Of a stretch of DNA of 61,407 bases, positions 1 to 61,407 are shown one piece after another. Positions within the stretch are counted from its first letter, which is position 1. Each line of letters opens with the position of its first letter. The position numbers were made by a program, and so were the translations under genes. Below the pieces are notes generated by a model. It had not been told where the DNA came from. It searched no databases and was given only the letters and a program-made list of their open reading frames with translations. Location of the stretch: the NCBI GenBank assembly GCA_902609285.1, contig CACLRL010000006.1:1-61407 (forward strand), in the 5' to 3' direction. Source of the DNA: an uncultured Candidatus Actinomarina sp. (GTDB taxonomy: Bacteria > Actinomycetota > Acidimicrobiia > Actinomarinales > Actinomarinaceae).

Positions 1-2
1 AA

Positions 3-1805
3 GAAGCTCATCAAGCTTTGGCGATTGCAATGAATCGTATTGGTGCAAAATCTGGATCAGGTGAAGGCGGAGAAGATCCTGAAAGATATGGAACAGAAAA
101 AAATTCTAAAATTAAACAAATTGCTTCAGGAAGGTTTGGTGTAACTCCAGACTATTTGGCATCTGCTGAGGAGTTCCAAATTAAAATGGCTCAAGGTTCA
201 AAACCTGGAGAAGGTGGACAGTTACCTGGATTTAAAGTAGATACGCATATTGCAAAATTAAGACATACTGTAGAAGGTATTACATTGATATCACCTCCAC
301 CTCATCATGATATTTATTCTATAGAAGACCTTGCCCAGCTAATTTACGATTTGAAGACATTCAATCCAGATAACCCTGTAAATGTAAAACTTGTTTCTGA
401 ACCAGGTGTTGGTGTGATTGCTGTTGGTGTTGCAAAAGCAGGGGCAGACGTAATTACGATTGCAGGAAGTGATGGAGGCACAGGAGCTAGTCCATGGACA
501 AGTATTAAACATGCTGGATCGCCATGGGAGCTTGGATTAAGTGAAACACATCAAGCACTAGTGGAGAATAATATGAGGGATAAAGTACTTCTAGAAGTTG
601 ATGGAGGATTAAGATCGCCAAAAGATATTATCATCGCCACTCTTTTAGGTGCCGATAGATATGGATTTGGAACTCTTCCACTCTTAGCATTGGGATGTAA
701 AATGGTTCGCCAGTGTCATGAGAACACATGCCCAGTAGGGATAGCTACCCAAGATGAGAACCTAAGAGCAAAATTTGTTGGGGCACCAGAGCAAGTTATG
801 CAATTATTTAAATTTATAGCTGAAGATATTAAATCATACCTGGATATTTTTAATGTTTCTTCTCTTAATGACCTGATTGGCCACGCTGAATTATTAGGTT
901 TGAAAGTAATGGATAACAATCTTCCAAAGAGTCTTCATAAACTTCTTAGAAATGCTGTTTCAGACAAAAAAAATCCAGGCTTTATTAGGCACGATGAAGG
1001 TAGGTTATCTAGACGACTTACTTCTGAGGTCTTGAAAGGACTCAAATCCCAAGAGTCAACTATTATTCAATACCCGATTTCAAATGAAGATAGAAGTATA
1101 GGTGCAAGGATTTCAGGTGAAGTGTCAATGCAAAATCTAGGTAAGGAACTTAAAACCAATCCTACGTACATAAGCTTATCGGGTGCTGCGGGACAAAGTT
1201 TTGGTTCATTTATTAGAGATGGCATAAATCTTAAACTTATTGGAAGCGCAAACGATTATGTTGGAAAAGGAATGGGTGGAGGTAGCATAACCATTATTCC
1301 TCAAGGTACGAAAAATAAAGGTGCGTATCATGCTGCTGGAAATGCTTTACTATATGGAGCCACTGGTGGACAGCTCTATATTTCAGGGAGAGTTGGCCAA
1401 AGGTTTGGCGTAAGAAATAGTGGAGGAATAGCAGTTGTCGAGGGTTGTAGCGCCCATGCTGCAGAATACATGACAGGAGGTACTTTAATTATCCTTGGCA
1501 GTATCGGATTTAACTTTGGTGCTGGCATGACTGGTGGTAAGGTTACTGTTCTCAAAACACAAAAAAACTTTACACAGTACATCTCAAAATCTGCTCCCGA
1601 ATATCGTGACATGAACGATATTGATACGCTTGAGTTGAGGGCATTTTTAAACAAACACATTGAACAAACTGACTCCGAGTTAGCAAAAGATATCTTGAAA
1701 AAAGAAAAAGATTGGTCAAAAATGTTTGCAGTATTTGGTGGAATTGCCAACGTTACTGAACAGGACATAAACAGAGCGCAAGAGACAATAGAAGCACTAG
1801 ATTAA
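3..1805 (+). CDS. gltB: Glutamate synthase large subunit, C-terminal part (5'-truncated by window edge)
   Basis: Frame is open from position 3. Motifs IKQIASGRFGV, IKMAQGSKPGEGGQLPG, ISPPPHHDIYSIEDLAQLIYDLK, [3Fe-4S] motif CKMVRQCHENTCPVG, and C-terminal GXGXG beta-helix repeats. Confidence 0.97.
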   Translation, partial: EAHQALAIAMNRIGAKSGSGEGGEDPERYGTEKNSKIKQIASGRFGVTPDYLASAEEFQIKMAQGSKPGEGGQLPGFKVDTHIAKLRHTVEGITLISPPPHHDIYSIEDLAQLIYDLKTFNPDNPVNVKLVSEPGVGVIAVGVAKAGADVITIAGSDGGTGASPWTSIKHAGSPWELGLSETHQALVENNMRDKVLLEVDGGLRSPKDIIIATLLGADRYGFGTLPLLALGCKMVRQCHENTCPVGIATQDENLRAKFVGAPEQVMQLFKFIAEDIKSYLDIFNVSSLNDLIGHAELLGLKVMDNNLPKSLHKLLRNAVSDKKNPGFIRHDEGRLSRRLTSEVLKGLKSQESTIIQYPISNEDRSIGARISGEVSMQNLGKELKTNPTYISLSGAAGQSFGSFIRDGINLKLIGSANDYVGKGMGGGSITIIPQGTKNKGAYHAAGNALLYGATGGQLYISGRVGQRFGVRNSGGIAVVEGCSAHAAEYMTGGTLIILGSIGFNFGAGMTGGKVTVLKTQKNFTQYISKSAPEYRDMNDIDTLELRAFLNKHIEQTDSELAKDILKKEKDWSKMFAVFGGIANVTEQDINRAQETIEALD

Positions 1806-1847
1806 AATACTATTTCTTTATACCAAATAAAGTTATACCATTAGATA

Positions 1848-2789
1848 ATGAGCTCAAAAACATCGTTTGAAAACACTGTTATTGATTGGTCTTCAACTAT
1901 TGACATGATTGATAATGTCAGAATTGATGAATTAGGCGTAAAAGAACGAACATCTTCATTGGCAACCAGGAGTATTAAAAGAGATTCTAAATTAGAAGGA
2001 CTTAATAAGATCGTTAGCATGTGTGATCTTACAACATTAGAAGGAGAAGATACTGAAGGTAAAATTGCTCAGATGTCATCAAAAGCAATGACACCCGATC
2101 CTAGTGATACTAATGTTCCCAATGCAGCTGCTGTTTGCGTTTATCCCTCTTTAGTTTCAACGGCTAAAAATATAGTCAGAGATTCAAATGTTAAAGTAGC
2201 ATCTGTATCGTCATATTTTCCAAGTGGACAAGCACCATTGGAATCTAAAATTGCTGATACTCAGTTCGCAATTAATGAAGGAGCTGATGAAATTGATATT
2301 GTTATTAATCGAAAAGCTTTTTTCGAAGGTGATTTTAGAAAAGTCTATGATGAAATTGTTTCTTTAAAAGAGATTTGTGGAGATATTGATTTAAAAACGA
2401 TATTAGAAGTTGGGGAACTAGAAACTTATGAAAACATTAAAAAAGCAAGTCTTATTGCACTAAGCGCTGGCTCAGATTTCATAAAAACCTCAACAGGAAA
2501 AATATATAGTGGAGCCTCAAGAGAAGCATGTCTAGTTATGGCAAGAGCAGTTAGAGAATTTGCCGATAGTGGTTATGGAGTGAAGGGTATAAAAGTCGCA
2601 GGAGGTATAAGAGATTCTAAAGATGCGATTCGCTATCTAGTAATTATCAATGAAGAATTGGGAACTGAGTGGTTAACCCCAGAATATTTTAGATTTGGAG
2701 CATCAAGTCTATTAGATGATGTATTGAAACAAATAAAAAAAATAAAAACGAATTCATATCAATCAAGTTATTATTTTCCAAGGGGCTAA
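1848..2789 (+). CDS. deoC: Deoxyribose-phosphate aldolase (long type)
   Basis: DLTTLEGEDT, AAVCVYP, GADEIDIVI, LKTILEVGEL, DFIKTSTGK, GIKVAGGIR, FRFGASSLL. Confidence 0.95.
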   Translation: MSSKTSFENTVIDWSSTIDMIDNVRIDELGVKERTSSLATRSIKRDSKLEGLNKIVSMCDLTTLEGEDTEGKIAQMSSKAMTPDPSDTNVPNAAAVCVYPSLVSTAKNIVRDSNVKVASVSSYFPSGQAPLESKIADTQFAINEGADEIDIVINRKAFFEGDFRKVYDEIVSLKEICGDIDLKTILEVGELETYENIKKASLIALSAGSDFIKTSTGKIYSGASREACLVMARAVREFADSGYGVKGIKVAGGIRDSKDAIRYLVIINEELGTEWLTPEYFRFGASSLLDDVLKQIKKIKTNSYQSSYYFPRG

Positions 2790-2792
2790 ATT

Positions 2793-4232
2793 ATGAATAG
2801 TTGGCAATACTCAGAATCAATCGAATCAGAAAAAATTGTTAATATTGAAAAAAAATATGGAAATTTTATTGACGGAAAATTTGTCACTCCAAAATCAAAA
2901 CAATATATCGATACTATTTCTCCTTCAACTGAGAAAATTTTATCTTCTATTTCAATTGGAAATCAACAAGATGTTGATTACGCAGTAGTATCAGCAAAAG
3001 AAGGGTTGAAAAAGTGGAGTAAAACTGCTCCTTCAGAAAGAGCAAAATATTTATTCAAACTTGCGAGATTGATTCAAGAAAGATCAAGAGAATTTGCTGT
3101 ATTGGAAAGCTTAGATGGAGGTAAGCCGATAAAAGAATCAAGAGACTTTGATCTTCCACAAGTTGCTCAAAACTTCTTCTACTATGCTGGATGGGCTGAC
3201 AAGCTGGATATTGCTTGGGGTAACGAGAAATATAAACCTTATGGAGTTGTAGGACAAATTATCCCATGGAACTTCCCGCTTTTGATGTTGTCATGGAAAG
3301 TAGCTCCAGCTTTAGCAACTGGTAATACAGTTGTTTTAAAGCCAGCTGAGACAACACCTCTTACTGCTTTATTATTTGCTGAATTATGCGAAGAAGTAGG
3401 TCTTCCAGATGGGGTTTTTAATTTAGTAACTGGTGATGGGTCTACAGGATCACATCTTGTAAACCATAAAGATATTAAAAAAATTGCTTTTACTGGCTCT
3501 ACTGGCGTAGGTAAATATATCCAAAAATCTCTGGCTGGTAGAGACGTTGGTTTGACTTTGGAGCTTGGCGGAAAAGCAGCAAATATCGTTTATAGTGATG
3601 CAGCTTTAGATGAAGCAGTCGAGGGAGTTGTTAACGGTATATTTTTTAATCAAGGACATGTTTGTTGTGCAGGAAGTAGATTACTTGTTCAAGAGGATAT
3701 TGAAGAAAAATTTATTAAAAAACTAGAAAAGAGAATGCAGACATTAAATGTTGGCAATCCATTAGATAAAAATACTGATGTAGGTGCTATAAATTCAAAA
3801 GATCAATTAGATAAGATTGAAAAATTGGTAAATGAAGGTATTGCAGATGGTGGAGATTTATACCAAATTGAATGTGAACTTCCTAAAAATGGATTTTGGT
3901 TTAAGCCAAGTTTATTTACAAGCGTTCAGGCAAATTATAAAATCGCAACTGAAGAGATATTTGGACCTGTTCTTACTACTTTAACTTTTAGAACTCCAGA
4001 AGAAGCTGTTGAGATTGCTAACAATACTGAATATGGTCTTTCTGCAGGTATCTGGACCGAAAAAGGTTCAAAAATATTATGGACTGCCGATAGGCTCGAA
4101 GCAGGAGTAATTTGGGCAAATACATTCAATAAATTTGATCCAGCATCACCTTTTGGTGGTTATAAAGAATCAGGCTTTGGTAGGGAAGGAGGAAGGCATG
4201 GTCTTCTTTCATACTTAAAGGTGTCATCATGA
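2793..4232 (+). CDS. Aldehyde dehydrogenase (DeoC-linked, probably acting on acetaldehyde)
   Basis: IIPWNFP, LKPAETTP, FTGST, catalytic LELGGK and GHVCCAGSR, EEIFGP, FGGYKESG. Confidence 0.93.
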   Translation: MNSWQYSESIESEKIVNIEKKYGNFIDGKFVTPKSKQYIDTISPSTEKILSSISIGNQQDVDYAVVSAKEGLKKWSKTAPSERAKYLFKLARLIQERSREFAVLESLDGGKPIKESRDFDLPQVAQNFFYYAGWADKLDIAWGNEKYKPYGVVGQIIPWNFPLLMLSWKVAPALATGNTVVLKPAETTPLTALLFAELCEEVGLPDGVFNLVTGDGSTGSHLVNHKDIKKIAFTGSTGVGKYIQKSLAGRDVGLTLELGGKAANIVYSDAALDEAVEGVVNGIFFNQGHVCCAGSRLLVQEDIEEKFIKKLEKRMQTLNVGNPLDKNTDVGAINSKDQLDKIEKLVNEGIADGGDLYQIECELPKNGFWFKPSLFTSVQANYKIATEEIFGPVLTTLTFRTPEEAVEIANNTEYGLSAGIWTEKGSKILWTADRLEAGVIWANTFNKFDPASPFGGYKESGFGREGGRHGLLSYLKVSS

Positions 4233-5056
4233 CAGACGTAAAAAAAACGTATAAAAATTATGTTCATGGTAAATTCGTTAGATCTGAATCTGGAAAAGTT
4301 TATTCAATTGATTTAAAAGATGAAAAATATGAGATTCCTTTAACTTCAAAAAAAGATTTAAGGGATGCGGTTACATCTTCTAAAGAAGGATTTAAAAATT
4401 GGAACCAATTAACGATGTATAATAGATCTCAAATTCTCTACAGATTATCAGAAATGATTGAGGGAAATAAAGATAGTTATATTTCTTTATTACAAGATCA
4501 TGGATTATCTAAACTTGATTCAAAAAATGATATCAATCATGCAATAGAGACAATCGTTTGGTATGCAGGTTTTGTTGATAAATGGGAGCAATTAACTGGT
4601 AATCTGAACCCTGTAGCTGGTCAATATTTCAACATTTCTCATCAGGAAGCTATTGGTGTTACATTTACGCTAAGTCCAAATTCAATGTCACTAAATGAAT
4701 TAGTAAAATCAATTCTTCCTGCATTGACTGTTGGTTGCTCTGTTATCAATTTTTCAGATAAAAATGCTGTCATTGCATTGAAGTTATCTGAGGAAGTTAA
4801 CAATTCTGACTTTCCATCAGGCAGCATCAATCTTATATCAGGTAAATTTGAAAATATTATTGAAGACGTTGGAGGTCATGTTGAGATTAAACATGCAGCA
4901 ATTTATGAGGATATTTCAAAAAAATCAAAAGAGGTTCTTGGTCAAAAAGGATCGGAATCTATCAAAAGGATTTCTTTACTACCTTCAATGAGTGGGTTAA
5001 GCTCAATTCTCCCTTTTATTGAAACAAAAACAGTTTGGCACCCCAAAGGTAAATAA
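4229..5056 (+). CDS. Truncated ALDH-family protein (NAD-binding-like domain, no catalytic domain)
   Basis: ALDH-like N-terminus (NRSQILYRLSEMIE, WYAGFVDK) and C-terminal ETKTVW. No ELGGK/Cys catalytic segment. ATGA overlap with the upstream ALDH. Confidence 0.85.
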   Translation: MTDVKKTYKNYVHGKFVRSESGKVYSIDLKDEKYEIPLTSKKDLRDAVTSSKEGFKNWNQLTMYNRSQILYRLSEMIEGNKDSYISLLQDHGLSKLDSKNDINHAIETIVWYAGFVDKWEQLTGNLNPVAGQYFNISHQEAIGVTFTLSPNSMSLNELVKSILPALTVGCSVINFSDKNAVIALKLSEEVNNSDFPSGSINLISGKFENIIEDVGGHVEIKHAAIYEDISKKSKEVLGQKGSESIKRISLLPSMSGLSSILPFIETKTVWHPKGK

Positions 5057-5105
5057 ACTGTCTTACCTTCAATGTAAAATTTTATTATTACTCATTAACC
5101 CTGTT

Positions 5106-5134
5106 TAAGCTGTCTTGTTTGACAAGACAGCTTA
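5106..5134. repeat. Perfect 13-bp inverted repeat (hairpin terminator or operator)
   Basis: taagctgtcttgt-ttg-acaagacagctta in the intergenic region after the deoC operon; contains TTGACA at 5119-5124. Confidence 0.75.
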
Positions 5135-5157
5135 TTCATATAACTTGTTATTATTAC

Positions 5158-5583
5158 ATGATGATTGAAGAGGACCTCGAAGATACATTAGAAAATGAAG
5201 GAATGCCGGTACCAAATGTATGGGTTGAGCTTGAAGGTGAGTTTTTAGATTTTGATAAAGATAATGAAACATTGAAATGTAAATTTCCTGTTCGTGAAAG
5301 ATACTTCAATCCTCTACCAACGACGCTTGGAGGAATTATAGATTCTTGGATAGATATTACGATGGGTCCTCTAACTGTTTTACTTGGTCAGAAAGCAGTT
5401 AATAAGAATTTCTCAATAAAATATTTAAAACCTGTTGGACCATCTATAAAATATGTCACTGCAGTCGCATGGAGAGAAAGTATTGATGGTCGAAATAGTC
5501 TATATAAGGGAGAACTTTATTTAGATAATGGCGACCTGGCTGCGGTTGCTGAATCAGAATTTGTAGAAATAAGAAAATCTTAG
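5158..5583 (+). CDS. PaaI-family hotdog thioesterase
   Basis: FNPLPTTLGGIIDSWIDITMG matches the NPxGxxHGG..D PaaI helix; IKYLKPV. Start moved to ATG 5158 (or 5161). Confidence 0.75.
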   Translation: MMIEEDLEDTLENEGMPVPNVWVELEGEFLDFDKDNETLKCKFPVRERYFNPLPTTLGGIIDSWIDITMGPLTVLLGQKAVNKNFSIKYLKPVGPSIKYVTAVAWRESIDGRNSLYKGELYLDNGDLAAVAESEFVEIRKS

Positions 5584-6428
5584 GTTCTCGAATACATAAA
5601 AGCAGAAGATAATATAACGCCCATTCCTACAAACTGAATTGAATTAGTTATCTCATTTAAAAACTGATAACCAAAGAAAATAGAAAATATTGGAATCATA
5701 TAGACAATAAATGAGCTAGATATTCTCCCAACACTTTCTAACAATTTATAATATGTCAAAAATGCGATCCCAGTACCACCAATTCCCAATATGAGCATTG
5801 GGATCAATGAAACTTCAACAGTTGGTATTTTAAAGGATGCAGTCGTCCCAAGCATTATTAGTGAGAGAAGGAGTGCATATCTTATTACAATTTTTATAAC
5901 AATTAATGAATCATATTTTTTTATCAATGGCTCAACCATATTTACTGCAATTCCATATGATATTGAGGCAATCAATGCGTAAAGAAAACCAATCTCAAAC
6001 GATATATCATTGATTCCTTCACTTAAAGAAATAAGCCCCACCCCAATAAAACCTGTGACTATATAGAAAATCTGAATCTTTGTTACTTTCAATTTGTAAA
6101 ATACAACAGCAATAAAAGCAACAAAAATTGGAGTCGAACCATTGATCAATCCTGCTAATGAAGATGTTATGGTTTGTTCAGCAATGCCGAACATATAAAA
6201 AGGAAGTGCCATCCAAAAAAATGAAATTATAAATATTTTTACATGGTCTTCTTTTACAATATTTTCTTTGGCCCTAACAAATATATTTATGAATAAAGCT
6301 CCAATTAAAATTCTGTAGATAGCTATATCTGATGGATTAAGTTCTTCTAGTGAATACTTAATCATTAAAAATGAGGATCCCCAAATTGAAGATGTTACGA
6401 TAGCTAATAAAAAATTTTTAAAATTCAC
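5580..6428 (-). CDS. EamA/DMT-family transporter
   Basis: IWGSSFLMIK N-terminal EamA motif, about 10 hydrophobic segments, duplicated domain. Confidence 0.9.
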   Translation of the reverse strand: MNFKNFLLAIVTSSIWGSSFLMIKYSLEELNPSDIAIYRILIGALFINIFVRAKENIVKEDHVKIFIISFFWMALPFYMFGIAEQTITSSLAGLINGSTPIFVAFIAVVFYKLKVTKIQIFYIVTGFIGVGLISLSEGINDISFEIGFLYALIASISYGIAVNMVEPLIKKYDSLIVIKIVIRYALLLSLIMLGTTASFKIPTVEVSLIPMLILGIGGTGIAFLTYYKLLESVGRISSSFIVYMIPIFSIFFGYQFLNEITNSIQFVGMGVILSSAFMYSRT

Positions 6429-6462
6429 AAGCTTCGAAGCTTAACATAGATTCCTTATTAGT

Positions 6463-6530
6463 TTGGAGCCACCCCCAACAGGGTAGTTGAATAGTGTCAG
6501 TGGTTCAGACTTACACAAAAGCGGCTCCAA
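6463..6530 (-). ncRNA. Candidate structured ncRNA or cis-regulatory RNA (family unassigned)
   Basis: GC-rich closing stem UUGGAGCCGC/GUGGCUCCAA that extends through G-U pairs only on the minus strand, internal hairpin GUGUAAGU-CUGAACC-ACUGACAC, and a TAAACT -10-like box at 6540-6535. Confidence 0.55.
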
Positions 6531-6553
6531 TGTAAGTTTAGATGATAGATATT

Positions 6554-7219
6554 TTAGATTATTTGATCAGTGACAATTTCTATATTATTTGAAAACTTTT
6601 TTAGAGAGTTAATTGGTAAATTATTATCAGCATTCACAGATTTAAGAATATCGTTCTTGTTTTTTCCAGTAGCCAAAATAAAAATTTTATCTATTTTTCC
6701 AAGCAATTTAAACGTCGCAGTCACTCTCCATTTTGTTTTTATGTTTACTTCATTAGCGACATATAGGGATTCTTTCTCCATTGTTGCTTCTGAATTTGGG
6801 AACAAGGAAGCAATGTGACCATCTTGACCTAATCCAAGAATCGCAACATTGTAATTCTTGATTTTGTCTTTAATTTTTTTTTCATAAATTTCTGCATCCA
6901 ATTGTGGGCTATCACCGCTGAAGTCAAACTTTAAAACTTCTGCCTGCGTTGGTTCAAAGTAGGAATTTATTAAATTCTGGTTTGATAAATCATCTTTAGC
7001 TTCTACCCACCTGTCATCGACTGTCCAAATAATTGTTTGGGATAAGTTATTAAAAGTTTCTGACATTATTGAATATGCAAATCGTGGTGTTTCACCGCCA
7101 GATAATCCAAGAGAAAATGCTCCATCTGAATTTTCAATTAAATCTTTAATGTGATTTACAACATAGATTGAAGCACTTTCATGATTATTTTCTGAATGAA
7201 TATTTATATCTCGAGCCAT
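6554..7219 (-). CDS. pgl: 6-phosphogluconolactonase
   Basis: LGLSGGETP, VDDRWV, LGLGQDGHIASLFP, RVTAT. Start moved to ATG 7219. Confidence 0.88.
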   Translation of the reverse strand: MARDINIHSENNHESASIYVVNHIKDLIENSDGAFSLGLSGGETPRFAYSIMSETFNNLSQTIIWTVDDRWVEAKDDLSNQNLINSYFEPTQAEVLKFDFSGDSPQLDAEIYEKKIKDKIKNYNVAILGLGQDGHIASLFPNSEATMEKESLYVANEVNIKTKWRVTATFKLLGKIDKIFILATGKNKNDILKSVNADNNLPINSLKKFSNNIEIVTDQII

Positions 7220-7256
7220 AAAAAAATTGTTACACTTCAAACTTCAAGTAATATCA

Positions 7257-8525
7257 ATGATAGTGGAAAAACAAATATCAATAGAAGGTAACCATAAATT
7301 AAGTGGTGAAATAACAGTAAAAGGTGCCAAAAATGCTGTTTTAAAAGAAATGATTCTACCAATTCTTTGCGAGGGTGATTATGTCCTTAGTAATGTTCCT
7401 TTGATTGCTGATGTATCTTACATGCAGGAAGTTTTAAATGTACTTGGTATTGAATCAAAATTTTTAGATAATAATTTAGCAATTTCTTCCCCATCACAAA
7501 TTGGAATAGAAGCTCCATATGAAATAGTTCAAAAAATGAGGGCTTCAATAATTATCCTTGGCCCACTATTAGCTAGGCAAGGGGAGGCAAGAATTGCTTT
7601 TCCGGGAGGAGATCAACTAGGACCTAGACCCGTCCAAATGCATTTGGATGCTTTAGAAAAAATGGGAGCAAGGTTTGAATTAAATCATGGCGTTTTAATT
7701 GGAACTTCAGATGGGCTTAAAGGAGTTGAGGTAAATCTTCCATACGCTTCCGTGGGAGCTACGGAAAACACCTTGTTGGCTGCAGTACTAGCAGAAGGAA
7801 AGACAGTAATTGAAAATGCAGCTAGGGAACCAGAGATTGTTGATATTGTAAATATGTTGACAAAAATGGGTGCAAATATTTCTGGTGCAGGCACAAGTGA
7901 AATAATAATTGAAGGCGTTGAGAGATTAAAACCAACAAACCATGAAGTCATAGGTGACAGAGTAGCGGCAGGCACATTTCTCGCAGCAATTTTTTCTACT
8001 AGGGGCTCTGGAAAAGTAATAGGTATAAATCCCGAACATTTACCGATGGAGTTAAAAAAGCTAAAAGAGATGGGAGCAATTATAGATCTTAAAGAAAATT
8101 CTATTTCAGTTGAATATGATGACGGCATAAATTCTATCGAACTTGCAACTTTGCCATTTCCTGGTGTAGCTACAGATCTTCAACCTATTTTTGGTTCTGC
8201 TTTACTTCAAGCTGAGGGTACATCAATATTAACCGAAAATGTTTATGATCAAAGATTTCAATGGATACCAGAAGTTCAGAGAATGGGTGCGAATATTCAA
8301 ACTGGATGGCAACATGCAATGATAAAGGGAGTAAGGAATCTCTCTGGAGCTCCAGTGCAAGCTACTGACATTAGAACAGGAGCAAGCCTAATTATTGCTG
8401 CTTTACAAGCAGATGGAATATCTTCTATAAGTGGAGTAGATCATGTAAATAGGGGTTATGAGAATATCGTTGATTCTTTGAGTTTATTAGGATCAACAAT
8501 CGAATATACTAATAATTATGAGTGA
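7257..8525 (+). CDS. murA: UDP-N-acetylglucosamine 1-carboxyvinyltransferase
   Basis: GAKNA, MRASI, PGGDQLGPRP, SVGATEN, AAREPEI, PFPGVATDLQ, TDIRTGA, RGYE. Confidence 0.96.
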   Translation: MIVEKQISIEGNHKLSGEITVKGAKNAVLKEMILPILCEGDYVLSNVPLIADVSYMQEVLNVLGIESKFLDNNLAISSPSQIGIEAPYEIVQKMRASIIILGPLLARQGEARIAFPGGDQLGPRPVQMHLDALEKMGARFELNHGVLIGTSDGLKGVEVNLPYASVGATENTLLAAVLAEGKTVIENAAREPEIVDIVNMLTKMGANISGAGTSEIIIEGVERLKPTNHEVIGDRVAAGTFLAAIFSTRGSGKVIGINPEHLPMELKKLKEMGAIIDLKENSISVEYDDGINSIELATLPFPGVATDLQPIFGSALLQAEGTSILTENVYDQRFQWIPEVQRMGANIQTGWQHAMIKGVRNLSGAPVQATDIRTGASLIIAALQADGISSISGVDHVNRGYENIVDSLSLLGSTIEYTNNYE

Positions 8526-8796
8526 TCAAGGTATCAATTTTCCATCATTTAAAGAAAGACCTGAAAAGGTTGATATTGACATGGATATTTTGAATGACAC
8601 TATCGAATATATAAGACCAGCAGTTCAAGCAGATGGTGGTGATATTAAATTATCTTCAGTTGAAGATGGTGTTGTCAATATTGAAATGTTGGGTGCTTGT
8701 CAGGGATGCCCTTTATCAATTGCAACATTAAAAAGTGGTATCGAAAGAATTTTAATGGATAAAGTGCCTGGTGTTGAACAGGTAATAGCTACTTAA
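8518..8796 (+). CDS. NifU-like (Nfu C-terminal) Fe-S carrier
   Basis: IRPAVQADGGD...GACQGCP...TLKSGIE. Confidence 0.9.
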   Translation: MSDQGINFPSFKERPEKVDIDMDILNDTIEYIRPAVQADGGDIKLSSVEDGVVNIEMLGACQGCPLSIATLKSGIERILMDKVPGVEQVIAT

Positions 8797-8801
8797 ATTT
8801 T

Positions 8802-9431
8802 TTATTTTACGGTATATCTACTGTAAAAATTTAAACCGACCAATCTATTTTCTGCAACTAGAGGTTCTATTTCATACTCAATTCCATTAAAAACTAGTAT
8901 TCCTCCATAATCATTAGGATCAAGAATTTCATTATACAAGCCAAGCCCAGCAAGTATTTCTTCTCTCCCATCTTTGTCAGCAGTATCATCTGATATTGCG
9001 ATGATTAGCAATAGAAATAATTTTGTTTGTTGAGTTGTGGCTTGATCATTTGTTGTTGGAGCAAAAAACTTAACAGTTCTTACTATCTCATTTTCAACAT
9101 CTAAATTTAATATAAATACATTATCACCTACAGAGGCATCACCCCATTTATATACAAGTTCCTCTTGATCAAAGGATGACCATTTAACCTCATCAGGATC
9201 AATCGAAAAAAACAATATCGTATCTTCATCATTTGAAATAGAATTAACAATGCTATTCCATGTAGAAACAAAGGTCTCTGGTGATTTACCTAATGCTGAG
9301 GACCAAGGCTCAAGAGTAGACTCAATTGTTGTTTGTACATTATCGTTCTCTTCATTTTCAATCGATGTAACTTCATCAGAAGCACATGACAAAAACACAA
9401 ATAAAAAAATAATTAATCTTTGTAGCTTCAT
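8802..9431 (-). CDS. Hypothetical acidic lipoprotein
   Basis: Signal peptide with lipobox-like FLSC; coupled to the upstream SRPBCC gene by ATGA overlap. Confidence 0.7.
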   Translation of the reverse strand: MKLQRLIIFLFVFLSCASDEVTSIENEENDNVQTTIESTLEPWSSALGKSPETFVSTWNSIVNSISNDEDTILFFSIDPDEVKWSSFDQEELVYKWGDASVGDNVFILNLDVENEIVRTVKFFAPTTNDQATTQQTKLFLLLIIAISDDTADKDGREEILAGLGLYNEILDPNDYGGILVFNGIEYEIEPLVAENRLVGLNFYSRYTVK

Positions 9432-9868
9432 TTCTCAATAATTTCCTTTAAATTTTTCAAGTTTTTTTTCCAAATAAATTCAATAATTGGCTTTCCGAAA
9501 ATTTCACCGATTGGTCCAGCAAGATAATATGGAAATTTAAGTGTTTCAACCCATTTGAATTTTGTAATGTTTTCTGATATTTCTTCAAATTGCATTTCAC
9601 CCTTACCTGTAACTATACCGATATGTTCAACCCCAATTGATTTTTTTTCTTCCCATTTGGTAAATATCATATAATCATAAAGTTTAATTGGGCCTATTTT
9701 TGTTAACACTTTAATTTCAGTTCCTACACCTGATTTAGTAGTGCTCTGAAAGTTTATTTCCTCAGCATCATTCATCCAATTTGAGTGATTTTCTATAATT
9801 GAAACTTCACTCCATACATCATCGATTGAAGCATTTATTTTAGTCTCTACTGCTATTGTTTTACTCAT
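9428..9868 (-). CDS. SRPBCC (polyketide cyclase/START-like) family protein
   Basis: INASIDDVWSEVS...NWM, GVGT, and a C-terminal helix ending NLKNLKEIIE. Confidence 0.8.
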   Translation of the reverse strand: MSKTIAVETKINASIDDVWSEVSIIENHSNWMNDAEEINFQSTTKSGVGTEIKVLTKIGPIKLYDYMIFTKWEEKKSIGVEHIGIVTGKGEMQFEEISENITKFKWVETLKFPYYLAGPIGEIFGKPIIEFIWKKNLKNLKEIIEK

Positions 9869-9910
9869 TGTGTGTTTTACAATAATAGTTCCTCACTAAA
9901 ATAATTGAGT

Positions 9911-11052
9911 ATGAAAAATAAAGAGTATTTATATTTAGACCACGCAGCATCAACTCCGATGCGTAAGTCTGCTATCACAGAATATGTAAATGCGGAAAGC
10001 TTTGGGTTCGCAAATTCTTCAGGAGGTCACAAACTATCCAGAGACTCTAAAAATTTGTTAGAAGATTCTAGAGAAAAGATCGCTTCACTACTTGAAGTTG
10101 CTCCTGGAGAAATAATTTTCACAAGTGGGGGAACAGAAGCTGACAACTGGACAATAAAGTCATTATTTGGAGCCACTATATCTGATGAAAATCTTGTTAC
10201 TTCAAATATAGAGCATGAAGCTGTTCTTGCATCTGCAGAATGGGTTTCTTCACTTGGTCATGATGTAAATTATGCAAAAGCAAATAAAAAAGGCATAGTA
10301 GAAGAAGATGAATTTCTTAGCCATATAAATGAGAAAACAATTGTTGCATCGTTGATGTGGGGAAATAATGAAACTGGAGTAATTCAACCAATAAAAAAAT
10401 TATCCAAATCTATAAAGTCACTAAATTCAACAACTCTATTTCATTCAGATGTAGTTCAAGGAATTATCTCTGAAAATATTAATTTTCATAATTCTGGTAT
10501 TGAAAGTGCCGCAATATCTGCTCATAAAATTGGCGGACCTAAAGGTGTTGGAGCAATGTTCATTAATAGTAAATATAAATTACCAAGTTTTTTACACGGT
10601 GGTAAACAAGAGCTAGAAAGAAGGGCTGGTACAGTCGATGTTCCAGGCATAGCTTCTTTTGCAGCAGCACTGGAGGAACAACAAAATAAATTTGATGATG
10701 AAGTAGGAATGATGAAAGAAGAAAGAGATATCTTTGAAAATAAATTAAAAAACTCATTAGAAGTTGTTATTGTTGGAGACTCCATTGACAGGCTTCCTCA
10801 TATAAGCAATATTCAATTTGCTGACACTAACTCTGAAGTACTCTTGATAGAGCTTGATTTAAATGGGCTTGGTGTATCGAGAGGATCTGCTTGTGCAAGT
10901 GGTGCTCAGAAACCATCTCATGTTCTTGAGGCGATGAATGTAGATGAAAAATTTATAAACAATCATTTAAGATTCAGCTTTGGTTGGTCAAATCAAAAAG
11001 GTGACGGTTCTAAGGCAGCAGATATTGTTATCAAAGCAGTTCAAGGTATGAA

Positions 11053-11056
<4 letters not shown>
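9911..11056 (+). CDS. iscS: Cysteine desulfurase (IscS/NifS type, linked to MnmA)
   Basis: YLDHAASTP, FTSGGTEADN, NNETG, SAHKIGGPKG (PLP lysine), catalytic GSACASG. Confidence 0.93.
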
Positions 11057-14589
<3,533 letters not shown>

Positions 14590-14627
14590 ACATTAAAATA
14601 CTATCTAATAACTAAAAAGAGACCAAT

Positions 14628-15440
14628 ATGAATATCGAAAAATTTGAAAATAGTGTTGAAAATATAGACTTAGACAATATTACTCAAGATGATGTTGATC
14701 TTATAAAGGAAATAATTCAAAAACTAGATAATGGTGAAATAAGAGTTGTTGAAAAAAATGATAATGAGTGGGTAGTTAATGAATGGGTTAAGAAATCAAT
14801 TTCTTTATACTTTTCGTTCCAGAACTTAAAAGTAATCGAGTCTGGCGATGTAATCTACTTTGATAAACTCGAACCCAAAAAAAATTATGAAAGTTTAAAA
14901 ATTAGAGTTGTTCCTCCTGGGATTGTAAGATATGGAGCATTCTGTGAACCCGGTGTTGTAGTCATGCCAGGTTTTGTAAATATAGGTGCTTATGTGAGTT
15001 CAGGAACAATGGTTGATACGTGGGCAACAGTTGGGTCGTGTGCATATATAGGAAAAAATGTTCATTTATCAGGTGGTGTGGGTATTGGTGGTGTACTCGA
15101 ACCTCCATCAGCTATGCCAGTAATAATTGAGGACGAAGCATTCATTGGTTCAAGAGCAATTATTGTTGAAGGGGTCAGAATTGGAAAAGGTGCTGTAATC
15201 GGCGCTAATGTTACTATCACATCCTCAACACCTATTATCGATGTATCGGGTGAAGAACCAATCGAATATAAAGGAGTAGTTCCAGAAAATTCTGTTGTCA
15301 TTCCTGGTACAAGACCAAAGACATTCCCGAGTGGCGAGTATGATGTTCAATGTGCGTTAATAATTGGAAAAAGAAAAGAATCAACAAATGAAAAGACTTC
15401 ACTCAATGAAGCACTGAGGACATTTGGAGTAGACGTTTGA
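14628..15440 (+). CDS. dapD: Tetrahydrodipicolinate N-succinyltransferase
   Basis: WVVNEWVKK, RVVP, VNIGAYV, MVDTWATVGSCA, HLSGGVGIGGVLEP. Confidence 0.95.
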   Translation: MNIEKFENSVENIDLDNITQDDVDLIKEIIQKLDNGEIRVVEKNDNEWVVNEWVKKSISLYFSFQNLKVIESGDVIYFDKLEPKKNYESLKIRVVPPGIVRYGAFCEPGVVVMPGFVNIGAYVSSGTMVDTWATVGSCAYIGKNVHLSGGVGIGGVLEPPSAMPVIIEDEAFIGSRAIIVEGVRIGKGAVIGANVTITSSTPIIDVSGEEPIEYKGVVPENSVVIPGTRPKTFPSGEYDVQCALIIGKRKESTNEKTSLNEALRTFGVDV

Positions 15441-16474
15441 ATCTAAACGAATTAACTCAAAAATTAATTGATATTGAATCTGTTACTGGAAATGAAAATG
15501 AAGTAATAAATTTCATTGAAAAGTATCTAAATGATGAAGGATACGATGGTGAAATATTTAGAAATGAGGGGGGACTAATTGTTTCCTCACCTATCTCAAA
15601 TCCAAAAATTGCTTTGGTTGGACATCTTGATACTGTGCCAATTGATGAGAATCAAAAAGTAGTCCTCGATGAGGAAAATATTTATGGCAGAGGTTCTGTA
15701 GATATGAAAGCGGGAGTTGCAGTTATGATGAAAACCCTTCTGGATAAGAATAAGGATGTTATGGGTGTTTTTTATACTGCTGAAGAAGGCTCTTCTGAGC
15801 AAAATGGTCTAAATTTTTTGATGGATATACTAAAAAAAGACTTTTCCATAGAGCTTGCGATAGTGATGGAACCAAGCAGCTTGGAATGTCAATTAGGTTG
15901 CAATGGATCATTAAATGCCAATTTAGATCTTGTTGGTGTTTCAAGTCATTCTGCGAGGCCTTGGATGGGTGAAAATCCTTTTTTTAAACTAAATAAAGTT
16001 GCGGATTATCTATCTGAAAATGAAATAAAAGATTTTGATATCGATGGATTAATCTATAAACAGGTCGTGACTGTTACAACAATCCAAGGAGGTGTTGCCA
16101 ATAACGTAACACCGCCAAAAATCTCAATGAATGTAAATTTTAGATTTGTTCCTACATTTTCTTCAGATGATGCGGAAAATTATATTAAAGATGAACTTGA
16201 ACAATTTGGTGAAGTCACAATTAAAAATATAGCAACAGGAGCTCTTCCTAATAAAAATCTAGGAATGATATCTGAATTTATTAGTAAAACTGGGCTTGAT
16301 GTTACACCAAAACAGGGATGGACAGACGTTGCTAGATTTACAGATGAAGGCATCCCAGCTATTAATTTTGGACCCGGTGACCCTTTGTTAGCTCATACTT
16401 CTAATGAATTTGTTAATAAAAATGAAATATTAGAATCTTATGAGATATTAAAAAAATTCCTTGAAAGTACCTAA
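15437..16474 (+). CDS. dapE: Succinyl-diaminopimelate desuccinylase
   Basis: M20 motifs GHLDTVP, GRGSVDMK, EE, HSARPW, GWTDVARF, GPGDPLLAH; coupled to dapD. Confidence 0.9.
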   Translation: MNLNELTQKLIDIESVTGNENEVINFIEKYLNDEGYDGEIFRNEGGLIVSSPISNPKIALVGHLDTVPIDENQKVVLDEENIYGRGSVDMKAGVAVMMKTLLDKNKDVMGVFYTAEEGSSEQNGLNFLMDILKKDFSIELAIVMEPSSLECQLGCNGSLNANLDLVGVSSHSARPWMGENPFFKLNKVADYLSENEIKDFDIDGLIYKQVVTVTTIQGGVANNVTPPKISMNVNFRFVPTFSSDDAENYIKDELEQFGEVTIKNIATGALPNKNLGMISEFISKTGLDVTPKQGWTDVARFTDEGIPAINFGPGDPLLAHTSNEFVNKNEILESYEILKKFLEST

Positions 16475-16758
16475 TGACAAAAGATTTTAACATAGACGAT
16501 ATATCCAATCTCGCATCTATTCATCTAGAAGAAAAAGAAAAACTCAAACTTCAAAAGGATTTGGAGATAGTCCTTGAACACGTTGATGCTTTAAAAAATA
16601 TTGATGTAAAAGATGAGAAAATTGATATTCATCCTTTAAGTAAAATACTTGATCTAAGAGAGGATGAATCTACACCATCTTTGAGTCATGAAGATGCAAT
16701 GAAGAACTCTCCTGAAACGAAAGATGGACATTTTGTTGTTCCTCCCTCAATTGAGTAA
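16474..16758 (+). CDS. gatC: Asp/Glu-tRNA amidotransferase subunit C
   Basis: LRED...AMKNSP..DGHFVVP; lies directly upstream of gatA. Confidence 0.92.
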   Translation: MTKDFNIDDISNLASIHLEEKEKLKLQKDLEIVLEHVDALKNIDVKDEKIDIHPLSKILDLREDESTPSLSHEDAMKNSPETKDGHFVVPPSIE

Positions 16759-16764
16759 CTGATA

Positions 16765-18222
16765 ATGAATAGAAACATACCTTCAATATCAAAATTAAAT
16801 AATTTATTTTTAGATAAAGAGTTAAAACCATCTGAATTATTTGAGCAGGTTTATGAGAATGCGTCCTTTACCGAGTCTATCTTGCATGCTCATTTAGAAC
16901 TTTTTCACGATGAAGGTCTTGAAAACTCAAAAAAATCTGATGAGAGATTTTTAAAAGGTGAGAGTTTAGGAAAGCTTGATGGAATTCCAATCGCTATCAA
17001 AGACAATATTAATGTTTATGGGTATAAAACTACTTGTTCATCAAAAATGCTTTCAAATTATGTATCTCCTTACGACGCGACAGTAATTGGAATGCTAAAA
17101 GAAACAGGTTCAACATTTACGGGAAAGACAAATCTTGATGAATTTGCTATGGGCTCGTCAACTGAGAATTCAGCGTATGGTCCTACAAAAAATCCTTGGA
17201 ATCCAGATTATGTACCTGGAGGGTCCTCAGGAGGATCTGCCGCCGTAGTTTCTGCAGGTTCAGCTGTAGCTTCTTTAGGAAGTGATACAGGTGGATCAAT
17301 TAGACAACCTGCTTCATTTTGCGGTGTAGTTGGTTTTAAGCCGACGTATGGAACGGTATCAAGATTTGGATTAATTGCGTTTGCTTCTTCACTAGATCAA
17401 ATAGGTCCAATCACAAATACTGTAGATGATGCAAGAATTATATTTGATAACATTCAAGGTTATGACCCTAAAGACGCAACATCCATAAAACCTCAATACA
17501 CAGAACCCAAAAATAAAAAATTGAAAATAGGAATAATAAAAGAATTAATGCAAGAAGGAGTTTCAGAAGATTCACAAAATGAAGTAAATAAAGTAACTCA
17601 GCTTTTAGAAAATAGTGGACATGAAGTTTTAGAAACTTCCTTACCACTAACTGAAATGGCTTTAAGTGTTTATTATTTAATTGCTCCAGCTGAATGCTCA
17701 GCAAATTTGTCACGATTTGATGGAGTACGTTTTGGATTAAGAGAGCCAGCTTCAGGGAGTTATGAAATGATGAACAAAACTCGTGCCGTAGGCTTTGGTG
17801 AAGAGGTAAAGAAGCGAATTTTGTTGGGAACGTATGCATTATCTGCGGGTTATTTTGATGAATACTATGGAAGAGCATTAAAAGTCAGATCAAAGATAAT
17901 TTCAGATTTTCAAAAAGCTTTTGATGATTTTGATTTTTTGATATCCCCGACAACTCCATCTCCAGCATTTAAATTTGGAGAAAAAACAGAAAATCCTCTT
18001 GAAATGTATCTCTCTGATTTATGTACTATTCCAGCAAACTTAGCAGGCCTTCCAGCAATAAGCATTCCAACGGGCTTATCTGATAATAACATGCCTCTTT
18101 CTATCCAACTTATGGGAAAACCATGTTCGGATTATTCTTTATTAGATCTTGCAGAGTCAATTGAAGATATGGTTTCGTTTAATCATTTACCAAAGATAAC
18201 AAAAGGTGATAATGAGTCTTAA
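16765..18222 (+). CDS. gatA: Asp/Glu-tRNA amidotransferase subunit A
   Basis: Amidase signature KTNLDEFAMGSSTE, PGGSSGGSAA, GSDTGGSIRQPA. Confidence 0.97.
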   Translation: MNRNIPSISKLNNLFLDKELKPSELFEQVYENASFTESILHAHLELFHDEGLENSKKSDERFLKGESLGKLDGIPIAIKDNINVYGYKTTCSSKMLSNYVSPYDATVIGMLKETGSTFTGKTNLDEFAMGSSTENSAYGPTKNPWNPDYVPGGSSGGSAAVVSAGSAVASLGSDTGGSIRQPASFCGVVGFKPTYGTVSRFGLIAFASSLDQIGPITNTVDDARIIFDNIQGYDPKDATSIKPQYTEPKNKKLKIGIIKELMQEGVSEDSQNEVNKVTQLLENSGHEVLETSLPLTEMALSVYYLIAPAECSANLSRFDGVRFGLREPASGSYEMMNKTRAVGFGEEVKKRILLGTYALSAGYFDEYYGRALKVRSKIISDFQKAFDDFDFLISPTTPSPAFKFGEKTENPLEMYLSDLCTIPANLAGLPAISIPTGLSDNNMPLSIQLMGKPCSDYSLLDLAESIEDMVSFNHLPKITKGDNES

Positions 18223-19657
18223 GCCAACCATAGGTATGGAAACACATGTTGAATTAGATACAGAATCCAAAATGTTTTGTTCTTGTAAAGTTGTTGAAAC
18301 CGATGAGCCAAATATTAGTTTATGCCCAACATGTCTAGGTTTGCCTGGAGCCCTCCCAGTCCCAAATAAAAAAGCAATTGAATATATTGTCATGCTTTCA
18401 TTAGGAGCAAATTGTTCAATAACTAAAGAAGGAATGTTTCATAGAAAAAATTATTTCTATCCTGATCTTCCTAAGAACTATCAAATTTCCCAATTTGACT
18501 TTCCTGTAGGAGTTGAAGGATCGTTAGAAATAGTTATTGAAGATAATCTTCATACTGTCGCAATTGAGAGAGTGCACATGGAAGAGGACACAGGTAAAAG
18601 CATTCATTTAGGATCAGGGAGAATAGATTCTGCAACGAGTACTTTACTTGACTTCAATAGATCTGGCGTTCCGCTTGTAGAAGTTGTAACTAAACCAATA
18701 ATATCTTCGGCAAAAATGGCAGTTGCATACATTGAGGAACTTAGACAATTAGTAATTGATTTGGGGATATCAAAAGGAAAGCTAGAGAAAGGAAATTTAC
18801 GATTCGACGCAAATATATCTGTTGCTGAAGAAGGCTCTGATGAACTTGGAGTTAAAGTTGAAATAAAAAATATGAACTCTCTTAAGTCACTTGAAAAAGC
18901 AATAGATTATGAAATATTAAGACAAACAAAAATGGTACAAGATAAGGAATCAATAATTCAAGAAACACGTCATTGGGACGAGAACAAACAAGTGACGCTG
19001 TCAATGAGAACAAAAGAGGGAAGTGCTGATTATAGATATTTTTCAGATCCTGATCTACCAAATATGGTAATAAATGACGAATTTATAGAAATTTCTCAAA
19101 ATCAGATTAAAGAAACTCCTGAAAAGAAAAGAAAAACACTTCTTGATACAGGGTTATCATTATCAGATTCAAATTATTTAGATAAAGGCCAGAGATGGTT
19201 ATATGAACTTTATTTGTCAACGGTAAAGGAAACAGGTGATTGTAAATCGACTTTTAATTTCCTTACTGGTGAACTTCAGGGACAAATGAGAAAAGCAGAA
19301 ATTAGTGAATTGCCTCAGTGGGTTAATTCTGAAAAACTTGCTAGTTTAATTAATCTCTTTGAAAATAATGAAATTTCTTTCACATCTGCAAAAGATATTC
19401 TCGCAAAATTGCTAATTGAAGATATTGATCCTAAATCTTTTGCATCTGATAATAATCTTATCCAATCCTCTGATAATGATGAAATAAAAGCACTTGTAAC
19501 TTTGGTAATTAATGAGAATCAAGATATTGTTGAAAGATTAGAAAATCCTGAAGATAAACTTGTTGGCTTCTTAGTAGGTCAAGTAATGAAAAGCTCCGAG
19601 AGCAAAGTAAATCCAGGATCTGTAAAAGAAGTTCTACTTAAAGAGTTATTTGGATAA
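18212..19657 (+). CDS. gatB: Asp/Glu-tRNA amidotransferase subunit B
   Basis: IGMETHVEL, RKNYFYPDLPKNYQISQ, HMEEDTGK, VEIKNMNS, DYRYF. Confidence 0.97.
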   Translation: MSLKPTIGMETHVELDTESKMFCSCKVVETDEPNISLCPTCLGLPGALPVPNKKAIEYIVMLSLGANCSITKEGMFHRKNYFYPDLPKNYQISQFDFPVGVEGSLEIVIEDNLHTVAIERVHMEEDTGKSIHLGSGRIDSATSTLLDFNRSGVPLVEVVTKPIISSAKMAVAYIEELRQLVIDLGISKGKLEKGNLRFDANISVAEEGSDELGVKVEIKNMNSLKSLEKAIDYEILRQTKMVQDKESIIQETRHWDENKQVTLSMRTKEGSADYRYFSDPDLPNMVINDEFIEISQNQIKETPEKKRKTLLDTGLSLSDSNYLDKGQRWLYELYLSTVKETGDCKSTFNFLTGELQGQMRKAEISELPQWVNSEKLASLINLFENNEISFTSAKDILAKLLIEDIDPKSFASDNNLIQSSDNDEIKALVTLVINENQDIVERLENPEDKLVGFLVGQVMKSSESKVNPGSVKEVLLKELFG

Positions 19658-20114
19658 TTTGGTTCACAACCATAGCTGATATTAATCCAATAAAACCAGC
19701 ACCCAAATCGTCATATAAAACACCTAATTTTCCTGGAAGCTTTTCAAGTTCGCCAACAAAAGAAGGCTGTTTCATAATGTCACTTAATCTAAAAACTAAA
19801 AAACCAGATATTAAGGGCAATAATTCAGCTCCAGCTCCAAGTGTGACAAGACTCATTCCACAAACCTCATCAAGTGTAATCCAACTTGGGTCTGAAGACG
19901 CTTCATCATCATCAACAGTTACAAAATAAAAAAGAACAAGAAAAATAAATAAGATTAATAAGTTAAATGTATTCCAAATCCCATACCAATTGTCGCCGAA
20001 GTAGATCACCAATGTAAATAATAAAGAAGCTAAAGTTCCTCCACCTTTTTTACCTTTAAAAAAAGTTTCCCAAAAAAGTCCAACTCCAAATCCTGAAGCA
20101 ATAAAACGTATCAC
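19638..20114 (-). CDS. pgpA: Phosphatidylglycerophosphatase A family protein
   Basis: GFGVG, GTLASL, DPSWITLDEVCG, FRLSDIMK, GVLYDDLGAG. Confidence 0.85.
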   Translation of the reverse strand: MIRFIASGFGVGLFWETFFKGKKGGGTLASLLFTLVIYFGDNWYGIWNTFNLLILFIFLVLFYFVTVDDDEASSDPSWITLDEVCGMSLVTLGAGAELLPLISGFLVFRLSDIMKQPSFVGELEKLPGKLGVLYDDLGAGFIGLISAMVVNQIIQITL

Positions 20115-20174
20115 AATTTGAATAATAGTATTTTTCTTGGATAGAATTTTTAAAAGGTGTAGTATTTATTTACT

Positions 20175-21089
20175 GTGAAAAAATCTGATTTTATATGGTT
20201 TGATGGTGAATTTGTAGATTGGGACAGTGCCCAGATAAATGTAATGACACACACCTTGCATTATGGTACCGGAGTTTTTGAAGGAATAAGAGCACGAAAT
20301 ACTGAAAAAGGTGTCTCTATATTTAGGCTTAATGACCATGTTGATAGGTTATTTGCTTCAGCTGAATCATATAATTTAAAAATCCCATATACCAAAGAAG
20401 TTATTTTTGAAGCTATTAAAGATGTTGTAAGCAAAAACAAACTTGAATCGGCATACATTAGGCCTTTAGTTTTTTTTGGTGAAGGAGAAATGGGGCTTCT
20501 TCCAACAGGTGTACCTGTAAGAGTTTCAATTGCCGCTTGGTTATGGGGCGCTTATTTAGGCGATGATGCAGTTAATGAGGGCGTAAATGTGTGTATATCA
20601 AAATGGAGAAGGATTAGTCCAACAAGTTTTATTCCATTAGCTAAAGGAGTTGGAGGCTATATGAACTCAACTTTAGCAAAAATTGATGCAGTCGATAATG
20701 GTTATGATGATGCAATCATGCTTGGGGATGATGGAACTGTTGCTGAAGGAAGCGGACAAAATATATTTATTATAAAAAATAATCATATATCTACTCCTCC
20801 AAACTCAACAGGTGCTTTAAATGGAATTACGAGAAGAACAGTAATTGAAATTGCAAAAAGTAAAAACATTTCTATCGAAGAAAAGAATTTGACTGTTGAA
20901 GACTTAAAAAATGCTGACGAAGTATTTTTTACCGGAACAGCAACTGGTGTTATCGGTGTAGTAAGTATTGATGGAGATGATATCTCAAATGGGAAAGTTG
21001 GAGAGATAACAGCAGATCTAATAGATTCTTATGAAGATGTTGTAAACGCAAAGGATGATAATTTTAAATCGTATATAACATTGATTTAA
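20175..21089 (+). CDS. ilvE: Branched-chain amino acid aminotransferase
   Basis: LHYGTGVFEGIRA, AYIRP, EGSGQNIF, LNGITR, EVFFTGTA. Confidence 0.94.
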   Translation: MKKSDFIWFDGEFVDWDSAQINVMTHTLHYGTGVFEGIRARNTEKGVSIFRLNDHVDRLFASAESYNLKIPYTKEVIFEAIKDVVSKNKLESAYIRPLVFFGEGEMGLLPTGVPVRVSIAAWLWGAYLGDDAVNEGVNVCISKWRRISPTSFIPLAKGVGGYMNSTLAKIDAVDNGYDDAIMLGDDGTVAEGSGQNIFIIKNNHISTPPNSTGALNGITRRTVIEIAKSKNISIEEKNLTVEDLKNADEVFFTGTATGVIGVVSIDGDDISNGKVGEITADLIDSYEDVVNAKDDNFKSYITLI

Positions 21090-21502
21090 TGTCGCAAGAA
21101 CCAAAAATAAACCTTGATAACGCAAAAAGAATTAATGAGCCTTCAATGCCTGTACCAAGAAGATCAAAAAGATATAACGATAAACTTGATCCAAAAAATC
21201 AAGAAATATTTGGAAGTACAGGGCCAGATAGTGGTTTCGCCTTAAAAATTGTAAACAAATATAAATCATTATGGCAACAACACCCAAGGCAAAAACTCGT
21301 AACTTCTATCGTGACTAATTTAATAATTAGTAGAGCTTCTCACTTTGGTAGGGCCCCAACTGTATATGATTTTCATCACATTTTAGGTATTTTAAGAATC
21401 AGTGAAAACAACTTAGGTGATCTCACAGAAGATCTACTTAATAAATGTGCAAAAGATAAAATTAAGGGTCAGTCGCTACTCTCAATAATTAATTTTTACT
21501 AA
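21089..21502 (+). CDS. Hypothetical protein
   Basis: 137-aa ORF coupled to ilvE by TAATG overlap; conserved-looking GSTGPDSGFA and RASHFGRAP motifs. Confidence 0.7.
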   Translation: MSQEPKINLDNAKRINEPSMPVPRRSKRYNDKLDPKNQEIFGSTGPDSGFALKIVNKYKSLWQQHPRQKLVTSIVTNLIISRASHFGRAPTVYDFHHILGILRISENNLGDLTEDLLNKCAKDKIKGQSLLSIINFY

Positions 21503-21540
21503 ACACTCTATTTTTCCTATGCCTTAATATTGAAAGAAGT

Positions 21541-22308
21541 ATGAAAATTGTAAGAGCAAAACATCAAAACGAAATTTTTTATGGTGATCTTATTGATGGC
21601 AAAGTTGTACGCTATGAAGGCTCTCCTCTTGTAGTCTGGGAAAGTACTGAAGAAATATATGAACTCGAGGAAATTGAATTACTAGCACCAGTTCTGCCAT
21701 CAAAAGTAGTTGCAGTAGCAAAAAACTATGCAAAACATGCTGCAGAAATGGGCTTGCCAGGTTATCAATATCAAGCAGATAATCCAGTTTTCTTTATAAA
21801 GCCTTCAACATCAGTAATAGGAACAGGTCAAAATATAATTTATCCAAAAATTGGTCAACATGTTGACCATGAAGGAGAATTGGCTTTAGTAATATCAAAA
21901 ATAAGTAAGAATATTTCAAAAGAAAATTGGACAGATCATGTTCTTGGATTCACAAATGCTAATGATTTATCCGAGAGAGTGCTTCAAGGTAAAACTGGTC
22001 ATTTTACAAGAGCAAAAGGTTTTGATACTTTTTGTCCACTTGGTCCTTACATTCAAACAGAATTTTCAAGCAATCCAGAGCTAAGTGTTAAAGCATATGT
22101 AAATGGAGAATTGAAACAGAACGGCAACACTAGAGATATGATTTTTTCAATTGGTGAAATTCTTGAATTCATTACATCAATAATGACACTATTACCTGGT
22201 GATGTTATTTTGACAGGAACTCCTGAGGGGGTAAGTAAAATTGAACCGGGTGATGAAATAAAGATTGAAATAGAAACTCTTGGAAGTTTAATTAATTTAG
22301 TTGAGTAA
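21541..22308 (+). CDS. Fumarylacetoacetate hydrolase family protein
   Basis: NYAKH, FIKP, DHEGELA, AKGFDTFCPLGP, TLLPGDVILTGTP. Confidence 0.92.
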   Translation: MKIVRAKHQNEIFYGDLIDGKVVRYEGSPLVVWESTEEIYELEEIELLAPVLPSKVVAVAKNYAKHAAEMGLPGYQYQADNPVFFIKPSTSVIGTGQNIIYPKIGQHVDHEGELALVISKISKNISKENWTDHVLGFTNANDLSERVLQGKTGHFTRAKGFDTFCPLGPYIQTEFSSNPELSVKAYVNGELKQNGNTRDMIFSIGEILEFITSIMTLLPGDVILTGTPEGVSKIEPGDEIKIEIETLGSLINLVE

Positions 22309-22311
22309 ATT

Positions 22312-23619
22312 ATGAAATTAAGAATTGCACCGTCACCAACTGGTGAACTTCATATTGGCAATGCAAGAACAGCGCTATTTAATTGGTTATATGCAAGAAA
22401 GCATGATGGAAAATTCTTATTGCGAATTGATGATACCGATGTTGAGAGAAGCACCCCTGAGTTTCAACAAAATATAATTGAAGGTCTTGAATGGTTAGGA
22501 ATTGATTGGGATGAAGGATTTGATAAAGATTCTTCAATATCCTACAAACAATCAGATAGATTTGAACGATATGAAAAAATTGCTCAAGATTTAGTCGAAG
22601 AAGGCTTCGCTTATGAAGACGACGGAGCAATAAGATTCAAAGTTAAGGGTGATCAAAATATCTATTTTGAAGACTATATCCGAGGTGATATGAATTTCAA
22701 CACAAATGATATTGAGGACTTTGTTATTCTTCGATCAGACAAAACGCCAACATATCATTTAGCCTCAACAGTTGATGATATAGATTATGGGATATCAATT
22801 ATTGCTAGGGGAGAGGACATACTTTCATCTACTCCAAAACACATCATGATAATGAAAGCACTTGATGCAAAAGTTCCTGACTTCTGTCATTTACCATTGC
22901 TATTTGGACCTGATGGTAAGAAATTAAGCAAAAGACATGGTGATACATCTGTCTCATCATTTAAGGATCAAGGAATATTAGCGAATGCAATGTTTAACTA
23001 TATGTCAATACTTGGCTGGTCGCCTGGTGACGATTTAGAGATTTTCGAAAGAGATGTAGCAATAGAAAATTTTGATCTTAAAAATGTTCTTCCAAATCCA
23101 GCAATTTTTGACACTGTAAAGTTACTTTGGATGAATGGTCAATACATCAGAAATCTTAACAAAGATGGATTTTCAAAAAAAGCTACCGATAATATATCTG
23201 CGAGTTTGGGAAGAGAGATATTTAAAGAAGAATTAGAAAGAATTAATATAATTCTCCCAGTCGTACAAGAGCGGTTGGAGACATTGAATGACATAACAGA
23301 CCAGATTAAATTTCTTCTAGATGAACCATTCACTGTTAACACTGAAGAATGGAATGGTATTAACAGTGAAAATGTCCAAAATTATCTTAAAAATATTCGA
23401 GAAAATTTTAAGTTGATGGAAAAATTTGATTTAGAAAACATTGAAAACATGATGAGAGATGAATTAAAAGAATTAAATATGAAACCCAATGAGGGATTTC
23501 AAGCAACCAGAATTGCAGTAACAGGTACAAAAATTAGCCCTCCTCTATTTGAGTCAATCTTTGCTCTAGGAAAACCCGGAACGATCGCAAGACTTGCTGA
23601 AATGATTGAAAATTTGTAA
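22312..23619 (+). CDS. gltX: Glutamate--tRNA ligase
   Basis: APSPTGELHIGNART (HIGH motif), RIDDTD, RGED, KKLSKR (KMSKS motif), SPPLF. Confidence 0.96.
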   Translation: MKLRIAPSPTGELHIGNARTALFNWLYARKHDGKFLLRIDDTDVERSTPEFQQNIIEGLEWLGIDWDEGFDKDSSISYKQSDRFERYEKIAQDLVEEGFAYEDDGAIRFKVKGDQNIYFEDYIRGDMNFNTNDIEDFVILRSDKTPTYHLASTVDDIDYGISIIARGEDILSSTPKHIMIMKALDAKVPDFCHLPLLFGPDGKKLSKRHGDTSVSSFKDQGILANAMFNYMSILGWSPGDDLEIFERDVAIENFDLKNVLPNPAIFDTVKLLWMNGQYIRNLNKDGFSKKATDNISASLGREIFKEELERINIILPVVQERLETLNDITDQIKFLLDEPFTVNTEEWNGINSENVQNYLKNIRENFKLMEKFDLENIENMMRDELKELNMKPNEGFQATRIAVTGTKISPPLFESIFALGKPGTIARLAEMIENL

Positions 23620-23657
23620 CAAATAATAAATAAGTTACTATATTCTTATACAAATAC

Positions 23658-23730
23658 GGCCCCGTCGTCCAGAGGCCTAGGACGCTTGGTTTTCAACCAA
23701 GAAACGCCGGTTCGAATCCGGTCGGGGCTG
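23658..23730 (+). tRNA. tRNA-Glu (TTC)
   Basis: Acceptor stem GGCCCCG/CGGGGCT, anticodon arm CTTGG-TTTTCAA-CCAAG, T-loop TTCGAAT; CCA not encoded. Confidence 0.95.
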
Positions 23731-23736
23731 CTACTT

Positions 23737-23808
23737 TCGGGGATGGTGTAATTGGCAACACAATGGGTTCTGGTCCCATCGTTGAGGGTTCAAATCCTTC
23801 TCCCCGAG
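23737..23808 (+). tRNA. tRNA-Gln (CTG)
   Basis: Acceptor stem TCGGGGA/TCCCCGA, anticodon arm ATGGG-TTCTGGT-CCCAT, T-loop TTCAAAT. Confidence 0.95.
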
Positions 23809-23811
23809 CAA

Positions 23812-23884
23812 GGCCCCGTCGTCTAGAGGCCTAGGACGCCGCCCTCTCAAGGCGGAAACGCCGGTTCAAATCCGGTCGGGGCTG
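23812..23884 (+). tRNA. tRNA-Glu (CTC)
   Basis: Acceptor stem GGCCCCG/CGGGGCT, anticodon arm CCGCC-CTCTCAA-GGCGG, T-loop TTCAAAT. Confidence 0.95.
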
Positions 23885-24487
23885 CTAAATACTTACGCCT
23901 TTAAACCATCTAGGTATATTTTTCTGAAATTCTTTAAAATCAACTTCGTCATCAATTTCAAAACTAAATTCTTTATTGAACGATATTTTTATATCCAAAT
24001 TTTTTTCTTGAAACATTTTGATGTGTTTTTCAAAACTGTTTTTTCCATAATTTAAATGATGCACCTTTTTACTTCCTCCTAAAAGAGGTGTTCCATTATC
24101 TTTACTCGAACAGATGATAATATCTGACTGTTTGCATTGATTTATCCATTCATTAGCAAAAAATTTATTAATGTAAGGTAAATCTGCATGACAAATAGTC
24201 CAAAAATCATAATCTATTGAATTTAAAGCATCTTCTAATTCTTCATTAATCCCTGTTTTTGTGGAAGAAAATATTTTTATATTATTTTGGTTACAAAACT
24301 CCCTAACAAGACTGTCACTAGTTACACAAACAATCTCAACATGATCATCTTTAAATGATTCAACAATGTTTATTAACATAGCCTTTGAAAGTTCGATTCT
24401 TTTTGATGATGATAAAATTTTATCCAATCTCGACATTGGATTAATAAAATCCCTGACCGGAATTGCAATTAAAAAATTTTTTGTCAT
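23885..24487 (-). CDS. cofC: 2-phospho-L-lactate/PEP guanylyltransferase (F420 biosynthesis, CofC/FbiD)
   Basis: IPVR...SRL..IL....R..L..AML, HADLP, DNGT, YGKNSFEKH, EIDDEVD. Confidence 0.82.
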   Translation of the reverse strand: MTKNFLIAIPVRDFINPMSRLDKILSSSKRIELSKAMLINIVESFKDDHVEIVCVTSDSLVREFCNQNNIKIFSSTKTGINEELEDALNSIDYDFWTICHADLPYINKFFANEWINQCKQSDIIICSSKDNGTPLLGGSKKVHHLNYGKNSFEKHIKMFQEKNLDIKISFNKEFSFEIDDEVDFKEFQKNIPRWFKGVSI

Positions 24488-24530
24488 TAAAGTACTTTAC
24501 ATATTTCATCCTATTAAGTTATATATTGAA

Positions 24531-25928
24531 ATGGCAAGAAAAACTAAAATTATTGCAACAATTGGTCCAAGTCTTAATTCTAAAAAACTAGTTGGTGAGA
24601 TAATTGATGCAGGTGCCAATGTACTTCGACTTAATTTTTCACATGGAACTCATGAAGATCATAAAAAAGTTGTTGAATGGGCAAGATCTTCAAATAAAAA
24701 AATTGCAATTATGCAAGATATTCAAGGACCAAAAATAAGAACGGGTGAATTAGAGCAACCTATTTATTTGGAAAGAAATAAAGAAATTCAATTATCAAAT
24801 GAAATTAAATCTAAAGATAAAGAAACGGTATTAATAAATTATGAAAATTTATTTAAGGACATTCACGAAGGTGAAAGAGTTTTGATTGATGATGGAAAAA
24901 TTGTATTAAGAATTTCTAAGAAAACAAAAACTAAATTTACTTCAATTATTGAAGTTGGGGGAGAACTAAGATCCAATCAAGGAGTTGCTTTCCCAGATTC
25001 TTCACTTTCACTCGCCACTCTTACGGATAAAGATAAAAACGATATTGAATTTGGTAACCAATTAGATGTTGATTTTGTTGCTGTCTCTTTTGTTAGAGAT
25101 GCTGATGATATTCTTAATGTCAAAAAGTTAATTAATCCTAACACAATGGTAATTGCCAAGATTGAACTCAAATCTGCTGTTAAAAACCTGAAATCAATAA
25201 TTCAAGAATCTGATGGTGTTATGGTAGCACGAGGAGACTTGGGTGTTCAATTACCTCTTGAGCGTATACCTATCATACAAAAGGAAATTTTGAATGAAAG
25301 TAACCTACAGGGAAAAATCACGATTACTGCAACTGAAATGCTTACATCAATGATCAGCTCATATCGACCAACAAGAGCAGAGGTTTCTGATATAACCAAT
25401 GCAATTTTAGATGGTACAGATTCAGTTATGTTATCTGCTGAAACATCAATTGGAGATAATCCAATTCTTTCAGTCCAAGCAATGGCAAATATCTGTGAAG
25501 AGGTAGATGAGACCTCAAATAAAAACTATTTGAACAAAAAAGATATTTCAGTTTCTAACGAACTTACAAATTCACTATCTAAAGCTGCAGTTCAGGTAGC
25601 AAATGATTCAAATGCAAAAGCAATTGTTGCTTTTACTGAAACAGGAAGAACTCCACTATTACTATCTAATCACAGACCAGACGCTCCAATATTTACATTC
25701 ACTACAATCGACAAAACTTATAATCAGACAAATTTGCTGTGGGGAGTAGAGCAAGTAAAAATTAATAGACTAGAAACTACTGACGAAATGTTTTCTATTG
25801 CTAATAAGTGGCTAAAAGATGAAATGAATTTTAAGAAAAATGATACAGTTGTAATCGTTGCTGGTACACCTCCAAATAAAGAGGCAGCAACTAACCTTAT
25901 TAGGGTAATGAAGATTGGCGAATTTTAA
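24531..25928 (+). CDS. pyk: Pyruvate kinase
   Basis: RKTKIIATIGP, RLNFSHG, DIQGPKIR, AKIE, MVARGDLG, PTRAEVSD. The ORF-track start overlaps cofC, so ATG 24531 is used. Confidence 0.95.
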   Translation: MARKTKIIATIGPSLNSKKLVGEIIDAGANVLRLNFSHGTHEDHKKVVEWARSSNKKIAIMQDIQGPKIRTGELEQPIYLERNKEIQLSNEIKSKDKETVLINYENLFKDIHEGERVLIDDGKIVLRISKKTKTKFTSIIEVGGELRSNQGVAFPDSSLSLATLTDKDKNDIEFGNQLDVDFVAVSFVRDADDILNVKKLINPNTMVIAKIELKSAVKNLKSIIQESDGVMVARGDLGVQLPLERIPIIQKEILNESNLQGKITITATEMLTSMISSYRPTRAEVSDITNAILDGTDSVMLSAETSIGDNPILSVQAMANICEEVDETSNKNYLNKKDISVSNELTNSLSKAAVQVANDSNAKAIVAFTETGRTPLLLSNHRPDAPIFTFTTIDKTYNQTNLLWGVEQVKINRLETTDEMFSIANKWLKDEMNFKKNDTVVIVAGTPPNKEAATNLIRVMKIGEF

Positions 25929-26230
25929 TGGGACAAAAAATTGAACTAAAAACCACTCAATTTGGAAAAAATGTTATTTTTGATTTAAATAGATCATTAT
26001 CAGGACAAGATGGTGAAACTTATCACAATATTGCACATGCTTCGTTATCAAACGAAATAAGTGCACAATTAGCAATGAAATTATTTCAATATTCAAATGA
26101 TATTGAAAATATATTTATTCAATCAAATGTAGTCACTGTAAACTTTACAAAAAATATGGGTACAGCTATTAAAGAGTTTGAAAAACAAATTGAGGATTTT
26201 TTTCTATTTTATGGGGATGAAGAGGAATGA
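25928..26230 (+). CDS. Hypothetical protein, Nfu N-terminal-like fold
   Basis: FDLNRSL...LAMKLF...IENIFIQSNVVTV pattern resembles Nfu_N domains. Confidence 0.6.
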   Translation: MGQKIELKTTQFGKNVIFDLNRSLSGQDGETYHNIAHASLSNEISAQLAMKLFQYSNDIENIFIQSNVVTVNFTKNMGTAIKEFEKQIEDFFLFYGDEEE

Positions 26231-27162
26231 TTGTTGGAGTTACTGGTGCATCCGGATTTATTGGAAAAAGAGTTGTTAAAAAACTTCAAGATTCAGGTCA
26301 CGAAGTAAAGAAATTTGTAAGAAGAGAGGCAAAAAATGATGATGAAATTTTCTGGAGTCCTGCAAAAAAAGAAATTGACATTCAAAAATTCCAAGAATTA
26401 GACGCAATTATTCATTTAGCAGGTGAAAGCATAGCTCCTTCTGAAATTACTGGTTTTTTACCTTTTGCAGGGGGCAGATGGTCAAAAGAAAAAAAATCAA
26501 GAATTTATTGGTCGAGAAAGTGGGCTTCTGATTTATTTATAGATACTTTTAAGTCGGTGGATAAATTTCCAAGTATATTTATTACAGCTTCTGGAAATAA
26601 TATATACGGTGATCATAATGATGAAGTGGTAACAGAAACTACCCCATATAACAGGGGAGAATTTCTTCAAATGGTTGCTGAAGAGTGTTGGGAAGAACCT
26701 CTTGATGAATTAAAAAAATTAAATGTAAGAATAGTCTGTGGAAGAAAAGGTCTAGTTTTGGGAAAAGGGAATATCGCAACAAGTATATTAACACTTGTAT
26801 CAAAATTAAACCTTTCAGGACCATTAGGTTCAGGTATACAATACTGGTCTTGGGTTTCCGTTAACGACGTTGCAAACGCTTACCTTTTTTGCTTAGAAAA
26901 TAATGATATTGACGGTCCTGTAAATATAACTTCACCTGAGCCTCTTCAACAAAAAGAATTTTCAAAAATAGTTGCAAAAATAATGAACAAAGGATATTTT
27001 GCACCACCTGTCCCCAGCTTTGTTATTAAAATAGCACTTGGATGGGAATTGGGTGAATTTCTTGTTCTTGGCGGATTGAGAGCAATACCAGAAAAACTTT
27101 TAAGAGCCGGATTTGAGTTTGAATATCCTACACTTGAGTCAATGAAAGATGATTTTATCTAA
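26227..27162 (+). CDS. TIGR01777-family NAD-dependent epimerase/oxidoreductase
   Basis: VTGASGFIG, IHLAGESI, GSGIQYWSWVSVND, GPVN, P.KL..AGFEF.YP. Confidence 0.88.
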   Translation: MIVGVTGASGFIGKRVVKKLQDSGHEVKKFVRREAKNDDEIFWSPAKKEIDIQKFQELDAIIHLAGESIAPSEITGFLPFAGGRWSKEKKSRIYWSRKWASDLFIDTFKSVDKFPSIFITASGNNIYGDHNDEVVTETTPYNRGEFLQMVAEECWEEPLDELKKLNVRIVCGRKGLVLGKGNIATSILTLVSKLNLSGPLGSGIQYWSWVSVNDVANAYLFCLENNDIDGPVNITSPEPLQQKEFSKIVAKIMNKGYFAPPVPSFVIKIALGWELGEFLVLGGLRAIPEKLLRAGFEFEYPTLESMKDDFI

Positions 27163-27494
27163 TGAGTAATTACGAAGAGAGAATGTCAAAAAAATACAAT
27201 TTTTTCTCAAATGAGAAAGATGAAACTGATACGAATGTTAATGAACCAGATGCCATTATTGAAACATCTTCAAATATTGAAAGTGATGAAGAAAATATGA
27301 TGGTTCCTATTTCTGCATGGAAGAAAGTGTTAGATCAATTAGGTAATTTGCATGAGGCAGATAAGTTAATGGCAGAAGCCAGAGAGAGAGCTGCAAAGGC
27401 AGAAGCTGAAAGTGAATTTCTAAGAGAAAAACTAAAAAACACACGTGATGAACTTAATGTATTTAAAAAGAAAAAAAGGTTTTTCTTTTTTTAA
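27162..27494 (+). CDS. Hypothetical coiled-coil protein
   Basis: EARERAAKAEAESEFLREKL heptads and a basic/aromatic C-terminus; TAATG coupling. Confidence 0.7.
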   Translation: MSNYEERMSKKYNFFSNEKDETDTNVNEPDAIIETSSNIESDEENMMVPISAWKKVLDQLGNLHEADKLMAEARERAAKAEAESEFLREKLKNTRDELNVFKKKKRFFFF

Positions 27495-27500
27495 AAAAAT

Positions 27501-28721
27501 CTAATTTAATATATTTTCTTCATCAGAAACACCTCTGATGATAAAAAATGAAATTAAAAGTAATAATACAAGTGATAACATTGCTATATTTCTTCCATAA
27601 TCAAGAGTATTTACTATAAATCCCCACAAAATAGGTCCTACAATAGTTGCAAATCTTCCAACTGTAGAATAGAGTCCATAAAACTCACCAAGGTGTTCTT
27701 TCGGACTTAATCTTGTCATGAAAACTCTATCTACTGCAAAAATACCACCAATGTTAAAGCCACCGATTACACCTGTGACATAAATTAACCAATCAATATT
27801 AAATTCTGTTGATATCACTGCGATAATCAATGAGACCATCCAACAACCCAAACTAAACAATGTACATTTTCTTGGTCCATATTTATCGCCTGCTTTGCCA
27901 TAAACATATCCACCTATAATGGAGATAATTATTGCTAATGCAAGTAAATTTTGACTATCTTCAGCAGTAAGACCAGCTTCTTCAACAAGATACACAGCTA
28001 AAAGGCCACTTATTAATGTATTTATTGCATCAGCATAGAAAAATCTTCCAACAAGAAACCTTGTTAAGCCAGTATATTCTCTTGAGTGTTTCCATGATTT
28101 TATAACTATGTAAAGAGATTCTCTAAATCTTACTTTGACTTTGTTAATATTAAATTTCTTCTCCTCAATAAATAAAAAAGCTGGGATAGAAAATAAAAGA
28201 AATAGAATCGCCACTGACCTGAAGATTTCAACATAACTATAACCAAAACTCTGCAAGAGAGATGCTACCCCAAAACCAATAAGTGACCCAATGTATCCAA
28301 AAGCAACTCCCATACCTGAAATCTTTCCTCTATTACTTTCGTTACTTACTGAAACAAGAAGGGCATCATAAACAACAGATCCAAGATTGAATCCAATTAA
28401 TGACAAAATAAACAACATAACTGAAACATTGACATTGAATGTTCCAAGAAAAAAGGTAGCAATTATGCAAATCACGGTTGTAATCAGCAGTAAAGGTTTT
28501 TTGCCTTGAGCGCCATCACTCCTTGCACCCACCCAAGGGCCTGTCAATGCTACAATTACCATTGCTCCAGAAGTTGCAAGACCTAATGCTTGATCTGTCC
28601 ATCCCTGTTCAGACACCAACCAGACGGAGAAATATAATCCAGGAATTACAAATGCATAAACTGTATTTGCTAAATCAAAAAGTAACCAAGAGTATAAACT
28701 TTTTTTCTTAACTTCTTCCAT
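27501..28721 (-). CDS. MFS transporter, UMF1/ATG22-like
   Basis: SWLLFDLANT, VYDALL, GKISGMG, FYADAINT, GEFYGLY; about 12 TM segments. Confidence 0.88.
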   Translation of the reverse strand: MEEVKKKSLYSWLLFDLANTVYAFVIPGLYFSVWLVSEQGWTDQALGLATSGAMVIVALTGPWVGARSDGAQGKKPLLLITTVICIIATFFLGTFNVNVSVMLFILSLIGFNLGSVVYDALLVSVSNESNRGKISGMGVAFGYIGSLIGFGVASLLQSFGYSYVEIFRSVAILFLLFSIPAFLFIEEKKFNINKVKVRFRESLYIVIKSWKHSREYTGLTRFLVGRFFYADAINTLISGLLAVYLVEEAGLTAEDSQNLLALAIIISIIGGYVYGKAGDKYGPRKCTLFSLGCWMVSLIIAVISTEFNIDWLIYVTGVIGGFNIGGIFAVDRVFMTRLSPKEHLGEFYGLYSTVGRFATIVGPILWGFIVNTLDYGRNIAMLSLVLLLLISFFIIRGVSDEENILN

Positions 28722-29923
28722 TAAATTGAGTCTAGAGCGTCTTTAAGTCTTGTGAGACCTTCCTCAAGATCATTATCGCTGAGAGCATAAGAACATCTTA
28801 AAAATCCCTTTTTTCCAAATACCTCACCTGGAACAAAAGCTATAAAATATTTTTCAAGTAACCAATCACAAAGTTCAATTGAGGATGAAACGTTTTCGAT
28901 AAGCCCTTTTGTGTAGTGGCTAATATCTGGGAAAACATAGAAGGCACCTGTTGCTTTTGGAACTTTAATGTTATTTATATTATCAAATTGTTTCAGAGCG
29001 TATTCTCTTCTTTTATTAAATGCTTTTTTCATTTCATTTGTACTATCTAATCCATTTTTCAACGCAGAATAAGCAGCTACTTGAGAAATATTCGCAACAT
29101 TAGATGTCGCGTGAGACTGAATTTTTTTAGATAAGCCAATTACCTTATCATTTCCAAGTATCCAACCAACTCTCCAGCCAGTCATAGAATATGCTTTTGC
29201 AACTCCATTCACTATTACAGTCTTCTCAAAATCTTTATCAATAGTTGCTGGTGATGGTGATGTCATGCCTTCGTACACTAAATGTTCATATAGTTCATCA
29301 GAAATTATCCAAATATCTCTTTCAAATGCCCAGTTGTATATTTCTACTGCTTCTTCTTTTGAGTAAACTACACCAGTTGGATTTGATGGTGATACCCAGA
29401 CAAGTACCTTTGTTTTTTCAGTTAATTTATTTTCGAGTTCATCAACAGTTACTTTAAAATCATTTTCAAAACTGGTATCTACAATTACAGGTTGTCCTCC
29501 AGAAATTTTTACTGCTTCAGGATATGTAGTCCAGTAGGGGGATGGAATTAAGACTTCGTCACCAGGATCAAGTAGAGACATAAATGTTGTAAGTATCGCT
29601 TGTTTTCCCCCATTGGTTACTACAACATTATCAGCATCAACTTCAAAATTTGAATATTCAGCGGTTGTTCTTGAAATTTCATCTCTTAATATTTTTAATC
29701 CTCCAACAGCAGAATATTTATGATAAGTTGGATTCTCAGATGCAATTTTTACATCTTCTATTACATGTGCCGGGGTAGGAAAATCTGGTTCTCCAGCTCC
29801 AAAACCAATTACTGGTTTACCCTGTTCTTTTAATAGCCTTGCTTTATTTGATATTGCCATAGTTCCTGATGGCGTTATATTTTTGTTTAATTTAGAAATT
29901 TCCACATTTATCTCCAATGTCAT
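28721..29923 (-). CDS. Class I PLP aminotransferase (aspartate aminotransferase-like)
   Basis: GAGEPDFPTP, NGGKQA, SPSNPTG, SDELYE, VAKAYSMTGWRVG. Confidence 0.92.
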   Translation of the reverse strand: MTLEINVEISKLNKNITPSGTMAISNKARLLKEQGKPVIGFGAGEPDFPTPAHVIEDVKIASENPTYHKYSAVGGLKILRDEISRTTAEYSNFEVDADNVVVTNGGKQAILTTFMSLLDPGDEVLIPSPYWTTYPEAVKISGGQPVIVDTSFENDFKVTVDELENKLTEKTKVLVWVSPSNPTGVVYSKEEAVEIYNWAFERDIWIISDELYEHLVYEGMTSPSPATIDKDFEKTVIVNGVAKAYSMTGWRVGWILGNDKVIGLSKKIQSHATSNVANISQVAAYSALKNGLDSTNEMKKAFNKRREYALKQFDNINNIKVPKATGAFYVFPDISHYTKGLIENVSSSIELCDWLLEKYFIAFVPGEVFGKKGFLRCSYALSDNDLEEGLTRLKDALDSI

Positions 29924-29973
29924 TTTAACGAAATAATTTATAAACTAACTAAGTGATTTATTAAACTTGGCGT

Positions 29974-30810
29974 ATGTCCAAAATTTTATATGGTAAACCT
30001 GTTGCTGAAAATCTCGATATTCAGAGCAAAGATATTTTTAAGGATTACCAATTTAAACATGATAAGCTTCCAAGATTAACGGCCATAACTGTTGGAGACA
30101 ATCCTGCCTCCTTAATGTATGTATCTGTAAAAGAAAAAAAAGCGCAGGAATTAGGGGTTGAATTCAATTGGATTAAATTAAATGAAGCCACATCAGAAAG
30201 TGAACTTCAAGAAGCTATAGTTAAAAATTCTTCTTCTTCACAAGGAATGATTATCCAGCTTCCACTGCCTCAACACTTAGAAATTGAGAAGATTATTGAT
30301 TTAATTCCAAGTGATATTGATGTAGATGGACTAACGTCATTTAATTTAGGAAAGCTTTATTCAGACAACTTTAATGTTATTCCCGCAACTTCATTCGCAA
30401 TTCTTGAATTATTGTCACATTATCAAATTGATACTGAAGATAAAAATATAGTCATTGCAGGTAGATCAAGGTTAGTAACTTCACCCCTTTCAAAAATTTT
30501 AAGTTCTAAACAATATAATGCGAATGTCACAGTAATTCACAGCAGAACTTCTAATCAGAAAGAGTTTATCTCAAATGCAGATATTTTTATTTCTGGAGTT
30601 GGAAAATCAAAATTGTATGATAGGTCATATTTTAAAGAAAACTCGTATGTTATTGATGTTGGAATTTCTGTTGTCGACGGTAAATCATATGGTGATATAG
30701 ATATCTCTGATTTAGATAATTACCTAAGTGGAAGAGCTCCCTATCCGGGAGGAGTAGGGCCAATAACTGTTTCTGGTTTGTATGCAAATTTAGCTAAATT
30801 GATTAGCTAG
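29974..30810 (+). CDS. folD: Methylenetetrahydrofolate dehydrogenase/cyclohydrolase
   Basis: VGDNPAS.MYVSVK, IQLPLP, DVDG, GRS, NANVTVIHS, IDVG, PGGVGP. Confidence 0.92.
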   Translation: MSKILYGKPVAENLDIQSKDIFKDYQFKHDKLPRLTAITVGDNPASLMYVSVKEKKAQELGVEFNWIKLNEATSESELQEAIVKNSSSSQGMIIQLPLPQHLEIEKIIDLIPSDIDVDGLTSFNLGKLYSDNFNVIPATSFAILELLSHYQIDTEDKNIVIAGRSRLVTSPLSKILSSKQYNANVTVIHSRTSNQKEFISNADIFISGVGKSKLYDRSYFKENSYVIDVGISVVDGKSYGDIDISDLDNYLSGRAPYPGGVGPITVSGLYANLAKLIS

Positions 30811-32113
30811 CTGCCCATTCTTCTTCTGTGATCTGAGCATTTATATCAACATTTCTTAAAAGTAAATATCCTATAACAAAAAATATTGAAATACCTGGTA
30901 ATGAAAGCCTTGGATTGCCTGTAGTTGAACTGACGTAGCTATAGATCAAGGGTCCCCATATTGCAGAAAATCTGGAAATTACAGAAAAGAAACCCATAAA
31001 TTCTCCCTCTGCTCCTTTTGGTAACATTGTTGCATACACACTTCGGCTAACTGACTGCAGTCCGCCCATTCCCATACCAACTACTACACCTAAAAGGATG
31101 ACGGGTAAAAGTTGTTCAGCTGGTACAAAGTAAGCGCCATTTCCAGCCATAAAGAAAAGCGCAATTGTAAATACCAAGGTGTTTTTCTGACCAATTCTTC
31201 CAGCAAGATATCCAGCGAGTCTTGCTCCAATAAAAGCGATAAATTGAACTACAAGATAAACAACGATTATGGATGTCTGATCCAGCAAAAGCACTTCACT
31301 AAAAAATGGACCTGCCATATTTATGACAGTTTGTGCCCCATCCCAGTAGAAAATATATGCCAATAAAAAATATAGTAAGAATGGAAATTTTCTAACTTTT
31401 TTAAGAGTATTTAAATTAGTCTTCCATCCAGTAGATAGATAGTTTGTACTTACTCTTTCTTCTGGTTTACTCTCGTCTATTTTCATTCTGGAAAAGCTAA
31501 ATATTGAAAATAATAGCCACCATAAACCTGCAAACGCTATTGCAATTCTTGACGCTAATGCTGCATCAATCCCAATCAATGAAGGTCCGAGTTGAATGAT
31601 AACCAAAGAAAGAAGAAGCTGTAAGCCTCCTCCTAAATACCCAAGTGCATATCCTTTTGCAGAAACTTGGTCAATAGTATCTTCCGTAGTTATATCTTTT
31701 AAAACACTGTCGTAAAAAACATTAGATCCAGTCGCACCAAGTTGAGCTAGGAAATATATCAAAAGAGTCAAAACAACGTCTCCTGATTGAGCAAAATAAA
31801 ATGTTGATGCAAATATTGCCCCTCCATAAGCAAAAGACTTGAATAATCTCATTCTGGATCCAGCTAGGTCAGCTACTGCACCAATTGTTGGCATAATTAG
31901 AAAGAAGATAAATAAAACAGAACCAATTGCAAATCCCCATACTTCAGCACCTGTATATAAATTACCTCTAAATAAAAATCCCTCTTCTGGTACAACAACA
32001 CTTACAAAATATACTGGCATAACTGCACCAAGAGTTGTAGTTTCATATGCTGACTTTGCCCAATCATACATTGACCATCCGAAAATAGTTTTTTTGTTAT
32101 TTTTTTCAGCCAT
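30803..32113 (-). CDS. MFS transporter, UMF1/ATG22-like
   Basis: WSMYDWAKSAY, VFYDSVL, GYALGYLGG, YWDGAQT, GEFMGFF. Confidence 0.9.
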   Translation of the reverse strand: MAEKNNKKTIFGWSMYDWAKSAYETTTLGAVMPVYFVSVVVPEEGFLFRGNLYTGAEVWGFAIGSVLFIFFLIMPTIGAVADLAGSRMRLFKSFAYGGAIFASTFYFAQSGDVVLTLLIYFLAQLGATGSNVFYDSVLKDITTEDTIDQVSAKGYALGYLGGGLQLLLSLVIIQLGPSLIGIDAALASRIAIAFAGLWWLLFSIFSFSRMKIDESKPEERVSTNYLSTGWKTNLNTLKKVRKFPFLLYFLLAYIFYWDGAQTVINMAGPFFSEVLLLDQTSIIVVYLVVQFIAFIGARLAGYLAGRIGQKNTLVFTIALFFMAGNGAYFVPAEQLLPVILLGVVVGMGMGGLQSVSRSVYATMLPKGAEGEFMGFFSVISRFSAIWGPLIYSYVSSTTGNPRLSLPGISIFFVIGYLLLRNVDINAQITEEEWAAS

Positions 32114-32218
32114 ATTTTCCCCTCAAATATGACTTTAATCAAAATATTTAATTGATGGGGCTTTACAGGTAAAAATAAATAAAAAAGTTAATTATCCTTC
32201 ATCAAATGGAAAAAAAAT

Positions 32219-33310
32219 ATGGGATTTAAGTGCGGTATTGTTGGTTTACCTAATGTTGGAAAATCAACATTATTTAATGCTTTAACTCAGGCAGATATAG
32301 AGTCAGAAAATTATCCATTTTGCACAATTGAACCAAATGTTGGAATTGTTCCAATATCCGACAACCGTTTAGATAAATTATCTGAAATTGTAAATCCTAA
32401 GAAAGTAATACCAGCTGTTATGGAATTTGTAGATATAGCAGGTTTGGTTGAAGGAGCTTCCAAAGGAGAGGGTTTAGGAAATCAGTTTTTAGCAAATATT
32501 CGTGAGACTGAAGCAATAATTCATGTTGTACGTGCTTTTGAAAATGATGATATAGTGCATGTTTCTGGAAAAGTTTCACCAGTTGATGATATTGAAGTTA
32601 TAAATACTGAACTTGTTTTGGCTGATTTAAGTACAGTAGAAAAACTTTATCAAAAATCAATCAAGAACTCAAAATCTGGAGAAAAAGAAGGAATACTTTT
32701 AAAGAACTTATTAGAAAAAATATTGCCTGTCCTTGAGAAAGGAGAGAGCATTAGGCAACTGTCCTTTAATGAGGAGGAATTAAAAATACTGAAAGGTTTT
32801 CAACTGTTAACTTTAAAACCAGTTTTATATGTAGCAAACATAAGTGAAAGCGGATTCAAGGATAATGTTTTTCTTGATGAAATTATCGAATATGCAAAAA
32901 AGGACAATTCTAAAGTAGTGGCTATTTGTGCTGACGTAGAACAACAAATTTCTAAATTTGACCCTGTAGAGAAAAGTGAATATTTATTAGAGATGGGCCA
33001 AAGCGACTCAGGGCTAGATCGATTAATTAATGCAGGCTACAGACTCTTAGGATTACAAACATACTTTACAGCTGGTCCCGAGGAAGTAAGAGCATGGACA
33101 ATTAATATTGGCGATAAAGCACCAAAAGCAGCTGGAAAAATACACGGTGATTTTGAAAAAGGATTTATACGTGCTGAAACTATTGGATTTGATGATTTCA
33201 TTTCAAACAATGGAGAAAAAGGTGCAAAAGAAGCTGGTAGGTTAAGGTCTGAAGGAAAAGATTATATTGTTAAAGATGGGGATGTTTTACATTTTCTTTT
33301 CAATAATTAA
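32219..33310 (+). CDS. ychF: Redox-regulated ATPase YchF
   Basis: [39 protein letters not shown] domain [11 protein letters not shown]. Confidence 0.97.
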
Positions 33311-33417
33311 ACTTAAAAATAAGGTAAAAATTAAAAAACTCAATAAATTTAAGTTATTTTATATAAGTTTTTAAAAGTAGTCCTTTATGAAAATCGTATA
33401 TATAGGATAATAAACAC

Positions 33418-34824
33418 GTGAAAGTAATTATCATCGGTGCACACGGAGAAGCACGTCAATTAATAAACAGAATAAGTACTGGTTGGAGTGTATCAGTAAT
33501 AGATATGGATCAAGAAAAATTAAGAAATTTTAATCCAAACAGACAAATAGAAAAGTATCAAGGTGATGGCACATCAACCTTAGTCTTAAAAAAAGCAGGC
33601 ATAGAAAATGCTAGTGCAATTGTAACTCTTACCAATGATGATGAAGTTAATATTGAAGCTTTAAAAATTGCAAAACAAAATGCAATCTTTAGATTATCTT
33701 CGATCGTAAATGATCAAAATAATTTACAACAATATAAAGACTTAGATGTAGAGGTTGTTGATCCAGACATATTAATAGGCAGAAGGTTAGAACATATCCT
33801 AGAGCCAAGAAGAGTAGTTTCACAAGCTTTTGCAGGCGGTAGGGCAGAAGCAATTGAGTTAGAAATTAATTCGGATAGCCCCGCTAGAGGCAAAAAACTA
33901 AAAGACATTGGATCAGACTTTTTTATTGTTGGTGCGCTATTAAGAAAAGGAAACGTTGTGATACCACATGGTGACACCGAACTGGAAACGGGGGATTTAG
34001 TGACAATTGTTCTTCAATCTGGAGCTTTCGCAAATGTAATTAACTTGTTTTCTGGTTCAGAATCAAGATTTCCTTTAGAGTTTGGCAAAAACGTTGCAGT
34101 TTATTTAAACAATGATGATGAATTAAAAAATTTATCTGAAGCAGAATATTTTATAAGAAATACAAAAGCTGATAAACTTGAAATTTTAACTTCTGGAGAT
34201 ATATTTGCTGATAAAAAAGAGGAACAAGCTGAAACCTATAAAGCGATAATGAAAGATCAAGATTTTGAACTTTATGATGTACAAAAATCACTCTTAAAGG
34301 AGATAGAGGCAAACAAAGAGACTTTTTCGATAGGAACAGTTTTAATTCCTTTTGATGAAAAAGAAGTTACAAAATCCAAAATTAAAACATATATTAATTT
34401 TTCAAATAAAAACAAGATTCCATTTCTTTTTTCAAGGTCGACTTTTCCATATAAAAAAATTGGAATCCTAGTAAGTAGTGATTTTAGTGATAACAGCCCA
34501 GTTAATGTTGCATTTGATTTGGCCTCTTCTCTTTCTGCAGAAATTGTGGGATTAAATATTAAGCAACCAAAATTTTTACAATCCGAAACATCAAATAAAT
34601 CTGGATTATATTCTGAGAGAATACAAGATTTGGCTTTATCTAACGAAGTTCAATGTGAAATCATTAATGCTGAGGGTAACGAGGCAAAAGTTTTCACATC
34701 TTTTACTGATAAGATAGATCTTTCAATTATAAGTCAAACAAGCCAATCAAATTGGCAAGGCAAGAAAATTGCTGAATTTGTTTTACAGAACTCAAAATCT
34801 TCAGTTTTATATATACCTAGTTAA
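33418..34824 (+). CDS. TrkA-type RCK_N/RCK_C protein with C-terminal USP-like region
   Basis: GDGT...LKKAGIENA..IVTLTNDDEVN (RCK_N), IPHGDTELETGD (RCK_C), USP-like ending IAEFVLQNSKSSVLYIP. Confidence 0.78.
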   Translation: MKVIIIGAHGEARQLINRISTGWSVSVIDMDQEKLRNFNPNRQIEKYQGDGTSTLVLKKAGIENASAIVTLTNDDEVNIEALKIAKQNAIFRLSSIVNDQNNLQQYKDLDVEVVDPDILIGRRLEHILEPRRVVSQAFAGGRAEAIELEINSDSPARGKKLKDIGSDFFIVGALLRKGNVVIPHGDTELETGDLVTIVLQSGAFANVINLFSGSESRFPLEFGKNVAVYLNNDDELKNLSEAEYFIRNTKADKLEILTSGDIFADKKEEQAETYKAIMKDQDFELYDVQKSLLKEIEANKETFSIGTVLIPFDEKEVTKSKIKTYINFSNKNKIPFLFSRSTFPYKKIGILVSSDFSDNSPVNVAFDLASSLSAEIVGLNIKQPKFLQSETSNKSGLYSERIQDLALSNEVQCEIINAEGNEAKVFTSFTDKIDLSIISQTSQSNWQGKKIAEFVLQNSKSSVLYIPS

Positions 34825-35978
34825 TGGAAAATTTTGACGCTTTATCTTTAGTAATAATATCTTTAGGTGCATTTCTTTTACCTTTACTTGCTGAGAAAAT
34901 AAATATACCAAGCATTGTTTTAGAAATTGCCTATGGAATTTTAGTTGGCCCCGTACTTGGTATTGTCAAGATTTCTGAATTTATCTCTGGTCTTGCAATT
35001 TTTGGATTCATGTTGCTTATGTTCCTTTCTGGTTTTGAAATTGAATTGGATACATTCAGAGAGAAAGGCTTAAAAACTTTATCAGTTCCACTTTCAATAT
35101 ATGTATTGACTGTAGCAACATCATTTTATTTGATAATTACCTTAGATTATCCACTATTCCTTGCACTCGTACTATGTACAACAAGTGTAGATATTGTCAT
35201 AACTGTACTCAGAAGTGACGACACAATTAAAACAAATTATGGCCAGACATTATTTATGTCGGCACTCATAGCTGACATATTTACTTTGATTGGAGTAACA
35301 GTTTTTGCATCTTTACAACATTCAGAAGGTTTCTCTTTATCTAATCTAAATGTAATCTTGTACTTTTTAATCGTTATATTAATCCTTAGAATTATTCGAA
35401 GAATAGCATGGTGGAATCCTCAACTTTTTTCAAGAATGTTTGATGGAAGTGATCCAGAGGAAATGGGAATCAGAAGCTCTATTGCATTGATGTTAACTTT
35501 AGTTGGTGTTGCAGTGTTATTTGATATTGAATATATTCTAGGGGCATTTTTGGCTGGAACATTATTTGCATTTATATTTCCAAATAGAGGAAGTTTAGAA
35601 AATAGCCTTAAGGGCTTCTCATATGGATTTCTGATTCCAATATTTTTCATCAATATTGGGTTGAATTATGACATCGAGGTTTTCAAAAATACTGAGTTCT
35701 ATGTCGAAGTAATTAGTCTTTTGGGAATAGCTTTGGTTGTTAAGGTTATTCCATCATTTCTTTTAATATTTACAAAGATAAAACTCAGACAACTTTTCGC
35801 TGGAGGATTTCTTCTTGCTGCAAGATTTAGTTTAATTATCGCCATGGCTGAAATTGGTGTTGAACTTGAACTAATATCCAAATCTTTAGAGCAACAAATC
35901 ATCCTTCTTGCGGTTCTTACAGCAACAATATCACCAATATTTTATAACTTATTTTCTCCTAAAACATCAGAGGCTTAA
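34824..35978 (+). CDS. Cation:proton antiporter (CPA2-like)
   Basis: IPSIVLEIAYGILVGP, MFLSGFEI, ILGAFLAG, FLIPIFFINIG; TAATG-coupled to the RCK protein. Confidence 0.88.
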   Translation: MENFDALSLVIISLGAFLLPLLAEKINIPSIVLEIAYGILVGPVLGIVKISEFISGLAIFGFMLLMFLSGFEIELDTFREKGLKTLSVPLSIYVLTVATSFYLIITLDYPLFLALVLCTTSVDIVITVLRSDDTIKTNYGQTLFMSALIADIFTLIGVTVFASLQHSEGFSLSNLNVILYFLIVILILRIIRRIAWWNPQLFSRMFDGSDPEEMGIRSSIALMLTLVGVAVLFDIEYILGAFLAGTLFAFIFPNRGSLENSLKGFSYGFLIPIFFINIGLNYDIEVFKNTEFYVEVISLLGIALVVKVIPSFLLIFTKIKLRQLFAGGFLLAARFSLIIAMAEIGVELELISKSLEQQIILLAVLTATISPIFYNLFSPKTSEA

Positions 35979-35979
35979 A

Positions 35980-36891
35980 TTGAAAAAAAGAGTAATTCTT
36001 TTTTTAAAAGGCGTTGGAATGGGTGCAGCCGACATAGTTCCTGGTGTATCTGGAGGTACGATCGCCTTAATTACTGGCATTTATGAAGAACTTATTGAAT
36101 CCGTAAGAGGAATCGATTTTTCATTATTTAAAATATTGTTTAAAGATGGTGCAAAAGAATTCTGGTTAAAGCTAAATGGTAACTTTCTATTGACAATTTA
36201 TTTAGGAATTACTGCAGCAGTTTTTTCATTAGCAAGCATAATTAGTTACCTATTAGAGAATCATGAATACAAAATTTGGGGATTATTTTTTGGTTTAGTT
36301 TTATCTTCTGGGGTAATGATCATTAAACAAGTTGAAAACATAAATAACAAAAATATTTTCTTTTTAGTAATGGGAGTCTTAATCGCAGGATTAATCTCAT
36401 TTCTTTCACCAGCTTCTACACCCAACACTTCATTATTTATATTTTTGTCAGGATCAATAGCAATTACAGCTACGATACTTCCTGGCATAAGTGGATCATT
36501 TATTCTTCTTTTGCTTTCAAAATATGAATTTATAATTAATGCAATAAAAAACTTTGATTTACAGATACTTTTCATTTTTGCTTCTGGATGTATCGTAGGG
36601 CTAATTATTTTTAGTAGAGTTTTATCATATTTATTTAAAAATTTCAAAAATGAAATTTTGTCACTTCTTTCAGGTTTTTTGATTGGTTCATTAGTAAAGA
36701 TTTGGCCATTTCGAAATGTTTTAGAATCTCGAATAAATAGTGAAGGAGAGTTGGAAGCAGTCGTGACAAGACCAGAGCTTCCAAACCTAGAAAATGTGGA
36801 TCAAATATTGTTCTTTATTATTTTTACAATTGTTGGATATGTACTCATTAATTTTTTACAAAAGAAATCTTTCGAGGATAATAAAGAATAA
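35980..36891 (+). CDS. DUF368 membrane protein (putative undecaprenyl-phosphate translocase)
   Basis: GMGAADIVPGVSGGTIALITGIY and ILPGISGSFILL re-entrant motifs; TTG start at 35980. Confidence 0.88.
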   Translation: MKKRVILFLKGVGMGAADIVPGVSGGTIALITGIYEELIESVRGIDFSLFKILFKDGAKEFWLKLNGNFLLTIYLGITAAVFSLASIISYLLENHEYKIWGLFFGLVLSSGVMIIKQVENINNKNIFFLVMGVLIAGLISFLSPASTPNTSLFIFLSGSIAITATILPGISGSFILLLLSKYEFIINAIKNFDLQILFIFASGCIVGLIIFSRVLSYLFKNFKNEILSLLSGFLIGSLVKIWPFRNVLESRINSEGELEAVVTRPELPNLENVDQILFFIIFTIVGYVLINFLQKKSFEDNKE

Positions 36892-36910
36892 AGTAAGTTA
36901 AAATCAAAGT

Positions 36911-37048
36911 ATGAGATTAGGATTACCTGAATTACTTATCATCTTATCAATTTTATTATTGCTTTTCGGAGCCAAAAGATTACCAGGTTTGGCAAGATCA
37001 TTAGGAAAATCAACTAGAGAGTTTAAAACTGGTTTAGAAGAAGAATAA
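36911..37048 (+). CDS. tatA: Twin-arginine translocase TatA/E subunit (45 aa, absent from the ORF track)
   Basis: MRLGLPELLIILSILLLLFGAKRLPGLARSLGKSTREFKTGLEEE: TM helix, FG hinge, amphipathic helix. Confidence 0.92.
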   Translation: MRLGLPELLIILSILLLLFGAKRLPGLARSLGKSTREFKTGLEEE

Positions 37049-37050
37049 AA

Positions 37051-37338
37051 ATGAAAAAAGTTCTTTTTTTGTTTCTCTTTTTATTTATTGCATGTGGATC
37101 TCAAGAATCAGTTGAGCTGACAACAGGAAAAGAAATATATACGGCTAGATGTTCGGCATGCCATCTAGACGACTTTTCGGGAAGAGTTGGACCGAGTTTA
37201 AAAATGAGTAATGTGTTGGATAAACCAGACTCATATTGGCTTCAAACTATTTTAAAAGGCAAGGGATCAATGCCTGCAGTACGAATCACTGAAGAACAAG
37301 CTCAATTAGTCATAGACTATATACGAGATAGCAATTAA
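37051..37338 (+). CDS. Monoheme c-type cytochrome lipoprotein
   Basis: Lipobox FIAC, heme motif CSACH, GPSL, axial Met in GSMP. Confidence 0.88.
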   Translation: MKKVLFLFLFLFIACGSQESVELTTGKEIYTARCSACHLDDFSGRVGPSLKMSNVLDKPDSYWLQTILKGKGSMPAVRITEEQAQLVIDYIRDSN

Positions 37339-38873
37339 TTTCTATTTGTTGAGTGATTTAGAGCATTTAAAGAACCTGTTACACCTTTGAGAGATTCAAA
37401 ATTATCTAATCTCCAAATCCAATTATTTTCAGATGTACCAGGAATATTAAATCTTGCTTTAGAGTCAAGCTCTAATAAATCTTGAACGGTTGTAACGGCT
37501 AATTGACAATTCGACTCCCAAACTAAAGATATAAAATTCCAAACGTCATTATCAAATTTGTTGTCTAGAGTCTCTGAGTAGTCTAAAAAATTTTCGTATT
37601 TAGATTTATTTACTTTATCAAACCACTCTTTAGTTGTAGGACTGTCATGAGTTCCTGTATAGGCAGCAAGACTAAAATCCCAATTATTAGGATGAGTTTC
37701 TTCAAAATAATCATCAGATGCCTCATCAAATAAACTTTCTTTATCTACTACTTCACTGTCTCCTGCGTAAGAAAGATTTTCATCTGAATCTGGAATTCTT
37801 TGTTGAAGAACTTTCATTCCTGGAATGTTGTATTCTTCTAATACTTGTTTAGTTTCTTTCAAAATAACACCTAAATCTTCAGCTAATAGTTTTGTTAAAT
37901 CAACATCCTTACTAATTTCCTTAAAGAAATCGAATCTTGGGCCTTCTCTCCAGTAACCATTTAATGCTGATTCTCCTTTAGGTATTGACCAGTATTTAAA
38001 AAATCCGATAAAATGATCAATCCTTAAATAGTCATATAAATTTAGTGACTTATTTAATTTTTCTTTCCAATACTTAAAGTCGTCATCCTTATGTAAATCC
38101 CATCTATATAATGCGTTTCCCCAAATTTGACCTTCCATATTAAAACTATCTGGAACTGCACCAGAGACCAATTCCATATTTCCAGTTTCATCAAGCTCAA
38201 ACATTTCTTTATCTAGCCATACGTCAGCTGAATCATGGTTTACATATATGGGTATATCTCCAAGAATTTGTACATTTTTATCATTTGCATACTTTTTGAG
38301 TGATTTCCATTGATTAAAAAATTCATATTGAGTTAAAACATGAAAGTTAACTAACTCTGTATTCTCTATTATTAATTTATCAAATAAGTCTTCACTATAA
38401 TCTTGATAAATATTGTCCCATTCATTCCATGATTTTTGATTTAAATCCTTCAAAATTAAAAATGTTATATGTTTTTTTATCAAATCATCATCAAGAAATG
38501 ATGTAAAAATTTTATCTTGGAGATTTATATTTTTAGATACATTTTTAAAAATATCATCCTTAAATTTATATACATCTTTATATTGAACGAAATCATTTGA
38601 AAATTGTGGTGTGACAATATCAATTTTTTCATATTTAGTTAGTTTTTCTATATCAACTAAATATCTGTTACCAAGAATTGATGATGGGCTTGAGTATGGT
38701 GAAAATTCATCTAGACTTGTTAGCCCTAAAGGTAGAACCTGCCATATATTTGTTGATGACTCGTTTAAAAAATCAATAAAATTTCTCGAAGTTTCACCAA
38801 AATCTCCAATCCCATACTTACTAGGCAAGGCAGTTGGGTGCATAATTAGACCTGCTGACTTTTTAATATCCAA
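37335..38873 (-). CDS. malQ: 4-alpha-glucanotransferase (GH77)
   Basis: HPTALP, GIGDFG, WQVLPL, GDIPIYV, RIDHF, AEDLG, YTGTHD, NIPG...NW.WR. Confidence 0.95.
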   Translation of the reverse strand: MDIKKSAGLIMHPTALPSKYGIGDFGETSRNFIDFLNESSTNIWQVLPLGLTSLDEFSPYSSPSSILGNRYLVDIEKLTKYEKIDIVTPQFSNDFVQYKDVYKFKDDIFKNVSKNINLQDKIFTSFLDDDLIKKHITFLILKDLNQKSWNEWDNIYQDYSEDLFDKLIIENTELVNFHVLTQYEFFNQWKSLKKYANDKNVQILGDIPIYVNHDSADVWLDKEMFELDETGNMELVSGAVPDSFNMEGQIWGNALYRWDLHKDDDFKYWKEKLNKSLNLYDYLRIDHFIGFFKYWSIPKGESALNGYWREGPRFDFFKEISKDVDLTKLLAEDLGVILKETKQVLEEYNIPGMKVLQQRIPDSDENLSYAGDSEVVDKESLFDEASDDYFEETHPNNWDFSLAAYTGTHDSPTTKEWFDKVNKSKYENFLDYSETLDNKFDNDVWNFISLVWESNCQLAVTTVQDLLELDSKARFNIPGTSENNWIWRLDNFESLKGVTGSLNALNHSTNRN

Positions 38874-38928
38874 ATCAAACCTTTCAATAGAATTATATAG
38901 TAAAATATTTTTATTCAGATTAGGTTAT

Positions 38929-40711
38929 ATGGTAGAAAGTCACTCAGTAGAATTTACAGATAAAGACGAAGCACAGAAATTAGAGTTTTTTGAAGGTGAT
39001 GTCCATTTAGGGCATTATGATTTTAGATTTGATATCAACGATAAAAAGTTTTTTTCACCTACAAAAAAAGGTGATGTAAACCTAAGAATTCACAGCGAAC
39101 CAAATATTAAAAAAGTTTGGATATTGGTTGAAGACCATGATTTAAGGCCCATTGAACTTGAACTGTATGCTGAAACAGATAGGTTTAAATTTTGGAATGT
39201 AAACCTTAATTTTAAAAAAGATATATCGAAATTTAGCTTTGCTGCACAATCAATGGATGATTTAAATATTTACTACGGTACCAGCGGAGTAGCAAACTTT
39301 ATTTCTCCATCAGAAAAATGGATTTATAATTCAAAAGAATTTATAAGGCATGATATTCCAGATTGGGTCTTTGGATCAGTCATGTATCAAATTTTTCCTG
39401 AAAGATTTAGAAACGGAAATGATGATCTGACACCTGAAAATGCTTTGCCTTGGGAAACTGAACCCACAAGATTGGGCTTTCACGGAGGAGATATTTAAGG
39501 AACTAATTGAAGATGCCCATAAAAAAAATATGAAAGTTGTTTTAGATTGTTCGCTTAACCATGTTCATCCAAGACACTATGCCTTTCAAGATTTAGTTGA
39601 AAAAGGTGAAAAATCTGAATACAAGGATTGGTTTACTGTGTTTGATTATCCTGTTCGGTTTATACACAGACCTCACTTGTACTCAAACACCTACAAAGTT
39701 GGTTGGGATGGTAATCAAGAAGAATATAAAGCATATCTAGAAAAGACATTTAAAGAAACTAAAGTTCCAGTAGAGATCAAAGAGGATGAAGGTCCTATTG
39801 TAGAACCAACATTTAAGGCATGGTGGGGGGTTCCAGATATGCCAAAAATGAATTTGAAAAATGACGGGGCACGAAAATGGGCTTTAGATGTAACTGAATA
39901 TTGGATCAAAAATTTTGATATTGACGGTTGGAGAATGGATGTAGCCAAAGAATTAGATTTTTCTTTTTGGAAAGACTTCAGAGATATTGCAATAAAGACA
40001 AAAAAAGATGTAGTACTTATCTCAGAAATATTTGGAGATACTTCTCAATGGCTTCAGGGAGACAGGTTTGACGGGACAATGAACTATTCATTTAGAGAAA
40101 CCATGATAGATTATTTTGCTACAAAACGGATTGATAACAAGGAATTTGCAAATTCTTTATCTAATTTATATTCAATGTATTCATTCGAGGCTTTATCAGC
40201 CTGTCAAAACTTATTAAGCTCGCATGATGTAAGACGTTTTTTAAATCAATGTGAGTCAAACACCGATGGAATATTTGGAGCAGTATTTTTGCAAGCAACT
40301 TTTCCAGGAATAGCAGGGATTTATTACGGTGATGAAATAGGTCTTGGAGGAGGAGGAGATCCTTTCAATAGAGAACCTTTTCCGTGGGATTCTGAAGATA
40401 AATGGAACAAAGATTTAATGAATTTTACAAGCGAACTTATGAATATAAAAGCTAATGAACCTGTCTTAAAATATGGAAATTTTCAGATGGTTAATTTTGA
40501 TAATAATTATGTAATATTTAGAAGAAAGTTTGAGCATGAATCATTTCTTTGTATCGTAAATCGAGATAAGCAAAATGTTGAGATTTCAATAGAAACATTT
40601 GCTCAAAATGTTGAAGCAGTTTATGGAGAATGTGAATTGGAAATAAGTTCAGGAACTTTAAAAATATCAGACATAGCAGATAATTTTGGCTTAATAATTA
40701 AAGAAAATTAA
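38929..40711 (+). pseudogene. GH13 neopullulanase/cyclomaltodextrinase-like gene disrupted by an internal deletion and frameshift
   Basis: Fragment 1 (38929-39498) has YQIFPERFRNG...FHGGDI*. Fragment 2 resumes in another frame at FKELIEDAH..VVLDCSLNH and carries DGWRMDVA, EIF, SHD, YYGDE. Confidence 0.8.
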
Positions 40712-40720
40712 ATTCTTTTC

Positions 40721-40744
40721 TTAATTAGAAATTTTTCTAATTAA
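40721..40744. promoter_or_regulatory. 11-bp-arm inverted repeat upstream of the sugar-binding protein (candidate operator or hairpin)
   Basis: ttaattagaaa-tt-tttctaattaa. Confidence 0.4.
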
Positions 40745-40803
40745 AAATTATAATTTTTACATTATTCAATTTTTGAATATACGTATATTAAGAAAGGGAG
40801 TGT

Positions 40804-42105
40804 ATGAATAATGCAAGATTGCGATTTGGCGCAATTTTATTAATTCTTTCCATGGTGCTTGTTGCATGTGGTGGTTCATCTGAAGATACAGTTGAAGAAC
40901 CAGTAGTAGAAGAGGCACCAGCGGAAACACTTGCAGCTCCTGCTACAACTTCTCCACCTCCGGAAAAGTTAGTAGTTTGGGCTGAAGAAAAAGTAGCTGT
41001 TGCCTTAGATCCATTAGTCGGAGCTTATGAGCAAGCAGCAGGTGTTGATGTAGAAGTTGTAATTTATGATTTCGGCTCAATTAAAGATGATGTTCTAACT
41101 GCAGGACCTGCGGGAGAAGGACCTGATCTATTTATAAGCCCTCATGATATTGTTGGTGAAGTAGCAACTAATGGTGTTGTTGCGCCAATAGACCTCGGAT
41201 CAATTCAATCAGATATTTTTGATGTTGGAATTGCTGGATTTAGTTATGGTGGAGAAGTTTATGGTTTTCCATATGCAACTGAAGCTATAGCGATGTATTA
41301 CAACTCAGATTTAGTTGATGGTGTTCCATCGACATGGGAAGAAGTAAAGGCGGCATGTGACGCTGCAGGTACTGAACTCTGTGTTGGAGCTCCAGGTGGT
41401 GGAGGAGGCGGAGACGCTTACCACAACATTCCATTTGTCCAATCAGACGGTGGATATATATTTAAATTTGATGGAGGATTTGACTCTTCAGATGTTGGTC
41501 TCGATAATGCTGCAGCATTAGCTTCTGCAGAATATCTTGATTCATTAGTTAAAAATGGAACAATAGCTGCAACTGACTATGGTGCATCTATGACAGCATT
41601 TCAAGAAGGTAGATCTTTGTTTTGGATGACTGGCCCTTGGGCTAGGGGAGATGCTGCTGCAGTAAACTATGGTGTAGGTTTAATTCCTGCATTCGATGGT
41701 AGTGCTGCAACTCCATTCGTTGGAGTTAGAGGTATGTTCATTTCAGCATTTAGTGAAAAAAAGGTATTGGCTCAAAGCTTTATACTTGACTTTTTTGCTA
41801 CTGTTGATGTTCAAGCTGCTATGTATGCTGAAGATCCAAGACTTCCTGCAACAAAATCATTGTTCGCAATTGTTGAAAGTGAAGATCCAATTGCAGCACA
41901 GTTTGCAGCTAGTGCAGCTAACGGTATTCCAATGCCTAACATTCCAGAAATGGGAAGTGTTTGGGGTCCGGTTGGAGATGCAATGTTAATAATTAGAGAC
42001 CAAAACTATGGTACAAATGAAGATACAGGAGTAACTGTTGATTCTGCTTCTGACGCTATGAAATTAGCTGCTCAGCAAGTTAGAGATGCCATTGCAGGTG
42101 GATAA
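40804..42105 (+). CDS. malE: Maltose/maltodextrin ABC transporter substrate-binding lipoprotein
   Basis: Lipobox LVAC, GPDLFISPHD, YGFPYATEAIAMYYN, MTGPW, PMPNIPEMGSVW; SD-like GGGAG upstream. Confidence 0.9.
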   Translation: MNNARLRFGAILLILSMVLVACGGSSEDTVEEPVVEEAPAETLAAPATTSPPPEKLVVWAEEKVAVALDPLVGAYEQAAGVDVEVVIYDFGSIKDDVLTAGPAGEGPDLFISPHDIVGEVATNGVVAPIDLGSIQSDIFDVGIAGFSYGGEVYGFPYATEAIAMYYNSDLVDGVPSTWEEVKAACDAAGTELCVGAPGGGGGGDAYHNIPFVQSDGGYIFKFDGGFDSSDVGLDNAAALASAEYLDSLVKNGTIAATDYGASMTAFQEGRSLFWMTGPWARGDAAAVNYGVGLIPAFDGSAATPFVGVRGMFISAFSEKKVLAQSFILDFFATVDVQAAMYAEDPRLPATKSLFAIVESEDPIAAQFAASAANGIPMPNIPEMGSVWGPVGDAMLIIRDQNYGTNEDTGVTVDSASDAMKLAAQQVRDAIAGG

Positions 42106-42125
42106 TTAGATAAAAAATTATTTTG

Positions 42126-42156
42126 ATCGGGGCTCGCAATGGGCCCCGATTTTTTT
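42126..42156 (+). terminator. Intrinsic terminator/attenuator between malE and malF
   Basis: 10-bp stem atcggggctc-gcaat-gggccccgat followed by a T run. Confidence 0.85.
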
Positions 42157-42173
42157 GTGATATATTTATGTAT

Positions 42174-43766
42174 ATGAAAGTTTCAATGATTATCAGGTAT
42201 GTTTTATTGGGTATTTTCAATGCTTTAATGTTTTATATCGTGCCTCTTGCGATAAGCTACGAATCTTGGTTTTTACTTCTGATTGTTGGAATTATAACTT
42301 TTTTAATAAATATTACGTATCTTACTAACAGATTGAAACCATTGAAATGGATTACTCCAGGTTTCATATTTCTTTTAGCATTTGTTGTTTTTCCAGCAGG
42401 ATTTAACTTTTATGTATCTTTTACAAACTGGCAGACAGGTCATATTTTGACTAAGACCCAAGTTATTGAACGTTTAGAAGATTTAACATTTTCTACTGAA
42501 GAACAAAGAGGAGTAGAGTTTGATTTATACGTCATGCAGGATTCAGATTTAGATTATTATTTTCTTGCAGACCTAGACAAAAACAATTTACTTTTTGGAA
42601 AAGCTATTACTTCGGATGAGTTTAATAATGTCAATTATGCAAATCATGAACCTTCATTCAAAGATTCAAATAACAACATTGTTATACCTGAATCACTTTA
42701 TTTATTGTCTGGAAAAGAACAAATCGCAAACTCATCACAATTACAAGATTTATCTTTATTAGTAGATAAAAATACCAGAATAAATCTATACAATATATCA
42801 GTTTTCGGGGCTTCGAGTGGAAGAATATTTTCATCCCAACAAAAATATTCATATGATGACGACACAGATATTCTTTATGACAACACTCAAAATGTAGCAT
42901 GCACACTCGGTGACAGAGGTAACTTTATATGCGGAGGTGAATCTGTTGATCCCGGTTGGAGAATTACAGTTGGTTCAGAGAATTATCAAAGAATCATTGA
43001 CGATGAAAGATTTAGAGGACCTTTGAATACAGTAGCAACATGGACATTTCAATTTGCGTTTTTCTCAGTTGTCCTTGCTTTTTTTGTGGGATTATTTTTA
43101 GCTGTAACACTCAATAATGAAAAAGTAAGATTTCAAAAAGTTTATAGATCAATTTATATAATTCCATATGCAATCCCAGGATTTATTTCAATCTTAGTTT
43201 TCAGAGGTTTACTAAATCCAGATTTTGGATTAGTCAATGATTGGCTTGATCCTATCTATCAATTATTGAATATTGAACCCATAAGGTGGTTTAGGACAGA
43301 GGCAAGTTCTAAAGCAGCAGTTTTATTAGTTAATACATGGTTAGGTTTTCCATATATGTTTTTAATAGTTACTGGTGCACTTCAATCAATTCCAACAGAA
43401 CTTATTGAAGCCTCAAAAGTTGACGGAGCAACACCAAGACAGTCATTCTGGAGAATTACTTTTCCATTATTACTGGTTTCTATATCTCCATTATTAATAG
43501 GAGCGTTTGCTTATAATTTTAATAATTTCACTTTGATTTTTTTACTTACAGGAGGAGGTCCGCCACTCGTTGGTGCTGATGTCTCTGTAGGCTATACGGA
43601 CATTCTTATATCTTTTACATATAATCTCGCTGTTTCTGGCGGAAGAGGTGTTCAGTTTGGGTTAGCAGCTGCTGTGACAACAATTATATTTTTTCTTGTA
43701 TTAATAATTTCAGCTATATCATTTAGATATTCAAAAAGATTAGAGCGGATTTATGGAAACATCTAA
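42174..43766 (+). CDS. malF: Maltodextrin ABC transporter permease (MalF-like, large extracytoplasmic loop)
   Basis: IIPYAIP, VNTWLGFPYMF, EAA loop EASKVDGA, FAYNFNNF, TDILIS. Confidence 0.9.
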   Translation: MKVSMIIRYVLLGIFNALMFYIVPLAISYESWFLLLIVGIITFLINITYLTNRLKPLKWITPGFIFLLAFVVFPAGFNFYVSFTNWQTGHILTKTQVIERLEDLTFSTEEQRGVEFDLYVMQDSDLDYYFLADLDKNNLLFGKAITSDEFNNVNYANHEPSFKDSNNNIVIPESLYLLSGKEQIANSSQLQDLSLLVDKNTRINLYNISVFGASSGRIFSSQQKYSYDDDTDILYDNTQNVACTLGDRGNFICGGESVDPGWRITVGSENYQRIIDDERFRGPLNTVATWTFQFAFFSVVLAFFVGLFLAVTLNNEKVRFQKVYRSIYIIPYAIPGFISILVFRGLLNPDFGLVNDWLDPIYQLLNIEPIRWFRTEASSKAAVLLVNTWLGFPYMFLIVTGALQSIPTELIEASKVDGATPRQSFWRITFPLLLVSISPLLIGAFAYNFNNFTLIFLLTGGGPPLVGADVSVGYTDILISFTYNLAVSGGRGVQFGLAAAVTTIIFFLVLIISAISFRYSKRLERIYGNI

Positions 43767-44619
43767 GTTAACTAAATGGATTAGAGAATACGGGTGGAGG
43801 CATCTTGTTGGAATATTTTTTGTTGTATTTTCGATGTATCCGATTTTATATGTAATTACCAATTCATTTGCAGATTTTGCTAATCTTCAAAATTCAAAAC
43901 TTATTCCAGACGCTTTAACTTTTAAGCATTATAGATCACTATACGAGGACTCATTAGTCCCTTATTTTAGATGGCTATTCAACACTTACAAAATTGCAAG
44001 CATTGCTGGGTTATTTAATGTTCTATTAGGGACATTGGCAGGGTATGCGTTCGCAAGATTAAAGTTTAGAGGAAGAAGAGTAGGTTTGATTACATTAGTT
44101 TTAATTCAAATGTTTCCTGCTTTCCTTGCATTTGTTGCTATTTATCTGTTATTTTTTCAAATTAGCGATGTAGCTCCTTTCATGGGTCTAGGAACGCACT
44201 TTGGTCTAATTTGTGTTTATTTAGGAGGATCGATTGGCTTTAATTCCTGGTTAATAAAAGGGTTTATGGATACTATTCCAACTTCTTTAGATGAGGCAGC
44301 TAAAGTTGATGGTGCAAATGATTCACAAATATTTTTTAGAATTGTTGCTCCTCTTGCAAGGCCAATAATTGTTGTATTATTTGTCATTACCTTTATTGGA
44401 ATTTATTCAGACTATATTCTTGCTGCAGTATTTTTAAAAGATCCCAATTTGTATACGGTAGCCTTGGGCATAAATGTGGTATTTATGGACGACTTTAGTA
44501 ATGAATGGGGAAGTATTGCTGCTGCATCTGTAATAGCTGCAACACCTATAGCTGTTCTATTTTTGTTTTTTCAAAAACAAATAACGGGTGGTCTTACTGC
44601 AGGATCAATAAAAGGATGA
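43753..44619 (+). CDS. malG: Maltodextrin ABC transporter permease (MalG-like)
   Basis: GYAFARLKFRGR, QMFP, KGFMDTIP.SLDEAAKVDGA, GLTAGSIKG. Confidence 0.92.
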   Translation: METSKLTKWIREYGWRHLVGIFFVVFSMYPILYVITNSFADFANLQNSKLIPDALTFKHYRSLYEDSLVPYFRWLFNTYKIASIAGLFNVLLGTLAGYAFARLKFRGRRVGLITLVLIQMFPAFLAFVAIYLLFFQISDVAPFMGLGTHFGLICVYLGGSIGFNSWLIKGFMDTIPTSLDEAAKVDGANDSQIFFRIVAPLARPIIVVLFVITFIGIYSDYILAAVFLKDPNLYTVALGINVVFMDDFSNEWGSIAAASVIAATPIAVLFLFFQKQITGGLTAGSIKG

Positions 44620-45284
44620 GTAAGAAAGCATTATTTATCGCTGGAGGATGGGGCGGTCATGAGCCAATAGAAACCTCAAAATTTATTATCCAAGAAATAA
44701 AAAAATTTGATATTGAAAGTGATTTAGTTGAAAGTTTAGATGTTATGAGTGATTTAAAATATTTAAAAAAATATGATGTCATTTTACCAGTATGGACAAT
44801 GGGAAATATAGATGATGACAATTGGGAAATTAAAGACTCAAAAATTGGAAACTTGCAAGAAGCTATAAGCTCTGGAATAGGATTAGCTGGCTGGCATGGC
44901 GGAATGACAGATGCTTTTAGAGATAACACAAACTATCAGTTTCTTGTTGGGAGCCAATTCGTTTGCCATCCAGGCAATTTTGTTGATTATGAGGTCGCCA
45001 TTATTGATAAAGATCATCAAAGTGTCGATGGAATTGATAATTTTAGTGTTCACTCAGAACAATATTTTTTACATATTGATCCATCAATAAATGTAATTGC
45101 CTCAACAAAATTTAATAAGAAATACCACGACTGGATTGATGGTGTAGAAATGCCAATTGCATACACAAAAAAATGGGGAAAAGGAAAAGTATTTCATTGT
45201 TCAATAGGGCATTACCTCAAAGATTTTGAAAATTTAAATGTTGTTAAATTAATTACTCAGGGAATCAACTGGGCTACAAAATAA
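44616..45284 (+). CDS. ThuA-like domain protein
   Basis: GGWGGHEP, GLAGWHGGM.DAFR, QFVCHPG, SEQYFLH, WGKGKVFHCSIGH; ATGA overlap with malG. Confidence 0.85.
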   Translation: MSKKALFIAGGWGGHEPIETSKFIIQEIKKFDIESDLVESLDVMSDLKYLKKYDVILPVWTMGNIDDDNWEIKDSKIGNLQEAISSGIGLAGWHGGMTDAFRDNTNYQFLVGSQFVCHPGNFVDYEVAIIDKDHQSVDGIDNFSVHSEQYFLHIDPSINVIASTKFNKKYHDWIDGVEMPIAYTKKWGKGKVFHCSIGHYLKDFENLNVVKLITQGINWATK

Positions 45285-45285
45285 T

Positions 45286-46332
45286 ATGAACATAGGAATA
45301 ATTGGATGCGGTGCAATTTCAGATCAATATATGATTGGTTTGAACAAGGATAAAGAAATTTTAAAAGTTGTTGCTTGTGCAGATGTAGATTCTAACAAGT
45401 CAGAAGTATTCTCTAAAAAACACAAAATTGATAAGTTATCTGTCGAGGAAATATTTGTTGATAATGATATTGATCTTATTGTAAATCTAACACCTCCATC
45501 CTCTCATTTTGAGATTTCAATGAAATCTCTTAAAAATGGAAAACATGTCTTTTCTGAAAAACCCGTCTCTTTATCAATAAACGAAGGGGAAAAATTATAT
45601 GCAACAATGAAAGAAAATAATGTTTATTTATTTTCTGCCCCTGACACATATCTGGGACCAGCATTCAAAAAAGGGACTGAGTTGGTAAATTCTAATCAGA
45701 TTGGACAAATTATTGGTGGGTCAGCTAGTTTTGTTACTCATGGTGTAGAGGGGTGGCATCCTAATCCTGAATTTTATTATAAGAAAGGGGGAGGGCCTTT
45801 ATTCGACATGGGTCCATATTATTTAACTGCTTTGGTAAAACTACTTGGCCCTGTAACTCAAGTTATCTCTTACTCAAAAAAGAATTTCAATAAGCGTCTT
45901 GTAGACAATCCAGAAGTAAAATATGAGGAAATCGAAGTAGAGATTGATACCCATTATGTTTCATTATTAAAATTCAAATCTGGAGTTGTTGTCGACTTCC
46001 AGGTTAGTTTTGATATATGGAAACCATATGATGGAAAATTGGAAATATATGGGGAAAACTCATCTTTAAAATTTGCAGATCCAAACAACTACGATGGTGA
46101 AATTTCTATTTTTAATAAAGAAACTTATCAATGGGAAAACATATATTCGTCAAAAGACAGTGAAAATAATTACTACAGAGGCTTAGGTGTTGTTGAAATG
46201 GTAAATTCTATAAAAGAAAATAATGTATCTGAGGATGACCTATTTTTACCATTTCATGTATTAAATATTATGTGTACTTTAGAGTCTTATGATTTTGATG
46301 GAAATTGGGCAAATATTACTCAACAATTTTAA
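45286..46332 (+). CDS. Gfo/Idh/MocA oxidoreductase
   Basis: IGIIGCGAIS, KHVFSEKP, APDT, WHPNPEFYY..GGGPLFDMGPYY. Confidence 0.92.
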   Translation: MNIGIIGCGAISDQYMIGLNKDKEILKVVACADVDSNKSEVFSKKHKIDKLSVEEIFVDNDIDLIVNLTPPSSHFEISMKSLKNGKHVFSEKPVSLSINEGEKLYATMKENNVYLFSAPDTYLGPAFKKGTELVNSNQIGQIIGGSASFVTHGVEGWHPNPEFYYKKGGGPLFDMGPYYLTALVKLLGPVTQVISYSKKNFNKRLVDNPEVKYEEIEVEIDTHYVSLLKFKSGVVVDFQVSFDIWKPYDGKLEIYGENSSLKFADPNNYDGEISIFNKETYQWENIYSSKDSENNYYRGLGVVEMVNSIKENNVSEDDLFLPFHVLNIMCTLESYDFDGNWANITQQF

Positions 46333-46393
46333 ACAATAGATTAGAGAATTTTGACTTTGGACATTAAAATTGTTCTAAGAGAGTGGAGATTAA

Positions 46394-48325
46394 ATGAGCA
46401 AAATACAAGAATTCCTAAAAAACCAAGAAAAATCAGTTATGAGTATTGTTGAAGGTAAAACAATTATTGATTATTTAAACAATAATGCAGAAGAGTCACC
46501 TGATTACCCTGCTTTAAATACCCCAATCAATAATGAATATACAGGATGGGATTCTATTTCTTGGTCAGAATATCAAGAAACAGTTCACAATCTTGCTTCA
46601 GGACTTATTGATATTGGTCTACAAGCTGAAGACAATGCTTTTATTGTTGCAAATAATGTAAAAGAGCATTTTATTTCAGATCTTGGAATCATGCATGCAG
46701 GTGCAGTTCCCTCTACAATCTATAAACAACTTAAATCAGGACAAATCGAATACATCTCCAATCTACTTGAAGCAAAAGTAGCTTTTGTTGGTGATGCAGA
46801 GCTATTTACTGAAGTCAATAAAGCAAAAGATAATTGTCCAGATATGAAGTACATCATAATGATTGAAGATTTTGATCAATATAAAGATTTAGATTACGTG
46901 TTAAGTTATCAAGATCTTATTGAAAAGGGTAAAAAAATTAATGCAGAAAGTAAATCAGAATTAGAAGCAAGAATGGAATCTGTAAAACCAGATTCACTTG
47001 CATGTTTAATTTTTACATCAGGGACAACTGGAAATCCTAAGGGCGTTATGCTTACCCATGAGAATATATTATTTACCATTCAGAGCTTGATAGAGCAATC
47101 GGTAAGTTTAGGAACTAATCCTAGAATTGTTTCTTATTTACCTATGGCCCATATTGCAGCAAGATTAACAGATCATTATCAATCAATTTTTAGAAAAGGT
47201 CAATTATTTCCAGTCCCAGTTCTTGAGGACATGGCTACAGCCCTACCAACTATTAAACCAACTCTCTTTTTCGCAGTTCCTCGGGTTTGGGAAAGATTTC
47301 AATCAGGTTTAATTAATAAAATAAACGAATCAGATAAAAAAGATTTGGCTTTAAGAGCCATTGATAATGGATTAGAAAGAGTTGAATATGAGCAAAGAGG
47401 TGAGACACCACCTTTAGGAATAAGAATTAAAGATGCAATATTTAACAAGCTTGTTTTTGAACGATCATTTAAAGTTGGGTTGGGTCTTGATAATTCTGAA
47501 GTATTCATTACTGCCGCAGCACCTATGAATCCAGAGGTTCAAAAATGGTTTCATGCAATTCATATTGATGTCGCAGAAGTATATGGAATGACAGAAGATA
47601 CAGGACCTGCAACATTTTGTGTTCCAAATTTTGCAAATAATTACTTCCAAAATCTTATGAGAGCCAATGATTTACCTATTCCAGATGTAATGAATCCAAT
47701 TGGTAAAGTTGGTATGCCTATTATGGGTACAGAAATAAAAGTTCTAGATGATGGTGAGTTGTGCATCAAAGGTAAACACGTTGCAAAAGGATATTATAAA
47801 GCAGAAGAAGAAACAAAAGCTGCATTTGATAATGATGGATGGCTTCATACAGGAGATTTAGCCGAGATTGACGAAAACGGTTTTGCAAAAATAATTGGAA
47901 GAAAAAAGGAAATTATTATTACTTCTGGTGGCAAAAACATTGCACCTGTTGAATTAGAAAATCTAATTAAGACACATGAGTTAATAGGCCAAATTTGCAT
48001 GGTAGGAGATGGAAAGAAATTTTTAAGTGCTTTAATTGTTCTTGATGGCGATGGTGGTGCTGAAAAATGGGCTAATGAAAATGGAGTTGATTACAACATT
48101 GAAACTATGTCAAAAAACGAAAAAGTCTTATCAGCTATACAAGAGCATGTTGATCAGTCAAATAGTAAAGTTGCAAATGTTCAACAAATTAAAAAATTTA
48201 CCCTACTGTCAAGTGAATGGACTGATAGTAGTGGCGAGTTAACACCATCTCTCAAATTAAAAAGACATGTTGTTGCGGAGAGATATGAAAACGAAATTGA
48301 AGCAATGTATGAGGAGGCAAAATAA
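46394..48325 (+). CDS. Long-chain fatty acid--CoA ligase (AMP-forming)
   Basis: IFTSGTTGNPKG, YLPMAH, VPRVWE, YGMTE, WLHTGD, GRKKEIIITSGGKN, ELTPSLKLKR. Confidence 0.93.
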   Translation: MSKIQEFLKNQEKSVMSIVEGKTIIDYLNNNAEESPDYPALNTPINNEYTGWDSISWSEYQETVHNLASGLIDIGLQAEDNAFIVANNVKEHFISDLGIMHAGAVPSTIYKQLKSGQIEYISNLLEAKVAFVGDAELFTEVNKAKDNCPDMKYIIMIEDFDQYKDLDYVLSYQDLIEKGKKINAESKSELEARMESVKPDSLACLIFTSGTTGNPKGVMLTHENILFTIQSLIEQSVSLGTNPRIVSYLPMAHIAARLTDHYQSIFRKGQLFPVPVLEDMATALPTIKPTLFFAVPRVWERFQSGLINKINESDKKDLALRAIDNGLERVEYEQRGETPPLGIRIKDAIFNKLVFERSFKVGLGLDNSEVFITAAAPMNPEVQKWFHAIHIDVAEVYGMTEDTGPATFCVPNFANNYFQNLMRANDLPIPDVMNPIGKVGMPIMGTEIKVLDDGELCIKGKHVAKGYYKAEEETKAAFDNDGWLHTGDLAEIDENGFAKIIGRKKEIIITSGGKNIAPVELENLIKTHELIGQICMVGDGKKFLSALIVLDGDGGAEKWANENGVDYNIETMSKNEKVLSAIQEHVDQSNSKVANVQQIKKFTLLSSEWTDSSGELTPSLKLKRHVVAERYENEIEAMYEEAK

Positions 48326-49227
48326 TGGCTGATGTTAGTTTCGAAAATAGAGTTGTAATTGTTACTGGAGCTGGAAATGGACTTGGAAAAGCTTATGCCT
48401 TAGAACTTGGAAAAAGAGGTGCAAAAGTTGTTGTTAATGACTTGGGTGGTGCTGTTGATGGTTCTGGATCTGGTAATTCTCCTGCTGATGATGTTGTAAA
48501 TGAAATTATCGAAAATGGTGGAGAAGCAGTGGCAAACTATGATTCGGTAGCAACTAAAGATGGTGGAGAGTCAATTGTCCAGACCGCAGTTGATAGTTTC
48601 GGTACTGTAGATGCTGTTATTAACAATGCAGGAATTCTAAGAGATAAGAGTTTTGCAAATATGACTGAAGAAGAATTTTCATTAATTATAGAAGTTCATT
48701 TGAAAGGAACATATTTCGTAACACAACCTGCATTTAAGATTATGAAAGAGAATAATTATGGAAGAATTGTAAATGTTGCATCACCATCGGGCATTTTTGG
48801 TAATTTTGGCCAAACAAATTATGGAGCAGCAAAGATGGGAATTGTTGGATTAACAAATGTCTTAGCTATTGAAGGTGCAAAATATAATATTAAAGTTAAC
48901 GTTATAGCACCTACTGCATATACAAGAATGACAGAAGCTCTTCTTCCAGAAGATGTGGGAAAACTTTTTAGCGCAGAACTTGTTACTCCAATGGTTACAT
49001 ATCTAGCATCTGAAGCTTGCGAACCAACACATGAAATTTTTGGTGTTGCAGCTGGCAGATTTGCAAGAATCGGCATTATTACACATGAAGGATATGTAAA
49101 TACAGAAGCTACCGCAGAAGACATTGCAAGCAATATTGAGGAAATTAGAACAATTACAGATGGTTCTTATCCTTTAAGCAATGAAGATGAGCTCATGCTT
49201 ATACAAAAAGCTATTCAGGGAAATTAG
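48325..49227 (+). CDS. SDR, MFE-2-like (R)-3-hydroxyacyl-CoA dehydrogenase type
   Basis: VTGAGNGLG, VVVNDLGG, NNAGILRD, GNFGQTNYGAAK. Confidence 0.88.
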   Translation: MADVSFENRVVIVTGAGNGLGKAYALELGKRGAKVVVNDLGGAVDGSGSGNSPADDVVNEIIENGGEAVANYDSVATKDGGESIVQTAVDSFGTVDAVINNAGILRDKSFANMTEEEFSLIIEVHLKGTYFVTQPAFKIMKENNYGRIVNVASPSGIFGNFGQTNYGAAKMGIVGLTNVLAIEGAKYNIKVNVIAPTAYTRMTEALLPEDVGKLFSAELVTPMVTYLASEACEPTHEIFGVAAGRFARIGIITHEGYVNTEATAEDIASNIEEIRTITDGSYPLSNEDELMLIQKAIQGN

Positions 49228-49257
49228 TACCTCAAGTTTTATGGTGTATAATTTTAT

Positions 49258-50475
49258 ATGGTAAAAACTGAGACTAAACCATTAGATTCTGAGGAATTAG
49301 TTTTAAACAGATTACAAGAATTAGTTGATTTTCGAAAAGATGATCAAGACATTAAAGAATTTTGGGCAAAGCAATTTGATTTAGGACTTGCTTGGGTTCA
49401 TTTTCCTGAAGGTGCAGGAGGATTAAACGTTAATCCAAAATATCAATTATTAGTTAATGAAACTCTTCGAAAAGAAGGTATCTCAACAAATAATCGCATT
49501 GCTAATCTTCTTGGAATTGGCATGGGAGCGCCAACTATTACTGAATATGGAACTCAAGAACAAATCGATAAGTATTTAAAACCGATGTTTACAGCAGAAG
49601 AAATTTGGTGTCAATTGTTCTCTGAGCCAGGATCAGGTTCCGATTTAGCTAGTTTGTCAACAAAAGCAGTGGACGATGGTGACGGGTATATAGTAAATGG
49701 ACAAAAAGTTTGGACAACATTAGGACATCTTTCAAAATGGGGATTATTAGTTACAAGAACTGATCCAGATGTTCCAAAGCATAGAGGACTAACATTTTTT
49801 ATCGTTGATATGGAATCTGAAGGTGTCGAAGTAAGACCTTTAAGACAAATAACTGGTGAAGCAGAATTTAACGAAGTTTATTTTACGGATGTAAAAATTC
49901 CTAAAGAGAATGTTCTTGGAGAAGTAGGTGATGGATGGCGAGTCTCTCTAGCAATTTTAATGAATGAAAGAGTTGCTATTGGAGGAAATGTAAGACCAAG
50001 AGGAAGTGGTGCACCAGGACATTTAGTTCAATTATGGAAAGATCGCGAACTAGATGATCCCGTTACGAAAGATAAACTTATGGAATTATGGATACAACAA
50101 GAAGCTGTAAGGTTAACCAATTTGAGAGCATCTGAACTTAGAGAAAAAGGAACACCTGGTCCAGAGGGTTCGACAAGCAAACTTCATGAAGCTGAAATAA
50201 ATAAGGCATCCTACGCTTTTGGTATGGAAATGTTAGGAAATGATGGATTATTATTCCCAAGAGGATATGAGCTATCTCAACCTGAATTAAATTTTGATAA
50301 TGATTCTTACGGTTTTACAGATACACAAAGTTTATTTTTAAGATCCCGAGCAAACTCTATTGAAGGCGGCACATCAGAAATCATGAGAAACATTATTGCA
50401 GAAAGAGTTTTAGGTCTTCCAAGCGAACCAAAATTAGATAAAGATAAAGCTTGGAAAGATTTGCCAAGATCTTAA
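49258..50475 (+). CDS. Acyl-CoA dehydrogenase (FadE-like)
   Basis: WCQLFSEPGSGSDLA, NGQKVWT, FNEVYF, IEGGTSEIMRNIIAERVLGLP. Confidence 0.93.
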   Translation: MVKTETKPLDSEELVLNRLQELVDFRKDDQDIKEFWAKQFDLGLAWVHFPEGAGGLNVNPKYQLLVNETLRKEGISTNNRIANLLGIGMGAPTITEYGTQEQIDKYLKPMFTAEEIWCQLFSEPGSGSDLASLSTKAVDDGDGYIVNGQKVWTTLGHLSKWGLLVTRTDPDVPKHRGLTFFIVDMESEGVEVRPLRQITGEAEFNEVYFTDVKIPKENVLGEVGDGWRVSLAILMNERVAIGGNVRPRGSGAPGHLVQLWKDRELDDPVTKDKLMELWIQQEAVRLTNLRASELREKGTPGPEGSTSKLHEAEINKASYAFGMEMLGNDGLLFPRGYELSQPELNFDNDSYGFTDTQSLFLRSRANSIEGGTSEIMRNIIAERVLGLPSEPKLDKDKAWKDLPRS

Positions 50476-51095
50476 TTGTTATAAATTAAGCAGAACTTTC
50501 CATCTTCAACCGTAACTTCTATATCATTATCGATTGATATATTTCTTAGAGTAAGAGATTTACCAAATTCAATATTTTCATTATCAAGGTTCCATTGCGC
50601 TCCAGAGATATTTAAATTTTTCAAATTTGTAAATGGAAGGATACTAAACTCAACATTATTTCCGATTGCAATTTTTTTTGTATTAGGAATAAGTACTGTC
50701 TGATCCTTATGTATCCAACAAATTTGCTGGTCTTCTTGAAAGCTAATAATTACAGTTAAAACAGAAAACAAATGGTCAATTTCCCCATATTCTCCACCAA
50801 TAATTGTTATATCCTTAATTTCTTTATCCATTACGTGTTTTATAGCAAGCTCAAAATCTGTTTCATTTTTGTTAGTGTCATATTTTAAAATTTGAACTTC
50901 ATCCTTTTCTGCTCTTTTAATTGTTTTCTCATCTATTGAATCAAGATCACCAATAATTAAATCTGGTTTTAAAAATAATTTGTAAGCTTGTTCTGTTCCT
51001 GAATCTACAGCAACTATAAGATCATAATTTCCTAGCTGATCTCTTTTTGTAGAATTAAGACCACCGTTTACTATAAGTGCATTTTTCATTTTCAC
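50472..51095 (-). CDS. thiN: Thiamine pyrophosphokinase
   Basis: VAVDSG, PDLIIGDLDSI, KNETDFELA, GEIDH. Confidence 0.88.
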   Translation of the reverse strand: MKMKNALIVNGGLNSTKRDQLGNYDLIVAVDSGTEQAYKLFLKPDLIIGDLDSIDEKTIKRAEKDEVQILKYDTNKNETDFELAIKHVMDKEIKDITIIGGEYGEIDHLFSVLTVIISFQEDQQICWIHKDQTVLIPNTKKIAIGNNVEFSILPFTNLKNLNISGAQWNLDNENIEFGKSLTLRNISIDNDIEVTVEDGKFCLIYNN

Positions 51096-51112
51096 TTGAA
51101 GGTTATCATAAA

Positions 51113-52294
51113 TTATTTAATAATCGGCATTGAAGTGTTCATTGCATTTTTTAATGCATTTAAAACTAAAGCTTTTTCATTTGCTTGAGAAAACACAAAA
51201 CCTAAGTATTTATCACCAAAAGGTGGTTCTAACAAATCTGAGTTCTCGAAAACAGTTATTTCAACTGCCGATACATTATCAATGTTTTCCAATTCATCTT
51301 GATTAATAGAAACAAATTTACCTGTTTGAGGAGTTGGAAGCATGAGTACGCCAACATAATTACTAAGGAGTTCAACAGGTTTTAATTCATCATATAAAAA
51401 GGCATGTAATGTAATTTCTTCAAGAGATACTTTAAACAAGCCAAAACTTAGACATTTTGAACAAAGGCCACCTATCATTCTTGGATTAATTTCAATAATG
51501 AAAATATTTTCATCAAGTATTTTAAATTCAACATGTACAGGCCCATTCTCAAGACCAATTTTTTTACAAGCATCATCAACTAATTCAACTATTTCATTTT
51601 GTAATTTTTCAGATAGTTCACTTGGGGTTATATAGATTGACTCTTCAAAGTAAGGTTCTTTGTATTCAATTGGCTTATCGAAAATTGTTATTTTATTTAA
51701 ATTAGAATTTATTAAGTTACCTTCTAATGCATATTCTTTACCATCTATATGTTGCTCGATAACCATTTCCCGATCTTCACAATCGTTCATTAAATTAATT
51801 ATGTAGTCTTTGTTTTTATTAAAATTATCTATTTTTAAAACACTTTTGCTTGCTGATCCAAAATTTGGTTTTAAAACTGATGTACCATGTTTTTCCACAA
51901 ACATTGCAATATCTTCAAGACTTTTTATAACCATATTTTCTGCTTTTATATTCGATATTAAATTAAAAGTATTTCTTGAATTAAACTTATTCATTGAATG
52001 CTCTATGGCAAATAATTTATTTCCTTTAGCATCTAATAAATCAACTAGATAACCAGCAAATTTTAATGCACTATGGTCAACTGGAAGTACGTGAGTTATT
52101 TTATTAAGTTTTATTAATGTTTCATTGCTTATTTTTTCAGTAAAATTTTGAATAATTACAGTATCACCAAATTGACTTGATACTTGATCGCTGTCTGTAA
52201 TTACCAAAAAATCGATACCTAATCTTTCTGCAGTTTGTACAAAATCATTGGATTTATAGCTATTTTCTGGGATTACTAACAATAGTTTATTCAT
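51113..52294 (-). CDS. ATP-grasp domain protein (L-amino-acid ligase-like)
   Basis: VLKP..GSASKSV, EQHIDGKEY, GPVHVEF, IEINPRMIGG. Confidence 0.85.
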   Translation of the reverse strand: MNKLLLVIPENSYKSNDFVQTAERLGIDFLVITDSDQVSSQFGDTVIIQNFTEKISNETLIKLNKITHVLPVDHSALKFAGYLVDLLDAKGNKLFAIEHSMNKFNSRNTFNLISNIKAENMVIKSLEDIAMFVEKHGTSVLKPNFGSASKSVLKIDNFNKNKDYIINLMNDCEDREMVIEQHIDGKEYALEGNLINSNLNKITIFDKPIEYKEPYFEESIYITPSELSEKLQNEIVELVDDACKKIGLENGPVHVEFKILDENIFIIEINPRMIGGLCSKCLSFGLFKVSLEEITLHAFLYDELKPVELLSNYVGVLMLPTPQTGKFVSINQDELENIDNVSAVEITVFENSDLLEPPFGDKYLGFVFSQANEKALVLNALKNAMNTSMPIIK

Positions 52295-52334
52295 ATTTAT
52301 TTACACATATCTTGAACTTACTAATATTAAGTAT

Positions 52335-52967
52335 ATGACTGATGAGTTTAAATTCAATATTGGAGACAGTGCTGTTAGTAAGATTCTTGAGTTAAAAGAA
52401 CAAGAACCTGGAGATAAAGATTATGCTCTATTTTTACAGATTGACGGTGTACAAGGAAATCAATATACATATGATCTTAGTTTTTTAGATCTTGAACAAG
52501 CTAGACCAGATGATAAACGAGTTGATTTTGGTGATTTATCTGTAATTATAGCCAGTAAAGATGTTGATAACTTTAATGGTGCAGTATTAGAAATATCTGA
52601 TGATCCAAATGCACCAGGACTCACAATGGACAACCCAAATACTCCAAGTCCTTCAATGGTAGGTAACCCTGAAGATTTACCTGAACTTACTGGTGAACTT
52701 GCAGAGAAGGTACAAACAGTTCTTGAAAGCCAAATTAATCCAGCAATAGCATCTCACGGAGGAAAGGCATCTTTAGTTGGTATTGAAGGTCAAGATGTTT
52801 ATCTTAGACTTGGTGGGGGCTGTCAAGGATGTGGAATGGCTCAAGTAACACTTACTCAAGGAATAGAAACAGCTTTACGAGATGCTGTACCTGAAATAGG
52901 AAATATTATTGATGCAACTGATCACGCTTCAGGAAATAATCCGTATTTCGAATCGTCTAAAAAATAA
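52335..52967 (+). CDS. nfuA: Fe-S biogenesis protein NfuA (degenerate ATC domain plus Nfu domain)
   Basis: INPAIASHGG, GGGCQGCGMA, TL.QGIE, DATDH..G.NPY. Confidence 0.9.
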   Translation: MTDEFKFNIGDSAVSKILELKEQEPGDKDYALFLQIDGVQGNQYTYDLSFLDLEQARPDDKRVDFGDLSVIIASKDVDNFNGAVLEISDDPNAPGLTMDNPNTPSPSMVGNPEDLPELTGELAEKVQTVLESQINPAIASHGGKASLVGIEGQDVYLRLGGGCQGCGMAQVTLTQGIETALRDAVPEIGNIIDATDHASGNNPYFESSKK

Positions 52968-53942
52968 TTAAAAACTGATTACTGTTTTCCCAATATTTTT
53001 TCTAGATAGAAAGTTTTCAAGTGCTAAAGAAGTCTCTTCTATTGGATGAATATTTTTTGGTTGTATCACTAGTTTATCCTTTTCAATAAATTCAATTAAT
53101 TCTTTAAAGTCTTCAGCTGTCTCTTCAGGAGAGGTTGTAGTCCATCTTCCCCACCAAACTCCAACTATTGAGACTCCCTTAACAAGAGTTAAATTTAATG
53201 GAATTTTTGGTATGTTGCCATCTGTAAAACCTATTACAAGCAATCTTCCATTCCATGCTGTTGCTCTCAATGCTTGTTCTGTTACATCTCCTCCAACAGG
53301 ATCCATAACAACATCTACTCCTTTTCCATCAGTAAGTTCTTTTACTGTTTCCTTCAGTTCAACTTGATCATATCTAATAATTTCATCTGCCCCCAATGAC
53401 TTAACATATTCTGCTTTTTCATCACTGCCAACTGCACATATAGTTTTGACTCCCATTATTTTCGCTAATTGTATCGTCGCCGTCCCTATACCCCCTGACG
53501 CACCAAGAACAAGAAGAGACTCATTCTTTTGAATATTTGCTCTTCTTTTGAGTGCGTAATAACAAGTTCCATAATTTATAGGCAAGCTTGCCCCAGCCAT
53601 TGAATCGACTTTTTTTGATACAGGTATAACAAGATTCTTATCTACAGAAACATATTCAGAAAAACCTCCTATTGGCGGCAAAGCTATTACTTTGCTCCCA
53701 ATCTTAAGATCAACATCATCTCCAGTTTCTTCAACATATCCACAAACTTCATTACCAGGAGTAAAAGGTGGGTCCATTACTATTTGATATTTACCTTGAA
53801 CCATTAAAGCATCTGGAAAATTCACACCTGCTGCTTGTACTTTTACTAGTACTTCATTTTTACTTGGCTTTGGTGTTTCAATATCTTTTATCTCAAGTAG
53901 ATTAGGATCACCTATTTTTGTACAAACAACAGCTTTCATCAA
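52968..53942 (-). CDS. NADPH:quinone oxidoreductase-like MDR protein
   Basis: AAGVNFPD, PPFTPG.E, LGASGGIG, GVDVVMDPVGG, GRLLVIGF; no Zn-ligand pattern. Confidence 0.9.
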   Translation of the reverse strand: MMKAVVCTKIGDPNLLEIKDIETPKPSKNEVLVKVQAAGVNFPDALMVQGKYQIVMDPPFTPGNEVCGYVEETGDDVDLKIGSKVIALPPIGGFSEYVSVDKNLVIPVSKKVDSMAGASLPINYGTCYYALKRRANIQKNESLLVLGASGGIGTATIQLAKIMGVKTICAVGSDEKAEYVKSLGADEIIRYDQVELKETVKELTDGKGVDVVMDPVGGDVTEQALRATAWNGRLLVIGFTDGNIPKIPLNLTLVKGVSIVGVWWGRWTTTSPEETAEDFKELIEFIEKDKLVIQPKNIHPIEETSLALENFLSRKNIGKTVISF

Positions 53943-55393
53943 TCTTCTCTTTCGATTATTCCAGAGAGCTTCTTTGCAAAGTTTTTCTTTTCTTCAATAT
54001 CTACTTTTCTAGAAATTTGTATTCTTTGAGCTTGTGGTGATCCAGCACCATGCATTGATTCAGTTAAATAAGCAACAGCATTTCTTCCTAATGTCATATT
54101 TTCAATAAGTCGTAACATGCTTACACGATCTTCGGTATTTATATCTTCTTTGCCTTTCAAGTATTTCAATAAGTTTGGTGACATCTCACTTTCATTTATG
54201 TCAATACCTGAAGGCATGGATGCAACTAGTCCACCAGCTAAATCTTGTGCCAACCTTCCTATCTCATAAGTTTCTTTTGTAACATGCTGTTTGCAGACAT
54301 TTGCTAATAAATCGTCATTTATATAATTTCCACTCTTTGTTTTTTTTCCTTGCAAAGATGAAGCAATTCCCGTCGCATAAATAGTTTCATTTAATTTATT
54401 CATTTCAATTAATTTTTCTTTAATATGTGATTTATCTTCAACACCGTTATATTCGGCAATACTTGCTGCCGCCCCTATCATTACATCCCCAACACCTGAT
54501 TTACATACATACGATCTTCGATGATAACATGTAAATCTTTCGACAAGCATTGCAGCAAAATCATATTCACCATTCATAAATATAAATTCGTTTGGAATGA
54601 ACACATTATCAAAAATAACCATTGCTTCTTGACCAGCAAAATATTTATTTCCAACATCATATTCACCTGGCTCCATACTTCTGGTGTCACAGGATTGTCG
54701 TCCATAGATGTACGTAATACCTTCTGTCTCAATAGGCAACGCTCCTACAATTGCATAATCTTTATCATTTTCAGTAAGCCTTAAAGTTGGCATAACAACC
54801 ATCCAATGAGAATTTATACATCCTGTTTGATGAGCTTTAGCTCCTGAGACATAAACACCATTATCATCTCTATTAACAACTCTCAAATATAAATCTTGAT
54901 CCGCTTGTTGGTGAGGAGGTTTTGATCTATCACCTTTAACATCAGTCATAGCTCCACCAATCACAAAATTACCCTCATGCATTTTTGTTAAAAAATTGAT
55001 AAATTTGTCATGGTAATTTGTTTTATATTTTTCATCAATCTCATAGGTCACTGAATGAAGGGCATTGAATGCATCCATTCCCACACATCTTTGGAAACAC
55101 GTACCAGTTAACTGACCAAGTTTCCTTTGCATTTCATTTTGCATAAATAAATCTTCACTGCTGTTCGCAATATGTAAAAATCGATTAATTGGCTCATTTG
55201 TATAAGGTGAAATAGTTGTAGCCAAATCAGGGTCTCTATCTGCTAATGCATAAGTTTCAGCCATAGCTTCAATACTTGGTTTGATAATTGGATGAGTGAG
55301 AGGATCTTTTACTAGTTCACCCATGAGATAGATAGTTAGATTTCTATTTTTCAGAGAGTTAATATAATCTTGTTTTGTACGAATTTTGTTCAT
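53939..55393 (-). CDS. abfD: 4-hydroxybutyryl-CoA dehydratase/vinylacetyl-CoA isomerase ([4Fe-4S]/FAD)
   Basis: Cluster ligands TCFQRCVGMD and YHRRSYVCK, GAMTDVKGDRS, GAKAHQTG, YGRQSCDTR, TESMHGAGSPQAQ. Confidence 0.92.
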   Translation of the reverse strand: MNKIRTKQDYINSLKNRNLTIYLMGELVKDPLTHPIIKPSIEAMAETYALADRDPDLATTISPYTNEPINRFLHIANSSEDLFMQNEMQRKLGQLTGTCFQRCVGMDAFNALHSVTYEIDEKYKTNYHDKFINFLTKMHEGNFVIGGAMTDVKGDRSKPPHQQADQDLYLRVVNRDDNGVYVSGAKAHQTGCINSHWMVVMPTLRLTENDKDYAIVGALPIETEGITYIYGRQSCDTRSMEPGEYDVGNKYFAGQEAMVIFDNVFIPNEFIFMNGEYDFAAMLVERFTCYHRRSYVCKSGVGDVMIGAAASIAEYNGVEDKSHIKEKLIEMNKLNETIYATGIASSLQGKKTKSGNYINDDLLANVCKQHVTKETYEIGRLAQDLAGGLVASMPSGIDINESEMSPNLLKYLKGKEDINTEDRVSMLRLIENMTLGRNAVAYLTESMHGAGSPQAQRIQISRKVDIEEKKNFAKKLSGIIERED

Positions 55394-55447
55394 ACATCAT
55401 TATAAATTGTAAGTTTGTGATTTAAAATCTAGTTAGAAATTTATAAT

Positions 55448-56626
55448 TTAAATAACTTCAAATAACCCTGCTGCACCCATGCCACCGCCAACACACATAG
55501 TTACAACAACGAATTTTGCGTTTCTTCTCTTACCTTCCATTAATGCGTGCATTGTCATTCTTGCACCAGTCATTCCATATGGATGGCCTATTGAGATTGA
55601 GCCGCCATTGACATTGTAAATACTGTTATCGATACCAAGTTCGTCTCTACAGTATAAAGTTTGAACAGCAAACGCTTCATTTAGCTCCCAAAGGTCTATA
55701 TCTTCAATTTTCAAATTGAATTTATTCAATAAATCTGGAACCGCATACACAGGACCTATTCCCATTTCCTCAGGTGCTAATGCTGATACAGTCATACCTC
55801 TGTAATATCCAAGTGGTTCTAGGCTTCTTTTTTCTGCTTCGCTAGCTTCCATTAGGACAACTGAAGCTGAGCCATCTGATAATTGAGAGGCATTGCCGGC
55901 TGTGATAAACTTTCCTTCTCCGTAAACCGGAGGAAGTGAAGATAAACCGTCTAAATTTGTCTCTGGTCTATTTCCCTCATCTTTTGTTAATTCAACCTCT
56001 TGGTCAGAAACTTCACCAGTTTCTTTATTTTTGACACTCTTAGTTGTAGTTGTTGAAATAATCTCATCATCAAACTTGTTACTTTCTTGAGCTGCTGCAG
56101 TTCTTTGTTGACTTTGTAGGGAATATTCATCTTGATATTCTCTCGAAATATTATATTTTTCAGCAACAAAATCAGCAGTTTCAATCATGGGCATGTAAGC
56201 GTTATCGGCAAGTTTTACAACATTTGGGTCTGGAGCAAATCTCAATTCAGCAGTTTGAACTAATGATATAGATTCGACACCACCAGCAACAACAACATTC
56301 ATATTGTCTGTCATTATTTGTTTCGCACCGGTAGCGATGGCCATCAGGCCGGAAGAACATTGTCTATCTATAGTCATTCCCGGGACTGTAATTGGTAATC
56401 CTGCTGCAATTCCACTCAGTCTTCCAATGTTTAATGCTTGCGACCCTTGTTGTTGAGCACATCCCATAATGACATCTTCAATCTCATTAGGATCAACTTT
56501 TGCTCTTTCGACTGCTTCTTTAATTGAATAAGAACCTAATGTTGGAGCGTCTGTTTTGTTATAAGCTCCACGATAAGCTTTTCCTATAGGTGTTCTTGCT
56601 GCTGATACAATTACTGCTTCTCTCAT
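55448..56626 (-). CDS. Acetyl-CoA C-acyltransferase (thiolase)
   Basis: [33 protein letters not shown]. Confidence 0.95.
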
Positions 56627-56643
56627 TTTTATTATTCTTTCTT

Positions 56644-57105
56644 TTATTCTGTAACTATAAATAAAGTTAAAGGCTCAGCAATTGCTGCTGGTTTATCCTT
56701 ACCTTCTATTTCAATTGTAGCAGTATGTTTTACTAACCATCTACCAGCTTTTTTGTATTGAACATCTGACAAAACAAATCTTCCTCTTATTTTACTATTT
56801 ACAGGGACAGCTTCCATGAAACGAACCTTATCAAGACCATAATTTATTGCCATTTGTATATTTTCTGGCATAACAGTTTTGTCGACTGATAAGAAAGTCA
56901 CCATACTCAACGTCAAGAATCCATGAGCTATTGTAGATCCCCATGGAGTACTTTTAGCCATTTCTTCATCAACATGAATAAACTGATGATCGTTAGTACC
57001 TTCAGCAAACTGATTAATTCTTTCTTGATTTATTTCAAACCAGTCTGAAACACCAACTTCCTTACCGATATATTTTTCCATTTCTTCTGCAGGTACAATC
57101 GTCAT
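56644..57105 (-). CDS. MaoC-like (R)-specific enoyl-CoA hydratase
   Basis: [32 protein letters not shown]. Confidence 0.9.
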
Positions 57106-58118
57106 ATTATCTCCTCTAATAAATTTTCATTTGCAGCTTTGTTTGCAAACTTTATTGTACTGTTCTTAAATGATTCTATTTCATTTTCATTTGTTTTTCC
57201 ATACGATCCCATTGAATACCTGATATAAACTCCTTCCATTATCATTGCATGTTTCCAAAAAGATAATCTTGCGTAAAATTCAATATCACTTAAATCTAGA
57301 TCTGAATTATTTAAATACAAAGCTATTACATCCTTACGTGTTGGAAATCCTTCAGATAGGGTAGGAGAATAAATAAAAGGTGAGTCTTTCTCCTGTTTTG
57401 TATTCCAAGATGCTATTACTGTACCCATATCTGCAAGTGGATCTCCTAGAGTACAAAGTTCCCAATCCAGAACGGCAGCTACTTGATTATCCTTTACTCG
57501 TACATTATCTAATCTGTAATCTCCATGAACTATTCCAACAGTTTGTTGAGAGGGAATATTATCTAGTAATAATTTTGTAGCAATTTCTAATTCTTTTATT
57601 TCTCTAACTTTTTGAGATTGAAATTGTTTATTCCATCTATTTATTTGACGCTCAACATATTCCTCATGTTTTCCTAAATCATTTAATTCTGAACTTATCA
57701 CGTCAAAATTGTGTATTTCAGAAAGAGCTTTAATAAATGATTTCGTAATTGTATTTTTTTGAATTTCATTAAATTCATCAGCTATTTGGTTATTTGCTAT
57801 GGTCTCACCCTCAATAAATTCCATAATATAAAAATCATCTACGGATAATTCTTTCTTATTGTATAAATACATAGGTTTTGGGACCCTTAAGCCATTTTCA
57901 CTTAGAACTTTTAATATTTTGTATTCCCTGCCCATATTGTGTGCAGATTCTAACTTAAGTCCAAATGGAGGTCTTCTCAATACAAATGAGTTTGCATCAT
58001 CAAAAATTTTGAATGTAATATTTGATCTTCCTACGTTAAACTGTTCAAAGTTAAAATCTTCTGAAATGTTTATAACTGAAGAGATATATTTTTTAAGTTT
58101 TTCACTAAAAAAGTCCAT
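57102..58118 (-). CDS. APH-family phosphotransferase (LvaA / ACAD10-11 kinase-like)
   Basis: GRSNIT, VLRRPP, SAHNMGRE, FYIMEF, VHGDYRLDN, VLDWELCTLGDPLAD. Confidence 0.9.
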   Translation of the reverse strand: MDFFSEKLKKYISSVINISEDFNFEQFNVGRSNITFKIFDDANSFVLRRPPFGLKLESAHNMGREYKILKVLSENGLRVPKPMYLYNKKELSVDDFYIMEFIEGETIANNQIADEFNEIQKNTITKSFIKALSEIHNFDVISSELNDLGKHEEYVERQINRWNKQFQSQKVREIKELEIATKLLLDNIPSQQTVGIVHGDYRLDNVRVKDNQVAAVLDWELCTLGDPLADMGTVIASWNTKQEKDSPFIYSPTLSEGFPTRKDVIALYLNNSDLDLSDIEFYARLSFWKHAMIMEGVYIRYSMGSYGKTNENEIESFKNSTIKFANKAANENLLEEII

Positions 58119-58175
58119 TTAAGAACATATTAATGAAAGTTTTTTGGTTCAGTTGTTTAAATTGATACAATAAGA

Positions 58176-59384
58176 ATGATGGATTTTAATTTTTCTAAAG
58201 AATCACTTGAATTACAGGATAAGCTAAAAACTTTTTTCGTAGATCATATTTATCCGAATGAAGACCATTACGAGAACGCAATTATTGACTCTGGTGATCC
58301 ATTGCATATTCCAGAAATCCTAAGTGAACTCAAATCAAAAGCTAAAAAGGAAAATTTATGGAATTTATTTCTCCCTGATAACGAATATGGATATGGGTTA
58401 TCAAATGTTGATTATGCACCATTGGCTGAGATAACCGGTCATAATTGGTGGGCTCCAGAGGTATTTAATTGTTCTGCACCTGATACAGGAAATATGGAAA
58501 TTTTAGCTGAGTTTGGAACATCAGAACAAAAAAAACAATGGCTTGAACCACTTCTTGAAGGAGAAATAAGATCATGCTTTGCAATGACCGAACCAAATGT
58601 GGCTTCCTCTGATGCTACCAATATAGGAAGTTCAATTGTCAGTGACGGAGATAATTATGTCATCAATGGTCGAAAGTGGTGGACTTCAAATGCTATAAAT
58701 CCAAATGCAAAAATATGTATTTTTATGGGTGTTACTAACCCTGATAGCCCTCCATATCAAAGGCAAAGTCAGGTATTAGTACCAATGGATAGCGAAGGAC
58801 TTTCAATAATCAGACCAATGCAAGTATTTGGATATGACGATGGATACACAGGACACCCAGAGCTTTTATTTGAAAATGTTGTTGTTCCAAAATCCAACAT
58901 CATTGGGGGAGAAGGAATGGGATTTAAAATAGCTCAAGCAAGACTTGGACCTGGAAGAATACACCATTGCATGAGGGCTATAGGAATGGCAGAGAGAGCG
59001 TTATCTCTTATGATTGATCGCTCACTTGAAAGAGAAACATTTGGTCAAAAATTGGCTGAACAGGGCGTTATTCAAGATTGGATTGCTCGTTCAAGAATAA
59101 AAATTGAAGAAGCAAGGCTACTAACATTAAAAACTGCTTGGCTTATTGATACTGTTGGTAAAGAAGAAGCAAAAATTGAAATTTCATCTATAAAAGTATC
59201 TGTTGTTGAAGCAGCTTCCTATGTAATTGATAAAGCCATACAGACTCATGGTGCAATGGGGCTATCCCAAGACACTCCGTTGGCAAGAATGTCTGCTGGT
59301 GCTCGCGTATTAAGAATTGCAGATGGACCTGATGAAGTTCATTTGAGATCAATTGCGAAAAGAGAAATTAATAAACATAGGTAG
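58176..59384 (+). CDS. Acyl-CoA dehydrogenase, LvaC/ACAD10-11-type
   Basis: LWNLFLP, APEVFNCSAPDTGNMEIL, AMTEP.VASSDATN, AQARLGPGRIHHCMR, RIADGPDEVH. Confidence 0.92.
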   Translation: MMDFNFSKESLELQDKLKTFFVDHIYPNEDHYENAIIDSGDPLHIPEILSELKSKAKKENLWNLFLPDNEYGYGLSNVDYAPLAEITGHNWWAPEVFNCSAPDTGNMEILAEFGTSEQKKQWLEPLLEGEIRSCFAMTEPNVASSDATNIGSSIVSDGDNYVINGRKWWTSNAINPNAKICIFMGVTNPDSPPYQRQSQVLVPMDSEGLSIIRPMQVFGYDDGYTGHPELLFENVVVPKSNIIGGEGMGFKIAQARLGPGRIHHCMRAIGMAERALSLMIDRSLERETFGQKLAEQGVIQDWIARSRIKIEEARLLTLKTAWLIDTVGKEEAKIEISSIKVSVVEAASYVIDKAIQTHGAMGLSQDTPLARMSAGARVLRIADGPDEVHLRSIAKREINKHR

Positions 59385-59386
59385 TT

Positions 59387-60253
59387 ATGGAAAAAGTTGC
59401 TGTTATTGGTGGGGGACAAATGGGAAGCCAGATTGCTGCCTTATCGGCAATCTCTGGTCATGAAACTAGTATTTTTGATAACAATAAAGAATATCTCGAT
59501 AACAAATTAATATTTACAAAACAAAATATAGAAAACTTAGTTTCAAAAGACTTAATTCAAAAGGAAAGCTTAGATAATTTTAATAAAAATCTTAAAGTCT
59601 ATGATTCACTTGAAACTGTTGTAAAGGATAAAACATTCGTAATTGAAGCTGTTGTTGAAAGATTTGACGTAAAAAAAGATATCTTTGAAATTATTTCTAA
59701 CATTCTTGATGAAAATGTTGTTCTCGCGACAAATAGTTCATTCATAGCTGCATCAGAAATTGCGCAACATTGTAAATATCCAGAAAGATTTCTAAATATG
59801 CATTTCTTTTACCCTCCGTTAAGAATGGATCTTATTGAAATTTCATTCCCAGAATCTACAAAAAAAGAAGTAGTTGACAGGACAAAAGAACTTGGCAATT
59901 TGATGGGAAGAACAGTTATTACTTTAAATAAAGAAACGCCAGGTTTTATCGTAAACAGAATGCTAGGAGCTTTAGTTGATGAGGCTTATGAACTATATGA
60001 TGAAGGAATTGCCGACTTCAAAGATATAGACTTGGCCATTAAAAAGGGTTTAAATCATCCCTTAGGTCCGTTTGAATTAACTGATTACTCAGGCTTAGAT
60101 ATTAGTTATTATTCAAAACTTAAAATTTACAATGAGACAAAAAATCCAAAAGATAAGCCTAAAAAGTTTCTAGAAGAAAAAGTTAAAGATGGAAAATTAG
60201 GGGTAAAAACAGGAGAAGGTTTTTATTATTATGATAAACCTTCAAAATCTTGA
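59387..60253 (+). CDS. 3-hydroxybutyryl/3-hydroxyacyl-CoA dehydrogenase
   Basis: VIGGGQMG, IEAVVE, ATNSS, MHFF, PGFIVNR, HPLGPF, LGVKTGEGFY. Confidence 0.93.
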   Translation: MEKVAVIGGGQMGSQIAALSAISGHETSIFDNNKEYLDNKLIFTKQNIENLVSKDLIQKESLDNFNKNLKVYDSLETVVKDKTFVIEAVVERFDVKKDIFEIISNILDENVVLATNSSFIAASEIAQHCKYPERFLNMHFFYPPLRMDLIEISFPESTKKEVVDRTKELGNLMGRTVITLNKETPGFIVNRMLGALVDEAYELYDEGIADFKDIDLAIKKGLNHPLGPFELTDYSGLDISYYSKLKIYNETKNPKDKPKKFLEEKVKDGKLGVKTGEGFYYYDKPSKS

Positions 60254-60648
60254 TCTTTAAGATTAAAAAAGAATTCTCTTTCAGCTTTTATTTTTAAAAC
60301 TATCCTTTCAGATTGAATTTCAAATGGGTAAGGTTTATCCCAATACTTATGTGACAGATCGTTAATATTTTTTAAAGCGTCATCACCTGTAATTTCACCA
60401 ACTACGACACCTCTAATTTCAACAAATTTAAACTCATTATCATGTTTCCAGATCATAACATTCACTCTTGGATCATCTTTTACATTTAGATATTTTCTCC
60501 GGTGAATTTCTGTATTTATTAATATATTTTCACCATCTGTATCAACCCACATAACATGTGTCTGAGGAGCACCGCTTTTAAAAAGTGTCGTTAAAGTTGC
60601 ATAATTTGGCTCTTTTGCCATTGCAATCGTTTTTTTATCTAATCCCAT
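60229..60648 (-). CDS. PPOX-class putative F420-dependent oxidoreductase
   Basis: ATLTTL..SGAPQT..MWV..DG..ILINT...RRK..N...DPRV, VEIRG. Start moved to ATG 60648. Confidence 0.82.
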   Translation of the reverse strand: MGLDKKTIAMAKEPNYATLTTLFKSGAPQTHVMWVDTDGENILINTEIHRRKYLNVKDDPRVNVMIWKHDNEFKFVEIRGVVVGEITGDDALKNINDLSHKYWDKPYPFEIQSERIVLKIKAEREFFFNLKDQDFEGLS

Positions 60649-60653
60649 ATAAT

Positions 60654-60660
60654 TATCATA
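60654..60660. promoter_or_regulatory. Overlapping -10 hexamers of a candidate bidirectional leaderless promoter
   Basis: TATCAT (+, 60654-60659) overlaps TATGAT (-, 60660-60655) in the 19-nt spacer between two divergent ATGs. Confidence 0.5.
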
Positions 60661-60667
60661 GAATATT

Positions 60668-61123
60668 ATGAAAGTTGTTTTACAAAGAGTTAAATCTGCT
60701 TCTGTAAATGTTAATAAAAATGTCATATCTAAAATCGATCATGGATTATTGCTTTTATGGGCTATTGAAAAAGGAGATACCTTTGAAGATATTGAAACAT
60801 TAACAAAGAAAATTCTAAAACTTAGAATTTTTGCAGATGAAGAGGGAAAAATGAACAAGTCAATTATCGATGTTTCTGGTGAAATATTACTAGTGAGTCA
60901 ATTTACATTAAATGGAGATATTTCTAAAGGTAATAGGCCTTCTTTTGTAAATTCTGAAGATCCTGAAATAGCAAAACGGATGATTGAAGATGTAAAAATT
61001 GAATTTTCCAATTATTTAAACGTTAAAGAAGGTTCTTTCGGTGCATTAATGGAAGTTTCTCTTGTAAATGACGGTCCTTTAACGATGTATATTCAATCTA
61101 AAAATGGAAATATGGTTAATTAA
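60668..61123 (+). CDS. dtd: D-aminoacyl-tRNA deacylase
   Basis: VVLQRV, LRIFADEEGKMN, VSQFTL, GNRPSF, NDGP. Confidence 0.96.
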   Translation: MKVVLQRVKSASVNVNKNVISKIDHGLLLLWAIEKGDTFEDIETLTKKILKLRIFADEEGKMNKSIIDVSGEILLVSQFTLNGDISKGNRPSFVNSEDPEIAKRMIEDVKIEFSNYLNVKEGSFGALMEVSLVNDGPLTMYIQSKNGNMVN

Positions 61124-61407
61124 GCTGACTGTAATTTTATATTCTTTTTACCCTCAGCCTCGCTAAGTTTTTTATCTAGATAATATTCTTCACCAGCCCA
61201 AAGATGTAAACCTAATCCAACTTTCATAGCACATCTTTTGAACGCATCAGATTCTGCATGTTTAGCATTCATACCATCGCTTCCCTGATCATGCTCCACA
61301 TCTCCAATTGAAGTAATTGTTACAGATTTTCCATCGATGAGAGTTGTTAGTTTACCAAAACAACCTACAACTTTTCCACTATTCTCTTGTCTGATAAGCT
61401 CCACAAC
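61120..61407 (-). CDS. Rad52/Rad22-family single-strand annealing protein, C-terminal part (5'-truncated by window edge)
   Basis: Beta-strands followed by AKHAESDAFKRCAMKVGLGLHLW, resembling the Rad52/Sak K.A.TDA.KRAA..GIG..LY helix. Confidence 0.6.
   Translation of the reverse strand, partial: VVELIRQENSGKVVGCFGKLTTLIDGKSVTITSIGDVEHDQGSDGMNAKHAESDAFKRCAMKVGLGLHLWAGEEYYLDKKLSEAEGKKNIKLQSA

Follow-up and report, generated by a model that had tools for sequence, protein, structure and literature searches.

Two dehydration chemistries for 4-hydroxyacyl-CoA encoded in a divergent operon pair of Candidatus Actinomarina

Candidatus Actinomarina, a marine actinobacterium with a genome of ~1 Mb, encodes in two tightly packed divergent operons both (i) AbfD, a 4-hydroxybutyryl-CoA dehydratase, and (ii) a kinase and acyl-CoA dehydrogenase (ACAD) pair of the ACAD10/11 and LvaA/LvaC type. 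Both enzymes are known, and what is new is their pairing inside the organism's only β-oxidation cluster. The preliminary description knew of no locus coupling the two routes and, in agreement, no paper linking AbfD with the kinase/ACAD pair was found in the literature searched. AbfD most likely entered a pre-existing 4-hydroxyacyl-CoA operon, with 4-hydroxybutyryl-CoA using the common downstream enzymes.

Architecture of the locus

The window, that is the whole stretch of 61,407 nucleotides analysed, harbours the locus at positions 52335-60253 (Table 1). The minus-strand operon comprises the APH kinase as its first gene, followed by MaoC, thiolase and AbfD, with the MDR as its last gene, and diverges from a plus-strand operon comprising the ACAD11/LvaC-type ACAD and Hbd. 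All nine genes (9/9) were recovered with the coordinates, order and strands given for them; Pfam and NCBIfam profile matches, from which the families were assigned, and searches against solved structures (PDB), which separate the key proteins from generic families, support the genes as real and their names as correct. The operon spacing ranges from -4 to 54 bp by gene coordinates, including 4-bp overlaps at APH/MaoC and AbfD/MDR, a gap of 2 bp between ACAD and Hbd, and one of 54 bp between AbfD and thiolase. A promoter scan returned 55 sites against 68 expected. Marine RNA-library contigs, from libraries of a kind that can contain DNA, cover the locus, including one of 1455 nt spanning AbfD and thiolase and one of 1052 nt spanning thiolase, MaoC and APH, neither being proof of a single transcript.

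Table 1. Features of the locus and its flanking operon (positions in the window)
Feature	Position	Strand	Evidence or remark
Long-chain fatty-acid--CoA ligase (FadD11-like)	46394..48325	+	Pfam AMP-binding + AMP-binding_C_3
(3R)-hydroxyacyl-CoA dehydrogenase, MFE-2 type (SDR)	48325..49227	+	PDB 2et6 E 6.5e-143
Ordinary acyl-CoA dehydrogenase (ACAD2)	49258..50475	+	Pfam ACAD N, M, C domains
NfuA-like Fe-S carrier	52335..52967	+	Pfam Fe-S_biosyn + NifU
Zinc-free MDR, quinone-oxidoreductase / enoyl-reductase type	52968..53942	-	Pfam ADH_N + ADH_zinc_N
AbfD, 4-hydroxybutyryl-CoA dehydratase / vinylacetyl-CoA isomerase (4HBD)	53939..55393	-	Pfam HpaB_N + HpaB
Acetyl-CoA C-acyltransferase (3-ketoacyl-CoA thiolase)	55448..56626	-	Pfam Thiolase_N + Thiolase_C
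MaoC-type (R)-specific enoyl-CoA hydratase	56644..57105	-	Pfam MaoC_dehydratas E 8.2e-24
APH-fold kinase, ACAD10/11 N-terminal / LvaA type, putative 4-hydroxyacyl-CoA kinase	57102..58118	-	Pfam APH E 4.7e-38
Divergent intergenic region, 57 bp	58119..58175	.	between kinase and ACAD; presumed shared promoter region
ACAD10/11-LvaC-type flavoenzyme, putative 4-phosphoacyl-CoA phosphate eliminase	58176..59384	+	PDB ACAD11 8v3u
NAD-dependent (S)-3-hydroxyacyl-CoA dehydrogenase (Hbd)	59387..60253	+	Pfam 3HCDH_N + 3HCDH

The cluster had been proposed as a candidate 4-hydroxy-acid catabolic system; it is better viewed as a central β-oxidation locus than as a dedicated island, since it contains the only clear thiolase of the genome and adjoins the genes for the acyl-CoA ligase, the (3R)-specific SDR and ACAD2. 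The thiolase scores 422 bits with NCBIfam TIGR01930, above the cut-off, and each of five genus genomes (5/5) displays one strong PF00108 match (205-216 bits), all else scoring at most 32 bits; in addition, Hbd, MaoC and MDR are the single ones detected in genome G000. Any acyl-CoA enzyme would therefore tend to sit here.

The ligase opens the flanking ACS-SDR-ACAD operon and is a candidate activating enzyme, with FadD11 as best NCBIfam match (375 bits, below cut-off) and with synteny preserved across the genus and in the sister genus. The SDR, which also matches HSD17B4 (1gz6, E 2e-82), is the probable partner of the MaoC hydratase. ACAD2 is devoid of the ACAD10/11 signature, its best PDB matches being generic ACADs (at most 126 bits), and shares 29% identity with the ACAD11-like protein over about half its length. 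By type, MaoC is (R)-specific and Hbd (S)-specific, the latter scoring 187-234 bits with NCBIfam 3-hydroxyacyl/butyryl-CoA dehydrogenase models, all below their cut-offs. The MDR displays GNE at the motif where zinc ADHs read GHE, matches the PIG3-family NCBIfam model with 246 bits, below cut-off, and superfamily members of known structure led by PDB 4eye (E 5.7e-68), the remaining matches being QOR and enoyl reductases. The nfuA gene converges on the end of the minus-strand run as originally described, with a 0-bp gap to the MDR, and its product scores 107 bits against an NCBIfam NfuA cut-off of 269; a tie between nfuA and AbfD was considered and rejected, the NfuA-like gene keeping its place beside the MDR in AbfD-free loci.

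Diagnostic residues of the two dehydration routes

The genes for the two dehydration chemistries named in the preliminary description code for genuine members of their families, with diagnostic residues intact. AbfD matches PDB 6vjr, which we take to be the 4-hydroxybutyryl-CoA dehydratase from Nitrosopumilus maritimus, with 722 bits (E 2.1e-216, 477 residues) and 1u8v, AbfD from C. aminobutyricum, with 545 bits (E 1.7e-162), compared with at most 100 bits for the best HpaB monooxygenase among solved structures. Residues C99, C103, H291 and C297 align with C99, C103, H292 and C299 of the C. aminobutyricum enzyme, so that all four Fe-S ligand positions are kept, and L73, T98, R437 and N438 correspond to L77, T102, R441 and N442 of N. 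maritimus, four of four residues tied to oxygen tolerance of 4HBD (DeMirci et al. preprint). AbfD is thus predicted from its sequence to be of the oxygen-tolerant type.

The kinase scores 152 bits with PDB 9o56, 142 with the ACAD11 kinase domain and 130 with 3dxp, the next APH reaching 28; its D200 and N205 correspond to mouse ACAD11 D220 and N225. The partner flavoenzyme aligns with ACAD11 (8v3u) at 440 bits (E 9.7e-131), as against 141 bits for the best ordinary ACAD, and displays R256, R261, H264, R267 and D383 in the positions of mouse ACAD11 R626, R631, H634, R637 and D753, a set specific to ACAD10/11 and LvaC (Rashan et al.). The NCSAPDTGNME stretch at residue 98 aligns with the corresponding stretch of mouse ACAD11. 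Every residue implicated in holding the 4-phosphate is conserved, and the catalytic Asp is kept in both the kinase and the ACAD.

Distribution across genomes

The place of AbfD between thiolase and MDR is variably occupied: AbfD is present in the operon in 52 of the 64 genus genomes, and seven genus genomes carry an intact thiolase-MDR junction without it. Across the species keeping AbfD in the operon, the proteins are 80-84% identical to that of the window. Three of the absences could be placed (G001, G009 and G015) and are nested in the ACAD tree, which implies at least two losses of AbfD; while AbfD was lost repeatedly, no loss of the kinase/ACAD pair was seen. Within the same genomes the kinase is 59-67% identical, compared with 80-84% for the ACAD.

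The expectation that the linkage of abfD to the kinase/ACAD genes would be conserved fails outside this one genus. The sister genus (G157) harbours the whole cluster without AbfD, its AbfD lying on another contig next to genes for isocitrate lyase, an SDR, an ACAD of 598 aa and a CoA-binding protein, and among 71 AbfD loci from other phyla none has this type of kinase or ACAD, or Hbd, nearby. The APH-MaoC-thiolase-MDR row also occurs, without AbfD, in a different Acidimicrobiia family (G086), and is an older operon than the AbfD pairing. None of 17 Acidimicrobiia loci with the closest ACAD homologues has a kinase beside the ACAD. The recurring neighbours of AbfD elsewhere comprise SDRs (12 loci), HMG-CoA reductase (9), MFS transporters (8), MaoC homologues (6) and crotonase (6). 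In three loci from Woeseiaceae and Gammaproteobacteria (L042, L047, L069) AbfD adjoins a homologous MaoC-SDR-Thl-MDR row devoid of kinase, the SDR homologues showing 49-53% identity, and in three further loci (L038, L041, L068) it adjoins SDR-MaoC. The two-route interpretation thus stands insofar as both routes are encoded together in a divergent operon pair, but the linkage is confined to the genus and the cluster is not a dedicated island.

Functional interpretation and relation to known systems

The arrangement is probably best explained by an older kinase/ACAD β-oxidation core joined later by AbfD, the two routes running in parallel on different substrates and sharing the downstream enzymes; we infer the substrates, their split by chain length, in which direction flux runs and what the MDR does. 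The core would comprise the APH kinase-MaoC-thiolase-MDR operon and the divergent ACAD11/LvaC-type enzyme with Hbd. On the model of the homologous LvaA/LvaC and ACAD10/11, the kinase would phosphorylate the 4-hydroxyacyl-CoA and the flavoenzyme would remove the phosphate to yield the 2-enoyl-CoA, with the cycle completed either by MaoC and the (3R)-hydroxyacyl-CoA dehydrogenase or by a crotonase encoded elsewhere and Hbd, followed by the thiolase. An AbfD of the oxygen-tolerant type may have been inserted between thiolase and MDR in the genus ancestor, whereby crotonyl-CoA from 4-hydroxybutyryl-CoA would be made alongside its consuming enzymes, and AbfD would represent a dispensable accessory, lost again in some lineages. 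AbfD would act on the C4 substrate with a primary 4-hydroxyl and the kinase/ACAD pair on longer acids with a secondary one, a split that is a guess because 4-hydroxybutyryl-CoA is, in the accessible text of the two ACAD10/11 papers (0 and 1 mentions), tested in neither.

AbfD might instead serve another pathway or direction, borrowing only the thiolase and hydratase of the locus and having no functional tie to the kinase/ACAD pair, for example in (i) the interconversion of crotonyl-CoA and 4-hydroxybutyrate via succinic semialdehyde and succinate, (ii) acetyl-CoA assimilation, or (iii) GABA/polyamine breakdown. This is a less probable reading that still deserves weight: the location of AbfD in the sister genus, far from the kinase, its varied neighbourhoods elsewhere, the 0/71 count and the persistence of the operon without it in seven genus genomes all fit, and a pairing confined to one genus could have arisen by neutral reshuffling of a compact genome. 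AbfD is nevertheless embedded in the genus operon by its overlap with the MDR and its short distance to the thiolase, is retained there across species despite their divergence, and is joined to the thiolase in an RNA-library contig. Moreover, a Pfam search detected the PF13336 CoA-transferase in 0/5 genus genomes, and the single full-length aldehyde dehydrogenase found is not clearly a succinic-semialdehyde dehydrogenase; no enzyme making or activating 4-hydroxybutyrate was identified.

That the two routes are redundant on the same substrates, an ATP-free, iron-/oxygen-sensitive AbfD operating when iron is available and an iron-free, ATP-consuming kinase/ACAD pair under iron limitation or oxidative stress, appears improbable. 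The sunlit surface ocean is often iron-poor. As this is the habitat described for Actinomarina in the consulted part of PMC7771536, and as repeated loss of AbfD with no loss seen of the kinase/ACAD pair fits a replaceable AbfD, the idea has some appeal; however, the oxygen-tolerance residues leave oxygen less reason to switch, separate regulation is not evident for routes sharing one operon, and the accessible text of the ACAD10/11 papers holds no data on C4 use by the pair. It is very unlikely that the pair acts on a substrate other than 4-hydroxyacyl-CoA, reducing the cluster to ordinary fatty-acid β-oxidation with an unrelated AbfD. The fast divergence of the kinase relative to the ACAD, the separation of the two genes in most Acidimicrobiia and a recent preprint that, in its available part, assigns further activities to ACAD10 would be compatible with such a substrate, but the conserved phosphate-holding and catalytic residues and the very high ACAD11 scores argue against it, as do bacterial split kinase/ACAD pairs of this type, which perform the reaction and can substitute for the domains of ACAD10 (Paquay et al., text seen in part), that of Burkholderia pseudomallei among them (PMC11342911, likewise).

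Within the favoured reading of parallel routes, comparison with known systems highlights both likenesses and differences. The enzyme from N. maritimus has the same tunnel-closing L, T, R and N and the same T, E, H, Y and E at the catalytic positions, with one of six constriction residues differing (A253 in Actinomarina, G257 in the archaeon); it belongs to the HP/HB cycle of autotrophic CO2 fixation and lies next to further enzymes of that cycle, whereas the Actinomarina AbfD resides in a heterotroph's β-oxidation operon. AbfD from C. aminobutyricum (1u8v), encoded in a 4-aminobutyrate fermentation operon, shares the family and the Fe-S ligand positions, and its product crotonyl-CoA proceeds to acetyl-CoA, as proposed for Actinomarina; however, its tunnels are open (S98, A447, S448, A73) and the enzyme is sensitive to oxygen. 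Its linked partners are AbfT, a CoA-transferase of a family with no counterpart detected in any of the five genus genomes, and the dehydrogenase AbfH.

The mammalian ACAD10/ACAD11 structures (8v3u, 8v3v, 2wbi) resemble the Actinomarina pair in scores and diagnostic residues, but represent fusions, whereas Actinomarina has two separate proteins and lacks the HAD domain. Taken together, the SDR and MaoC mirror the two halves, dehydrogenase and hydratase-2, of the peroxisomal multifunctional enzyme type 2 (MFE-2; 2et6, 1gz6, 3oml), an (R)-specific β-oxidation branch, here split into two genes ~7 kb apart and coexisting with the (S)-specific Hbd. Finally, the P. putida lva operon comprises the LvaA kinase, LvaB, the LvaC ACAD, the LvaD reductase and the LvaE ligase (PMC12440821 and PMC11342911, both seen in part, citing Rand et al. 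2017). Actinomarina shares with it the separate APH-type kinase and ACAD10/11-type flavoenzyme, with a CoA ligase and an SDR nearby, and the proposed phosphorylation-elimination route from 4-hydroxyacyl-CoA to 2-enoyl-CoA. The kinase and ACAD genes stand in one row in P. putida but diverge in Actinomarina, where the 57-bp gap is too small for a counterpart of LvaB; the nearby SDR is an MFE-2-type (3R)-hydroxyacyl-CoA dehydrogenase rather than an established levulinyl-CoA reductase, the ligase belongs to the long-chain FadD11 type, and the operon additionally holds MaoC, thiolase, MDR and AbfD.

Gene content and packing of the locus

The gene list of the preliminary description was recovered in full, every named gene being found at its position by the ORF list, Pfam and NCBIfam (see the table), in a source assembly of 0.93 Mb that is 79% complete, with related genomes measuring ~1.0-1.1 Mb. 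The gene coordinates give 4-bp overlaps for the APH/MaoC and AbfD/MDR pairs and intergenic gaps of 17 bp (thiolase-MaoC), 54 bp (AbfD-thiolase) and 2 bp (ACAD-Hbd). The NfuA-like gene does converge on the minus-strand run, as had been described, abutting the end of the MDR gene; because its position is unchanged in loci that lack AbfD, it was rejected as an AbfD-linked maturation factor. A promoter and terminator scan of 46000-61407 returned fewer sites than shuffled sequences (55 vs 68 and 4 vs 7.3, respectively) and is uninformative, so that the one -35/-10-like site in the thiolase-AbfD gap carries no weight.

Coordinates, strands and arrangement of the genes of the locus
Gene	Coordinates	Strand	Identified by or arrangement
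NfuA-like gene	52335-52967	+	0-bp gap to MDR end
MDR	52968-53942	-	ORF list, Pfam, NCBIfam
AbfD	53939-55393	-	ORF list, Pfam, NCBIfam
Thiolase	55448-56626	-	ORF list, Pfam, NCBIfam
MaoC hydratase	56644-57105	-	ORF list, Pfam, NCBIfam
APH kinase	57102-58118	-	ORF list, Pfam, NCBIfam
ACAD	58176-59384	+	divergent from kinase across 57-bp gap
Hbd	59387-60253	+	same strand as ACAD, 2 bp after

Beyond these genes, a PPOX-class (Rv1155-like, F420-type) oxidoreductase gene (60229-60726, minus strand) shares 25 nt with the 3' end of Hbd and 59 nt with the start of Dtd, a place that is constant across the genus and its sister genus. An ATP-grasp protein without a close named family is encoded between TPK and NfuA (51113-52294, minus strand). 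Its gene occurs in some Actinomarina species and in the sister-genus genome G157 and is missing at the same spot in others, independently of AbfD: it is present in AbfD-less G015 and G003 and absent from AbfD-bearing G010, G022 and others. It was rejected as an ADP-forming 4-hydroxybutyrate ligase on account of its wrong domain type. Directly upstream of the acyl-CoA ligase, the stretch 40804-46332 (plus strand) encodes a sugar-type ABC transporter, comprising one SBP_bac_8 binding protein and two permeases, followed by ThuA and a GFO/IDH/MocA oxidoreductase, and appears unrelated to the two-route locus.

Marine metatranscriptome libraries contributed 18 rows with part of the stretch, 14 of them recorded as RNA, from 6 studies, and in four runs, belonging to two studies, contigs with at least 95% identity reach 23-25 of the 30 bins. 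A 1455-nt RNA-library contig (54869-56323) crosses the AbfD-thiolase junction, and another of 1052 nt (56385-57436) runs across thiolase, MaoC and the start of the APH gene; parts of the kinase gene and Hbd are uncovered in some runs, holes that prove nothing. These contigs are compatible with a polycistronic transcript and are no proof of a single one, since RNA libraries may contain DNA.

Enzyme families of the two dehydration routes

The radical-dehydratase half of the preliminary description holds, AbfD (4-hydroxybutyryl-CoA dehydratase, 4HBD) being bona fide by its scores and by its ligand and catalytic positions. Its Pfam domains are the same as those of HpaB-type flavin monooxygenases; in a solved-structure search, scores place it with the solved 4HBDs, at 722 bits to 6vjr and 545 bits to 1u8v (AbfD from C. 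aminobutyricum), with HpaB and chlorophenol monooxygenases at 100 bits or less. Counted along the printed alignments, C99, C103, H291 and C297 correspond to C99, C103, H292 and C299 of the C. aminobutyricum enzyme, which we take to be the ligands of the [4Fe-4S] cluster. In addition, T190, E256, H291, Y295 and E445 match the catalytic T194, E260, H295, Y299 and E449 listed by DeMirci et al. In this preprint, oxygen tolerance is ascribed to four substitutions shutting two tunnels, namely L77, T102, R441 and N442 in N. maritimus vs A73, S98, A447 and S448 in the clostridial enzyme. AbfD from Candidatus Actinomarina is putatively of the aerobic, oxygen-tolerant type because all four tunnel-closing residues of N. 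maritimus are present (L73, T98, R437 and N438); of the six constriction residues in tunnel 1, five are also identical, with A253 replacing G257.

The phosphorylation-elimination half was likewise borne out as to the family membership of kinase and ACAD, by scores and by diagnostic residues. The ACAD reaches 440 bits to mouse ACAD11 (8v3u) and 404 bits to 4hr3, with the best ordinary ACAD (SCAD) at 141 bits, a separation of scores and not of branches in a tree. According to Rashan et al., mouse ACAD11 binds phosphate through R626, H634 and R637, R631 is general to ACADs and D753 is the catalytic base, and the residues are there said to be common only to LvaC besides. The set has its counterpart in R256, R261, H264, R267 and D383 (an Asp where the base is usually Glu), located within RLGPGRIHHCMR and ADGPDEVH; by these residues the ACAD is of the ACAD10/11-LvaC type, a putative 4-phosphoacyl-CoA eliminase. 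The kinase, of APH fold, scores 152 bits to 9o56, 142 bits to the ACAD11 kinase domain and 130 bits to 3dxp, the next APH protein standing at 28 bits, and its best NCBIfam aminoglycoside model gives 46 bits vs a cut-off of 205. With D200 and N205 corresponding to mouse D220 and N225, it is of the ACAD10/11-LvaA type, a putative 4-hydroxyacyl-CoA kinase. Separate bacterial genes have experimental precedent, since a split Burkholderia pair was able to replace the ACAD10 domains, as shown by Paquay et al. (PMC11342911). Within the genus, the kinase evolves much faster than its ACAD partner (59-67% vs 80-84% identity).

Distribution of AbfD and history of the operon

The linkage of AbfD to the kinase/ACAD pair, central to the preliminary description, is conserved within the genus but not beyond it, neither in the sister genus nor in 71 loci from other phyla. 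AbfD occurs in 52 of the 64 Candidatus Actinomarina genomes, and the gene order from the acyl-CoA ligase through Dtd is identical in all nine fetched loci of the genus. From an AbfD scan that gave 597 loci, the best 80 were taken, comprising 71 from other phyla and nine with Actinomarina, Actinomarinales or Acidimicrobiaceae in their titles; the order is the same in all nine as far as the contigs reach, some of these being the same contigs as the genome loci. In G157 (71% complete), the only other genus of the order examined, the ligase-to-Dtd cluster is syntenic, with thiolase and MDR adjacent without AbfD. The AbfD of this genome, 72% identical, is located on a different contig (L153, G157:C26, 9116-14924), where it is divergent from isocitrate lyase; after the latter come an SDR, a 598-aa ACAD (Acyl-CoA_dh_C) and a CoA-binding (CoA_binding_2) protein, a neighbourhood that may hint at a link to acetyl-CoA assimilation. 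An empty ancestral AbfD site was sought via isocitrate lyase from G157 to the genus genomes; the region is rearranged and nothing was concluded. In G035, from another Acidimicrobiia family, AbfD is ~60% identical and has none of these neighbours.

The 71 other-phyla loci (from the best 80 of 597; AbfD 65-73% identical) include 40 with at least 5 kb on both sides and flanks totalling 1,059 kb; near AbfD, they contain no match to the kinase or Hbd at E ≤1e-3 and no ACAD10/11 motif, the two weak generic ACAD matches both coming from one locus. Across the class, the ACAD type (110 of 121 genomes, E ≤1e-80) and the kinase type (112 of 121, E ≤1e-20) are nearly universal, and a kinase lies beside the closest ACAD homologue in none of the 17 Acidimicrobiia loci examined, three of which have a MaoC gene near. 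The arrangement is a genus-specific combination and not a conserved new system.

Within this combination, the operon is the older element and AbfD an accessory to it. The thiolase-MDR junction is intact without AbfD in seven genus genomes (G001, G015, G003, G004, G005, G139 and the single-contig G009); among five further AbfD-negative genomes, a contig end interrupts the locus in G056 and G141, and no thiolase was found either in G024, G144 and G148. In a quick, single-gene ACAD tree of moderate support with G157 as root, AbfD-bearing lineages surround both the G001/G009 clade and G015, which lack the gene, and the earliest-branching pair carries it; this topology suggests that AbfD was gained once, at the base of the genus, and then lost at least twice. 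G086, from a different Acidimicrobiia family, has an APH-MaoC-thiolase-MDR four-gene operon without AbfD (40, 56, 71 and 46% identity, respectively). This operon (L163, G086:C22, 7929-11634) is isolated, flanked by unrelated MoxR-type AAA, DUF58 and prolyl oligopeptidase genes, with no ACAD11-like gene adjoining. A joint loss of AbfD and the kinase/ACAD pair in G139 was rejected, the pair being on another contig: MaoC is followed by unrelated genes at L160 (G139:C1, 5750-9001) and the pair opens contig G139:C13, reflecting either a true operon-breaking rearrangement or an assembly break or join.

In three loci from Woeseiaceae or Gammaproteobacteria (L042, L047 and L069), AbfD adjoins a MaoC-SDR-thiolase-MDR row without a kinase, with identities to the Actinomarina proteins of 47-50, 49-53, 62-63 and 42-44%, respectively, and in three Bacteroidota-type loci (L038, L041 and L068) it follows SDR-MaoC; AbfD has thus met the MaoC/SDR/thiolase/MDR module more than once. 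In Acidimicrobiia, the kinase is joined to the same downstream module. The recurrence of the module is the strongest argument for reading the Actinomarina co-location as a sharing of downstream enzymes, and it explains why neither front-end enzyme need be linked directly with the other. A general AbfD operon was rejected, all-against-all clustering of the 71 loci (best 80 of 597) revealing no conserved neighbourhood and no family accompanying AbfD in more than 12 of them. HMG-CoA reductase is near AbfD in nine of these 71 loci. The AbfD set 65-73% identical (L032-L102) spans many groups, among them Planctomycetota, Bacteroidota, Acidobacteriota, Chloroflexota, Gemmatimonadota, Myxococcota, Gamma-, Beta- and Alphaproteobacteria (including Bradyrhizobium) and ammonia-oxidising archaea. 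Identity unusually flat across domains suggests a history of repeated transfer.

Metabolic setting and relation to known systems

The locus is the central β-oxidation cluster of the organism and no specialised island; the combination proposed earlier as a 4-hydroxy-acid catabolic system lies within general β-oxidation, with a single strong thiolase and with a ligase, an SDR and a second ACAD upstream. The upstream genes (46394-50475) encode a FadD11-like long-chain acyl-CoA ligase, an ordinary second ACAD and an SDR that is an MFE-2-type (3R)-hydroxyacyl-CoA dehydrogenase (2et6, E 6.5e-143), which pairs naturally with the (R)-specific MaoC hydratase. A tblastn search of genome G000 gave a single copy each of thiolase, MaoC, Hbd, MDR, AbfD and kinase. 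In five genus genomes, each genome has one strong Pfam thiolase match (205-216 bits, others ≤32 bits), four ACAD-domain genes and two crotonases, both outside the locus. The MDR reads GNE and not GHE, the zinc-ADH motif; because this His is missing and the protein groups with quinone oxidoreductases and enoyl reductases, it more likely reduces C=C bonds than acts as an alcohol dehydrogenase. No enzyme forming 4-hydroxybutyrate or transferring CoA was identified, and the PF13336 CoA-transferase screen was negative in all five genus genomes. An aldehyde dehydrogenase (2793-4232), whose best match is a betaine-aldehyde dehydrogenase model, under its cut-off, is not clearly a succinic-semialdehyde dehydrogenase.

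Enzyme family membership and locus anatomy are matters of observation; we infer which substrates are used, how chain length divides them, which way flux runs and what MDR does. In the most likely scheme, a ligase, for instance the FadD11-like one nearby, would supply 4-hydroxyacyl-CoAs, or these would arise by β-oxidative shortening of hydroxy fatty acids, a source considered in the discussion of PMC12440821. The kinase would phosphorylate them and the ACAD11-like enzyme would convert the phosphorylated forms to 2-enoyl-CoA; separately, AbfD would convert 4-hydroxybutyryl-CoA to crotonyl-CoA. MaoC with the (3R)-dehydrogenase, or a crotonase with Hbd, and then the single thiolase would yield acetyl-CoA. 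The ACAD10/11 papers PMC12440821 and PMC11342911 report no tests of the C4 substrate, 4-hydroxybutyryl-CoA.

The preliminary interpretation is partly supported: both enzyme families are present in one locus, their coupling is not conserved beyond the genus, and the locus is no specialised island. A bolder reading, which we regard as rather improbable, is that MaoC-thiolase-MDR and the MFE-2-type dehydrogenase form a dedicated finishing module for enoyl-CoAs from 4-hydroxy acids, with front ends swapped by lineage: the kinase in Acidimicrobiia (Actinomarinaceae, G086), AbfD in Woeseiaceae-like Gammaproteobacteria and both in Candidatus Actinomarina. If so, 4-hydroxybutyrate and longer 4-hydroxy acids, with lipid peroxidation, lactones or hydroxy fatty acids as conceivable sources, would be a major carbon source for a very abundant surface-ocean actinobacterium, and MDR would have a specific step in their breakdown. 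If co-location merely reflects genome compaction, the finding shrinks to two sound annotations.

The genome of Candidatus Actinomarina, an abundant organism of the sunlit ocean, ranks among the smallest for a free-living cell; with so tiny a genome, the retained genes are informative. One of its about four ACAD-family genes is of the ACAD10/11 type, and most species keep a radical dehydratase of the oxygen-tolerant type in the same operon as well, which suggests that 4-hydroxy acids are truly used as substrates in surface seawater. Some species have AbfD and others lack it while the operon is otherwise the same, a natural comparison, and the locus allows a tie between the ACAD10/11 pathway, solved recently, and marine carbon cycling to be tested. 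Ammonia-oxidising archaea are a known source of oxygen-tolerant 4HBD, which has been studied so far in CO2-fixing archaea; a heterotrophic role for an air-tolerant 4HBD is possible. P. putida, Burkholderia and mammals are known to have the kinase/ACAD pair. The literature search found no paper joining Actinomarina with 4-hydroxybutyryl-CoA dehydratase and none pairing AbfD and Lva in a relevant way, and the terms fatty acid, acyl-CoA, lipid and hydroxybutyrate never occur in the main text of the Actinomarinales genome paper (PMC7771536). The arrangement of AbfD with the kinase/ACAD pair therefore appears undescribed, each half being known, in agreement with the earlier remark that no described locus is known to couple the two.

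Compared to the HP/HB or DC/HB autotrophic cycle, the cycle genes are absent beside AbfD here and MDR lacks the zinc-ADH motif; Pfam found no 4-hydroxybutyrate-CoA ligase, succinic semialdehyde reductase or carboxylase among the AbfD neighbours in the window. The lva operon of P. putida, as cited in PMC12440821 and PMC11342911, holds the kinase, LvaB, the ACAD, a 4-oxoacyl-CoA reductase and the ligase together. In contrast, the 57-bp kinase-ACAD gap of the window has no LvaB-sized ORF, the SDR is an MFE-2-type dehydrogenase, and the ligase and SDR, 7-9 kb off, are part of another operon. Functionally, the locus would correspond to a portion of lva, yet it is no lva operon.

What the first reader, a model, noticed from the sequence alone, without database searches (positions are those of the whole stretch)
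53939..55393. Thaumarchaeal-like 4-hydroxybutyryl-CoA dehydratase in a bacterium
Seen: all four expected cluster ligands (CFQRC, H in YHRRS, C in VCK). Stretches such as NRFLHIA, MQRKLGQ.TGTCFQRCVGMDA, GAKAHQTGCINSHW, VERFTCYHRRSYVCK and RLIENMTLGRNAV.YLTESMHGAGSPQAQRIQI match the Nitrosopumilus enzyme as I recall it better than clostridial AbfD (YHRQSYGGCK). Known: this enzyme is the marker of the 3HP/4HB carbon-fixation cycle in marine ammonia-oxidising archaea and is comparatively O2-tolerant. Inference: inter-domain transfer or a bacterial sister clade used catabolically, so environmental hcd counts may include heterotrophic actinobacteria. Nothing in the window shows autotrophy.
Basis: partly seen in the sequence, partly recalled or inferred. 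Interest (0 to 1): 0.8.

Follow-up and report, generated by a model that had tools for sequence, protein, structure and literature searches.

The report
Oxygen-tolerant-type 4-hydroxybutyryl-CoA dehydratase in Actinomarina
A small marine surface-water actinobacterium carries a real copy of the enzyme used as the marker of carbon fixation in ammonia-oxidising archaea, but here it sits among fatty-acid breakdown genes and most likely serves to digest 4-hydroxy acids, so gene counts based on this marker can mislead.

Summary
ORF 53939-55393(-) encodes a 484-aa 4-hydroxybutyryl-CoA dehydratase (4HBD). It scores 722 bits to the N. maritimus enzyme (6VJR), 545 to clostridial AbfD and about 100 or less to HpaB hydroxylases. 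All cluster ligands, catalytic residues and the four published tunnel-closing (O2-tolerance) residues are present.

The genome is Ca. Actinomarina-like. The gene is not a chimera: 42 Actinomarinales loci share the synteny, and contigs from independent metagenomes bridge both gene ends.

The protein belongs to a large, mostly bacterial clade that also holds the thaumarchaeal enzymes. It is 68-73% identical to other bacteria and 63-68% to thaumarchaeal sequences. Actinomarinaceae and Thaumarchaeota are each monophyletic (100/100), so recent transfer between them is excluded. An ancient sister relation is not rejected (AU p 0.45).

Autotrophy is not supported. No methylmalonyl-CoA mutase (0/27 congeners) and no ADP-forming ligases were found, and three congeners lack exactly this gene from an otherwise intact operon.

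The context is a beta-oxidation island with a split ACAD11/LvaAC-type 4-hydroxyacyl-CoA kinase/lyase pair, which points to a catabolic role. Thaumarchaeal hcd PCR primers would not amplify the gene, but annotation-based (K14534) counts would include it.

The parts
53939..55393 (-). [quoted passage not shown]
52968..53942 (-). Zn-independent MDR oxidoreductase of the quinone-oxidoreductase / zeta-crystallin type. Its ATG overlaps the 4HBD stop codon (TGATG), so the two are probably translationally coupled
55448..56626 (-). acetyl-CoA C-acyltransferase (thiolase), 54 nt upstream of 4HBD on the same strand
56644..57105 (-). MaoC-type (R)-specific enoyl-CoA hydratase
57102..58118 (-). APH-family kinase homologous to the N-terminal kinase domain of ACAD11 (LvaA-like 4-hydroxyacyl-CoA kinase candidate)
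58176..59384 (+). ACAD11/LvaC-type acyl-CoA dehydrogenase-fold protein with the R...HCMR motif and an Asp at the catalytic position (4-phosphoacyl-CoA lyase candidate)
   Evidence: motif as described in PMC12440821
59387..60253 (+). 3-hydroxyacyl-CoA dehydrogenase
46394..48325 (+). AMP-forming acyl-CoA synthetase, one of only two found in the genome, syntenic with the island. Candidate activator of 4-hydroxy acids (inferred)
48325..49227 (+). short-chain dehydrogenase/reductase, syntenic with the island
49258..50475 (+). second acyl-CoA dehydrogenase, syntenic with the island
52335..52967 (+). NfuA-type Fe-S cluster carrier, conserved next to the operon in Actinomarinales. Any link to maturation of the 4HBD cluster is speculative

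Best explanation
The ORF encodes a functional [4Fe-4S]/FAD 4-hydroxybutyryl-CoA dehydratase of the same subfamily as the oxygen-tolerant N. maritimus enzyme. It is a chromosomal gene of Ca. Actinomarina in the operon thiolase-4HBD-QOR. That operon lies in a conserved island of acyl-CoA metabolism: an acyl-CoA synthetase, an SDR, two ACADs, a MaoC hydratase, a 3-hydroxyacyl-CoA dehydrogenase, and a split ACAD11/LvaAC-type kinase + lyase pair. Shown here: the gene's identity, its residues, its clade, its synteny and the lack of the other cycle genes. Inferred: it works catabolically under oxic conditions. A 4-hydroxy acid would be activated to its CoA ester. 4HBD would dehydrate 4-hydroxybutyryl-CoA to crotonyl-CoA, while the kinase/lyase pair would do the equivalent job for longer 4-hydroxyacyl-CoAs. 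MaoC hydratase, dehydrogenase and thiolase would then yield acetyl-CoA. In evolutionary terms it is one lineage of a broad, mainly bacterial clade in which the tunnel-closing residues are universal and to which the thaumarchaeal enzymes also belong. It is not a recent import from ammonia-oxidising archaea and not part of a CO2-fixation cycle.
For: Identity. 722 bits to 6vjr_A against 545 to 1u8v_A. Ligands C99/C103/H291/C297 and catalytic T190/E256/Y295/E445 are conserved. The tunnel residues L73/T98/R437/N438 match Nmar L77/T102/R441/N442 as defined in bioRxiv 10.1101/2020.02.05.935528. They are present in 42/42 Actinomarinales, 38/38 other named bacteria, 69/69 thaumarchaeal-type rows and 11/11 further Acidimicrobiia, but not in the clostridial-type set of 116.

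Clade. The aerobic-type clade has 100/100 support against the clostridial type, and Actinomarinaceae are 100/100.

Not a chimera. The order MDR-4HBD-thiolase-MaoC-APH-ACAD-HADH is kept in the 42 Actinomarinales loci as far as each contig reaches, including contigs of about 1 Mb. Contigs of independent marine metagenomes bridge both gene ends.

Context. The ACAD scores 440 bits to ACAD11 against 141 to short-chain ACAD and carries R...HCMR plus Asp. The APH kinase scores 142 bits to the ACAD11 kinase domain. ACAD10/11 and LvaA/LvaC phosphorylate 4-hydroxyacyl-CoAs and eliminate the phosphate (PMC12440821, passages read).

No autotrophy. Methylmalonyl-CoA mutase was found in 0/27 genomes of the genus, and NF045493 over its cut-off in 0/27. 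NF045492 was not found in G000.

Dispensable. 51/63 congeners have the gene. In G089, G061 and G085 the island is intact with thiolase directly next to the MDR gene (gaps of 54, 23 and 51 nt).
Against: No activity, cofactor content or oxygen stability was measured. No dedicated 4-hydroxybutyrate-activating enzyme was identified: no AbfT-type, family I or family III CoA-transferase and no ADP-forming ligase were found in a genome that is only 79% complete. The role given to the AMP-forming ligase is therefore a guess. No source of 4-hydroxybutyrate is evident either: no Fe-ADH and no class-III aminotransferase were found. The island is not conserved around the homologs of other bacteria. Only a MaoC gene recurs, in 8 of the 38 loci L043-L080, and there is no synteny in 11 other Acidimicrobiia loci. 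The contigs from RNA libraries do not prove transcription. The deep branching order is unresolved.
Confidence: 0.75

Rival explanations
1. Direct inter-domain transfer: Actinomarinaceae obtained the gene from ammonia-oxidising Thaumarchaeota, or the reverse, so the two are each other's closest relatives.
For: Both belong to the same 100/100 clade and share all four tunnel residues. A tree that holds Actinomarinales and the thaumarchaeal rows together is only 1.02 log-likelihood units worse, p-AU 0.446. Both groups are abundant marine plankton with about 33% G+C.
Against: Each group is monophyletic at 100/100, so neither is nested in the other. Window identity to thaumarchaeal rows is 62.8-68.0%, lower than to other bacteria at 67.6-72.9%. 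In the 57-row tree the thaumarchaeal clade lies outside a 31-row bacterial group (92/87) that contains Actinomarinaceae. Actinomarinales lack the C-terminal extension that the thaumarchaeal enzymes have. The thaumarchaeal partner gene, the 4HB-CoA ligase, sits next to hcd in 61 of 69 thaumarchaeal loci and is absent from all 42 Actinomarinales loci.
Confidence: 0.1
2. The enzyme is part of an autotrophic 3HP/4HB or DC/4HB cycle in Actinomarina, as has been proposed for other bacteria that carry this key enzyme.
For: The gene is the accepted key enzyme of these cycles. Thiolase, a hydratase, a 3-hydroxyacyl-CoA dehydrogenase and one acyl-CoA carboxyltransferase are present. PNAS Nexus 2022 (PMC9802188, section 10 read) proposes HP/HB in Luminiphilus on similar grounds.
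Against: Methylmalonyl-CoA mutase was found in 0/27 genomes of the genus (0/12 of those at least 90% complete). ADP-forming 4HB-CoA ligase over its cut-off was found in 0/27. No 3HP-CoA ligase was found in G000. The gene is cleanly missing from three congeners whose island is otherwise intact. The neighbours are catabolic.
Confidence: 0.03
3. The protein is a true 4HBD homolog, but its physiological job differs from 4-hydroxybutyrate catabolism. It might act as a vinylacetyl-CoA isomerase, dehydrate another 4-hydroxyacyl-CoA, or run in the hydration direction.
For: The enzyme family is bifunctional (6vjr is deposited as vinylacetyl-CoA delta-isomerase). No 4-hydroxybutyrate-forming or 4-hydroxybutyrate-activating gene was identified. 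A parallel kinase/lyase route for 4-hydroxyacyl-CoAs lies in the same island, which raises the question of why both are kept.
Against: All catalytic and substrate-side residues named for the N. maritimus enzyme are conserved, at about 66% overall identity. The downstream enzymes for crotonyl-CoA are encoded next door.
Confidence: 0.12
4. Artefact: the contig is a chimera or is contaminated with thaumarchaeal DNA, or the ORF is an HpaB-type flavin monooxygenase.
For: The genome is fragmented (37 contigs). Pfam names the domains after HpaB.
Against: The synteny is the same in 42 independent assemblies. DNA contigs X6 record 25 and X1 records 2, 4 and 5 cover the junctions. Contamination is estimated at 0%. 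HpaB structures score at most 100 bits against 722 for 4HBD, and the Fe-S ligands are present.
Confidence: 0.01

Closest known systems
N. maritimus 4-hydroxybutyryl-CoA dehydratase Nmar_0207 (PDB 6VJR)
   Same: Same subfamily clade (100/100). About 66% identity, measured with L160 as stand-in (L160 scores 1105 bits to 6vjr_A; L160 against 42 Actinomarinales rows is 64.8-67.8%). Same ligands, catalytic residues and all four tunnel-closing residues.
   Different: The Actinomarina protein lacks the roughly 20-residue C-terminal extension: 33 residues after SPQAQ against 53. It is not paired with the ADP-forming 4HB-CoA ligase. It sits in a beta-oxidation island of a heterotrophic bacterium, and it is dispensable within the genus.
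Aerobic-type 4HBDs of other bacteria (Saprospiraceae, Planctomycetaceae, Anaerolineae, Woeseiaceae and other Gammaproteobacteria, Pyrinomonadaceae, other Acidimicrobiia)
   Same: These are the nearest relatives outside Actinomarinales (67.6-72.9% identity). They share the tunnel residues and the clade.
   Different: Most carry the C-terminal extension (median 52-56 residues after SPQAQ). Their gene neighbourhoods differ; only a MaoC gene recurs, in 8 of 38 loci. None of them has been characterised biochemically as far as my searches show.
Clostridium aminobutyricum AbfD (PDB 1U8V) and clostridial-type relatives (P0122 group, named Chloroflexi/Anaerolineae)
   Same: Same fold, ligands and catalytic residues. 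545 bits to 1u8v, and 52.6% identity to P0122.
   Different: They form a separate 100/100 clade. Three of the four tunnel positions carry other residues in all 116 clostridial-type rows, and the fourth (T102) is Thr in only 96 of 116. The partner genes of GABA fermentation (AbfT-type transferase, Fe-ADH) were not found in G000.
P. putida LvaA/LvaC and mammalian ACAD10/ACAD11 (4-hydroxyacyl-CoA kinase + phospho-lyase). This applies to the neighbouring genes, not to the ORF itself
   Same: The neighbouring ACAD scores 440 bits to ACAD11 and has the R...HCMR motif and the catalytic Asp. The neighbouring APH kinase matches the ACAD11 kinase domain.
   Different: Here the two parts are separate, divergently transcribed genes, as in the bacterial lva operon and unlike the fused mammalian proteins. 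I found no report that places them beside a 4HBD.

Membership tests
4-hydroxybutyryl-CoA dehydratase (AbfD/4HBD), N. maritimus-type subclade | Full-length HpaB_N + HpaB_C architecture, with the best solved relatives being 4HBDs and not HpaB monooxygenases | tested here: met
   Pfam 299 + 216 bits. 722 and 545 bits to 6vjr and 1u8v against at most 100 bits to HpaB structures.
4-hydroxybutyryl-CoA dehydratase (AbfD/4HBD), N. maritimus-type subclade | [4Fe-4S] ligands: Cys-x3-Cys, His and a third Cys | tested here: met
   C99, C103, H291 and C297, aligned to Nmar C103/C107/H295/C301.
4-hydroxybutyryl-CoA dehydratase (AbfD/4HBD), N. maritimus-type subclade | Catalytic residues named for the Nmar enzyme (T194, E260, Y299, E449) | tested here: met
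   T190, E256, Y295 and E445. Residue names come from bioRxiv 10.1101/2020.02.05.935528.
4-hydroxybutyryl-CoA dehydratase (AbfD/4HBD), N. maritimus-type subclade | Tunnel-closing residues L77, T102, R441 and N442 | tested here: met
   L73, T98, R437 and N438, present in 42/42 Actinomarinales rows.
4-hydroxybutyryl-CoA dehydratase (AbfD/4HBD), N. maritimus-type subclade | Falls in the clade with the N. maritimus enzyme, separate from the clostridial type | tested here: met
   100/100 support in two careful trees.
4-hydroxybutyryl-CoA dehydratase (AbfD/4HBD), N. maritimus-type subclade | C-terminal extension of about 20 residues, described for the Nmar enzyme | tested here: not met
   33 residues after SPQAQ against a median of 53 in thaumarchaeal rows. 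This is a clade-variable trait and not a catalytic one: other Acidimicrobiia also lack it.
4-hydroxybutyryl-CoA dehydratase (AbfD/4HBD), N. maritimus-type subclade | Dehydratase/isomerase activity and oxygen tolerance | not testable with these tools
   Needs the recombinant enzyme.
Thaumarchaeal 3HP/4HB CO2-fixation cycle | ADP-forming 4-hydroxybutyrate-CoA ligase (NF045493) and 3-hydroxypropionate-CoA ligase (NF045492) | tested here: not met
   The best NF045493 hit is 39.7 bits against a cut-off of 1300 in G000. Over the cut-off in 0/27 genomes of the genus. NF045492 has no hit in G000.
Thaumarchaeal 3HP/4HB CO2-fixation cycle | Methylmalonyl-CoA mutase | tested here: not met
   PF01642 was found in 0/27 genomes of the genus, and in 0/12 of those at least 90% complete.
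Thaumarchaeal 3HP/4HB CO2-fixation cycle | Acetyl-CoA/propionyl-CoA carboxylase | tested here: inconclusive
   There is one carboxyltransferase hit (575 bits). This enzyme is also common in heterotrophs.
Clostridial 4-aminobutyrate fermentation (AbfD with AbfT and AbfH) | AbfT-type 4HB CoA-transferase (PF02550) and Fe-ADH 4HB dehydrogenase (PF00465) | tested here: not met
   No hit in G000, which is 79% complete.
LvaA/LvaC - ACAD10/11 4-hydroxyacyl-CoA kinase/lyase (neighbour genes 57102-59384) | ACAD with the R...HCMR motif and a catalytic Asp, plus an APH-type kinase homologous to the ACAD11 N-terminal domain | tested here: met
   Motif definition from PMC12440821. Activity was not tested.

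The most novel reading that the evidence does not exclude
Oxygen tolerance of 4HBD would be an invention of aerobic bacteria, not of archaea. The four tunnel-closing residues are universal in a large bacterial clade: Acidimicrobiia, Bacteroidota, Gammaproteobacteria, Planctomycetota, Chloroflexota and Acidobacteriota. The thaumarchaeal clade nests inside that clade when it is rooted on the clostridial type (97/81 branch). On this reading, ammonia-oxidising archaea imported a ready-made oxygen-tolerant enzyme. In the sunlit ocean Actinomarina would use the same radical enzyme, beside a kinase/lyase route, as the final step in breaking down omega-hydroxy and 4-hydroxy acids from photo-oxidised or algal lipids. 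That would make 4-hydroxy acids an unrecognised carbon source for one of the most streamlined surface bacteria.
Probability: 0.3. Interest if true: 0.65.

Novelty: new member of a known kind. Interest (0 to 1): 0.45.

Why it matters
abfD/hcd (KEGG K14534) is widely read as the key gene of archaeal 3HP/4HB carbon fixation. One surface-ocean metagenome study lists abfD as a 'relatively abundant' CO2-fixation marker (PMC8005183). Another paper infers bacterial HP/HB autotrophy from the same key enzyme (PMC9802188). Ca. Actinomarina lives in the epipelagic zone (PMC7771536, title and abstract start seen in a search listing, passages seen in a find), where thaumarchaea are scarce (that scarcity is recalled, not from a call). 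Its copy would therefore be counted as autotrophy potential although the genome lacks the rest of the cycle. The clade also gives many natural, probably oxygen-tolerant 4HBD variants for enzymology and pathway engineering. It moves the question of where oxygen tolerance arose from archaea to bacteria.

Tried and rejected
- Naming a genus as the centre for the genome search gave an error. I did not pursue it.
- The search for homologous proteins with the window protein returned only Actinomarina-type sequences. With P0121 it returned only gammaproteobacterial-type sequences. Neither gave thaumarchaeal references.
- I obtained thaumarchaeal references with a back-translated motif scan of metagenome contigs. 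This samples only sequences that carry DVENRMRILRLIENM, so thaumarchaeal diversity is under-sampled.
- The 50%-identity representatives proved poor outgroups: branch lengths of 2.7-4.4 and a long-branch warning. I replaced them with clostridial-type relatives of P0122.
- I looked for a universal neighbour of bacterial 4HBDs and found none. The largest cluster, MaoC, covers 8 of 38 loci.
- AU test of vertical descent: holding Actinomarinaceae with the other Acidimicrobiia is 20.97 log-likelihood units worse, but p is 0.158, so it is not rejected. I named this group only after seeing the tree.
- RNA-library contigs cover 25 of 30 bins in X15 and in X17. The uncovered bins and the depth figures are not evidence of anything, and DNA carry-over cannot be excluded.
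- One paper search failed on term format.
- I did not run structure or complex prediction.
- Supplements of the cited papers were closed. Table S1 of PMC9802188 and the supplementary tables of PMC7771536 may already list this gene for Actinomarinales.
Full report
**Observation.** The window holds an ORF at 53939-55393 on the minus strand (ATG start, 484 aa). Pfam finds HpaB_N (299 bits) and HpaB (216 bits) across the full length. NCBIfam's HpaB equivalogs score far below their cut-offs: 143 against 480, and 92 against 885. Against all PDB chains the best match is 6vjr_A, the N. maritimus 4-hydroxybutyryl-CoA dehydratase (722 bits, E 2e-216, residues 4-480). Next is 1u8v_A, C. aminobutyricum AbfD (545 bits). 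True HpaB monooxygenases reach at most 100 bits.

**Host.** G+C is 30-38% throughout the window. The window is contig C6 of a 928-kb assembly of 37 contigs, 79% complete and 0% contaminated. A scan of one genome per prokaryotic species found 159 relatives and kept 80. Of these, 42 (L001-L042) are 80-100% identical and lie in records titled Ca. Actinomarina, Ca. Actinomarinales, OCS155 cluster, Actinomycetota or Acidimicrobiaceae. Some of these contigs are about 0.9-1.0 Mb long. The other 38 (L043-L080) are 68-73% identical and come from Saprospiraceae, Microscillaceae, Spirosomataceae, Planctomycetaceae, Anaerolineae, Woeseiaceae and other Gammaproteobacteria, Pyrinomonadaceae, Hydrogenedentota and Deferribacteres.

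**Not a chimera.**
- tblastn of 14 window proteins against the loci shows the same order and spacing in the 42 Actinomarinales loci as far as each contig reaches: MDR at +1.2 kb, thiolase at -1.4 kb, MaoC at -2.2, APH at -2.9, ACAD at -4.1 and HADH at -5.1/-5.2 kb (with the upstream genes shifted by 0.5-1.2 kb in L018, L021 and L023). Divergence of 4HBD (80-83% in the more distant species) is similar to that of thiolase (80-83%) and the ACAD (79-84%).
- The 4.3-kb stretch 52900-57200 is held at 0.81-0.89 of its sampled words in 14 marine DNA runs from 5 studies, and at 0.21-0.66 in 6 RNA-library runs.
- Laid contigs bridge the 4HBD/MDR junction: X6 record 25 (52900-54217), X1 record 2, and X17 record 18.
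- Laid contigs also bridge the thiolase/4HBD junction: X15 record 12 (54869-56323), X1 records 4 and 5, X6 record 28, and X17 record 22.
- The RNA-library contigs are compatible with expression but do not prove it.

**Residues.** I had no thaumarchaeal sequence in hand, so I scanned metagenome contigs for the back-translated motif DVENRMRILRLIENM. This gave 119 loci, 104 with an hcd ORF and 69 of them full length. Their thaumarchaeal identity rests on three checks:
- The L160 ORF scores 1105 bits to 6vjr_A over 502 residues.
- Its upstream neighbour passes the equivalog cut-off for 4-hydroxybutyrate-CoA ligase (1398 against 1300 bits), and an archaeal-type signal peptidase follows.
- 61 of the 69 full-length loci carry that ligase at 72-100% identity, against 0 of 42 Actinomarinales loci.

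In a 455-row alignment numbered through L160, the window protein has these residues:
- ligands C99, C103, H291 and C297;
- catalytic residues T190, E256, Y295 and E445;
- L73, T98, R437 and N438 at the four positions that DeMirci et al. (bioRxiv 10.1101/2020.02.05.935528; passages read) identify as closing the two tunnels behind the cluster in the oxygen-tolerant enzyme (Nmar L77, T102, R441, N442 against clostridial A73, S98, A447, S448).

These four residues are present in 42/42 Actinomarinales rows, 38/38 other named bacteria, 69/69 thaumarchaeal rows, 11/11 further Acidimicrobiia and 114-120 of 120 gammaproteobacterial-type rows. The 116 clostridial-type rows have T/C, mostly T, T/A/S and A/G/S at those positions.

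One difference stands out. Actinomarinales have 33 residues after the SPQAQ motif, against a median of 53 in thaumarchaeal and 52-56 in most other aerobic-type enzymes. They therefore lack the C-terminal extension. The other Acidimicrobiia lack it too.

**Phylogeny.**
- BLASTP identity of the window protein is 80-99.6% to Actinomarinales (n=41), 67.6-72.9% to other named bacteria (n=38), 64.2-70.9% to P0121-like sequences named Gammaproteobacteria/Woeseiaceae (n=120), 62.8-68.0% to thaumarchaeal rows (n=69) and 52.6% to the clostridial-type P0122.
- The thaumarchaeal L160 is itself closer to gammaproteobacterial-type sequences (up to 74.6%) than to Actinomarinales (64.8-67.8%).
- A careful IQ-TREE of 56 rows, rooted on eight clostridial-type sequences, gives 100/100 for the aerobic-type clade, for Actinomarinales and for the thaumarchaeal rows. 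The last two sit in a 40-row polytomy (90/90) with Planctomycetota, Bacteroidota, Chloroflexota, Pseudomonadota, Acidobacteriota and others.
- I then added ten homologs from other Acidimicrobiia families and one from a second genus of the same family, found in a class-wide search. This gave a 57-row tree. The other Acidimicrobiia form a 98/98 clade sister to everything else (97/81). Thaumarchaeota stay at 100/100. Actinomarinaceae (100/100) lie inside a 31-row bacterial group (92/87).
- AU tests reject neither Actinomarinales + Thaumarchaeota (delta lnL 1.02, p 0.446) nor Actinomarinaceae + other Acidimicrobiia (delta lnL 20.97, p 0.158, a group I named after seeing the tree).

What is shown: the protein is of the N. 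maritimus type, and neither group is nested in the other. What is not resolved: who is sister to whom. Two caveats apply. The thaumarchaeal rows were selected by one motif, and the root depends on one outgroup clade with a 0.74-0.79 stem.

**Function.**
- The 4HBD stop overlaps the ATG of a Zn-independent quinone-oxidoreductase-type MDR gene (TGATG). A thiolase ends 54 nt upstream.
- Further upstream on the same strand lie a MaoC hydratase and an APH-family kinase. Divergently transcribed are an acyl-CoA dehydrogenase-fold gene and a 3-hydroxyacyl-CoA dehydrogenase.
- That ACAD is not an ordinary one. It scores 440 bits to mouse ACAD11 against 141 to short-chain ACAD. In the alignment it carries the R...HCMR motif, and the catalytic position reads IADGPDEVHL, with Asp.
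- The kinase scores 142 bits to the ACAD11 kinase domain.
- According to Rashan et al. (PMC12440821; passages read), ACAD10/11 and the bacterial LvaA/LvaC phosphorylate 4-hydroxyacyl-CoAs and eliminate the phosphate to give 2-enoyl-CoAs. The HCMR motif, the upstream Arg and the Asp are specific to this group.
- The island therefore encodes two ways of turning a 4-hydroxyacyl-CoA into an enoyl-CoA, followed by hydratase, dehydrogenase and thiolase.
- It also holds an AMP-forming acyl-CoA synthetase (one of only two in the genome), an SDR and a second ACAD. All three are syntenic across Actinomarinales.

I infer a catabolic role. 4HBD would handle the C4 case, for example 4-hydroxybutyrate itself or the C4 remnant left when even-chain omega-hydroxy acids are shortened by beta-oxidation. 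The kinase/lyase pair would handle longer chains. The substrate source and the activating enzyme are not shown. No AbfT-type, family I or family III CoA-transferase, no Fe-ADH and no class-III aminotransferase was found in this 79%-complete genome.

**Autotrophy.**
- The ADP-forming 4-hydroxybutyrate-CoA ligase is not present. The best hit is 39.7 bits against a cut-off of 1300 in G000, and none of 27 genomes of the genus passes the cut-off (26 of them at least 85% complete, plus G000).
- The 3-hydroxypropionate-CoA ligase was not found in G000.
- Methylmalonyl-CoA mutase was found in 0 of 27 genomes, and in 0 of the 12 that are at least 90% complete.
- The one carboxyltransferase hit is not diagnostic.

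**Dispensability.** In the class-wide search 51 of 63 congeners have the gene. Outside the family only a few families do (f10 6/9, f23 3/3, f15 1/7; 64 of 301 genomes and 10 of 136 genera in all, G000 included). In three congeners without it (G089, a single 1.0-Mb contig; G061; G085) the whole island is intact, and the thiolase gene lies 54, 23 and 51 nt from the MDR gene. G061's neighbour genes are 72-95% identical to the window's, with thiolase, MaoC, ACAD and NfuA at 90-95%. Since closer and more distant lineages both keep the gene, loss in that lineage is the simpler reading. A clean single-gene presence/absence in an operon fits an accessory catabolic step, not a central carbon-fixation pathway.

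**Marker-gene consequence.** The thaumarchaeal hcd primers of Offre et al., as printed in Tolar et al. (PMC3620491), behave as follows:
- hcd-465F matches with 1 mismatch.
- hcd-911F has 6 mismatches and hcd-1267R has 10 at the homologous sites. Neither matches anywhere in the window within 3 mismatches.
- As a control, thaumarchaeal L160 has 0, 3 and 0 mismatches.

PCR counts are therefore unlikely to include Actinomarina. Annotation-based counts would include it. Sources already name the close relatives '4-hydroxybutyryl-CoA dehydratase'. One surface-water metagenome paper reports abfD as a relatively abundant CO2-fixation marker (PMC8005183, passages read). The Malaspina study uses K14534 as the key gene for AOA MAGs (PMC8139981). 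I could not examine the sequences of either study.

**Comparison with what is known.** Bacterial homologs of the N. maritimus type are not new.
- DeMirci et al. mention Plesiocystis pacifica and state that bacteria contributed 4HBD to Thaumarchaeota.
- Garritano et al. used the N. maritimus enzyme as the key and proposed HP/HB in Luminiphilus and some Rhizobiales (PMC9802188, section 10 read).
- No paper in the searched library holds both '4-hydroxybutyryl-CoA dehydratase' and 'Actinomarina'.
- The main text of the Actinomarinales genome paper (PMC7771536) has no occurrence of 'hydroxybutyr', 'fatty acid' or 'acyl-CoA'.

Within the reach of these searches, the new points are:
- the gene's near-core status in Actinomarinaceae;
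- its place beside an LvaAC/ACAD11-type pair;
- the clean indel polymorphism within the genus;
- the fact that the four oxygen-tolerance residues are universal in the bacterial clade.

**Verdict.** This is a genuine and well-supported gene, and an ordinary member of a known enzyme family in an unexpected but explicable setting. It is useful as a caution for marker-gene ecology and as a lead for 4-hydroxy acid catabolism in streamlined plankton. It is not evidence of inter-domain transfer into Actinomarina, and not evidence of bacterial autotrophy.

Noticed in passing
window 51113-52294: The ATP-grasp gene between the thiamine pyrophosphokinase gene and NfuA is present in only part of the Actinomarinales loci (L001-L013, L028, L034, L036, L038, L039). 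It is missing from most others, where the TPK gene moves from +3.9 kb to +2.7 kb. This is a second indel polymorphism in the same island.
   Followed up: no
L203 1505-3577 and L205 1102-3279: In another Acidimicrobiia family (f23) a full-length ADP-forming acyl-CoA ligase lies about 1.8 kb from the 4HBD gene, with a DNA polymerase IV gene in between. Its best NCBIfam hit is the thaumarchaeal 4-hydroxybutyrate-CoA ligase model (585 bits, below the 1300 cut-off; 37% identity to L160's ligase). This is a bacterial echo of the thaumarchaeal gene pair.
   Followed up: partly
L046, L055, L056, L062, L075, L079 (about +3 kb from 4HBD, same strand): A gene of the HMG-CoA reductase family recurs downstream of 4HBD in six Bacteroidota and Acidobacteriota loci. 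In eight Saprospiraceae-type loci a MaoC gene, and in five loci an SDR, precede 4HBD.
   Followed up: no
P0121 and P0271-P0389: A large set of 4HBDs that sources name Gammaproteobacteria or Woeseiaceae is up to 74.6% identical to the thaumarchaeal L160. They share a C-terminal extension ending in a Y(M/F/L)xRVF-like motif, so they are closer to the archaeal enzymes than Actinomarina is.
   Followed up: partly
window 52335-52967: An NfuA-type Fe-S cluster carrier abuts the 3' end of the 4HBD-QOR operon on the opposite strand. It stays there in the Actinomarinales loci that reach it (39 of 42), and also in the three genomes that lack 4HBD.
   Followed up: no
window 23658-23885: A tight cluster of three tRNA genes: Glu(TTC), Gln(CTG) and Glu(CTC).
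   Followed up: no
window 39440-46332: A sugar-uptake cluster: alpha-amylase-family gene, ABC solute-binding protein, two permeases, ThuA and a GFO/IDH/MocA oxidoreductase. The ORFs 43753-44619 and 44505-45284 overlap by 115 nt as listed.
   Followed up: no
literature (PMC9802188, section 10): Bacterial 'HP/HB cycle' calls that rest on the N. maritimus 4HBD as key enzyme (Luminiphilus, Pseudolabrys, Methyloceanibacter) may deserve the same context check as here. 4HBDs of this clade occur in many heterotrophic bacteria.
   Followed up: no
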